Source: Chlorokybus atmophyticus (Eukaryota; Plantae; Mesostigma and Chlorokybus algae). From it: 64,000 bases of DNA. Shown here in pieces: positions 1 to 64,000 of the stretch. Each line of letters begins with the position of its first letter. Within the stretch, counting starts at the first letter, position 1. The DNA is taken from contig RHPI01003116.1 of NCBI GenBank assembly GCA_009103225.1, positions 124,001 to 188,000 on the forward strand, read 5' to 3'. Under the pieces are notes generated by a model. It did no database searches, was not told the DNA's origin, and saw only the letters and a program-made list of their open reading frames with translations. Position numbers and translations under genes: made by a program.

Positions 1-153
1 GCCTTTGTTGCAAGTTGGTATCCATGTAGCTGATTTGTGTGCCGAAGGGTCCGCCACTCACATGCAGCTTGCGATGTGGTTGCTTGCGCTGTGTCCCAAC
101 ATGGCGGTTCAATGTCCCTCAACGCGACATCCAACAACACTTGTCTTGTGCAG

Positions 154-2817
154 CACTTGAACGTTTTGACAACAGAGCAGTTGGCACCTCAGCCGCCTCC
201 TCCACCTGCCCCGCATCATGATCCAGCTATTGTTGCAGTGCCGGTGAGTTGGTCATGCCGTGGGCAATGCAATCTTCAGTGGGCTTTTATTGTTCTTATG
301 CGTTGGGCATGTTATGCGTAAGCAGCAGGCCGCACCACCCGCGCAAGGAGCATACTATGGGCAGGGGCCCCCGCCACCTCCATCAGCCCAGCAGCAGGCT
401 GAAGTGCCGCGGCCTGGCGCCTACGGCATTCCTCCACCATATCCACCGCCGAATGCATACACACAAATGCCAAACTACTACTATGGCGGAGCACCGTACG
501 GGGGCTATCCTGCTGCCAATCAGATGGGCATGCCACCTCCTCCTCCACGACCCCAGGTGCTTCCTAAAGTAGTTTATCATGTGTTTATGTGGGCATGTAG
601 TGAGGGGAAGAAGCAACAATGTGGTACTTGGAGTTGCATATTGCATTACTGTGGATGCTTTTAGTCCTCAACTCTCTCTTGGATAATCAGTCCATGCTGA
701 GTTTTGGACTTCATGCAGCCGCCCAGTGCGTATCAACAGGCGCCTACTCCCTTGATACCACCAGTCCAGCCCATGCCAGCGCCAGCGCAGCCGGCCGCGC
801 CTTCTGCTCCGCCTGTGCCTGCTGCTGCCGCTCCAGCCAGGGAGATCGACGTGCCTGTCGCGGATAAGGTGCCTGCCGGGACAACAGCCGCCGCAGCCGC
901 TATACTCACACCGGCACCACCGACACCAATGCCAGTTGCACCTTCTCCAAAGGGCAATGCACCCACACTGAAGCAGGCTGATCAGGTATTCATAAAGTGA
1001 TGGAGTGTGTGTAGCCCCCTTGATCGTGACATCAGGCTACATGTTGATGTGGGTATTATGTGAGGTTCTTATGCTGCATCCCTGAATCGTGCTGCTCCCC
1101 GTGCATGCAATAGATAGGTAAAGTGGCAATTGCTAACGTCTAGCCCATTGCCAACATTTTCCGATTCTTTCAGGCGAATTCAACTGCACCAGAGTCTGGT
1201 GTGGCTCCAGCGAGTCAACCATTGGAGAGCCCAAAGCCAAATCAGACATGGCAGCAGCAGCAGCAACAGCAAAGGCCTCCTGCAGGTAAGCTGCATGTTA
1301 TGTCTGGTATGGTGAGATGCTCTTCGCTCTGGATGTTACCTGTCTGCGCAGTTGAACGTTGCGCACTTTTTAGCTTAAAAGTCCATGTTGCAGGCCGCGG
1401 TGGCAGGGGAGGTGCTGCTACAGGTCAGGGCAGGGGTGGAGGAGGTTCCATCCCCAAGAGCATGTGGCAACCTAGCTCAGGAGTTGCAAATAATGGTGAG
1501 TTGGTCATTGGGCATGAAACTGTAGTGTCATGTCATGTTGTGCATATGTGGGTCATGGCGCTGTGCCGTAGTGTTGCTTGTGTGCGTCTCATCGCACATC
1601 TGCAGGGGCACCACCAGCAGCACAGCAGCAGCAGCAGACCCAGCAGACCCAACAAATGGCTGCACCACCAATGCAGATGCAGTCACAGCAGTCGCAAGTG
1701 CAGCCGCTACAGGCGCCGTCACTGCAGCAGCCGGTGCCTTTGCACACTCCACTGCTGCACCAGCAGCCTCCTCCTCAATATCACCAGCAGTCCCCTCATC
1801 CGCACGATCATCAGTCGGGGCAAAACTGGCGGCGGGGTGGTGGCGGTCGGCGAGGTGGCGGCGGCATGCCAAGAAGCACAGGCCCGCCGCAAAAGTTCAC
1901 GGAGGAGTTTGACTTCGAATCGATGAACCAGAAGTTCAACAAGGAGCAGGTGGGTAGCGCTGGTTGGGCATGATGGTGTTTGTGCAGGTTGTACTCGCAA
2001 CAGCGGGCGACAACTTGTTTGTCTGTGTGGCAGGTTTATGGCGAGTTGCGCACGCCTGCTGCTCCTGGTGAAACGCCAGTTGCGCAAGAAAACTCGCAGC
2101 CTTCCGAAGCGGCCGCTGCACAGCTGGAGAAACTTGAGGTTAGTCGTAGTTGGCATTTGTGTGTGGACACAGAGCACCCAATCTATGACAGCTAGTTATG
2201 TGCCATAAGCCTTCCCTCGAAACATCTCGCTTTGCGTGCAGATTGCTCAGGATGAGTCGCACGATCCGGAGCCCAAAAAGGCCTCATATTCCAAAGACGA
2301 CTTCTTTGACATGCTTTCCTGCGACTCTGTCGACCGACGGTGCGTGCCTTTGTCCCATGCATCTGTTGCGCTACACGCTACCAACTTGATGCTCTGATCA
2401 ATGAATCTTGTGTGGTTTCATCAGCGGTGGGGGACAGCGAGAGAGCAGGCCCAGGTTTGCCGAACAGCGCAAGCTGGATTATGAGACCTTTGGCACAGTT
2501 GGCCGGTGAGCATTTCACAATCGTTGGATTATGCTGCGTGCTCGCATAAGCACACACACATGTGCGCATGCACGCGTGCACATCTCGGATGCGCATGAGC
2601 GCGTGAGATCGTACATGAGTAATCTGTATCACTTTGCAGGAGGCACAGCGGCCGCGGTGGGCGAGGAGGAGGCCGTGGTGGGAGGGGGAGCTATCATGGA
2701 GGCCCACGCGCAACGGGGCCGGGCAGTTACTTTCCCCCGCCGCCTCAGAACGCAGGCAGGGGTGGCAGCGGCGGCGGTCGGGGAGGTGGCGCTGCGCCCG
2801 AGCCCGTGCGCACTTAG
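154..2817 (+). CDS. LSM14: LSM14/Scd6/DCP5 mRNA-decapping activator; multi-exon, 5' end lies upstream of the window
   Basis: Exon 154-243 gives HLNV...HDPAIV, the end of the Lsm domain. Pro/Gln-rich exons follow. FDF motif KFTEEFDFESMNQKFNKE (~1890-1950), FFD box SYSKDDFFDMLSCDS (~2285-2330), TFG box FAEQRKLDYETFG (~2456-2495), RGG-rich last exon ending TAG at 2815-2817. TGTAA signals downstream (~2914, ~2975). Confidence 0.93.
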
Positions 2818-3343
2818 CTTAGGAGAGTTCAACACAGGCAGGCGAGCCATGTTGAAGCCATGCAGCTGTCACACATATGTGAAGCGTGGTGGACGTCTCC
2901 ACCAGCAATAGTTTGTAACATGTGTATGACGGTGTAGTATCTGAGCGTCGGCGTTGTTTTGCCTCAGTTGCCACATGTAAACTAGGCAGCCGGAAATGCC
3001 GGGGCTTGCCAGAGGGAGTACATAGCAGTATGGGCTGCGCGCGCTGACTTGAGAGCATCGGTCATAAACTGTTGAGAAGCGCAGCAACTCGGCTGTCGCA
3101 GTCTGTGATTATGTCTGAGCATTATCCTGCAACGCTCACACATGCCACTGTTGTGCGCGACCGCCGTCATGCGCGAGGGTTACTTACGCATTTCCACCAT
3201 GGATGGATACGTTTACCTTGTGTGCCGCAGCTTGGGCTATACTATCAGACATCTGCATGCCTGATAGTACACCAGAAATACCAAAAAAGATCGGATCTAA
3301 TGCATCTTTACAGCATTGCGCTGCTAGTGGTTTGTGATCCGGT

Positions 3344-5563
3344 ATGTGTCCTTGCTTATTCATACTAGAAAATGTACCACTATGGGCACCACAGACTTCA
3401 TGTCGCGACATAGCACACCCATCTTCTAAGTATTTGCCACACCTTCACAATTTCCGAGCGCAGTCGAGTGCCTTTGACATAGCCATTGAGCACGCATTTT
3501 GTGACCTTCTCAACTTGCAGGGGTTGGCAGTAGCAGATGTCGTGTGGGTGCGCATGCAGCTGTTGATACTAGTGTCGATTGGAGGCATGGGGCTGCGGCT
3601 GGCGGTCCTTGTAGCGCCAGCTGTATTACAACGCCGCTTCACTCCCGTGGCTGGCTCTATTCCCTTCGACGACCATTGATACCATGGCATCCGGCACCCT
3701 ACGCTTTCAGTCCAATCCGTTCAGCCCTGGACTTGCTTTCGACTCAGTGCAGCACACCATCCCGCCGTTCTCGGCACTGGCGCACGTGCAATCACGGTCT
3801 TCAGCAGGACATCACAGAGGCGTTGGACGGGCTTACTCGTGTGTCTTTGGTGACTAGGGCTGCTGTGCACGATGTCGCCCGTCTCCAGTGGGCATCGGGG
3901 TTGGGAGCAATTGCGTGGTTGCTGGCAGTCGGGCCGCCCGAGGGGGTTTTCACTGCTAACCATCTTGCAAGTCCTGCGCGCGCGCGGACGAGGCGGACCC
4001 CGTTGTGTCGTGTTGAGTCCGCGAGGAGTCCACCAGAATTGTGGCCTGTCAAGTCCGAGTGGTTCTCGTTTTGTCGTGCAAGGCAGTGAGGTGAGTCGCC
4101 GAATTGTTTGCTGACCCAACCGGCCTGCTAAGTCGCGGGCTCGGTTGCGAGTCTTGCAATGTCGGTGATGTTCCTCGAAAGTCCGCATGCTGCCGACGGA
4201 AGTCGGCAGCGCGGCATTTATCACGATAATATCTGTTCTACGATTATATCGCGGCAAGTCCACACGGACCCTGTTGGACCCTTTTGCCAGACCAGGCCAG
4301 GGCGCCTGGCGGCCTGACGGCCTGGTAGCTAGTTCTCCCAAACGGCGCCACCAGAGCCGGCGCTGACTGGCTGGTCAGCTCCAGCGCCGCCCATATACGC
4401 TAATCAACTTATTTTAACGTTGCCGCCGCCACTCCCTGCAACACCCAATGACGCCCAGCATGAGCAGGCGGTGGCCCAGCGCCTCCGAGCAGATCCGCGT
4501 GGACACCCCACGCACCGGCTGGGCTAGCAGCGCCGATAAATCGCGTGGTTACCATCGGATATTTGTAATAAAGTGCATTCACACTCAATTTCACCGAGCC
4601 AAATTCCGCACCATTTCGCAAGGACCGCTTCGACATCCGCCGACACGCCAAGTCCGGTCGCGTCACGTCTTAGCGGAATTGCGCATTTAGCGCCGCCGGT
4701 GGACCGGCCAATCCACACGACATGACAAGCCCAAACACTGCGACTCAGAGGGAACCCCTCGGACCCACGCCCTTTCGCACGATATCGACACGACCGTTTT
4801 TGCAAGATGAAACCCCTCCGGCGGTCCGACTGCTGGCGCTGCCGTTGTATCCTGCTTGGGCTTGTCCAGCCATGTCTTTTGTACGGCGGTGCGCTTGTTG
4901 CTGGGCCTACCTCACCCTATAGCTATGCTAGCTCATGTACGGCACTGCGCCTGGGGTACGGCACTGGCATACACATCTTGCGATGTGGTCCTCAGCGCAG
5001 CGCAGCGCACGACGCCCTGCGTGACGAGGTGTATCATGTTTTACGGGAGGCGGGGTACTCGGTCAGCATAAAGCGCTCTGGTTTCATGCCGATCCTGCCC
5101 GCAGAGGTGCCGAGACGTCGATTGGACCTGGTGGCTACGGGGCCAGGCCACGACCGTCGCCTACTACCGGACACCACTGTGACCACATGACCACATGCAG
5201 CGCTCAGCCAGGAGAAGGAGCGCGCGCAGTGGAATTGGCGAAGTGTCGGAAGTACGGCAACCACGCGGCGGGAGACAAGTTCATTCCTTTGGCAGCGGAG
5301 ACGTTCAGCACCCTAGGAGCTTCTTTCCACGAGCTAATTACTGACTTCGCGCGCCGTGTAGTCAGCATCGGGGTTTGCATACGACACGTATTACCGGGTT
5401 CGTGTCCATGTACCGGCAGCGGATTGCTTGTGCACTACAGCGAGCTCAGGGCATGGCTGTGTTGGAAACTGCGACAACGGCCGTGTGTACAGCTCGGGGT
5501 TGCCCGCCACTGAAACCTGCTCCTATGGTAACCCCGTCTGACGTGGCAGTGCTCTTGACGTGA
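3344..5563 (+). mobile_element. Decayed 3' part of a CRE-like non-LTR retrotransposon (end of RT domain, CCHC knuckle, restriction-like endonuclease)
   Basis: Frameshifted fragments: FDIAIEHAF..SIGGMGLRLA (RT C-terminus); AWLLALP..VFCTAVRLLLGLPHP; C..GIHILRCG..AHDALRDEV (zinc knuckle); RRLDLV..DTTVT..ELAKCRKY..KFIPLAAETF..IACALQRAQG (PD-(D/E)xK RLE). Interrupted by the TIR element at 3926-4832. Confidence 0.8.
3926..4832. mobile_element. Non-autonomous TIR DNA element nested in the retrotransposon
   Basis: Left end CAGTCGGGCCGCCCGAGGGGGTTTTCA..CATCTTGCAA (3926) is an imperfect inverted repeat of the right end TTGCAAGATGAAACCCCTCCGGCGGTCCGACTG (ends 4832). GCTGGC is repeated directly at 3921-3926 and 4832-4837. 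Removing the element plus one copy restores TGG TTG CTG GCG CTG CCG (WLLALP). Confidence 0.85.
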
Positions 5564-6395
5564 GGTGTACGCGGCTGATGCGCGCTAGCTTCATGGTTGT
5601 ACTGTCATGTGTCTTCGCGTTATGATTGTTTTGGATTTGCGTTGTTGTGTTAGCGTTATGACTTTGACACTTAGACCTTGTGACCGATTGACATAACATA
5701 TAGAGAGAGACAATTCACATGAGAGTGCCATGGGCAATGGAGGCCACATCCTATCCAGCAAGGCCGGCATGATCGCGAAACATGGGTTCTGGAAGTGCAT
5801 GCCAACAGTGCAAGACCGCAGTGACCTGTGTGCGCGCTAGGCTGCAACCGATATGTGCTACCGATATGCACTGACCAAAGTAAGTGTGAAACAAGCACCA
5901 TCAGCTCGAATTTCAACCTGCTTGAACAGCGTGTTGTGCGTAATCTGGAGTTCTCCGTCAAAGGCTCCCAACCAACTACATGTCTTCATGGCCAGGCACA
6001 GAGTTGTGTGGGTGAAATCAGCAAAGTCCCTACCCACTTGATGATGTTGGATACATGGTGATAGCAATGGTTGAGGTAGCTGAACGTCCCGGGGTGTGCA
6101 TGAGTGGCAGATAGTGATGCAAGTGCGCATGACTGCTGCTTGCTTGTGCGTGCTAGCTGGCTGGCACGTGCATGTTGCATCCTTTGTACAAACTCACAGC
6201 ATCAAGGGTGGCATAATCTAAAGCTACAAGTGAATCCATGTGGTTCTCGTTCATGCTCGTTCTTGTTCCAAATATGCTTTACAAACAATATGTAAGTTGG
6301 TGCCACACTTATCCATGCACCCGGAATAGTGATGGTTATCCAGATGCATGAACTGGTGCGAGTTGACTCGTCTCACAGCTGCCTACTATCACTAC

Positions 6396-8505
6396 CTACT
6401 TCTTGGCACCGGCCTGCGCGGGTGCAAGGAACTGTTCCAGCTGCTGCTTGAGCTGCTTGTTGGCGCGCGTGAGGTAAGCCACCTCGTCCGCATGCTGCAA
6501 TTGGAAATATTGTATGCTGGTAATAGCAACAACAGTGGTGCCAATGATAACGACAATGACGGTGATGAAGGCAACATTGGCGATGATGTGTACCTTCTTG
6601 TCGTCAAGTGCGCGTCGTTCGGCTTCCCGCCTCTCGACAGCCTCGCACTTGGCTCGCCACTCGGCAGCCTGTTGATACTCGGATTGTCAAACACAACAGC
6701 AATGATAATAACAACAACCAAAGGTCATGTACTTATTGTCAAGCTGCGTACAACAACATCATTCATAGCAACTAACAATAACAACAACAACAATGCGTGT
6801 GTACGGATTGTGCTGACATGCCTTGGCAACATGAGTGACGGAGTGCGTGCCAATGACCATGCGCACATGCACGTGCATCACAACAACAGCAACAGCAACA
6901 ACAACAAGAGCATCGTCTGACCTGGCGTTCGGCCTCTTTGGCTTCGTGCTCCTTCTGGGCGAGGCGGGTCTCGAGGTCAGAGCGTCCCGCGTCCGCCGCC
7001 AAAGCCTTGCGCATCCCAAACGCCACTGAAGATTCGTATAGCGTCTGGTACGCCGCTATCGTCTGCACAACGCAATGTGTGTATGTGTCAAAGTTTTGTT
7101 GCGTAAACATACCACAACAACACACAATGCCATGCAATGCAGTGGAACGGAACACCAACTACACAGCGCATCACAACATGACACAACACACTCCAAAAGC
7201 AATATGGCACAAGCCAACATGCACATGTTCGTGCGTGGACATACCATCCGCATCTCATCGCGCACGCGCAGGAGCAACAGCCCCCTCTCCGCGCAGTTGA
7301 TTGTGACCTGTAGCCAACCCAACATAACAGGTTACAACAATGTGTTGCATGCGGCACGCTTACTGGCGCTACTACTGGTACTACTGGTATGACTGCTAGT
7401 TCTGGTACTGAGACTGGTACCATCACTGGTCAAGGCACTACTGGCACTGAGACCAAGTCCGGCACTGCTTTTGGTACTGATACTGATAGTGGTATTGGTA
7501 CTGATACTGGCACTGATATCTCCTACGACTGGTATTCAATATTGGTGTGTGCTCCACTCTTTGATGCTCTTACTTGTCGGATGAGTTCGTCAAATGTCTG
7601 AGCGTAAAGCTCCTCGCGCACGGGGCAGATCCCCGTCTCGCGCGCCTGCCTCTGCGCCAGCTGCTGGTCCAACCTCTCCTGCATTGTGTGTATGTTTGCA
7701 TAGGTTCAGTATGCACACATATGCACATGCACATGCACAGACGAACGTTGAGTAAATTCTTTTGTGATAAAAGCCGCTAGAAGATAGACTCGTCACCAGA
7801 TTGCATGCATGTTGTGTGCCATGTTGTACACATGTTGTACACGTTGTGTGTTGCTCATGTTGTGTGCTGGATATGACTCATATTTACATATACACACAAG
7901 CGCATGTACGCGTGTACAACACATCGGAGGACCAAAGCACATGATTGTATGTGACCACACATGCACTCAAGAAGGCCTAATTTATCTGAGCACACGATAT
8001 AAGCCCATGTGCCTACAAGTGTGCATGCCAAATGATTAAGGCAAAGGATATGGAAAGCCCTCGCGCAATGTTAACATAGAAGGTGCTCCATCCAACACAT
8101 TGCTGTTACCTGCAGGGTGATGACGTCAAGGCGCGTGGCTGGCGTGGACGACACATACTGAACCCACAGCTGGCCATCTTCCGTCCACTCGCGGGGCGGC
8201 AGGATCGAGTTCAATATGTCCTCAGTCTGTGACACACACACACATAATGAGGACAAAAACGATACAACAACAAGTTGTGTTCAACTCATTACCTGTGCGA
8301 GTGGTCCTGATTTCGCTCCTTCCACCGGCGGCAATTGCTTCCCTCCTTTGACAAGTGTTTTCCCTGCTGTGCCTTTGCCAAACACGTTGTTGCCATTGCC
8401 ATTGCCGTTAATCCCCTTCCCGCCCCCGGCCTTGTCGGTCCCCTTGGTCGTGGACACCAGCACCGCGTTGTCGTAGCGAACCAGAGAACCCAATGGAGGA
8501 ATCAT
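6396..8505 (-). CDS. DNALI1: Axonemal inner-arm dynein light intermediate chain p28 (IDA4/DII1)
   Basis: Exon 8505-8293 MIPPLGSLVRYDNAVLVST..; 8226-8110 TEDILNSILPPREWTEDGQLWVQYVSSTPATRLDVITLQ; ~7679-7575 ERLDQQLAQRQARETGICPVREELYAQTFDELIRQ; ~7310-7250 VTINCAERGLLLLRVRDEMRM; ~7062-6922 TIAAYQTLYESSVAFGMRKAL; ~6669-6594; last exon HADEVAYL..AKK with TAG at 6396-6398. Nearly identical to the recalled Chlamydomonas p28. Confidence 0.97.
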
Positions 8506-8537
8506 GGCTTCTGCAAGAGAGGTGTGGGTGGGTGGGT

Positions 8538-10191
8538 GGCCCAGGTTTGCCGAACAGCGCAAGCTGGATTATGAGACCTTTGGCACAGTTGGCCGGTGAG
8601 CATTTCACAATCGTTGGATTATGCTGCGTGCTCGCATAAGCACACACACATGTGCGCATGCACGCGTGCACATCTCGGATGCGCATGAGCGCGTGAGATC
8701 GTACATGAGTAATCTGTATCACTTTGCAGGAGGCACAGCGGCCGCGGTGGGCGAGGAGGAGGCCGTGGTGGGAGGGGGAGCTATCATGGAGGCCCACGCG
8801 CAACGGGGCCGGGCAGTTACTTTCCCCCGCCGCCTCAGAACGCAGGCAGGGGTGGCAGCGGCGGCGGTCGGGGAGGTGGCGCTGCGCCCGAGCCCGTGCG
8901 CACTTAGCTTAGGAGAGTTCAACACAGGCAGGCGAGCCATGTTGAAGCCATGCAGCTGTCACACATATGTGAAGCGTGGTGGACGTCTCCACCAGCAATA
9001 GTTTGTAACATGTGTATGACGGTGTAGTATCTGAGCGTCGGCGTTGTTTTGCCTCAGTTGCCACATGTAAACTAGGCAGCCGGAAATGCCGGGGCTTGCC
9101 AGAGGGAGTACATAGCAGTATGGGCTGCGCGCGCTGACTTGAGAGCATCGGTCATAAACTGTTGAGAAGCGCAGCAACTCGGCTGTCGCAGTCTGTGATT
9201 ATGTCTGAGCATTATCCTGCAACGCTCACACATGCCACTGTTGTGCGCGACCGCCGTCATGCGCGAGGGTTACTTACGCATTTCCACCATGGATGGATAC
9301 GTTTACCTTGTGTGCCGCAGCTTGGGCTATACTATCAGACATCTGCATGCCTGATAGTACACCAGAAATACCAAAAAAGATCGGATCTAATGCATCTTTA
9401 CAGCATTGCGCTGCTAGTGGTTTGTGATCCGGTATGTGTCCTTGCTTATTCATACTAGAAAATGTACCACTATGGGCACCACAGACTTCATGTCGCGACA
9501 TAGCACACCCATCTTCTAAGTATTTGCCACACCTTCACAATTTCCGAGCGCAGTCGAGTGCCTTTGACATAGCCATTGAGCACGCATTTTGTGACCTTCT
9601 CAACTTGCAGGGGTTGGCAGTAGCAGATGTCGTGTGGGTGCGCATGCAGCTGTTGATACTAGTGTCGATTGGAGGCATGGGGCTGCGGCTGGCGGTCCTT
9701 GTAGCGCCAGCTGTATTACAACGCCGCTTCACTCCCGTGGCTGGCTCTATTCCCTTCGACGACCATTGATACCATGGCATCCGGCACCCTACGCTTTCAG
9801 TCCAATCCGTTCAGCCCTGGACTTGCTTTCGACTCAGTGCAGCACACCATCCCGCCGTTCTCGGCACTGGCGCACGTGCAATCACGGTCTTCAGCAGGAC
9901 ATCACAGAGGCGTTGGACGGGCTTACTCGTGTGTCTTTGGTGACTAGGGCTGCTGTGCACGATGTCGCCCGTCTCCAGTGGGCATCGGGGTTGGGAGCAA
10001 TTGCGTGGTTGCTGGCAGTCGGGCCGCCCGAGGGGGTTTTCACTGCTAACCATCTTGCAAGTCCTGCGCGCGCGCGGACGAGGCGGACCCCGTTGTGTCG
10101 TGTTGAGTCCGCGAGGAGTCCACCAGAATTGTGGCCTGTCAAGTCCGAGTGGTTCTCGTTTTGTCGTGCAAGGCAGTGAGGTGAGTCGCCG
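8538..10191 (+). repeat. Apparently exact 1.65 kb duplicate of 2448-4101 (offset 6090), inside the p28 5'-UTR intron
   Basis: Line-by-line identity with 2451-4101 (last two LSM14 exons, 3' UTR, retroelement fragment, left TIR). It ends exactly at the single N at 10192. Confidence 0.95.
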
Positions 10192-10293
10192 NCTTGGCTG
10201 TGCAGATGATAGAAACCACCTCAATCAACGTGGCAAGCGAAACCCGTACAGGAGGTGAAACCCTTCGTAATTGTGTTGATTAGATAATCATAC

Positions 10294-10505
10294 CTTGCCT
10301 GTTCCAAGCGGGCAACAAGACAAGCGCACTCTCTCTCACGCCATCACCAGGTCAGGACGCCAGCGCCCGGTGGCAATCGCCTTGTCCACAATCAGGGACT
10401 CTAGCTACCAAACAGTTATCAGGACCAAGATGCGGCTAATAACGCTGACACAGACACCGACAACGCCACCGCTGTCGCCGCCGCTGGCCGTTAGGGTTAG
10501 GGTTT
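10294..10505 (-). promoter_or_regulatory. Probable non-coding first exon and promoter of p28, with a telo-box-like AAACCCTAACCCTAA
   Basis: Minus-strand donor GGCAAG|GTATGA at 10294/10293 and acceptor TCTCTTGCAG just before the AAGCC-ATG at 8505. TTAGGGTTAGGGTTT at 10491-10505. Confidence 0.55.
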
Positions 10506-12447
10506 GTTGTGAGTGCTCAGCTAATTTTGGCGGGGGTCACGTGAGAAGTCACGCCGACCGTCGGTGCAGGCCAGCGTGACGCGTTGCGCTATGCATGCAC
10601 TCTTCGTAAAATAACTCACTCGGCGAGGGCACTTTACTAACTTCCCGGCGGCCAGGGTTATGCATCCATTCCAATGCCTTTTAGACTGGAGCATAGGTTA
10701 GCGAGATGCTGACGACAAACAAACCAAACATTTGTATGGCGCCTTTTACGAAGATTTTATGGCTACGGTACGTTCATGTCCTTACACCTAGCGCTAGGGC
10801 AACCCAATGTCAATGTGTGCCAACATCAGATGAAGTGTCAATGGTATTACGTGTAAACTTGATGAACTAGGGGTGCGGCTGTTTGGTCGGGCCGGCCGGC
10901 ATTCAACCTACATCACATCCCGCGCTATCACACGGCACCCGCGACTACCGGGCTGCGCGGCAGTATGTGCGGCTCGCCTGCTCATTGGCTAGGCGGCGAG
11001 TACGCGTTACACCGTTAGATCTGCCAAACAATTGTGGCCGTCCAAAGCACATCCGATCGTATACACGCAGGCCAATAAATGTAAAATTAAGCACAGTTCT
11101 GCATACGTGGCCGCTTCTGGTTGCATATTGATCATTTGTATGTGTTACAGTAATAATATTAATAGATATGGAGATGCATCAATACATGTTGATATCTCTG
11201 ATGTGTTGCAAACTGAAGCACATATGTTGCAATATGGTGCAATATGACTAGCAACCTGCAATTAAGTGTTACAAAATCAATACTTAAATGTAACGTTCAC
11301 GCCATGGTACGTGCTAAGATATCTAGTAAGTAATGCCAAGGTTACAACCATCAAAAAATGCTAACCAAAATTACCTTAACGTTAAGATTCAATTAAAATT
11401 AAACAAAAAATTGCATTTAACGATGCAATTGTTTAGGTCACCATTTGGTCACGCATGAATTTGATTAAATGGGATCGCAACGGTGACAACAGCCGTTGCG
11501 GCAAAAGGCAGCGAATTGGCGAATCATTGCAGAGATGCATAAAAGATGCTGAAAACTATCTCGGCGGCAACTGCTTGCCAACGGCGACCAAAAATCGCTA
11601 GCGATTTCGTGCAATTGCAGCACAGTTAGTGGTTGAATCGGCCGCGTTTTTTGCGGTACGAGGTCGGGGCATGCCCCATACCCCAAAGACATGCCGCCAC
11701 TACTCACCCTCGTTTAATTAATCCAATCTACCATGTAACACTAATTGATTACACGCTATAGTTATTGCGTCATCTAATATGGTCAACAGCCGAACGAAAT
11801 TGATCATGACTAAGATAAATGCGCTCTATGAGTCATAGAGCTCGTCATAGACTATGACGGAACTTCACAACGTATTATCTGCGCATGATAGGAGTATCAT
11901 GCCCGGCGTCATGACATGCGCAATTGATAAGTTCGTCATACCATTGACTTAGCAGTCATCGCGGTTCGTTACACCAACAACTGTAGCAGCAGATTGGCAT
12001 GACATTTTGCCGTGCCTGCAAGATGTGTCTCGCAGTGAGGGTGAGTACATCCAAGCACGCGAGTGTGAGGGCTTGTAGTGCTGCAGGGTAGCGTGTAGGA
12101 TTCGCAGCAGCGTAAAGGTAGCTGCATGCAGGGTCAACGCGGAGTCCCTGGAGGAGCTTACGGCGTGCGAGGAAGTCAAGCGGAGGGAAAACAATCCGGG
12201 TCATCCCCTAGACTGCCTAGTAGACGTTAGTCAATGCGGGATCGTTCACTGCCTTGATGTTGTGCTGCTTCTCTCCTTCTTGCTCCCAGATTAGTTCAGT
12301 TGAGCTTGGTTGCAACGCCCTAAGCGCCTTGGGCAAGATTCCTCTCGCTCGCAGCGTTGTTGCTGGTGGTGGTCTTCACCCCATTGTGGCGCTCATCATC
12401 ATCCAGGGCAACACAGCAGCAGCAGGCGGCGACCTTCTTTTCGCCGT

Positions 12448-18274
<5,827 letters not shown>

Positions 18275-18959
18275 GCTGCTGTTGTGTTGGAGGTGTTCTT
18301 ATTGTCTTCGTTGCAGTTGTTGTTGACACGTTATGACAGAGTTCCCAGCTTACAGCAGCGGGCCGTCAGGTCAGCTACTCCTAGCACATAGCATGACAGG
18401 CGGCGGCATGCACAATGCGACTGACGTGACTATCACATCTACAACTACTGGCAGCATATCCTGTACACAAACGTCAGTCCTCATGTATCCACCCTCAAGT
18501 CACTGACACAGCGGAGAGTCTCCAGGCTGCGCCGTTCTAGGCTGAGCAAGCTGTTACGTCAACGCGGCACGCGCTACACTACAGTCTGCCCTTGATATAA
18601 GAGCCAAGTTCGGAAAGCGCCTGAATGCTCCTATGAAGATGCTCCCAAGTGCCCTTACCGTCTATGTCATTGCTGTTACCAAGCAGATGGCATTGCAATG
18701 CTCATGCATTGGAATGCCATCTGGCAGAGTACGTATTCTGCACAACCGATGATAAATCAAGATAAACTTCGCCATTACCACGTGGTTGAATTATATGAGA
18801 TTATGATGTTAGTTCAACCCATCATGCTTTTGATTATTATTAATATAATACATGATCGTGCTGTTGCCAAGGCAGCACGATGTTAAAAAGCTGTACACGT
18901 TGGTAACACGTAAAACATCTCTCTTGAATAGTTGAACATATGCAAATATGTTATCGTGA

Positions 18960-19138
18960 GCATGTTGAAGCTCTCCAATTAATGCTTTAACGATGAATTC
19001 GACCTAGCTGCGGTCGAATTCATCGCTAAAGCTGTTAATCACCTGCAATGCCATTGAACCCTTTATATATGAGGCATTACCGGCTTTGCTACAAAGCCTT
19101 AAGTGGTTCTTGAAGTTGTCAATGTCACAAAGGATTTG

Positions 19139-19169
<31 letters not shown>

Positions 19170-20005
19170 GTATATATATACATGTATATACATATATACT
19201 TGAGATAATACAACACGATTGTAAAGCATTAAATGATTACATGGCATATAAATGGCATATATCGTTGTGCTCCAAATTGTTCGTAACGAGCGCGGGAAAA
19301 ATATGCAATTTGTTTTTGGTCAAAACCCTACAAAATTATACATTTCAATGCATTTGCAATGGAATGCCTAGTTGCTGCCGCCGAGCAGGGGGGGTAAGGC
19401 TTTGTAAAGTGACCTTCCATAATTATTTATTTAATAAACAATCCGTGGCACTACGGTACATGCCATTGTAAATGTAACTCATAGATCGCAAGGTCATGTA
19501 ATGTTTTTTTGCAATATGATTGATTGGTATAGAGTAGACACATATTTCTCATGCATGCATTTTTTGCAGGCAGCTTTGATCGAGCTTTGCTTTAAGTAAA
19601 AAGACTCATTGCATAAAACACGCGGGGCGATAAAGATGACAGTAATACATAAAATCAAAATGTTGTAATATATATATATATAATCGTAAACTTCTCAACA
19701 CACGATTTCATGAACCTTAACCGACATATATGCTGCCCATTTACAACCTTATATGTCCCGAACGTACCTTTTTGTCTTAAGCTGAAGATTAAGCCTTATG
19801 CCACATCATCATGAACTACGGTGGTACTACGTCACAGCACTACCTTAGTAGTGGGTAATACCCACCACGATGTACACAACTTGGTGGTGAACATACATAC
19901 CTGTTATGGATGCAATGCCATTGAACCCTTTATATATGAGGCATTACCGGCTTTGCTACAAAGCCTTAAGTGGTTCTTGAAGTTGTCAATGTCACAAAGG
20001 ATTTG

Positions 20006-20053
<48 letters not shown>

Positions 20054-20880
20054 CATGTATATACATATATACTTGAGATAATACAACACGATTGTAAAGC
20101 ATTAAATGATTACATGGCATATAAATGGCATATATCGTTGTGCTCCAAATTGTTCGTAACGAGCGCGGGAAAAATATGCAATTTGTTTTTGGTCAAAACC
20201 CTACAAAATTATACATTTCAATGCATTTGCAATGGAATGCCTAGTTGCTGCCGCCGAGCAGGGGGGGTAAGGCTTTGTAAAGTGACCTTCCATAATTATT
20301 TATTTAATAAACAATCCGTGGCACTACGGTACATGCCATTGTAAATGTAACTCATAGATCGCAAGGTCATGTAATGTTTTTTTGCAATATGATTGATTGG
20401 TATAGAGTAGACACATATTTCTCATGCATGCATTTTTTGCAGGCAGCTTTGATCGAGCTTTGCTTTAAGTAAAAAGACTCATTGCATAAAACACGCGGGG
20501 CGATAAAGATGACAGTAATACATAAAATCAAAATGTTGTAATATATATATATATATAATCGTAAACTTCTCAACACACGATTTCATGAACCTTAACCGAC
20601 ATATATGCTGCCCATTTACAACCTTATATGTCCCGAACGTACCTTTTTGTCTTAAGCTGAAGATTAAGCCTTATGCCACATCATCATGAACTACGGTGGT
20701 ACTACGTCACAGCACTACCTTAGTAGTGGGTAATACCCACCACGATGTACACAACTTGGTGGTGAACATACATACCTGTTATGGATGCAATGCCATTGAA
20801 CCCTTTATATATGAGGCATTACCGGCTTTGCTACAAAGCCTTAAGTGGTTCTTGAAGTTGTCAATGTCACAAAGGATTTG

Positions 20881-20928
<48 letters not shown>

Positions 20929-22500
20929 CATGTATATACATATATACTTGAGATAATACAACACGATTGTAAAGCATTAAATGATTACATGGCATATAAA
21001 TGGCATATATCGTTGTGCTCCAAATTGTTCGTAACGAGCGCGGGAAAAATATGCAATTTGTTTTTGGTCAAAACCCTACAAAATTATACATTTCAATGCA
21101 TTTGCAATGGAATGCCTAGTTGCTGCCGCCGAGCAGGGGGGGTAAGGCTTTGTAAAGTGACCTTCCATAATTATTTATTTAATAAACAATCCGTGGCACT
21201 ACGGTACATGCCATTGTAAATGTAACTCATAGATCGCAAGGTCATGTAATGTTTTTTTGCAATATGATTGATTGGTATAGAGTAGACACATATTTCTCAT
21301 GCATGCATTTTTTGCAGGCAGCTTTGATCGAGCTTTGCTTTAAGTAAAAAGACTCATTGCATAAAACACGCGGGGCGATAAAGATGACAGTAATACATAA
21401 AATCAAAATGTTGTAATATATATATATATATAATCGTAAACTTCTCAACACACGATTTCATGAACCTTAACCGACATATATGCTGCCCATTTACAACCTT
21501 ATATGTCCCGAACGTACCTTTTTGTCTTAAGCTGAAGATTAAGCCTTATGCCACATCATCATGAACTACGGTGGTACTACGTCACAGCACTACCTTAGTA
21601 GTGGGTAATACCCACCACGATGTACACAACTTGGTGGTGAACATACATACCTGTTATGGAACGCCATTGAGGATTCCAAACATGTCCTTAAATTCAAGTC
21701 GCTAGCAGGCACTTCGTTTTGCGATAGCCTATCTAAGAATACAATCAGTTTATCAATCTTATGCTATACCATGATGTTGTGGTGACGTCATAAGTCGTTA
21801 AATTTATTGTGTTTTTGTAGTCGCTTAATATCATACTCGTGGTAATACAGCTCGCATGTGGGAGGGAGCTTTTTTGCGTCTTGAGGCTGCAGGCAAGGGT
21901 GTTGCAAGCTTCGACGTACAAAAGACTATTGAAATGCAGGCCCATAAGGGCGTGAACCCATTACAAAAGGCGCATGATAAGCTACCGTAGTGACGTCGCT
22001 TGAAAGTCAAGCACAACCAGTCTATTATTAACTTCTATGCATATTCCGTCAATGTGCTACAATTTGATTAACCCCAACATGACCTTGTCACAGATACAGG
22101 CGATGGACAAGTACTGGGCAACTTTGCCTGAGGACACAGTCAAGCAATCGACTTTCAAAAAGGGACTCGAGCATTTCACGCATGCCGCCCATGACTGTAC
22201 GAAGCGCACAATTGTGCATTACGACAACATGCATGCATAATCAACCTGGCACGGATGTCAGCTGTTGTTGGCAGTAACTGGCCCTCTGACTCGTCCACTC
22301 CCGTTGCGGAAACTGGCACTGGCAAAAACAATATCAAGCGCGGCCGCCTTGATGTAGCAAAGGCAAGCTGCCCTTTAACAAACAGTAGTTGAAAAAACTT
22401 GCAACCAGCACCCAGGAGGCACCGTGCCGCTGAGGACTTCTAGCTTCACAGCTGAAATTCGTCTGAAGTGCGAGGAGAAAGCCACCGTGTGGCGAACTAC
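18960..22500 (+). pseudogene. Decayed coding-like sequence of unknown family (degenerate transposon, viral or host gene) in an AT-rich island
   Basis: Protein-like frames broken by scattered stops: FNDEFDLAAVEFIAKAVNHLQCH*TLYI*GITGFATKP*VVLEVVNVTKD; IMNYGGTTSQHYLSSG*YPPRCTQLGGEHTYLLWNAIEDSKHVLKFKS; YHTRGNTARMWEGAFLRLEAAGKGVASFDVQKTIEMQAHKGVNPLQKAHDKL; NLINPNMTLSQIQAMDKYWATLPEDTVKQSTFKKGLEHF. Intron-like GTAAGG..TTTTGCAG signals are also present. Confidence 0.45.
19044..21660. repeat. Tandem triplication of an 867/875/875 bp unit
   Basis: Units start at 19044, 19911 and 20786 (TGCAATGCCATTGAACCC). Copies differ mainly in (TA)n length. The junction has microhomology CAATGCCATTGA / AACGCCATTGA (~21660). 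Confidence 0.95.
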
Positions 22501-25500
22501 CTCAAACCCAATAACAAGCATATCGCATTTGACGCTGGGGTGGAGCACTGTTCTACTCTAGACCGAGCTTTACAACCACACCACGTAGACAGCTTGAACC
22601 ACTTGGACACTAAGCAGACCGTCAAGCAGAACGTGGGAGTAGGTCGATCAGCATGGCAAGAGTCGCGTTGTGGACGGTCAATGTAACGCCGGCCCAAGCT
22701 TGACACACTTGAGAGACGCCAAGTAACTCACAACACTCTCATGGACACTTGTGCACGAGGCTACTCATGTGTAGTCTTCTCACAACACTCACTAGCTAAC
22801 GATAACTTATTATAACTTGAAGTCACTCTCAACTTGCACTGGGCTATGCCACTTCGTAGCCCTCTTCGCTTAAAAATGGAAGTAACGCCACCCTATGCTT
22901 GAACACTTAGTTCTCGCATAAGAGGGTCTTGCATTCTACTTCGTGCAAGCACTTACTCTCATTGTGGAAACACTCATGAAAGTGTTAGCAACGTACACAC
23001 ACTCACACACAAGTGTTAGCACTCTCACACCGTGCATGCACTCATGCACAACTTGAAGTGCAAATGCTATCTCACCGTGCATGCACTGTATGCACTGTGT
23101 GTAAGTGGCACTTACATGTGTAAGTGGCACTTACACATGCAAGTGTACACACTCACACACGTGTGTTACACAAGGGCAAGCTTAACTCCATGAGGTTGAA
23201 GAGCTTTGGCATTGAGGACACATTTCGATATTTGTGGCTAACTAGCCCACATTAATATCTGTACCATAGACACCTGCACATATGATGTTACATATAGGAT
23301 ATTAACATTTACAATATAAACATTTGTGGCTAACTGTTCCACACTGATGTCTGTCTTGTAGCAGCAAGCACACATGCTTGTTAATTGTCTACCTCACGTA
23401 TGTCCAAGCACCTAAAGCGTAACTACTAGCCGCGTACTAGTCAACAACCTATTGTGACGCCTACCACACACTTACATGTTCATATATGTAGCAGACTTTA
23501 ACAAAGAACAACAGTTACCCAGTGTTGTCAACAACCTCCCACATGGGCCGGACGTGAGAGGCCCTTCCTCATTGAATGAGGAAGGGCCCCTTGAACAAAA
23601 GGGCTAGGCACCTCACACACAAGAGTAGAGTAAGTCCACTTGAGCTCCATTGATCAACACATTGTTGGCAACGCCCATATATACTCCCCCTTGCTGCCCT
23701 CCGACTTAGCACAAACAATGGTAAGGCTCCGTACCTTCCACATGCGTGTAGACCAGCCAGTAAATTAGGCAATCTTATCCCTTTATTTTGGGTCTGCTGC
23801 ATGGCAGCATCAGGTGACAACGTCACATCGATGTGTTATGGTTTGACCATGTCATATCAGCACCGCGCAGCTCTGTGCTAGCCCACTCACGCCTTGTGCA
23901 GTTCATGCTAAAGGCCGCATGGGCTCAAGGGCAGGGTGTGCATGAGCACACCTTATAAGCACTACACATGCTCATGAAGCTTAAGCGAAATCCTCACACA
24001 GTCTGACTTATTACCACAAGTAAGTACTCAAGAGTGAGGCGCCCTGCCCTGTGAACGTAACACATGCGGAGCGCAGCAAGATGGCAAAAGCATATGTTAG
24101 ACCCGGACGACATCTATGAGCAGCATGCATAATGACGACGATGATGGTGACTTACAATGACGACAACGGTGACGACCACAACTGCATTGCCCCTTGCGCT
24201 AAACAGCCCACTGCCATAGCTTTTACCCTTGTCCACCCGTCCTATCATAATGCCCTTGTGCAGCCGACGAATGGCTTACGACCCGTCACGGCGTCAAGTG
24301 GTTGGTTCATTGAGGTAGGCAATGGCTGCAGCCCAATGTAGTGCAATTGAGCTGTGCACGACTTAGCCATGCGTGACTCAGGACCACGACTGCGCAACAT
24401 GCGTAATGACACACTCAGGACGCGATTAGCACATTACAGCACATTATGTAACGATGCATGCACTAAAGGACAAGCACACTCCATTCAGTAGCCCCTGGCA
24501 AACATGCGGGCAGAAGTTCTGCTCCCCATAATGCTCACCTCTTACTCATCTAAGAGTCAACATTACCTGTTGTTTGCACTAAGGGTAGCCAACCTCTTGC
24601 ACACCTGCTGAAAGAGGTGTTTGTATATTGTCACGTATACCATCCTCTTATGACTATACACTGTATGGTGGTTTTTTTGATAATCCACATGTGCAGCTTA
24701 GCGCAAGCACACTCTTCACACAGCCCTTTTGGTGCATGGCAAGCAGTTGTTCTGTCATGTCATGCACAAGATGTGACCGATAAGCGCTCAGCCTCTAAAA
24801 AAGTTTGCACTGAAAAAATATCATAACCCCCAACTTCGTTTGCTTTGGGATGTTAGTGCCAAGGTGAGGGGCTCTATGTGCATGATACAAGCAGAGTTGC
24901 AAGCGTGGTTATGAAGTGGCGAACTTTATGACACTGGGATCATTAATGCCATGACGGAAATCGTGTCGATAGCATAACTGCTAATGATGATATAGCTACC
25001 CTGTCACGCACACGCAGCACACGCATACCAGCACAACCCTTTTGTGCACACGCAGCACACGTAATCACCAACGCCCATGTGGGCAGGTGATTACCAACTG
25101 CATATTGACTGCTGCATGTCTAACGGGGTAGAGGCAGTAGATTAGCGTGCTAGTAGTAGCCCGGTGGTCAACTAAATGTCATTTGTACGACACCTTGCAT
25201 GTGTTGCTGCGTGCTGACTGGACTACACGTTGTGCATGCGCATGCATGTCCTGCATTTGATGTACACGCGCACATACGCATGCACGCATGACGTCCACGT
25301 GTTTGCAGAGCATTTCAGGCTGGAATTACCTTATGTAAGGATTATCATTACATGCCGTGTAGCATTTAACTGTCAAGATCACACGCGAGCAACTCCACTA
25401 TGCAAACAATACATGTGGTAGCACTTGTCGTGAAAGACCGCTAACCATCAACAATCATCGAGGGTATGTAACTCACTTCCATTGCTTACCCATATCGCAA

Positions 25501-25647
25501 CATGCATTGCCTCACTGTCATCGTTAGGTTATGCGTCTTCAAACATTGCTTGATGTCAATGACAATAATCTTACCTAGATTGCAAATACAGCTTATTGTT
25601 TTTTTCCACCTATGCATATATACCATCTAAGCGGGGTTTGATGTACA

Positions 25648-28600
25648 CTACAATGTGGCGGGAGTCTCCGCCCTTATGTCACCACCAATCAAATACCTAA
25701 AGTTCCAATCATAGGTTGCGCTGGCGTAGCTACGGGATGGCCGCTTGCCACACGCCGCGACACGCCGCATGAGCATCTCATTCCCTTCCGCCGGCAGCTT
25801 TGAAGCCACCCACTCCAAAAGGCTGCGCGCATCATGGGAGAAATCCCGCGCGTACCACCCTAACACCTGCATGTCATAAGTTCAAACTATGCACTCAAAT
25901 ACGTGCGAATTGGTACACACATGCACATATGTGTATGTGTTGGTACAGGGTGCACGCGTGTGTCCACCTTGGGCAAGATGATCTTCTTGTGCTGGAAGCC
26001 AACAGCTGCGAGCAGGTACTCTCGTGTAGCAGTCTCAAGCTCTTCTCGAATGCTAGCAGCTTGATACACGCGCAACTGCCCACAGTTGTATCATGTCAAC
26101 ACCATACTAACCACAGGCAATGCTGATTAACGTGGGGCAATGCCATACCAGAGGCCCGCTGACTGCTGCAGTAGCCAATGCAAAGCTCACAAGCGGCTCA
26201 GGCCGCTCCAACATGGCCACCGTGCGGGGATCCTTGGGTCTGCATTGTTATATGCATAAGCTGACTGACTGTACACAGACAGCACAAAAGTATTGGCTCC
26301 GCATCTAATTACCTGAACCTATGGACAGGGAGTAAGCCTGCCAACACAGGCCGATGGGACTCGCCTCGTAACACTGCATGTTCAATGTCAAGCGCAGAAA
26401 ACGTCATCTTATCAATGGTATACGCTGCTCGCTTCATCAGAGATATGCGCTTGATGATGGTCTTGGGAACGCCCTGAGGTAAACAACCATACATTGAGGA
26501 AGGCACATGGTTGTAGCTATACATAACACGAAGGTAAGCATGCCTGGGCATAAGCCACATGACAGCAATGCAAGTGGCATGGCGCACGCATCGGATGCGT
26601 GTGGGAGCTTACCATAACGAGGCATGCGTGCATGAGCAAAGCATTGTACACGTTGAGCCAGAAACACAGCTTCTGGTTGTGAGATAGCGCTGTCAGCTTC
26701 ACATGCTCCAATTGTGCCGCTGTCTGTTTGTGAACACAAGCTGTTATGCAACAGTTACCACAGACTGGACGCTATCCAACACATAATAGCATGCAAACAC
26801 CGACATGCCTGCATGTACAGGGAGTACTTGTTGATTTTCTGCAGTTCACGTATGTTGGTTCGCAGCTGCGTGACTTCCTCGCAGCTTTCGTAGAGGGAAC
26901 GCACATCCTCCGACCATAACAAACATCTGCAAGTAGACCACATGTCAGAGGGCACGCATTCCAAATATAAATCACAGACATATGCATTCACATTCACAAG
27001 CACTGACTTGTCGCCACGAGTCCCGTACAAATCCGGCCGACTACTACGCTGTGTACTGTTGTTGTGTCGAACAACAACATCCACAACATCTCGATACAAC
27101 TCGACCATGCGCCGCACAAGCTCTGCTGACATCTCGCAAGCGTCCGACACTGGCAGTTCTGGCAGCTCGCTTGCACGTGCCGCCGCCAGGCCATCAACAG
27201 CCTGCCACAAATGCGCACGTGTGCCTGAGCTACCAGTACACTACTGACACTACTACGGGGGGCTATCAAGGCCAAGCTAACAAATCTGTGTGTGCTGTTG
27301 TTGTTGTGGTGGTGGTTGTGTGCTGCTGTGTGTTGCTCAAGATCGGGCCTTGTGACAACACACAACACAACTTTACAAACAACCACTCATATGCAAGAGG
27401 CCACCGAGTGGTCTGCATGAACCGAAGCCAACCACACTGTAACAAGAGCCACTCAAAAACTACACGTCCAGAAGATTAAGTACCTGCTGCAGAGTGTTGA
27501 GAATGTGCAGTTGTTTGGCATCATAGAAGGGGGCGTTCTGTGGCCGATTAAAGTCACACATGGCGAGCACCGCCTCCGCAACCTAAGACACATACACACA
27601 TGTGCGCACACACAACTGGTTTTCAGTCAAGTCAGCAACCTGCTTGCAAACTACATTGTTCTGACTGCGAGCGAGTATGACGTGAATAAGGTGAAGAGAT
27701 GTTGGGTTACGCAAAGTCCGCACGAAGGTTAAGGCATGCTATGGTGTTACCTGAATGTCCACTGGGGCTGTCGGGTCCACAATGTCGCCGGCATGCATCC
27801 GTCGCACTTCTTCGATCAACGCCGCGCGATGCACGGGAGAGTTCTGCACCGACAGTCCCTTCGCAGGGCTGACCGCAGTGTTCATGACAAGTTTGCGGGG
27901 CGTTGTTGCGGAGCCAGAAGCCCCTTTGTTGTGCTGTTGCTGCTGCTTGTGACTGCGCAGCCTTGGCGTGTTGTGCCACTGCCAGCCGGGCCTTTCAGAT
28001 ACGCACATTCCAACAACCCGAACAGAGCAACATCAGCCCCAATCAAGCAAACAATACACTCACCTGTTGGTTGCACGAGTCACAGAAAGCCTCTCCGCAT
28101 GTCACGCAGAACACTGATGCTAAAGTGTCACGCGAGTCGGCTTGGCATATGCCACATAGATAGCTTGCTCTGCGTACGACAAAGCTCAAGTTAGGAATGT
28201 ATCACCGGTACAAAAGCAGTATCAACCCAACAACAACAACCAAATTCACACTGCCATGCGAGCGCCTGTAGCCCNNNNNNNNNNNNNNNNNNNNNNNNNN
28301 NNNNNNNNNNNNNNNNNNNNNNNNNNNNNNNNNNNNNNNNNNNNNNNNNNNNNNNNNNNNNNNNNNNNNNNNNNNNNNNNNNNNNNNNNNNNNNNNNNNN
28401 NNNNNNNNNNNNNNNNNNNNNNNNNNNNNNNNNNNNNNNNNNNNNNNNNNNNNNNNNNNNNNNNNNNNNNNNNNNNNNNNNNNNNNNNNNNNNNNNNNNN
28501 NNNNTCCTCCCCGCCCCAACAACAACAATAACAACCGCAACCACCCGCTTTCTGCGTACCTTCCAGATGTTGAGAGTTTATCGGCTGCCATGGAAAGGAT

Positions 28601-31488
28601 GGACTGCGGGATGGCTGTGGAAGACCAGTGCATAGTTAGTCTCGACATAGGGCTTGCTATGGTCCAACAGAGCTGTTTGCCATCATGCACAACAAGTAGA
28701 GGCTGTGTCCGAGCGTGTGCACAATTGCGCTGGCACAAGACAAAATTCCGCTTACATTCATCATCAATCGCAGTGTCGGCAGCAGCCACACTGTCCAAAT
28801 CCTCCTCTTCAAAACCCCATTCCACCTGTGGTGGTGGTTGGCAGAGTTAATAATGGTAATAGTCATGATGATTTCGATGACGGTGATGTTGCTATTGCAC
28901 AGGCCAGGATAGATCAATGTTGCCACATGTCCAACCCACCCACCTCTGCCTCGTAGAAGCGAGGCGACTCGTCTTCCTCGTCCGAGTCAATACTGGTCTC
29001 TGAGCCCGCCATCTGTAAGCTCTGATCGTCGTCGACTCCAGTTACACAAGCATCCAAACCAGCAATCTGCCAGGTACAATCAGCTTCAAGAAAGGGTGCA
29101 AGCGAAGGAACACATGGCGATGGCGATGGCAATGGTGATGATGGTGATGATGCGCTGACCTGCTCGGGTGAAAGGTCAATCCATTCATCAAGGAGGCAGA
29201 CGCAGTTGCGGTGTGTCAAGAGGAACAGCTGTCAACAACATTGCATGCGTGATGTATTGCTACTGTCCACACCTATGCCTGCAGAGGTGACATGCATTTC
29301 AGCACAGGCATACCTCAGCCATGCTTGCAGCTACAAGCTTCTCAACCTTCGAGCTCACACCCCAATAACTGCACAAAGTGGCAATGAGGGCAGCCTCGGA
29401 GCGCGTCTGACGAAGCACAAACACAACAACCGCATCTACAACAGCAGCAACAACGACATACTTGCAGCTGGCATTGACTAGCTTGTATGTGGTCATGATC
29501 GGGTTAACGTGTTCCTGCCAGCCAGGTCGAAAGGGTCCGCGCCTACATTGCAAAGCTGCGTTAGAGCATGCTGCGCAAAGCAAGCCTCGCTGCACAACAC
29601 AATGATATGAACACCCAGCCAACATACCCCGTTTTCACACTCTTCACCAGTGTAGGATCAAGGTCCGGCGAGTAATCCTCTTTGGCAACCTGAAGCACAA
29701 AGCAGCTGAGCAGGTGTTCACATGCATGCGATGTACAACCATTGTTTGTCAACTGTAAGCAACCACCATGGCAACAACAATGGCGGTGTACTCTGCCTAC
29801 TTGCTAACCAGGTGCTCACAGATGCGGTCAAACAGCGCATGCTTGATAGCAAGGTGACTTGCACATCTATCCATTGATGGGTGAATTACAACATGCAAAA
29901 GCATGCTTCTGTTTACCTTTCCACAAACAATGTCAAGCACTCTCACTGTGCGTCGGAGCTGGTCTTCCTCAGTCAAACCCAATGCATTGGTCTCGGTCAC
30001 ATTGCCGTTCACGCTGATGGTGTGCACATCTATCCTCAACTGCCACAAACACCAAAGCATCAACCGGACTGAAAGACGCTGAAAGGCAGGACTGTTTACA
30101 AATGGTTCATGACATGATTCTACAACGCACAGCGTGCCTGTTTGAAGAAAGGGCACGTGATTGTTGTTCTTAAGTACGGGTATGTTGCCCAAGTCTTCTC
30201 ATCCAACACCAGCGCTGATGCAGGCGCCATCTTGGCAACCTGAAGCACTGAGCTTGTTGACAAAAACATCTGTGCAAAGGTTGCTGCAAGATACTGAACA
30301 CCTTACACAGTACTGTATTGCAGTTCACAACACAGACGTGTACGCACATGTGATGGTGCATTACCCATGCAGGAAGCCTTGAGCCGAGGCGGTAGAGTGT
30401 GTGCGTGAAGGTGCCAGCGCCATACGTTTCATGGTAGTATGGAGTGACAGACAGCACCTGTTGAGTGAAACCGCCACAACAAGATGTCACTGCTATAACT
30501 ATGTGGTTCTGCAGCGTATCTGGTTAAGTGCTGGCTAGCAGTCAATCACAAGATCAGTGGCATGTGCATGGCAAGCAACTGTCATGCTGGATGTTACATA
30601 ACCATATGAGACAAGGTGAGTGCAAAACAGTCCTCACATGTTGACACAGATAAACAACGTGAACAGAGCTGAAGTATTTGACTTTGGGTAAACAGCCTGC
30701 TTGGGATGAACATGCAGTACGATGTATGTCACGAGATAGTGCGCGTGTCCACAACGCAGGAACACGCATGCTGACCTCCCCGCCGCGGTTAAGCCGAAGG
30801 TTTTGCTCATTCGTCTTCCAGTTGGCATAGCGGTAGCCCCGCCGGAACTCCTCAACTGCATGCACACGCAGTTATTGCAACAGACATGCCGCTTTGCATG
30901 GAAGGCATGGTGTATGCCTAAGCTGTGGTGTGCTGTAAGCGCCCGCATTGTGTCAGTGGCAAAGCAACACGCACATGCATGGATGTCTTCAAGCAGCACA
31001 CACAGTTTCCTGTTACTTAGCTGAGCCAATGGCTTACACAGTGTTCAGGAACTGTTACGGCTTGACTCAGCTCAGGCTTCAGCTGCTGTCATGCTAAGTT
31101 CCAGCACAGCTTGACAAGCAAACCGTGCACAGCTAGTAAGTCTAGCATAGTAGGACTGCTTTATTGCTTAACAGCTAACAGTTGAGCCCCCTGAGCTTAA
31201 GCCAAGCACTAGCAGTGGTAGCGGATACTCTCCCTTATGAACAGGCCAACCACATTACTGTTGACTGACGCTGTCATCGCCACCCAAAAATTAAACAAGT
31301 GACAGGGCATATCAATGGTTCACAAAGCTCTACTTTGCCTACACACATCTCAACTTCGTACACACATAGCTAAGCCTGGAACCAATGCACTCATTCACAG
31401 ACCCACTATGTCCAGCTTGCAGCTACCCACCTGACAAAGGCAGGGGTATCCGGTACTCCTGCAGAAGGCCCCCTAAGGTCGCCACCAT
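25648..31488 (-). CDS. Multidomain protein: PITP (IP_trans/START-like) domain + B-box zinc finger + DUF547
   Basis: ATG 31488 MVATLGGLLQEYRIPLPLS|VEEFRRGYRYA..GGE|VLSVTPY..GTFTHTLYRLGSRLPAW|VAKMAPASALVLDEKTWATYPYLRTTITCPFFKQ|LRIDVHT..RTVRVLDI|..DPTLVKSVKTG|RGPFRPGW..MTTYKLV|YWGVSSKVEK|LFLLTHRNCVCLLDEWIDL (PITP). CGICQ..VFCVTCGEAFCDSCNQQ|WHNTPRLRSHK (B-box, 28169-27950). KLCFWLNVYNALLMHA, ALDIEHAVLR, EPLVSFALATAAVSGPL, LPK|VLGWYARDF..YDWNFRY (DUF547). Stop at 25648. Confidence 0.88.
28275..28504. other. Assembly gap (Ns); others at 10192, 15666, 38298-38480, 47747-47975 and 48837-48853
   Basis: N runs in the sequence. Confidence 0.99.
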
Positions 31489-31766
31489 GCTGAGCACGAC
31501 CACGTCGCCGCCGCCGAGGACGACGACGACGACGAAGGCATCAACGCTCCAAATGGTTTGAGAATAACTTAGAGGAATCCTTTGTTACGGAATAATAATT
31601 GCATTATACACGTATAAAAACAATCATGTTCTGTGTTTAACATGCCGGTTAAGTAACGTAGCACATCCTGCACGCTAGTTGCAATACTGACTGGGGCTGT
31701 AAGCAGTTAACAGGTTTTGTACAAAGCTCTAACTGCTACGTTGAACGCCCTGTTAACCAAGTTCGC

Positions 31767-31782
31767 AAAACCCTAACCCTAA
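31767..31782 (+). promoter_or_regulatory. Telo-box-like AAAACCCTAACCCTAA in the PITP/QCR8 bidirectional promoter
   Basis: Lies 100 bp upstream of the QCR8 ATG and matches the plant telo-box AAACCCTA. Confidence 0.55.
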
Positions 31783-31881
31783 TGCCGCTGAGGTGGTGAG
31801 GGAGAAGAACAAGGAGGCGGCGGCAACGGAGGACGAGGAGGAGGGGGAAGGAGGAGGAGTTGTCGCTGAGGGTTTGCCGCA

Positions 31882-32817
31882 ATGGGCAAGTACCCTGTCC
31901 GCTTGAAGGAGGCGAGTATGCTCGCTGTTTGGGGCATGGATTGACTGGTTGCAAGTACCCTGGCCTCGCTTGAGTGATTATGTTTGGTGTTGACGATGAC
32001 AATTCCTTGCAGGTGATCTATGCGCTGTCGCCCAATGAGTTGAATGTCATGTCTGGTCTGTGGAAGGACCTGGACAAGAAGCTGGCGAAGAAGATCAAGG
32101 AAAACTGGGTGGACAATCTTTTCCTCGTCGTTCCTATTGTTGGCACAGTCTGGTGAGCATAACATAGTGCACTATTGCAACACAAGTGTATTCTGTTTTT
32201 GAGTGGTCATGCTGTGCTTTGGAACACGCTGCATTGCATTGCCAAATCAAGTACATGGGCCTTGCAAGTGATGTCCACATCTCTTACAGATTGCATCATA
32301 GTGGCATTGCGCATCAAAGTGTCATCGTCTTTTTGTGGTCACGGTTATATCGCTTGCCGCAGCCGTCGTGGATTTCATGTGCATCATCTGTGGATGGCCA
32401 CTTAGCTGCAAGCAGCAGTCAGTGCACTGCTTGACACAATGGTTGTTGCTAAGGTGGAAGATACAGAATACTTTCATCAATACCACACTGCTGAGTATGC
32501 AGAATGCAGTAACCATTCACTCATCCTGCGTACATTGGGTTCTTTGGAGTGTATGCGGGAATATCTAAGTGCGCTCCTTGCCTTGTATGTAAACATGTCA
32601 AGGGTTCCAAGCTCAGGTGGAGAGTTGTATTATGCACATTGTACATAATCGCACGTTGGTGTCGCACACAAAGCAGCTTTGCCATCATTAAATTGAAACA
32701 AGGGAAGCACTTGCACTGGAACGATATCTGCATTGTTGTGTTCACCGACAGTTTGACTGTCTGATCAGGTACGCCAATGATTTCAAGGAGAAGGAGAAGA
32801 TGCATCACAGATACTGA
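31882..32817 (+). CDS. QCR8: Cytochrome bc1 complex subunit 8 (QCR8/UQCRQ)
   Basis: Exons 31882-31911 (GC donor GCGAGT), 32013-32152 and 32769-32817 give MGKYPVRLKEVIYALSPNELNVMSGLWKDLDKKLAKKIKENWVDNLFLVVPIVGTVWYANDFKEKEKMHHRY*, collinear with plant QCR8 (MGKQPVKLKAVVYALSPF..GLWKDL..ENW). Confidence 0.95.
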
Positions 32818-32850
32818 ACTCACGCAAGCTTGTTTGTATTTTTCGCATGA

Positions 32851-33170
32851 TGCCCTGTGCTTAGCATTGCCCTATTGTAGCTAATCTCTACACTAGCGTT
32901 TTACTGTTGGGCCTCGCATTGTATTGCCGGAAGCATGTAAGGTGGTGGTTGTTCTGTTTATAGCAATGTGCGCCACCACCCAGGCAATGGCAGTTGCGTA
33001 CTTTACATGGTGCCCCGTGCTTAGCATTGCCCTGTTGTAGCTTATCCTCTACACTAGCCATTACCTGCTGGGCCTCGCAATGTATTGCCTGTTGAAGCAT
33101 GTAAGGCGGTGGCTGTGCTGTTTATAGACATGTGCGCAACCGCCCAGGCAATGGCAGTTGCGCACTTCAC
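32851..33170 (+). repeat. Two diverged ~160 bp tandem copies in the QCR8 3' region, each with a TGTAA signal and a stem-loop
   Basis: TGCCCTGTGCTTAGCATTGCCC.. at 32851 and TGCCCCGTGCTTAGCATTGCCC.. at 33011; TGTAA at 32936 and 33100. Confidence 0.9.
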
Positions 33171-34126
33171 ACTCAACAAGAGCATCATTGACAGGAATTG
33201 GTAGCTCCAATGCCATTTATTCTTGGCAGCCAACTCTTCTTCTACCAAAAGAATTAGTGTAAGTACAATAGCTCTACTGAGCACTCTCACTCATCACCAA
33301 GATAACAGCAGTCGCAATCGCATCATCATAATGATAGCAGCTCGAAGATGAAGAAGGGCAGCAGGTGACAAGCGGCCAGTGATGCATACAAGCTGTTGAT
33401 GCCGAAGCTGCGCTATGACCAATGCATATCTATGACATCATCAGCATCCCCAAACAGATGACACTCGTTGTGCAAATGCTTCAACACCACAAACAAGCAC
33501 AATTGTATAGAAAGTACTGTACAAGTTTCATATTATACAGCGACATGCCTATCCGTGCCACAGTGTTTCCAAACAAGACCACTACCAACTCCATCGCCGA
33601 GGACGAACGCTAAATGAACCGTATGATACACAACTGCTGCATCATTCACAGGCGACATCATGTCTTGCTGACGTCACACTTGCATGCTGCAAGTGCGTTA
33701 TCCCTAATTGGCCTAGCGGCAGCATCAATACCGAGCGAGCGGGGAGTGGGCGGCAGTAGAGTGGTGGAGGAGGGCGGGGGAGTCCTGGGAGTCTGCTCCT
33801 GCTGTCATGGCAATGAAGGAGGCTGGTCGCTAACCACAGCCGCTGTGCAGGTGATTGCTGGACACCAGGCATGCTGGTCTGACTAATGGGCAGGGGCTTA
33901 GCGTGCTAGGCAGAGTAGGTAGCACGGTGGTGAACTGCTGATGTAGAGTGTAAGCATGAATTGTGCTCACTGCTGCATGTTGTGTTGCTATTGTGTTTGA
34001 CACCTTGCATGCGGCTAATCTAGCCTACCATCTATTGTACACTTATCATACTAAACAAAGCCAACTTGACAGACATACCCTCTCCTACACAACACATACA
34101 GTACACGTACAAATCGCCAATTTTCA

Positions 34127-37100
34127 CTAGTTCTCACTCAGTATGCCCAATGAAGCCTCCAGCTCGGCGACCGTGCGAACATAACAGGGTAAAAAGTGGT
34201 CGGAAACCATAGTGGGGGCGAGACGGATCTTCCCGTACAGATGCCGGCTGGTCTCATACAAGCCGATGGAGGGTTGCGCAATGTCTTCAACGGGGATGTT
34301 GTCCAAGTCTTCAATTGATGCAGAGGGTCTCTGCACTGTGGACCTAATCAAGTGGAGTGGACGCCCGGGTGGATAGAACCTGCGCTTGTGCACTTCTGCG
34401 TCCAGCTTGCTGCCTTCCGCTGAACACAAAGATGGAGTCAACACACCATAAGCAGCAACAGAGCACTCAAGGTCATCATCACAGACACACGTGTGCACGC
34501 ATGTGCTGGTGTTTCCACACACATGCACACGCATGTATATGCAATACTGTCACTCTTGTAGAATATCATACACTAGCGTCTACTTATGTGTACCTGCAGG
34601 GGATGTCTCCGCAGAATACTCTGTCGCGCCTTCGGGAATTTGTACATCTGGCCGAGCAGGATCGGTGATCTCATCAATGGTATGGTTCGTGGCCTCCTCT
34701 ATGGACACATCGGGTTTGCGCAAGCGCGCCATGTGGGCTTCATTCTGCGTCTGGCAGTAAGCTTCCAGCGATTCATCAAACTCTTCGCTTCCAACAGATA
34801 CCTCACTGCAAACATCGATTACTTGAGAGAGGGTGTATGCGTGCGCGTGTATGCACATGCATGTGCACACACACGCACACACACACAGACACACACACTC
34901 GCACGCATGCATGCGCGCGTGCACATGCATGCGCACATATACAGACAGAAGAGTGATCTTGACTTACGTGCTCTCCTGGACAACCATGGCTTCCACGCTC
35001 TCGAGCGCCGGCTGGCGCCAGCTACGTGGGCCAATGCAAGCCCAGCGGGAGAACCGCCGCTGCATGAGCCGCACCGGCGCCGATTGGCTCACTGCTGAGG
35101 AAAACCGCAACTGCCATTGACAGGTAACTCATCAGGCTGACATATACGGGCCGCTACAGCTAAAGCATAACCACTGCAGCAGCCAGCATTTTTGCAACAA
35201 CTACAGGCCAATGCAACTGCTTACTATCTCGACTCAAGCACTAAGCAACACCCATGCTTGTTGCTCTGCAGGAATGCAGGACTTGTTGAACCAAACGCAT
35301 TGCAATGAGTAAACAAGCGAGGCTCGAGCATGTATCAACCCAATGTATATCAGAAGCAACACAACAAGTTAGCCTTGTGGGACACACCTTGTCTATCTCT
35401 GAGGAGGGCGATGAAGTTCGAGTGACGTGGCTGCTGAGCTGCCATGTGAGCGAGGACAGGCGCGAGCCCAGCATCATTGCGGCCCCGCCAACGGCCTCCA
35501 GACTGCCGCGCACCACACTCGTGCTGCCGCGAAGCCACTGCGGTAGATGAAAACTGCTTGCGATGCAAGTTGAAACTGCTTGGCAACATACTACCTTGAT
35601 GCCACAAAACCCTCAACGACTATTGCAAGTTCCTTGCTTGCTTACAATCCGCAAATGTCCAGCTTTGCAACAGCTAAGGCTTGTGTGCTTATCCTCGATT
35701 TGCACAACTGAAAAGGATTATGATGGGTTGTTCCACAGTCTAACATGCTTATAAAACTATCATCACTGCTGTACAGACACTTTAGAGCACAACATTACAA
35801 GTGTGGCATGCAAGCAGCTGTACCTGCATCAACCGCATGCGATCCATCTCCTCTCGCCAGGTGACATACCACGCAGAGTTGACAACCTGCGGTAATGAAT
35901 GCGTCACATACATGCAACACAAGGCCACATAACCAATCTGGTCATGACAATACACAGCAATACCTCCTGGCGCAAGTCATCTGCCGCCGCCGCCGAGAAG
36001 GTCGGGACAATGTCTGCGTGGTTGATGACAGAGGTCACAAAGTGTTCGCAAGACTGGGCGAGCTCAAGCGTCATGCACGCGGCTGCATAGAAACGAGCTT
36101 GTCAATGATGCAATGCACTCATCATGGTTCCATACACACAAGAACACTCACCGGCAGCAAATGTGAGGCACGTGGCTTGCGCGAGTTCAGTCCTCTCACG
36201 CAGCATGCATGTGAGCAGCGCTGCTGTTCCGCCACCAAGAGAGTGCCCAGCAACCCGCACTTGGTAATCGGGCCTTGATTGCAATGCGGTCAGAAGCGGT
36301 TCCACCACCTAGCAAAAAGACAGGTCAGGAATATGCGCACAAGCACAAACACATGCGCGTACGCATGCATGCACATGCACATGCGTACACACGCGGTCAC
36401 GTACACACACGTGCGCGCATGTACGCATGCACATTAGCAGCAGCAAACAGGTCAACCTGGTCTCTGATGAACCTTGCTGCTGCAACCATGCCACAATGCG
36501 CATAACCGAGGAACACTTCTTTAACATTCCCGTCCTGTCACAAGGCACTCATCACTTTACAGTCCATGTTGAGAACACATACACATCATTACGCTTGCGA
36601 GTTGGTACTACCTGTGTGACAGCATAATGGAATGGCACAATGCGACCTGCAACCAAAAATATGTCGACTACATAAAAGCGAAGGAAAAACGTGTACAAAT
36701 TGTATAAGAGAAAGACTGTTCGTGTAACATGTAAGCTTACCGGTGACGGACGTCAACGTGTCCTTTACTGAGCGTGTCCCACGCACAATCAGGATGACTT
36801 CCCGGTGATTGTCATCAACAAACAGCACAAATGCAGGCCGCAGTAAAGCTGCGTGAAAGTGGCAAAGAAGAACATCTTCGTGTCGCAAGCCGACATTCTC
36901 TATGAACAAGTCCAACGATGCAAGCTGCCTTCGCGAGAACTCCCTGAGGTAAAAAGAGGCACTTATTTAGATGAACTGTTTCTGCATACAGTCTAGAACT
37001 GAACCAAAAAAACAACAACAAATTAGACTACTAATGCAACAGCAACAACCACACGACCAGGACAACCAGCATCCAGAAACCAGTAATGATGCCGACAATA

Positions 37101-38787
37101 ACAAACACAACAACAAACTGCATGTGCGCTTGCCATTGACCTGGCATCCAAAATAAACAACACACACAACAGGGAACACGAGCACTTATGCTGCATACTT
37201 CATGTCACAAGTAACATCGACATAACGTTTTGGTGTTGATCTGGCCTTGCCTGCAAAGTGGCAGCAAGCGACGGATCAGCTTCAACTCAACAGCCGCTCT
37301 CTGCCCGGTAAGCTTTTGCATGGGATCAACAAACTCGGACGTCTTGTCTTCCGCGCGCAAGGCAAGGTACTTGATGCCTATGGCCAAATCCACCATGGAC
37401 CTGAACAGAATGCGACAAAAGTTTCAATACATAACCAGGACGCCCTCGACAGGCCAAGTACAAATAACAAAAGACGCACACACGCACGAATGCGCACACG
37501 TGCTCGTAAGCATGCATGCGAGCATGTACGCTGTGACAGCAGCGTTCACTACGTACATCATGAATGCAAAACGCAAGGGCAGGATTGCTGGCTGGCACCC
37601 CTTGTTGCTTGCATGCAGGTGCATTGAACCAATCCACATGACTCATGCAGATGCAGCACACACTCATGGCCGACATCATCACCACCAGCAAGCTTCAAGG
37701 ATAAGATCCCATACCATTTTTGCAGAGTTTCCGAGTATGCAAACTGAAGAGCCTCTGCAATGGTTGTGAGCGTTTCAAAGAATGAGATGGGCGGGCGAAG
37801 GGGAGCGTCTCTGTCTCTCGAGCGCGGGGTTCTGCTGTTGTTGCTGCTTGTGCTAGCTTCAGCATCATCATCAATGCCATCCTCCAGTGTGCGAAGCAGA
37901 GACAACTGGGTAAAAGTCAGAACACAACACAGGTTTGTCACTCTGAGCTGCTTGCGTTGAGACAAGACCAATTGCCAGTGCATGGAACTGCACGTCAGGC
38001 AGAACCATGCATTGTCAATTGGTCTTGTCTCAACAAAAATCAGACAGAACACAGGTTTGTCACTCTGAGCTGCTTGCGTTGAGACAAGAATAATTGACAA
38101 TGCATGGAACTGCACGTAAGGCAGAACGATGCATTACCAAAGTGCGACGGTTTACAAGAACACAGCATGGACGAGAGCTTGGGGGCCATGCATGGTAAAT
38201 AGCTGCAGCTTGGCAAGAACGGACGCTCTTTGCACACCTAAACAGTATGTCTGCTGTCTAGAAAGAAGATCAAGCTAGCAATTCCTTGCTGATGGTTNNN
38301 NNNNNNNNNNNNNNNNNNNNNNNNNNNNNNNNNNNNNNNNNNNNNNNNNNNNNNNNNNNNNNNNNNNNNNNNNNNNNNNNNNNNNNNNNNNNNNNNNNNN
38401 NNNNNNNNNNNNNNNNNNNNNNNNNNNNNNNNNNNNNNNNNNNNNNNNNNNNNNNNNNNNNNNNNNNNNNNNNNNNNNNNGGGGGGGTCCTGAAAGACAA
38501 AGGGGTGGGCAGCCGTTACATGCAGTGGCATGTTACGACACAGCTACAACTGCTGAGAGCCATCGCCCTGCATACATGCAACACACATACCAACCAGCTG
38601 TTCTGTCTCGGGATCCTTCTTGATTGCCAATTCCTTGGTTCAGTGACGCGATTGCCGCTTGCAAACGTGCATGGCATTAAGCAAGTAAGCAAGGAGTGAA
38701 CTTAGCCTATCGCACCTGGGGAGCCCAACCGGAGTAGTACAGCAAAGCGGCCGCGCCTGCGGTGGCAGCCAAGCCCGCAGCTGCCAT
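34127..38787 (-). CDS. Lipase class 3 family protein (DAG-lipase-like, plant At3g49050 type)
   Basis: Start MAAAGLAATAGAAALLYYS; ETLTTIAEALQFAYSETLQKW|SMVDLAIGIKYL; ILIVRGTRSVKDTLT; GYAHCGMVAAARFI; catalytic VAGHSLGGGTAALL (~36240); VINHADIVPTFS; C-terminal FYPPGR..LYGKIRLAPTMVSDHFLPCY; stop at 34127. Confidence 0.92.
37926..38140. repeat. Intronic tandem duplication (period ~122 bp); copy 1 contains a 79-nt foldback hairpin
   Basis: AACACAGGTTTGTCACTCTGAGCTGCTTGCGTTGAGACAAGA at 37926 and 38048. Hairpin arms 37956-37985 and 38005-38034. Confidence 0.9.
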
Positions 38788-39143
38788 CCCAAAAGTCCTC
38801 CGTCTGATCCCCGCAATCACACCCACAGCGACACCCACGCCTACACTTACGCCAACAGGCACACCCACAGCCACAATTAGGCCGGCACCACCGCCCAACC
38901 CAACAAGAAGCTGCAAGCTTTCCTCTATTAGATTGCACAAACTAGGCAGAGAACAAGCGTGAATAGCAGCAAAACTGTCCCCGCCTCGGCCGACAACACC
39001 GCTGACGACACTGCCGCCGCCGTTGCCACGTGGCACTATTCTAGGCAGCTTCTGATGAATGCTGACACTAAATGAGCCTTGCCTGTTGTCCTGGTTAAGA
39101 CGCGCTCACCGAACCGGAAAGGTTCAACCAAGAAAAAGCAAAA

Positions 39144-39152
39144 TTAGGGTTT
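39144..39152 (-). promoter_or_regulatory. Telo-box AAACCCTAA between the lipase and ABCF3 genes
   Basis: TTAGGGTTT on the + strand, ~115 bp upstream of the start of ABCF3, a translation-associated gene. Confidence 0.45.
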
Positions 39153-39257
39153 GTTTAGCTCAAGCGGCAAGCAGCGGCGGCAGCGGTGGCGGTGGTGTGG
39201 TTGTGGGTGTCAGCCGGGTTGACGGTGTCGTCTGTGGACATGAGGTATCTGTAGAGG

Positions 39258-42200
39258 ATGCTAGACATGGAGGCGCGCGTTCGGAAGGCGCTCGGAGAAT
39301 GCGTTGGCACCGAGCGCCTGGGCGACGTCGACGACGCCATCGCTGACTACGTCTGTGCCGTCCTGGCTGACGACACCTTTGAGTGGGGTGTTGAGGGAGA
39401 TGGTGCAGCCGAGGCCGTTGGGCCTATCTTGCTTGACTCTGGGCTGGTCCGCGATGAGCAGGAGGCGTTCGAGGTGTGTGGCTCGCAGAGGGGTTCCTAG
39501 GACGGCAGCACACTGCACAGTTGCATGTTGGTCAATGCTACTCGGGAGTGCATTTTGTTTATTGCTTTGCCTTTATTTGCATGTTGTTCAATGTACAATT
39601 GAGGATGCTCGATTGTCGTTGCTCTGCAGCGTACATGACAGACACCAATATACTGGTAATCAGCTGTCTCTCTCCGCAAGACACCTAGATTGCTGTTCAA
39701 TGTCATGGAGACCAACGTTGGGTGTTGAGCATGACGGCTGATTTGTGCGCGATGCGCCGATCCTGTCATGGAAGTGTTTTGACAGGTCGGCCATTGTCAC
39801 CATCTCAGTGTCCACAGCATGCCTTGTATGCAATCTGTTGGAGCAGTTCATTCACGGTTGTGACCTCACGCACCTGCCACAACAGTGCATGATCATGTCA
39901 TCGAGCGGCAAACGACCAACTCCAAATTCCAGAGTGGTCAGTTCACATTGCTTGGTTGGGCAGGAAAGTAGTTTTGGTGAATACAACTCGTGTCATTGCT
40001 ATAGCTGGTGGTTTTGTGCGTAGCCGCGCACAGACCTGCAGCATGCATCATTTGCTTGCGTGTCTCGTAGTGCTAATCAGCGTGGTCTGTGAGCGGTTTG
40101 TTGGAGTTTGTTGGAATGTTGATGGCACCATACAACAATACGACACACGCAAGTGACCTGCACACCATGTGCAGGTCACTTGCGTGTGTCGTATTGTTGA
40201 CCAGCTCAGTGTTCGGACAGTTGATTGGCATATCGCATAATTGAGGTCAGTCACTTTGAGAGCTGTTGATAATTGGGCATTAGTCTGCAACATTGGGGGA
40301 CACTTTGAAGTATTGCATGGTTGGCAGTCAGCTTCTGTTGGGAAATCATGACAGATAGTTGGTCATGCCAGCATACCTTGCATGCCATACTGATCACTTG
40401 CGAGCAGGTGTGCCGCAGCCTCGCCACACAATTTGGTAACCGGGTTAGTGTGGTCAGCAATGGCGACTACTACCGCAAGCTGGATGCGCCAAAGATGTTT
40501 GGCAACCTTCACGTGATCGAGGACAAGCCTCAGCCGAAGGAACTACCTGAACGTCTCTTGACTGCTCGCGATCTGGCAAAAATTGAGAGGCGAACAAAGC
40601 GTGAGGAACGCGCTCGTCAGGTAACAGTCAGTGACTGCGTGTGTGTGCCGTTGATGGTGAAGCACTCTTGATCTGTTGCTTGTCCAACATGCCTGCTGCC
40701 GTGTGATGGTTTATTTCACATTGTATATTTTACTTTGCAAGTGTCAGTTGTGTCTGTTTTGGATGTAACAAGTCAGCAGGGCATTGATGATAATGTTGAT
40801 AACAAGTGAGTGTACGTGGATCCAACATGCATGGGTTTGTGTGCAGTCTGCATTGGAGGCTCATCAGGCGGCAGCGCAAGAGGCGCTGGACATGCTGCCT
40901 CCAGCTGTTGTATGGCACAACAGCCAAGCCGACACTGGCGCTGCGCCTCGGGACATTCATCTCAACAACTTTACAATCACAGTGGCTGGCAAGGACCTCA
41001 TTGAGTCAGCATCGATTACTCTTGCGTTTGGCCGACGATATGGTACGTCAGCATCCCGCAAGTGGAGGACAGTTTCAATGTGTGCCCACACAATAGCAAG
41101 GAAGCTCTTTAACACGCATGTTTTAGATCGCATGGGTGAGTGAGCATGCTACAGAATTGCTCCTGCTTTGGACAGGTCTTGTTGGACGCAACGGCACAGG
41201 CAAGACAACCTTTTTGAGACATATGGCAGCACATGCTATTGATGGCATCCCTCCACGCACGCAGATTCTGCACGTTGAACAAGAGGTACAATACGACAAC
41301 AAGTTTTCCAACCTGCATCCGTCATATACTGATGGCGCAGTTGCTTTAGCAGTGGTAGTCTGCGTTCAGTGAAATGGAAGTTGCACGTTACAGGTCACAG
41401 GCGACGATCGAACTGTGTTGGAGTGTGTTTTAGCGTGCGATGTGGAGCGCACTGCCCTGTTGAAAGAGGAGGCTGAACTGCTTAAAGCTTCAGAGCATGC
41501 AGCTGCTCCCATGGGTGAGCACAACATTGCACATTCGCACTTGTTGCAAGCAATGCCCGCGGATCTTGAGCACTCTTGAGAATATGTATGTTGACTACTA
41601 GTCATGTTTGCAGAGAATGGCCTCGCAAATGGCCATCATCCCTTGAGCAATGGGAAAGATGACAGTGCAGAAAGGCTAGCAGCTGTGTATCGGCGCATGG
41701 AAGCTATCGATGCTTATTCTGCTGAAGCGCGAGCTTCACAGATTTTGGCGGTGAGTTACAAGTACACGGCAGTGCATCAGTCTCTGTCCTCATTGGCATG
41801 CTTGGTATTTACAACCCGGCTTTGCAGGGTTTGAGCTTTACTACAGAGATGCAGAAAAAGACAACAAGAGAGTTCTCAGGTGGTTGGCGCATGCGAGTGT
41901 CATTAGCGCGAGCCCTCTTCATTGAACCAGATGTACTACTACTCGATGAGCCTACCAATCACTTGGACCTGCATGCGGTGATCTGGCTTGAAGACTATTT
42001 ATGCAAGTGGAAGAAAACCCTGATAGTGGTATCGCACGCCCGGGAGTTCCTCAATGTTGTTGTCACGGATGTCATTCACTTGCAGCACCAAAAGCTCACG
42101 GCTTACCGAGGCAACTATGACACATTTGAGAAAACACGCAACGAGCGGCTTCGCAATGCTGCCAAAGCGCACGAGTCGAGTGAGAAGGCTCGAAGTCACA

Positions 42201-43707
42201 TACAGGTGGGTTGCAGCTTGTGTAACTCGTAACTAGTGTTGCACTATTTGTCTTGTGTTTGGCATGCAAGTGGTGTGCGTTGAGTAATGTAACCACTAAC
42301 AAGCGGTGTATGGCAGATGTTTATTGACAAGTTCAGATACAATGCAAAGCGAGCCAGCCTTGTGCAGTCGCGCATCAAGGCTCTGGAGCGCATGGCCAAG
42401 GTGAGATGTTGTTTGGGTTGTTACGTTGGCTTGAGCGGGAAGCACATGCCTGCACGCAGTCATCATTTGGCTATTATCACCGGTATGACCGTCAGGATGT
42501 TGCATTTCCCTGATGTGTTCCTGTCCGTAGGTTGAACTTGCTGAAGACGATCCAGAGTATGTATTCAAATTCCCGACACCAGACGGCGGGCCTGGCCCAC
42601 CTATTATCAGCTTTACGGATGCCTGCTTTAACTACCCTGGAGGGCCCATGCTGTTCAAGAACCTCAACTTCGGCATAGATTTGGACAGCCGACTTGCAAG
42701 TACGTTGTCTGTGAGTTTGCAAGTCTCATACTGATTAGCAGTTGGCGTGAATGAAATGAGTACATCTGCAGTGGTTGGTGCCAATGGTGTCGGCAAGTCC
42801 ACCTTGCTCAAGTTGATAGCTGGCGAGTTGGAGCCCACTAGCGGCACCGTGTTTAGATCAAACAAGGTATGTTGTGTGGCAGCTTCTGGTGTGCAATCAT
42901 GTTCAATGCAAAGCCGGTGGGTGACGCATGCATTGACCATGGATTCTATAGGTTCGCATGTCTGTTTTCAGCCAGCATCACGTGGACGGTTTGGACCTGG
43001 CTTCCACTCCCCTCCTGTACATGATGAAGCTGTATCCCAACACTGCAGAGCCGCTACTGCGCGCACACTTGGGGTCTTTTGGCATCAGCGGCAACCTTGC
43101 TCTGCAACCCATGTATACACTATCAGGTAAAGTCTCTAGCAACATGGAAGATTATGGTTAGGAGCACAACCTGTCATGAAGTCGCTTGTGATATCTATCT
43201 TGCCCTACCTTTGTACATCTATCTGTGTCATCTCCACACACGTGACCTTGTCGTCAAAGCGAGTGTCATGATTTTGCTGCATAATTTTTCTTATGCTTTG
43301 TTTTGAGAGGTTTGTATTTGTTCTGTGTTTGAGCATTTGACACCATGTGCACAGGTGGGCAGAAGAGTCGTGTCGCCCTGGCCAAGATCACCTGGACCAA
43401 ACCCCACATCCTGTTGCTGGATGAACCTTCCAATCATTTGGACTTAGACGCTGTGGAGGCCCTCATTCATGGGCTCGCGTTGTTCCAAGGAGGCGTCCTC
43501 ATGGTAAGGACACTGTCATACGTGTGCTGTGTTGCTTTTGAAGCGCGACATGTGACAGTTCTGCAACCCAAACGCGTGCGTTTGCAGGTGAGCCACGACG
43601 AGCACTTGATTTCCGGTGTAGTGGACGACTTGTGGGTGGTCAAGCAAGGCGTTGCCAGCCCGTTCCATGGCGCGTTTGATGACTATAAGAAGACTCTCAA
43701 GGTGTAG
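39258..43707 (+). CDS. ABCF3: ABC-F family ATPase ABCF3/GCN20 (start at 39258 or 39267)
   Basis: N-terminus DVDDAIADYVCAVLADDTFEWG; LTARDLAKIERR; RDIHLNNFTITVAGKDLI..FGRRY|GLVGRNGTGKTT; FSGGWRMRVSLARALFIEPDVLLLDEPTNHLD; second NBD GANGVGKSTLLKL; SGGQKSRVALA..LLLDEPSNHLD; TAG at 43705-43707. Confidence 0.97.
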
Positions 43708-44499
43708 TAGCCATCGCAGGGTTGGGTTGCGTGGAAGACTTGTTTTGTGAATGGAACTCAAACATGAATTGTGTGAGGTTGAGACGCACCTGCCAGCCAA
43801 CCTTGTACAGTAATTGATAGGTGCAATAGCTTGTTGGCTGCATTGCATTGAGGTTATGTTGTAAGTCCTGCCATCCAGAACACATTCTGCGCGCATGCCC
43901 ATCATGCTGTGGGCAGGTTGGGTTAGGAAGCTGGCAAGTGTGTTTTGCTAAACCGTTGCTGCTTTTTACGCGCACAGCTATGCTACTGTCAATGATTTGT
44001 CATATTGCATGGCGGCATCGCGCCTTTGAGCATGACAGTTCCCACCCACTATCTGGTTTCTCATGTGTGGTCAATGTGATTTGCTTAAAAAGTAAAGCCG
44101 TTGAATTAATGCTGTAGTGAACGTTCCCCTGCAGTTCTGACAGCCGGTCCCGTAGCCAATCATGTCTCAGGCACTGCTATGTGGCACAATGCCGCTAACA
44201 CATGCCCAATGACCTGCCCGGGTCTCCTGGCAGTCGCAGCCAAGGAACATGTTCCGTTCGCGCAGCAAATATCACATCTGGGGCCTGCGAACCACAAACA
44301 AGCCACAAGCATTCATCAATGATTGTAATCCATGCGCGCAGCACTTGGACGTAAGACCACAAGGACGCACTATCTCACCGCATCTCTGTAGTGTAAGCTG
44401 TGGCAAGAGATGCTTGCGAGCAACTCCATGGTAGCTTGCACGCAGCCACATTCATTGTCAGTTAGTATGACGGCATGCACACTTTGTTACTGCATTTCA

Positions 44500-46165
44500 T
44501 CATGTTGGAAACCGCCCGCGCCACGCCTTGACCATCTTGCGCCCAACATACCGAACCGACTTGCCCACGCCAGCCGTAAGGAAGGAGCTCACAGCCTGTG
44601 GTAGATACACATGCACACTCAACAACCATACATCTGTGTACGTACACTTTGCAGCAACCAGCACCTGTCGGCGTGAGGATCGCGCCACCGTCGTGCTCAG
44701 CACGCGAGCGAGCGCCTCAGCGTGGCGGGGCCACCTTGCCACGTCGTCCTCCCGCGCGGGGACATTGCCCGCCCCTGCCACGCGACCAAGGACCTGACCG
44801 GGAAGCAGAGACAGAAGGGCCGAGCGGGATGCGGGACACGTACCCTGACGGAACGCGGAAGGCTCATACCTGAGGCATGTGTGAATATTGTACGTGTTGC
44901 GAGTGTTGTGTGCATTGTGATTGTTGTGTTTGTTGTGCATTATGTGTGTGTCGGCACATGCACAACACGTGTGTTTGAAATGTGTGTCTTGCCTCTCTAA
45001 CTCCACCTCTGATGGTAAACGCTTCCGAGCCCTGGCAAATATCTCCCGGAAGCCATCGAAGCTGCCCGACACGAGGCGGGCGAGCTTGCGAGGGTCTTCT
45101 GCCACACCCAAGCGCACATCACCACCGTACGACAACCTAGTGTGTGCATATGTACGTGTCACCAGAATGAACACATAACAGTGATGAGTGCTTTGCGTAC
45201 TTGGCGATTGCTGTATAAAGCTCGGGTTCGGTGAATGAGGGTGGAAGAAGCAACAGCGCAGCTGCCAAGGCTGCAAGCCGATTGTCCTGCACGCATGTGT
45301 TGTTCGTGGTAAAGCGTGTATGCATGCATACTGCTTGCGCAACCGTGTCACATTAGTAGATGAAGTATAAAAAACATGCATCCACTGCTGGGTGTTTGAC
45401 CATTGCTACATGCATCTGCCTACTGGAGGCATGGATGAACTTAGCTATGAATATGACTGTGCATGTACAAATATGCACCAACCTGTGCGCATGCATGTAA
45501 GAGGGTTGCACCGCTACCACATGCAGTGCATGCATGCAGGCATTCAGAGTGGTTACTCACTGCAAGTTCAGTGGCTAGGGTGGGGCAGTCGACAAGCGTC
45601 TTTACAGGCTTGTGGAGGCGGCCGGCGGCGTACAGATCCTGCCACGTGGCGAGGTCTGAGCGCAGGCGCGCCAGCGACATCACACCATACCTGACCAGGG
45701 GGAGGAGGTGGAGGTGAGAGACGCGTATGTCCACCTGCTGCACTGTGAGAGTGTGTGTATGTGCTTATACTTAATCAGTCGGTTTTGGTATGGGACGAGT
45801 GTGTTGAAGTGGACTCCTGCGCCGACAACGTCAGCTATTGCGTGCGTGGACAGGCCGAGCGCCGGCAGCGCCGCCGCCGGCAGCCAGGCGTAGTGCGGCC
45901 TGTTGGCCGCTACGTTCTCCGCGTGCCAGGCTGCCGGGTCCTCGACCGCCAGAATGTAATCCGTCATGGGTGTATCGGCCTCTGCCTTGTTCTCGTCGCC
46001 GCCGCCGCTGGCCGCCGCCGCCGTGCTAGCCTCAGGCCAGGAAGCGGCGGCGGCGGCGGCAGGGGCGGCGGCTCGCTGCGGAAACACCCCCGACCCGTAC
46101 GCGAAAGCGTGTGCCACAGGGGGCAACACACGCAGCGGCGCCGCTAACTCCTCGTTAGTAAGCAT
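44500..46165 (-). CDS. TAM41: Mitochondrial phosphatidate cytidylyltransferase Tam41/Mmp37
   Basis: AFAYGSGVFPQ, DYILAVEDPAAWHAEN..HYAW, GAGVHFNT, IK|YGVMS..LATWQDLYAAGRLHKPV, LLLLPPSFTEPELYTAIA..LSYGGDVRLGVAEDPRK, TAGVGKSVRYVGRKMVKAW; TGA at 44500-44502. Confidence 0.95.
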
Positions 46166-46321
46166 ACCGCCGCCGCCGCCGCCGCCGCGGCGGCCAACAC
46201 CGACAACAAGTGCCCTGTTCACCGAAACCGATTGTCAGTGGAGACACTGGATAGCGTCGACGTCGACAAAGACTATAAAGAGACAATCTTGTAAAGCAAA
46301 GCAAGTCACGTGATTAGACTA

Positions 46322-46360
46322 CAGGCCAGGCCAAGCCAGGCCAGGCCAGGCCAGACCAGG
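46322..46360. repeat. (CCAGG)n-like pentamer array in the TAM41/EFHB intergenic spacer
   Basis: CAGGCCAGGCCAAGCCAGGCCAGGCCAGGCCAGACCAGG. Confidence 0.85.
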
Positions 46361-46383
46361 CTGCGGCGGCGACGGTGGTGAGA

Positions 46384-48828
46384 ATGGCGCCAGCGGCAGC
46401 GGCAAACATTGGGTTTGACGTGGCGGCTCTGGCTGCGTCGTTGGATGCCCGACTCCGCACGGCGGTGCTGCGGCCGCCGGAGGGACCTGCCGCTGGCGTG
46501 GTGGATGCAAAGAAGGAGGAGGGCGCCTGGGCCTGCTTGCAGGTAGGTGTTGTTGTCGAAATGGTTTTTTGGATTGGTTTAATTCATGGCTAAAATTCTT
46601 CTTCTTTTATCTTCTGCTAGCCTGATGTGGCGCAGCAAGACAGACCCGTCACCCCAACAGACATCAAGAAGTGGAGGTAAGCACAACAACAACGACGACA
46701 ACAAAAATACAACAAGCTCAACGAGCACAATACGCACAACAAGAATAACAAGAAGACAATACACACACTCTCGTACAGGCGTTCGGTTGTGCACGAGGCT
46801 GGGAAGGCCGTGCGTCACCCCGGCGTGTTTAACGACCCCATCCCTGGCGTGGACGGGTCCGTCACGTTTGGCAGGCCAACAGTGAGTCTGTTGTGTCACA
46901 ACAGAGGGAGTACACTTTTAAATAAACCAACATGTATTGAGACACAAGTTGTTGTGTTGTGTATTAGGTGTCAACCGAGGGCGACAACGTGGCCTCCACT
47001 ATACGACCCCCGCCATCAAGCTACCTGCAACGAAAGCGAGAAGAGGAGTTCGAACCCTTAGTAGGCAAATCAGCAGTAAGCAATGCCCCTCCCACCCCCA
47101 CACCCACCCACCCCCACCCACCCACTCACCCCCACACCCACCCACCCACACACACACACATTTCTACAGAGCAGCAAAGTCCCCACCGGCGCCCCCGTGG
47201 GGTTAGGCACCTCCCGTCCCTTCGGTCTCTTCATCGACGCTCGCTGGAAGGACTCTCACGGGGAGTGCAAAGCCACTCTCTACCCCCCAACGACAACAAC
47301 AACCACAAGCGACAATCCCTCTGATACACAAGTCCACACCATGTACGTCACCACGCACGGGGATTACGCTCCAGGCGAGCAGCGCAGGCGAGGGTATGAT
47401 TGGGACAAAGCGGGAGTGGATCCGGAGACGTTTAGCTTTGGGATGAAGCAAGGAGATAGCAGAGTTGGGGCGAGGGAAGCAATGAATCCGATGCTGTATG
47501 ATGACTATAAGGCGGCGGCGAAGGTGAGGGTGGGGTTGGGTGGGGTTGGGCGTGTGCGTGTGCGTGTGCGTGACTCAATTTGTCAATGTTGTGGCTTGCA
47601 GCTGGTAGACAAGCGAACAGCAGATTACATTGCGCACCGTCACGACGCTCTCGGCACAGTGCGGGTACGCACGCTCATAGACGCATCTTCCCCACATTAC
47701 CCACGCACCCAACATATGAATATGCTGTTTACCCCCCCCCCCCCCCNNNNNNNNNNNNNNNNNNNNNNNNNNNNNNNNNNNNNNNNNNNNNNNNNNNNNN
47801 NNNNNNNNNNNNNNNNNNNNNNNNNNNNNNNNNNNNNNNNNNNNNNNNNNNNNNNNNNNNNNNNNNNNNNNNNNNNNNNNNNNNNNNNNNNNNNNNNNNN
47901 NNNNNNNNNNNNNNNNNNNNNNNNNNNNNNNNNNNNNNNNNNNNNNNNNNNNNNNNNNNNNNNNNNNNNNNNNNNATCACCACGACACACACACGCACAC
48001 ACTCTCTCCAGGCTCTGTGCAAGTCCCCTCCCCCCGTCTCTCCCTCCCACATCTTCGGCGTGGCCACGACGGCGGGCGACGTCGGCGCGCACGACCTGCT
48101 GCGCGGGAAGGGGTTCAGCGAGGAGGCGCTGAGGGCGGATGAGACGATTGGAAGGAGCCACCTGAAACATGCGTGTGTAGGTGAGGACACTGCTGGTGGC
48201 ATTGTGTGCGTGTGTGTGTGCGTATGCGTCCACACACACATACGCACGCACAGATACATAGATGCATATCGGTGAGCATGTGCATTCGCGTGCGCATGTC
48301 TGTGCACGCACACTCAGATACAGATACACTGACACATACAAAAACTTCTACGTCCATCTATCATTTGCACGAGACCACCCACCCACCCACCCACACACAC
48401 AATTCTCTTCACTCACCCAGCACCCGAGAGGTTGGAAGGCCGCACCTTTGGCATCCCCACAATCCGCAGCGACATCAAAGCGCCAAAGAAGAAGTCCGTC
48501 GCAGACACCCAGGCAAGACAACCTAGCTACTCACCACACGTCTCACCCACCCACCCACACATCTGACCCAACATACACCCCTCAGAACTACGGCGGCGAG
48601 GCTGGCGCCTTCACACTGTTGTACCCTCCCCACGCCAACAACGACAAGGTGGACGGGGAGTACTCTCGTCCCCGCACGCGCGAGGAGCTGCGGGGGATTG
48701 TGGGCGAAGGAGCCAAGGGGGAGTTCGATGTTGTATGTGGGGAGAGTGATGGGGTGATGAGTGTGGGGGAGTATCTGGAGAGGAGGAGGGAGTGGCTGAA
48801 GAGGGGGATACGGGTCAGGAAAGGGTGA
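46384..48828 (+). CDS. EFHB: EFHB/CFAP21-family flagellar microtubule-inner protein; interrupted by an N gap at 47747-47975
   Basis: MYVTTHGDYAPGEQRRRGYDW, HIFGVAT, GRTFGIPTIRSDIKAPKKKSVADTQ|NYGGEAGAFTLLYP, RPRTREEL match the EFHB C-terminal signature (FGVPTIRSDIPAP..SD..NYGEE..A.SLLYP). TGA at 48826-48828. Confidence 0.8.
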
Positions 48829-49811
48829 GGAAAGGGNNNNNNNNNNNNNNNNNGGGGGATGGATGAGGGTGTGGGTTTGTAGAGGAATTTACTCGAGTGT
48901 GGTATGATGTATGCGATCTTTATGTTTTTTGCTAACTACTATTGCGAGTGAGTGGAATGTGCACACCATGCGGTGCGCGCACGTGTGCGTGCGTGCGTAC
49001 ATAAGGACTGCAGTAGCGCAAGTGCAAGCCGGCGGCGAGTATCATGAGACCAAGTGGATATCAATTAACTGTACAACCATACGACGATGCCTATTGTATC
49101 GTGTTGGCAACAACCACGACACTTCAGGAAAATGTGAAACTTAACATGTACAACCTGACTAACCATTCGCATTTACTTGCCTAAAGTTTTCTGTGAGTTT
49201 GCAAGCGAGATAAAGAGTGGCGGTTGCCCACACAGCAACTTGCTCAGGCTCTGTGGCTGCAATTCAATATCTCAGATGGGGATTTTAGGGACAGGGTGCA
49301 AGCAACAGATTCGCCCAATCATGGAAATGTTGTGTTCAATCTGTTTGGTTGAAAGCTTTGACCCGCTCGTGTGCACTGTCAGTGACTTTGCGAATGTGAA
49401 TGTAAGCACGCACAATACCAATCATCATTGTACTTGATGTTGCCCTTTGTTAGACAATCAGAACCCTCTAGGTGCCATGCACATGGTGGTGTGGTGCAGA
49501 GGGTGGAGGGTGCCCACCTGCACAAGTGTAGGAGACAGCGGGCGCATGTGCATGTGTGCGTTTGCGTTATACAAGTGACTATGAGTATACAACAACGAAG
49601 TTCAAGAAGTACATAACACATCATCGTATACAGTCCAAGACAAACACCAAGTCAACCTCTTATACACACACACATACCTGCGCAACCCTACCACTGCATC
49701 CCCTTCCACACTCCCCCCTCCCCATACTGCCAGTGCCAATCTCACAACTCTCACAATTCTCCCACTCCCACTCCCACTTTCCCCACCAACCCAACCTCCC
49801 CTCCCCTCCCC

Positions 49812-52800
49812 TCACGCGTACGCCCCCAGCTGCCTGTACACCCACTGCTTGATGGCGACCGCCCCCGCCCGCACCTCCTGGTCGGCGCGTTTCGGGCGGA
49901 GGGGGCACGCGCGGGAACGGGAGGTGTAGCGCTGGGTGTTGTACACCTGGACGGGGAGAGCAGTGCGAAAGGTTGAGTGATGAGGTTAGGTTAGGTCGTG
50001 CGAGTAAGTGCGTGCCTGCGCGCGTGCATGTGCACCCACGTGTGTCTGTATATTCAGATACACATACATGCACACACGTGCACACTCACTATGCATGCAC
50101 ACATCCTCTCTCAAAAAGTTCTGCGCATGTGCTATCACGGACATGTGCACATGCACACGCACACGCTTGTGACAGACACACACACCCCTCACCTGCACGC
50201 TCCCGACGACGAACGTGCTCTTATGCCCATATACCCGTCCGATCCACCCCTCCGCTTCCGCCCCGTTCCTCAATCCCATAGGGTACATCCCCCCTCCGAA
50301 CACCTCCGAATGCGTGGTGACGTGCACCAGGGGGTGGGATGTGACGGAGGGGGAGCGGAGGTCGAGGGGGGAGGAGACGCCGAAGGAGGGGCGGAGGGGG
50401 TTGGAGAGGAGGGAAGCGAGGAGGAGCTGGGGGAGGGATACAATGAGTGAATGTGTGTGTGTGTGTGTGCGTGAGTGTATTGTCGCAGAACGACTTCAAA
50501 AATTGACACCTTGACACACGCACACATACGCGCCCACGCGCACGCGCACACGCACGCACGCACATGCGTAACCCTACACGCACACAACATCAACTGCTTC
50601 CCTGCTGACTTCAGACTCCACTCAACACTTCTCACACCTCAACTCACACCACCCACACCACCCACACACGACACGTCTCCCCACCCCTCTCACCTGCGTC
50701 CACACCTTCCCCGGTCCCGCCGGATAGAACTCCGTATCATCGTGCGCGGCCATGAAGTACTCCGCTCCTTCCTCCCTCGCGATGTCGAACAACCTGTTCC
50801 ACACGTACGTCGTACTCCCGCTCTTCGCCATCTGATACATCCTTACACCGATGTTGGGTGTGTCATCTCCCCCCAACATGGCCGATATCCGCTTGGAGAG
50901 GCGGTCTCGTTTGTGTGGATCGCCGTAGACGGCGTCGCCGATATCCACCCCAACGTAGATGAGAATGGTATCAGTGTTGGTGTTGGTGTTCTCTAAGCAG
51001 GCTAATAGCGAGGGGAGGAGGACGTTTAGTAGTGGCAATGCGTCTGGGGAGACTATCTGGGTGTTGGCGGTTGTGCTCGGCACGCCGATGGCGATGGTGG
51101 TGGTTGTGGGTGATGTTGTGAGCGATGTTGAGGTGGGAAGGGAGAAGAGAAGGGTGGGGAGAGTTGAGGGAGGGGCCGAGGCGGGCTGCATGAAGGAATA
51201 CATTGTGAGTGTGTGTGTGCGCGTGTGGAAGTGGAGATGCATGTATGTTGGGTGTAGTGTGGGTATGTTGTGTCGGGTTTTGCGTACCTCGAGGAGGGCG
51301 ATGTCGCATTCGTAGCGGGTATCAGAGGCTGTTGAAGACTTTTTGCTCCATTTAGCTTTATCTGAAGAGGTGAAAATAGCCCAATATAAAGAATGTTGAG
51401 CAGCATGTGTCGTTGTACAAGAAGTTGTTGGGCACAAACAGTTCATCAAGCTCATCAAGAGTCACATACCTGATTGGCCAAATACAGATGCACCTGTTGC
51501 TTGCCTCTCATCCTCCTCACCCATCTGTACACAGCGACACAACACAACAGTTCAACAACCCAACATCTGTTGTCAGCACTCAATTCAGCACCCCAGGCAA
51601 GGGTTGCGACTACTGTGTTGCCACATAACGAACACAACAACCCAAACCTCGAACAAGAAGTTCGCAGCGGGCCGAATGGGTATCGCCTCGTCCTCTGCAA
51701 CATCAGTCTCCTCTGCCACTCCCCCGCAAGAAAGCAGCTGCCTTTCCAGCAACTGCAGCGCAGATACAATCACATACACGACATAAACACCTTGAAAGCA
51801 AGACACCACAACCACCACCACCACCACAACAACAACCAGTTCTCACCTTCAAGCCAGCTCGACTCGTTGTCGAGTACCCTCGCACGCCATCGATCACCAC
51901 CCCGCTCTGCCCCAACGCAACAACAACAACAACATCAACCTTCCACCCACCCACCACCACAACCCTTCTCCCAACCCAAGCCACCATCCCTCCCCCACCA
52001 CACAACTCCCATCACACCTGCGATCGTAGTACGAGCGTCCCGTCCAGCTGCAGCGCCTTGACGGCGTTGTCGACCCATCCGGCGAGGTGGGTGCCGGGAC
52101 GGAGGTGGAGGGCGTGGGAGTGGGAGTGGAGGGAGTGGAGGAGGAGGGAGGCGGACTCCTGGGGTGAGGGGGATGTTGATGTAAGTGGTATATATCACAT
52201 GATATATGCACATGCACACACACGGGTCCAGACACAGAGCGCGCGCGTGCGCATGCGCATGCGTGTGCGTGTGTGCACCTGCTGCTGTTGCTGAACAGGT
52301 TGTGAGCATTTGGTGGCTGACGGATACTGGGTTGTTGCCCACAGCACAGCTGCAAACACAATGGACACCTTTGTCCTCAGCTCTCTCGATAAGTACATTA
52401 ACTTGACACATGCAGGTCAGCGGTATTACATGTACACTTTCTCTCTCTCTCCCTCTCACCTGTGTCTATCGGCATCAGCTCCACCCCTCGCCAAAGAGAT
52501 ATTTCCGACGCATCTGCCGCAGATATCTCCCCCACCTGTATCGACAAAATCAGGGAAGTCAAACATGGATCGCGCCCGTGTGCGTGTGCGTGTATGTGTG
52601 CGCGCGTGTGTATGTGTCTGTATGAATTTGCATGCGTGCGTGCGAGCGTGCGCGCGTGTGTGCGCGCGCTTGAGCTTCTTTCGCACACATGTGCTATGCA
52701 CTATAATTATGTGATATGTATTCAGCAAACATCTGCTTGAGCCACAGTACAATGAGCCTTGCCTGGTACAGCCGGATCTGAAGCTCGGGATGCCAGTAAT

Positions 52801-53400
52801 GAACGCTTCCCACAAGCTGCCTCACCTCCACCATCTGCACAAACACCAAGACACATAAACAACATGTAACGAAACATAACAATCTACAAGCCATCCAACA
52901 CTGTTCAACACTCACTAGCGAGGATGAAGCGGTGGATATCAGCAGAGGCATCTCCCTCTCATAAACCCGCGGGACGGGCCGGTCATCGCTATAGAAAGAC
53001 TCAAACTCCGAGTCTGATACACTGCTGGCCTGCATTGGATACAACGATACACAGGTATCATAACACATGCCATAGGACTTTGTCCCAACCCCACTACAAC
53101 AAGCCACTATCTTACATTGGCTGATGATTCCTTCTCATGCGTGTTTGAGGCAATGAGAAGCGTCCGACCAGATGCGATGTTGTCGCCATCGCTGTCATCC
53201 AGGAGGAGAGGGATGTCATTGTTGATGATACTTTTGTCGTTGATGTTCTTGAGGAGGTAGGAGACATCGCCGCTGCTCAAGGAGGAGGTGGAGGTGGAGA
53301 CGGAGAGGACCCAGTTGACGTTGACGAGGAAGAGCAGGAGGTTCACCACCAAGAGGCCGCCAACCGTCGCACGGACCATCCTGCTCACGCTACGCCGCAT
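49812..53400 (-). CDS. Type II membrane glycosyltransferase-like protein: N-terminal TM, a DUF1647-like module and a C-terminal GT-A module; 5' end and internal splicing uncertain, could be two genes
   Basis: TM segment VGGLLVVNLLLFLVNVNWVL (~53370-53310). LISTASS, LVGSVHYWHPELQIRLYQ|VGEISAADASEISLWRGVEL. TIAIGVPST..LLPSLL..IYVGVDIGD..YVWNRLFDIAREEGAEYFMAAHDDTEF (51100-50705; HDD resembles DxD). THSEVFG..YP..WIGRVYG. Last exon ends LGAYA-TGA at 49812-49814. Confidence 0.65.
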
Positions 53401-54789
53401 CAGGAGGAGGACTATGACGACAGCGACGAGGAGGAGGAGGAGGAGGAGGGCGGCGGTGGCGACCAGGCCATATACATGCGACAGACAGCTAACCCCCACG
53501 TGTATGATGATACACCCTGGGATAAACCTGTGCAAACAGCGATGGCGGCGAGCTCTGGGACGACGCCCTCAACAACGCCGCCGCCTCTGCCGTCGCCGCC
53601 GCCAACGGGCGCTGCTTGCACAGTGTCCATCTTTTGGATGGTGTCACGTGACTTGCGCACAAGCTTGCCTGCTGCTTGTGCGCTGTCGCACAACGGACTT
53701 GTGCGCCACGACCAAAGAAAAAGTGACATGGCATGAAGCAAAAACTTTCCTTGTGTTACAGGGGCTTTAGCTGTTTGTGTGTGCCACCTCAGGTGTGTTG
53801 TCGCCAAGGGTTGTATTGTTGATATACGCATGCTATACGGCTGTATCAGTGGTTCCTGAGTATTGTTGGTAGGTGCTCAAGCGGCGTTGGAGAGATCTCA
53901 TAACCTGCTGTGATAATATTTCCATAGTAGCCTCTTCCAAAGCCCATCCCATTGACTTGACATCAGTATCCCCGTATTGAACTAACAGAATTTCATCGTT
54001 GGGGGCGGTTTCACTCTTAAGGTACTATCTCAAGCTAGCTGATCATCGGTTGATGTATGTCCCAAAGCTCTGTCTGCAAGGGCATCCTTGCAAGCAACAA
54101 CAAAGACACTCACCAGAATACGCATGGCACATGTTCTTTTCCAATGCTATTATTACTATTTCTGCCTCGCTTCACTTTGCAATATTCACGAACAGATTAT
54201 TTATGCACAATTCTTTCACAAATGGTTAACCAATATTTACCCCCATTCATGATTTGATCTGTGAGGCTGATGCATATACTGCAGACATGCACCAGTCTTG
54301 CCAGCAGATGCTTGGAGTTGTTACTACATATGTATACCAAAGAGAGTTCTGGTTGTATCTGCTACATTTTACATTATTTGTACCAGAGTTTCATCATTCA
54401 ATATAAGCACAATGATGCAGATATCTGTTCGCTTGTTTGCGCGTATACACATGTCTGTATGTGCGCGTGTGCGTGCGTCCTCATGCACACACATACACAG
54501 CACGCGCACACACACTTACACACACACGTGCACGCCGCCACGCACGCATGCACGCACGCATACAAACTATTGACGCGCATACAGAGTGAGTGCAAGTATT
54601 TGTCCATGTGAGTGCCGAGCCACAATCAACATGTAGAGCAACGCCAATCCACGTGCATGCATTCTATACGCCTTGGCCCTTGCAACCACCCCGCCCACAC
54701 CCACACCCACACCCACCTTGCCCCACCTACCCACGCCATTCCTCTCACCCCTCCCCACAGGCTCCCCACACAGAAGAACTCCTCCTCCC

Positions 54790-56225
54790 ATGCCTTCCCC
54801 CAACAACCCAAGCACCCACACCCACACCCACACCTCCCTCTCGCTCTCCGACAAGTACCACCTGGACGCCGTCGCCCGCCTCGGTTTCGCTGACCGCAGA
54901 CCCGACGACCACCACCATGTGGAGAATGAGGGAAGGGAGTACGTGCCGGATGGGGACGTGACGGGGAGGTGGAAGGTGAGGATGTGGGAATGTGGGGGTG
55001 GGTGGGTGGGTGGGTGGGGGTGGGGTTGTGGGGGTGTGCTTGGTCACTGGTGATAGTCAGCTAGTTCAGTGGTTCGTGTGCTTTGAACCCGAAAGTGACG
55101 CCCTTGTCTGTGTTCTGCGTGTGTTTATCTGTTTTTGCAGGCAGTCTTCTTCGACTTTGATGTGAGCATGAGGAGAGAAAGGGACACACACACACACACA
55201 CATATTGCATGCGTCCCTCCATATTCTCACCCGCAGGGCACCATCGCGGACACCAACGGCGTGAAGGACGACGCCTTTGCGAAGATATTCGAGGCGTGCG
55301 ACAGCGACGTGTTGCGGCAGATCATGGACTACCATCGGGCCAACGGAGGCGTGTCGCGGATCGCCAAGTTCAGGTGGGAGTTAAAGTGTCACCATGTTGG
55401 GTTGCTTGGTTGTTGGGTGTGATTTGTGGGTGAGTGATCGACTGGTGTGGGCAGGCACATCTATGAGCACATATTGCACAAGGAGCTGCCTGACAGCGAA
55501 CTGGATGATCTGGCGGCAAGGTTTGTGATGCTGGATGAACTTATACATACAGTGTGTGTTTATGTTAATCTGCATGATGTGCGTGTGCGTGCGTGCAAGT
55601 GCACGGGTGCATGCCTGTGCACGCTGTGTGTGCGCGTGCGCAAGCGTGTGTGTGCACATGCGTATGCACGCGTGTATGGGTGAATGTTTCCATACGCGCG
55701 AGTGTGCGTGCACTTGTGTATGTGCTGATGTGTTTCAGTATGCGTGCGTGCGCGTGTGTGTTTGTGTGTAAATCCTTGTTTGTTAACTCCTACCTTCACA
55801 CCACCCAGGTTCACTGCTTTGGTTGAGGACCGTTGCATCGCGGCGGGCAACATACCGGGTGCAATGGAGACCATACGCGCCCTCTACGAAGCCAAGGCAC
55901 GACACTCTAACTCTACTACTACTTTACCAACGTACACACATGCACACGCACATTTATATCCACCACATACACACATTTGTGTCATGATGTCCACAGGTAC
56001 CCATGTTTGTTGTCAGCGGGACGCCTGAGGACGAGCTCAAGCGCATCGTCCACGCAAGGGACTTAGACAAGTAAGTGCGGACATGTATGGCAGTCGTAAC
56101 AACCTGCACACCGCGTGGTGTTTGATGTAAGGACTGAATCCTCACTATCACCGATGTAGGCTTACAATGTACTTTCTGTGGTGATGAGTAACTCAATAAC
56201 AACAAGCTTCACACACTCACACACG

Positions 56226-56257
<32 letters not shown>

Positions 56258-56525
56258 CCCCTCTCCCCCCAGGTTCTTCCTCTCCGTCCGCGGTTCCCCT
56301 CCCCCCAAGCCCCTCCTCGTCTCGGACCTCCTTGACCTCCACTCCCTCTCCCTCGACGCCCGGGCGCGCTGCCTGCTCGTCGGGGACGGGAGTCTCGACC
56401 AGGAGGCCGCCAGGGTGAACGGGGTCAAGTTCCTGGGAGTGGTTGGGAAAGGAGTGAATGGGTTTGGGGATGGGGTGGCGTGCTGTTATGGGGAGGTGGA
56501 CTTGCATTGTGCGCCGAGGGAGTGA
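54790..56525 (+). CDS. HAD-superfamily hydrolase (phosphoglycolate phosphatase-like); start codon uncertain
   Basis: Motif I AVFFDFD|GTIADTNGVK, cap YHRANGGVSRIAKFR, motif II VVSGTPEDEL, motif III GSPPPKP, motif IV LVGDGSLDQEAA; TGA at 56523-56525. Confidence 0.9.
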
Positions 56526-57731
56526 GAGGGGGGGAGGATCCGCACGTGTGAAGTGCGCTGTGACAACCCGAGAATTGCGCATCCGTCTAGTCATGCATGC
56601 ATGCGCATGTGCGCGTGCGTGGCTGGCGTGTGTAGTAGTCTGTGGATCTGTGTGCGAGTTGCATGTGAGTGAGATTGGTGTTTGCCGGAGGGCGTTTGGT
56701 TTTTGCAATGCGCACAGCTCCGAGCCAGCTGTTGTTGTCCTCCACTGCAAACGCACTATAAAGCTGAGGGCGCACAATAGGTGCATGCATGCAGTCATCT
56801 ATGTATGCACAAAAAGCAATCCACAGAGGTAAGCCAAGCAGACCAAAGCACTAGTTGTTACCTCGGAACAAGCCAACAGCAAGCAAGCAAAGACAACAAG
56901 CAAAGGGCTGGCCCCTAACGATTTCAAACTCAAACAAAAGTTTCAACACCCACGCAAACAACTATAGAAACTTGAGGTACGGTACAGGCAGGGCAGGAGG
57001 GCACTGGCAGCAACCACAGCTTGCATAGCAGCCCACCTGAAATTAAAAGCGCCACGTGTTAGCAGCTGCCAGGAGTGGGCAGTGCTAATCGTGGCGGCCC
57101 CGCACTTTGGGTCCGAAATCGCCAGCTTGCTACTGTCACAACACACAACGGCTGCAGGCTGCGAAGTGAGCAACGGACGCTTCTGGCAAGTGCCATGTAC
57201 AATGCATTGGCGCATGGCAAGTGAGTGCAGAGCATGCAGGGGACTACGCAGATGAAGGGACCAACGGCAAGCGATGCAAGAAGAGCAAGCAGCTTAGCTG
57301 GATCATAGAAGAGCAAAATTAGCAACCATGGGACTCATGCTCCCCGCAATAGCCGAACCTTAGCTGTATCATGTGGTATAGGTACTTGGCGGAGACTCTG
57401 CACAGTCCTCCAGCTATGTGTATAGCAGATGCAGCTGGAAATCTCGTGCATGAAAGGTCATACACCACAGTGCTGTCATGCACACGCGTACCACATGTGT
57501 CATGCACACACGTGGTACGCATGTGCTTGACACACCCGTACCACACGCGCGCGCGCGCGCATACGCACACATGTGGTAGGCGACGCCACTCTGTGCGGGT
57601 ACTTGACTGTAGCTACTTGTGCTCGGCAGCAAACAAGAACATACGTGTCTATGACACGCATTTAGAAACTGAAATCGTTGCCAGATGTTTGCAATTATTG
57701 TAGATAACTCGTTGCTACGCACATAGCAACG

Positions 57732-60680
57732 CTATTCTGTCTTTTTGGACTCAGCTTCTGAGTCGCTTCTTGCTTTGGACTTATCATCATCGCCTGATGA
57801 CTCATCAAACTCCAGCAACTATGCAGAGCGGTTGATTAGAACTCCGACCAGTTTTCAAGTGCACAGCAAAAGTGTTCAAGAAGTTGACGCGTATCGTCAA
57901 AGACCAATTGCACGAGAGCTTACCTGTTTCAACTCTCCGTTCTTCAGACAGTGCACGGTGACAAACCCGATAACCCCCGGGACAATGTACAAAAGCGCGG
58001 GTTGCGCAGCCTGTAACAACAGTAACAACAAACCACCCATCAATTCAACCATTGCTAACTTTACTAACAAAGACTGTCCTGTTGACCAAAAGTACAATGC
58101 CCGATGGTGTCAGCTCTCCTTACTGTACGGTTAAAAGCTGTGCTTGCATACAGTTACACATAACTCGAATGCTTACCTGGAAGATGTTCATCACCGCGAT
58201 GGTCGTGCCAAGCCCCGCAGCGTAGCCAGCGAATGCAGAGTAGAAGTAATGTCGCCTGCCCTTGCTGGCAATATCATACCTCAACACCAACGCAACGAAA
58301 ATGCCTGCATATAACACAGGTATAACACGAGTTGAAAAAGGTAGCTTGAATCACACAGCAAGCACAGTTTAGGCTGATATCTGGAACCAACTTCCGTTTA
58401 TGTCCCAACCGAAGGCGAGGTGATCAAACCGGTGCAAAGCAGCAGAGTGGATGCACGACACGGACTACACAATCACGCACATGCACGCGTGTGCATGCTC
58501 ATGTATCCATGGATGAACAAGAATTGCATTAGTGAGAAGATACCTGGTATGACAATATCGCCCAGGCCCAGCATGGAGAACGGTCGCGTGGCATCCGCGC
58601 TGACGGTCGGGAACAGGAGCTTGATCGGTGCGTCGAAGGACTTGGCCACGGACACCATCACGGGCGTGCAGAACACCCAGAAGACATCATACACGAACAG
58701 CCCGCACAGCAGGATGCACCCGATCTTGAAGCTCCCTAGCGAAAGAAACTCAATGCCCTGAACGCAATGCGCCATGTTGGTTTGCACGCATAATGTTGAG
58801 CAAGTCATCCCTTGCGAAAGCACGTGCATGTGAGTGCGTGCTCGTATATGTGTGCGTGTGCGTAGTTGTGTGCACATGTGTGGTACCTGTATTGAGAATG
58901 CGAGGCCGAGTGTGTTGTTGGCGAGCCAGTGCTTGGCTTGGTAGTACCACAAGCAGAACATCAAGCTGAGAGCGCCCGCTATCGCCTGAGGGCCTGTCAG
59001 CTCTATCTCTAGTGGTTCTGCAGAACAATGTGTGACGCATAAATAAACATGTGACACGTAATGAGGTACATCTGCACAACAGGCGAGGTAGACAAGCATT
59101 GCCAACTAAATGCTTCCTGAGTTGGCAAGCAAGTGTGGACGGTGCACATCGGTTCATACAATGGGGTATACAATGGAATAACAACAGTTGCTCACCCATA
59201 CTACAGCACAAGTAACTCTTTTACACAAGGAGTTATGCTCACACAAGCAAAAAGATTTACCTTTGCTCACGTAAGGTAATTGGAGTCGCCATGGCCCCAG
59301 CACACGGTTTCTCAGGGAGGCAGGCATTGCGGGAGCTAATAGAGGACTTAGCGTGGCCCTGAGTGAGCAGTTACACATCGTTGGTGCACATGAAAAGAAC
59401 ACAAGAAAAAGATGCCAAGCCATTCGTGTCAAAGACATACACACAAACCTGAACTTACGTCAGAGCTAAGATGCCAAGGAAGACAAAGTAGGCGGTAAGG
59501 ACGGCGTTGACCAGCTCCTTGGGCACAAACTTGAAGAGCAGGAACAGCGAGAACAGCACGGCGCTTCCAATGAACGGGAAACGCATCGCGTCGTGTTGGG
59601 ACATCGTTTCCTGCAAACAAGCACCGTACAGGTTGCTTGTCAAGTGCAACCAATTGTGTGCATTCTTAACCGTTTTGGGGTCACAGAATGCGGGTACACT
59701 GCACATGATGTGACCATCCTGCAGTAATGTGCTTTTATACAGCAGTTGCTTCATGCAATTGGCTGAAATGTCAACCAGCTAGAGACGATACTATCCAGAT
59801 ACCATGCAATACTATGCCGAGACATTGTGGCTTGACATGAAGTGCACAGGATCAGAATAGCACATGCGCCTGCTTGCTCAAAACTTACTTACAAAAATCC
59901 TGTAACTTGGCCACGTGTACTAGTGTAGCCATGTGTGCTTACATGTGCATAACATGTGTTATGTCTGTCTGCATGCATCCCAACTGGGAAAACACACCCT
60001 GCAAGGTACTAACAGACGCTGCAAGATTGCCATTTCCAACATGTGCATACCGTTGGCGCTGTCAACTTGACGGATCTGTGCGCGCCAATGTAGACGGTCA
60101 GGCAGGCGGTGACCACAATGTTGATGTTGCTGTTGACCGGAACCACGAGCGGTGCTGCTGCCACAACTGTTGCAACACCCAACAGTTAACCTTACAGTTC
60201 CTGCATCTGAAGCCTATGCTGACTGAATTTCTACCATTGCTGTGTATTTTTTCAAATAGAGCTGACTTTGAACTGATCATTTGCACGCATTGCCAAACAG
60301 CAGTGAAAAACTATGCCATGTGCACAGCGACATAGTGCCCAACCAATCCAAGCAATTCAAAACAACCTTTTTTCGTGTGTCAAACAATTGAAGCCAAGAA
60401 TTACAAAGCGCATTGCCCTGTGTTACAACCAATGTGACGCCAAACGTGCTTGCTGTCAATGTGTATGCCGTCGGACAGCCTAACCACCACTAAGTAAGGT
60501 AAGAAGATGAATAGGCAACTGTGCTTAGTAGATGTACATTGACGCAGTGAATGGTGTCCTAATGTAATGGGATGCAATGAAGACAGAAATTAGGTTTGCC
60601 AATGCACTAAAACCGCGCTTGCTGCTTGGGTACAACTCACCCGCTAGCAGCAGCTGCTCCCAAGCCATGGGGTAAACCAT
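57732..60680 (-). CDS. SPP: Signal peptide peptidase (HM13/SPP, GxGD aspartyl intramembrane protease)
   Basis: APLVVPVNSNINIVVTACLTVYIG; ETMSQHDAMRFPFIGSAVLFSLFLLFK; HWLANNTLGLAFSIQ|GIEFLSLGSFKIGCILLCGLFVYDVFWVF (YD); PFSMLGLGDIVIPG (GxGD); QPALLYIVP (PAL); C-terminal KKTE-stop, a KKxx ER-retrieval motif; TAG at 57732-57734. Confidence 0.97.
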
Positions 60681-61538
60681 GGCTGTTAAGAGCTTGTAAC
60701 TCCGCTCCGCTCGCACGCCCAAATCAGGACATTAACACCAAGCGCACCAGATTGCCACTGATGTGACCTCAACTCCGCCAAGACCGGCGCCTTCCTCGCC
60801 GCCGCCGCCGCCGTCGCCGCTGCCGCCGCCAAACACGGTTAGTGCGCAAGCCACAGCGCCGCCGGAGACGGTTAGTTGCCAAATGGCAGCGTGGCTCAAC
60901 CAGCAGTTGTTAACCAGGCATGCTAACTGAGGCGGTGCCAACGTGGTCAGTGGCGTGGGCGGCGACGTCGGCGGTGGCGACGGTGACGTTGTCCCCCTGC
61001 GCAGCTGGCAGGTGAGCTGCTGTTGCGTGCAGTGTTTGACTGTAACCGCGATGATTGTTACGGCGTATCAAGCATGCAACCGAGTAGAGCTCCGGTGCTT
61101 GGCTTTGTCCTTTGCTGCTGGCTTGGCTTAGCTTTCGCACTTGCGCCAAGGTTGCAGCATGCTGCGACTTGTGTTGAAGCGTCAGTCTTCTGGTTACACA
61201 TTTTCAGTGTGCAAATAGCATGTGTACGCGTAGCATGAGTTGCTGCTGCGGACGTGAGCGTGGGTTTAGTCTCTGGCAACAGCATGCTGCTCTGTGTGGC
61301 TCCGCGCTTTGTTGTGCCTGTGTTTGCAAAGCTCAGCGCTAATTACGTGTGCGTGCGTGCGTGCGTGCGTGTGGGCATGCTTAGTAATGTTTATTGGCAT
61401 GCAGCAAACCTGCGCGTGCAGGTTTCATGTGCCATGCGCTTGCCAGGACTAAACTTGGTTATTGTTGTCGCAGTATCTATACGTCAAAGACAAAGGTTGC
61501 TAGCTTGTTGATTGGTGGCGGTGTCCGGTCAAGGAGGT

Positions 61539-64000
61539 ATGGATGGCGGTGCAAGCCAAGTAAATGAAGCCACCCTGGCGCTATTCTTACAAATCACAGG
61601 GGCAGACTTAGCACAGGGGCGCAACATCCTTGAGGTAGGTTAAGTTGTGACTCCATAATCACCACAACAGCAACAACAACCGATATTCAACCAACCACTG
61701 CGCGCGCATACATGGGCGGTTATCAAGAGATCACTTCATTGCGCTTCGCAAGTGAACCTTGTAGTTTATGGCCGAGTGCATGTACAGCTTCAACACAACA
61801 CATGATGTGAATTAATTTTACTTCACCCTTGGCTCACAGGCGGCCAATTGGCAGCTGGAATCTGCTGTCAACTTGTTTTACATCAACGCAGCAGATGGCG
61901 GTGGACCAACAGCTGGTGTCGCAACATCCACAACTTCCAGTGAGCCCCAAACGGTGCCAACGTACGTGCAGCTACTTGTCTTGTAGTGCACATGTGTGTT
62001 TGTTGATGTTACCCGCATGCCAACGTCATTCTGTTCTGATCAGCTCGCGCGAAGAGTTTGTGAGAGCACCCATCCCAGCAAAGCGTGAAGTACTCTACCA
62101 AGAAGAGTACTTGGCTCCAAGGTACTGCGTGCATAATATTTGTTCAAACCACAAAATACGTTGCCAACTGTGCATCTCTTACCTATCTACACCATGTTCC
62201 TCGTCGCTCGACTACTGCCACCATGTATGTTAAACATCCACAGCTGTATTGGTGGTTCATTGTGGCAACATCCCTAATGAATGCTTTCTCTGCAGTTTTC
62301 GTGCATCAGCATCTGCGCCACAGGTCACTGTGGATGCATTCAGAGATTTCAGGGCGGAGCAAAATGGTGCTGCTAGTGCTGATGGCAGCGCGGAGGCCAA
62401 AGGGCTCGCTGCGCTGTTCAAACCACCCACAGAGATTCTGTTTGCAGGCAATTTTGAACAGGTGCATTTGACATCTGTCTATGCCTGAACATGTGGGCAT
62501 GTCATCTTAGCTGACTTACTAACTGAAGCCGGTATCTGTCGGACATGCGGGTATTCCATTGCAGGCGAAAGCAAAAGCCGTGGAACTTGACCGATGGCTC
62601 CTTGTGAATATCCAGTCCGTAAACGAGTTCGCCAGCCATCTCGTGAGCATAGTCATTGCATGCATTGTTGCACAGTCGACAATCTCCATCCTAGCTGATT
62701 CCTGTTAGTGGGCTTGAATATAGGAACTTACGAGTTGGCCTGTGCCTCATGTTTGCAGCTTAACAGAGATACATGGTCGCACTCCGCTTTGAAGAACATC
62801 ATTAGTTCATCATTTGTATTCTGGCAGGTATATACACCTACTCATCCCCTTCCAACAGTGTCTACTCTGTGCCTCACTTTTTGTGTATGCCATGTTGGAC
62901 ATCAGAGGGATCAGAGCTCTGAGGAAGGCGCAAAGTTGTCAACGTTCTATCGCATCACTAACACCCCCGTCACGATGGTCGTGGATCCCGTCACAGGACG
63001 CAAGCTGCGGATGTGGGAAGGTGTTGTGGAACCAGAGCGCTTGCTAGAGGTTGGTAGGATCATGACATCTAACGCATGCGTGCCAACCCTATCAGGCAGT
63101 CGCTTGCTCTTGACTTGTCTACTTAGTGTTGAGTTTCTCCCCAGTGGATTTGTGCAAGCGCACGCTGGACATGGTCCATCATGGTCTGCTGTGTTTCATT
63201 GTCACTGGTTGTTGTGCCGCTGAGACAGCTCGATCTGCTTGCAACATTTTCAGCAATGCAGTCGTTTCTGCAGGATATGGTGCAGTACCTTGATCATGGG
63301 CCTATGAAGAACCCGAAGCGGTTCAAGGATGGTTCCATCCCGCCACCGCGCGTACAGGCAACAACAACTGCCTCTACTCCTGCTCTTGCGTCCAGCAGCA
63401 AAGCTCTTAGCGAAGACGAGGAGCTTGCACTTGCACTAGCTGCCAGCATGGAAGGCGCAAGCGGCTCAGCACCCGCCCCCATTGCAGGTAGGAAACAATG
63501 CAGATGAGTCAGTATTACATTGCCCACACGCGCGCATGCGTACGCACGCACATGCTCGTGACTTGATACCATTCCTGGCATGCAGAGAGCCCGCCAAGCG
63601 TAGACCCTGAGGAGCTGCGCAGACAACAGGCTGCGGCGCTAGGCGAGGAGCCGAGCGCCTCGGACGCCAACGCGTGCACCATTGCTGTTCGGTTACCTGA
63701 CGGCCAACGCGTCCGAAGACGGTTTCTCAAGGCCCGACCTTTGCAGGTAACTCGACATTACAAGCACAGAACACTCATCTTCTAAACAGTTATCTGGTGA
63801 ATGGCCACTGGTGGTACGGTGTGAGTACTTATCTTTACTGTTCACTTTCTGTTGTGTGTGCAGGAGTTGGGGACATATTGCCGCTCGCTTACAGCGGATG
63901 CAGCTGCGGGCCGAGCGTTTCGTTTAGCTCCATCCGTGCCGGGGTTAGCGCCGTTGGATCTGAATAGCAACCAGTCGCTGGATGTCGCAGGGGTGGCTGG
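61539..64000 (+). CDS. PUX7: UBA-UAS-UIM-UBX CDC48/p97 adaptor PUX7/UBXN7; runs off the window end
   Basis: UBA-like LFLQITGADL..LE|AANWQLESAVNLF; VRAPIP; LAALFKPP..LFAGNFEQ|AK..RWLLVNIQSVNEFASHL|LNRDTW..FVFWQ; VVDPVTGRKL; UIM LSEDEELALALAASM; UBX IAVRLPDGQRVRRRF. Confidence 0.93.

Follow-up and report, generated by a model that had tools for sequence, protein, structure and literature searches.

Nir2/RdgB-alpha proteins carry an FFAT motif directly after the PITP domain; long linkers and C-terminal targeting modules come next. In plants, lipid signalling is usually ascribed to Sec14-type PITPs, and START-like PITPs are regarded as animal or protist proteins. In a 64,000-nucleotide window of the Chlorokybus atmophyticus genome (contig RHPI01003116.1; all coordinates below are those of the window), a gene on the minus strand was found to resemble Nir2/RdgB-alpha (PITPNM1) in having an N-terminal START-like PITP, then an acidic tract with two aromatics, linkers and C-terminal modules. 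The two would share the logic of a tethered lipid-transfer protein. Unlike in Nir2/RdgB-alpha, the C-terminal modules of the Chlorokybus family are a B-box-like finger and a DUF547 domain; neither DDHD nor LNS2 was found in Pfam scans of five members (P0001, P0003, P0005, P0006 and P0010). True RdgB relatives (P0024 and P0026) carry PF02862, PF24694 and PF24695.

PITP, B-box and DUF547 lie on one spliced transcript

Frames, splice signals and transcript joints define a single gene of 21 exons with a coding region from 31488 to 25648. Exons E1-E7 are at 31488-31431, 30855-30776, 30457-30365, 30239-30138, 30039-29917, 29689-29628 and 29542-29462; E8-E14 are at 29368-29314, 29228-28944, 28825-28756, 28614-28560, 28169-28064, 27978-27751 and 27582-27484; and E15-E21 are at 27201-27008, 26926-26809, 26723-26613, 26473-26313, 26239-26149, 26075-25968 and 25866-25648. 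They total 2499 nt (832 codons and the stop) and are in frame throughout. The frame encodes, in order, the PITP (IP_trans) domain, an acidic linker, an eight-ligand B-box-like zinc finger and DUF547. Transcript evidence came from spliced contigs of two studies (four runs, X1-X4), including relatives diverged by 1-10%, and these contigs span about 25531 to 31519. Introns of 575, 318, 125, 98, 227, 85, 93, 85, 118, 85, 85, 139, 73, 73 and 101 nt were seen as contig joints, and all the joints listed have canonical GT-AG or GC-AG ends. The initial annotation had claimed a single gene with an open frame and named RNA as the check. One contig (X1 record 3, 1435 nt) covers E14 to E1 and another (X2 record 4, 1204 nt) covers E13 to the 3' UTR, and the claim held: a single open frame on one spliced transcript runs through the PITP, acidic linker, B-box and DUF547. 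The phase-compatible junctions that it predicted (28944/28825, 28560/28169, 28064/27978, 27751/27582 and 27484/27201) all proved correct by frames and splice signals. The block 28825-28560, which it had read as continuous, contains an extra in-frame intron of 141 nt (28755-28615) that contig arithmetic shows to be spliced out.

Two introns are of the GC-AG type, with ends CT..GC, and were seen in four of the four runs. One is at 30040-30137 (donor GCACGC, joint 30039/30138) and the other at 26724-26808 (donor GCATGT, joint 26723/26809). A public model of 786 aa already exists at this locus (P0001, jgi Chlat1 Chrsp77S07688). It is mis-spliced at these two introns, and the present gene structure corrects it there.

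An assembly gap (28275-28504) within intron 11 (28559-28170) falls exactly between the PITP and the B-box-DUF547 halves. Two adjacent genes might thus have been falsely merged over it, and a contig covering two genes would not by itself prove one transcript. In X1 record 3, record position 327 corresponds to 27978 and position 555 to 28940. The 227 nt between them are exactly E12 (106), E11 (55) and part of E10 (66). There is no room for additional sequence, and therefore the mRNA joins 28560 directly to 28169 and the gap is intronic. For X1 this joint is a matter of coordinate arithmetic; the diverged relative X4 has an equivalent joint, 28159 to 28563. All four runs had a read depth of 0 beside the gap (bin 28170-28369). 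No exon, stop or poly(A) site hidden in the gap is used; transcripts ending at a stop or poly(A) site there, with a separate promoter for B-box-DUF547, were what the initial annotation had named as fatal to the fusion. A merger of two genes is already contradicted, since the transcript contigs splice 28560 to 28169 at GT-AG ends in compatible phase, which goes beyond mere adjacency, and the same fusion occurs in orthologues from nine other genera. We consider it extremely improbable.

The PITP domain has an altered pocket and is followed by an FFAT-like motif

The PITP (IP_trans, START-like) domain, assigned by Pfam and by alignment to 1t27, occupies 29157-31488, beginning in E1 and ending 24 codons into E9. 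Exon-by-exon Pfam searches matched E3, E4, E5, E7 and E9 collinearly to IP_trans profile positions 42-237, and tblastn with an orthologue was collinear across the PITP exons. P0001 scores 166.8 bits against PF02121, above the gathering score of 21.3, and the orthologue P0010 reaches 260.5 bits, with profile positions 2-241 covered. Residues 1-256 of the Physcomitrium orthologue align with rat PITP-alpha (1t27) at E 3e-51. The domain, first described as a complete metazoan-type PITP, is therefore complete in fold but not canonical. From PITP-alpha structures, we take the inositol-head-group residues of PI-transferring PITPs to be T59, K61, E86 and N90. In Chlorokybus the equivalents of T59 and E86 are kept, and K61 is replaced by Thr, N90 by Ala, C95 by Leu and W203 by Tyr. 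Only two of the four pocket residues are thus kept in the alignment, so that the canonical inositol pocket was not found, a result that concerns PI binding and not the fold. The replacement is family-wide, and the other members have Ser at K61 and Met/Val/Ile at N90; relative to rat PITP-alpha, the C95 column is hydrophobic and W203 is Tyr. Like class I PITPs (PITP-alpha/beta; 1t27, 1uw5, 2a1l), the family keeps T59, E86 and the C-terminal helix region; unlike them, it is multidomain and changed at K61, N90, C95 and W203. The canonical type also occurs in streptophyte algae, as Klebsormidium P0023 keeps both T-x-K and E-x3-N. Since the pocket lacks Lys61/Asn90 equivalents, its cargo may be other than, or held differently from, canonical phosphatidylinositol. 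The domain may also sense rather than transfer lipid, or be unloaded altogether.

Directly after the PITP domain lies an acidic Ser/Asp/Glu tract (29003-28962) with an FFAT-like core (28823-29003 together), recognised by conservation and consensus comparison. The core, R-F-Y-E-A-E-V, is encoded by 28961-28944 in E9 and 28825-28823 in E10 and therefore spans the E9/E10 junction. The family form is [F/Y][F/Y]EA within an acidic tract, with an upstream flank that is acidic or Ser-rich; in FFAT motifs this flank is expected to be acidic or phosphorylatable. It forms an island of conservation, with ~0.8 identity compared to ~0.35 in the flanks of the variable linker. Its E and A are invariant in 15 orthologue rows, and a metagenome locus (L001) carries it as E-F-Y-E-A-L-M. 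FFAT motifs, which are bound by plant VAPs, have the consensus E(F/Y)(F/Y)DAxE (PMC11631713). Positions 2, 3 and 5 match this consensus throughout the family, except that the paralogue P0016 carries Thr at the last of them. Apart from Chlorokybus, with Arg, and Closterium P0005, with Val, every member has Glu at position 1. Position 4 is Glu, not the canonical Asp, and position 7 is Met/Val/Ala, not acidic; together with the replaced K61/N90, these two positions distinguish the family from Nir2/RdgB-alpha. Inspection by eye did not find an ATG8-type W/F/Y-x-x-L/I/V pattern at the motif. Among the short motifs compared in this way, FFAT appears to be the best match in position and composition.

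The zinc finger, the DUF547 domain and their possible roles

The B-box-like zinc finger (27949-28156; Pfam ANCHR-like_BBOX and zf-B_box) has two zinc sites and is split by intron 12. E12 (28156-28064) encodes C-x2-C-x12-C-x2-C-x4-C-x2-C and E13 (27978-27949) encodes x4-H-x7-H. Type 1 B-boxes have the spacing C-x2-C-x7-12-C-x2-C-x4-C-x2-C/H-x3-6-H-x2-8-H, and the Chlorokybus finger fits it. All eight zinc ligands are invariant in 15 sequences (alignments A1 and A3). In exon-by-exon Pfam searches E12 matched ANCHR-like_BBOX (E 4.5e-5) and zf-B_box. The scores lie slightly below the curated cut-offs, at 26.7 (P0001) and 26.4 bits (P0010) compared to 27 for PF22586, and at 22.9 compared to 24.1 for PF00643. 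The best-scoring zinc-finger model is thus that of ANCHR (ZFYVE19), with which the finger shares the cross-brace pattern and eight Cys/His ligands; unlike ANCHR, the Chlorokybus protein has no FYVE or MIM domain.

The C-terminal conserved domain (25651-26723, E17-E21) was delimited by Pfam and by alignment A2 (29 sequences). The Pfam DUF547 core lies at about 26693-26013, within a domain of ~270 residues whose conserved extension continues to the Y-D-W-x-F-R-Y-L end. E17-E20 are collinear with profile positions 2-125 in exon-by-exon searches, and P0001 scores 117.1 bits over the same positions of PF04784, above the gathering score of 27. For this domain, an AF2 model of the Physcomitrium orthologue has a pLDDT of 79 and a pTM of 0.81. 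The full-length model, which had been proposed as a check, has a mean pLDDT of 48.7 and is too poor for domain arrangement. Outside the fusion family, the closest relatives are Lzipper-MIP1+DUF547 proteins of vascular plants (AT2G23700 'UCHIGAWA'; Populus, Salix, Adiantum), which are 37-43% identical over the ~270-residue domain and have an N-terminal MIP1 leucine zipper instead of PITP and B-box. Arabidopsis AT2G23700 shows polar plasma-membrane association without a transmembrane helix (bioRxiv 10.64898/2026.08.17.745151). By analogy with this paralogous family, DUF547 may be a membrane-proximal module.

These relatives also bear on a nuclear or transcription-related role coupling a lipid ligand to gene regulation. 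B-box proteins are annotated as transcription-associated, the protein has a B-box-like finger, and the MIP1 relatives carry the label 'ternary complex factor MIP1'. However, this label is annotation only, the sole localised relative found is at the plasma membrane, and the zinc finger scores best against the ANCHR-like B-box, which comes from a protein of membrane trafficking, rather than against the BBX type of plants. The protein showed no DNA-binding domain, and we regard a nuclear role as improbable.

DUF547 occurs elsewhere C-terminal to membrane-proximal or signalling domains, in class IV glutaredoxins (GRX-DEP-DUF547) and in RGS-, DEP- and PTEN-DUF547 fusions, which have different N-terminal modules and none of which carries PITP or B-box. 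The protein could therefore be a lipid-regulated signalling scaffold or enzyme, in which the PITP senses lipid and controls DUF547 activity or partner binding, and the FFAT-like motif serves a non-VAP partner. The family-wide loss of K61 and N90 is consistent with this, as are the invariant polar residues of DUF547 in A2 (N, Y, E, R, S, K), which could make up a catalytic site or bind a ligand. Against it, searches for a solved structural relative found none, enzyme-like or other (Foldseek best E 1.7; VIA best Z 4.0), and the placement and composition of the motif are closer to FFAT than to the other motifs compared. Such a role is conceivable but doubtful.

The spacer between finger and DUF547 is poorly conserved, apart from one helix, and is probably disordered. 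The helix (E-L-S-x-E-L-V-R...L-Y) is encoded by exon 15 (27008-27201, 194 nt) and is conserved in all orthologues. By contig joints, E15 appears to be a cassette exon: X2 record 4 splices E14 straight to E16, and in X1 and X3 E15 has a contig of its own, 254 nt long (30+194+30), at a depth below its neighbours, although contigs do not quantify the share of inclusion. Skipping shifts the frame to a stop within E16, and would yield a shortened PITP-FFAT-B-box isoform that ends before DUF547. If this were the main product, a protein of ~525 residues, the DUF547 exons would for the most part be 3' sequence that is not translated, or would be an NMD target. The sole X2 contig across the region and the shallow E15 contigs point that way, but contig graphs can lose one bubble arm, so that the absence of E15 from X2 carries little weight. 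The conserved helix and the clear protein-level conservation of the DUF547 exons argue against it, and we think it improbable that skipping gives the main product.

A streptophyte family that may act at membrane contacts

The PF02121+PF22586+PF04784 set was found in Spirogloea, Closterium, Physcomitrium, Ceratodon, Sphagnum, Marchantia, Calypogeia and Riccia, and on one metagenome contig. The initial annotation did not recognise this architecture, and no description of it was found in the literature searched; the public Chlorokybus model and orthologues with the three Pfam domains, all labelled hypothetical, are nevertheless deposited. Nor is it peculiar to green algae, in which a new system had been suggested. 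It is an uncharacterised, conserved streptophyte family of Chlorokybus, Zygnematophyceae, mosses and liverworts; no vascular-plant member was found in the searches made. A START-like PITP has thus been retained across the deepest streptophyte split, and its fusion partners are always the same: the FFAT-like motif, the zinc finger and DUF547.

A membrane-contact or signalling system had been suggested for the locus, and the conserved FFAT-like motif, absent from that earlier reading, strengthens the first idea; the function of the fusion protein is one that we infer. For the product of this single gene we favour, at a probability of roughly 45%, a role at a membrane contact site as a tethered protein that transfers or senses lipid, similar to Nir2/RdgB-alpha. 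The FFAT-like motif would dock on an ER-resident VAP (VAP27 in plants), and the DUF547 module would contact the membrane opposite (probably the plasma membrane) or a signalling partner located at it. Self-association or protein-protein contact would be the task of the B-box. A bolder version, which we hold only tentatively, is a streptophyte counterpart of Nir2/RdgB at ER-plasma-membrane contacts: VAP-docked, with a non-PI pocket, an E15-skipping switch and DUF547 as an unrecognised targeting (or catalytic) module of unsolved fold, ancestral and lost in vascular plants. If so, the common streptophyte ancestor already had the family, and E15 skipping turns the DUF547 end on or off. DUF547, which is widespread and lacks an assigned function and a solved fold, gains a testable setting, as its neighbours here are a lipid carrier and a motif that may bind VAP. 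Searches for Marchantia returned only one orthologue (MPTK2_7g02200), and in Physcomitrium there are several gene models, which makes knock-outs and assays of localisation and binding directly feasible.

Transcript structure of the fusion gene

The gene comprises 21 exons on the minus strand (31488-25648), and three-frame translation gave an exon total of 2499 nt, or 832 codons and a stop. Exon borders were placed by splice signals and phases, with GC donors at two of the 20 introns (30137 and 26808) and GT donors elsewhere (19 counted). Domain searches were run exon by exon, and residue numbers are exon arithmetic only; the public model P0001 and the orthologues were used in place of the joined 832-residue protein. 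Pfam IP_trans, the PITP domain, was matched by exons E3, E4, E5, E7 and E9 (profile positions 42-71, 73-104, 108-146, 169-192 and 214-237, respectively). E12 (28169-28064) matched ANCHR-like_BBOX (E 4.5e-5), zf-B_box and further cross-brace fingers, and E17-E20 matched DUF547 (profile positions 2-26, 30-66, 76-103 and 105-125). The PITP, B-box and DUF547 domains named in the initial annotation were recovered by these matches, and its junctions and phases agreed with the splice signals and frames. Its exon block 28825-28560 kept both ends but is not unbroken, since a further in-frame intron of 141 nt (28755-28615) lies inside it.

Four small RNA runs from two studies (X1-X4) were available as transcript contigs and were aligned over 25570-31560. 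The four runs contained roughly the exonic share of the sequence words. Every listed intron is spliced out of the contigs; its ends read CT..AC, or GT..AG in minus-strand sense, except at two introns (30040-30137 and 26724-26808, minus strand), where the joints end in CT..GC and confirm GC-AG splicing. The runs therefore represent spliced RNA. X3 and X4 are from diverged relatives under the same organism code, and the same junctions are kept in them.

An N gap (28275-28504) lies inside intron 11, between the PITP exons and those of the finger and DUF547, and the apparent fusion could thus be two genes joined artificially across an assembly gap, with the first transcript ending within it. Record 3 of X1 (1435 nt, zero differences from the window) spans E14, E13, E12, E11 and E10 on to E1. 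Its position 327 corresponds to 27978 and its position 555 to 28940, and the interval of 227 nt is exactly the sum of E12 (106 nt), E11 (55 nt) and 66 nt of E10; this X1 case is coordinate arithmetic, the E11/E12 joint itself being absent among the listed rows. The exact sum indicates that E11 (28614-28560) is joined straight to E12 and that no sequence of the gap enters the mRNA. The same joint was seen explicitly in X4, which is 5-10% diverged, and depth adjoining the gap was zero in all four runs. An exon, stop or poly(A) site hidden in the gap is ruled out by the contig arithmetic. Downstream, record 4 of X2 (1204 nt) connects E13 (27978-27751) and E14 with exons E16-E21 and with the 3' UTR. 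The contigs jointly place all exons in one transcription unit, and the locus is one gene with one spliced mRNA; an end of the transcript within the gap, which the initial annotation had named as grounds for refutation, does not occur, and the two-gene artefact is essentially excluded.

The X2 contig joins E14 directly to E16 and lacks E15 (27201-27008). In X1 and X3, E15 forms its own contig of 254 nt (30 + 194 + 30 nt), covered less deeply than its neighbours, and the flanking contigs break off precisely at the borders of E14 and E16. This pattern is that of an assembly-graph bubble and points to alternative splicing, with E15 as an apparent cassette exon. Because E15 is 194 nt long, skipping shifts the frame and brings a stop inside E16; read from the sequence, the skipped product would have ~525 residues and lack DUF547. 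Isoform proportions are not derivable from the contigs. It is unlikely that the truncated protein is the main product, as the X2 joint and the lower E15 depth might suggest: the helix encoded by E15 is conserved across all orthologues, so the E15-inclusion form is the conserved protein.

At the 5' end, an out-of-frame upstream ATG at 31541 (minus strand) opens a short Ser-rich reading frame (31541-31473) that overlaps the main start at 31488. A transcript contig ends at ~31519, within a (GAC)n-like repeat and short of this ATG. Unrelated contigs of X1, X2 and X4 matched only the 35-nt acidic repeat at 31503-31537, with both contig ends loose; these are chance matches of (GAC)n-type coding repeats, and the contigs do not belong to the gene.

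P0001, a protein of 786 aa (EukProt/JGI model Chrsp77S07688, Chlorokybus atmophyticus), is 100% identical over E18 and is the publicly deposited model of the locus itself. Set against the exons supported by RNA, it lacks sequence at the two GC-AG introns, keeps the E7/E8 intron unspliced and has lost part of E9 (29228-28944). Further gene models of the Chlorokybus genome may carry GC-AG errors. Since the architecture is present in public protein sets and the locus has been modelled, it is not new as sequence; what is new here is the proof from RNA that the transcript bridges the gap, together with the corrected set of exons and the cassette exon.

Conserved features and distribution of the family

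The acidic linker holds a sharp conservation island, [E/V/R]-[F/Y]-[F/Y]-E-A-[E/T/Q]-[M/V/A]-[E/Q]-[W/L], preceded by an Asp/Glu/Ser tract. Its sequence is similar to the FFAT consensus, which is E(F/Y)(F/Y)DAxE beside an acidic flank (PMC11631713). The Chlorokybus core, R-F-Y-E-A-E-V, crosses the E9/E10 junction (28944/28825). The FFAT of Nir2 and RdgB follows directly after the PITP domain, and the family motif stands in that same place. An ATG8-interacting motif was rejected for the island, as the W/F/Y-x-x-L/I/V pattern is not conserved.

The family was aligned to rat PITP-alpha (1t27) and the inositol-pocket columns were then compared across it. The equivalents of T59 and E86 are retained, K61 is replaced by Ser (Thr in Chlorokybus) and N90 by Met, Val, Ile or Ala. 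A hydrophobic residue stands at the C95 position, and Tyr replaces the first Trp of the WW pair. These family-wide replacements suggest that head-group recognition is altered. Klebsormidium nitens, a streptophyte alga, has a separate, canonical START-like PITP (P0023, 517 aa) with T-x-K and E-x3-N intact and a long disordered tail, which shows that streptophyte algae have this type as well as the divergent fusion family. In the zinc finger, all eight ligands are invariant across the family alignments (C-x2-C-x12-C-x2-C-x4-C-x2-C-x4-H-x7-H), and its Pfam scores are slightly below curated cut-offs.

A HMMER search of the whole protein library with E18 returned 11 proteins, P0001 being the best; the query was one exon of 53 residues, and so few matches set no bound on the family's distribution. 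Pfam assigned IP_trans, ANCHR-like B-box and DUF547 to P0001, P0003 (Spirogloea), P0005 and P0006 (Closterium) and P0010, a RefSeq 'uncharacterized protein' of Physcomitrium patens. Word searches with P0010 added Ceratodon, Sphagnum, Marchantia (MPTK2_7g02200), Calypogeia, Riccia and another Closterium, all with the identical precomputed Pfam set and all labelled hypothetical or uncharacterised. A further member, in which the motif, finger and DUF547 exons are all present, was found on a 91-kb metagenome contig, the PITP exons lying upstream of the fetched stretch. This stretch, positions 1-13600 of Ga0590114_0001400 (JGI metagenome 3300060284), is from an uncultured streptophyte-like organism; the gene exceeds 13 kb with long introns and was broken by a prokaryotic gene caller into many 'hypothetical proteins'. 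The four-part architecture and its linear motif are conserved.

With 8000 candidates scored, a profile word search with the family alignment matched P0001, two animal PITPs and nothing else, and an ESM Atlas feature search with P0010 gave zero usable matches. Within reach of the searches run, no vascular-plant protein was found to combine PF02121 and PF04784. No published description of the architecture was found in the literature searched, and the FFAT-like motif, the family-wide pocket changes and the streptophyte-to-bryophyte distribution are new here.

DUF547 and a possible tethered lipid-transfer role

The conserved C-terminal domain spans ~270 residues, exceeding the Pfam core of 125 positions. 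An AF2 model of the Physcomitrium domain (pLDDT 79, pTM 0.81) had no convincing solved fold relative by Foldseek against the PDB (best E 1.7) or wide VIA-align (best Z 4.0); these negatives from a predicted model are no proof of a new fold. The full-length P0010 model (15 sequences) had a mean pLDDT of 48.7, and therefore no inter-domain inference was drawn from it. Searched with the DUF547 end, the next matches after the fusion proteins were Lzipper-MIP1+DUF547 proteins of Spirogloea, ferns and angiosperms (37-43% identity).

We infer a protein that is tethered and either transfers or senses lipid, and we regard the family as a variant among multidomain PITPs of the Nir2 type. The FFAT-like motif would dock the protein on ER VAP, the PITP pocket would carry non-canonical cargo and contacts with proteins would fall to the B-box. 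The DUF547 end may engage another membrane or partner; polar plasma-membrane association without a transmembrane segment is seen in an Arabidopsis MIP1-zipper+DUF547 protein (bioRxiv 10.64898/2026.08.17.745151). Possible but less probable is that DUF547 has a signalling or enzymatic function under the control of lipid. In the ESM Atlas the domain matched only other DUF547 proteins, fused to MIP1 zipper, glutaredoxin, DEP or RGS, and DUF547 is also present in an Entamoeba PTEN. A nuclear role for the fusion protein seems improbable beside the tethered protein that we propose.

Repeats elsewhere in the window

Three near-identical ORFs start at 19103, 19970 and 20845 (plus strand), spaced by 867-875 nt. 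One encodes 122 aa and the other two encode identical products of 124 aa, within an AT-rich stretch (GC 0.33-0.37, against ~0.5 around it). The stretch (19103-21219) is a long-period tandem repeat, which TRF, limited to periods of up to 500, did not report. At 15129-15665 lies a (CT)n microsatellite, perfect over 268 copies, that ends at a single-N gap at 15666.
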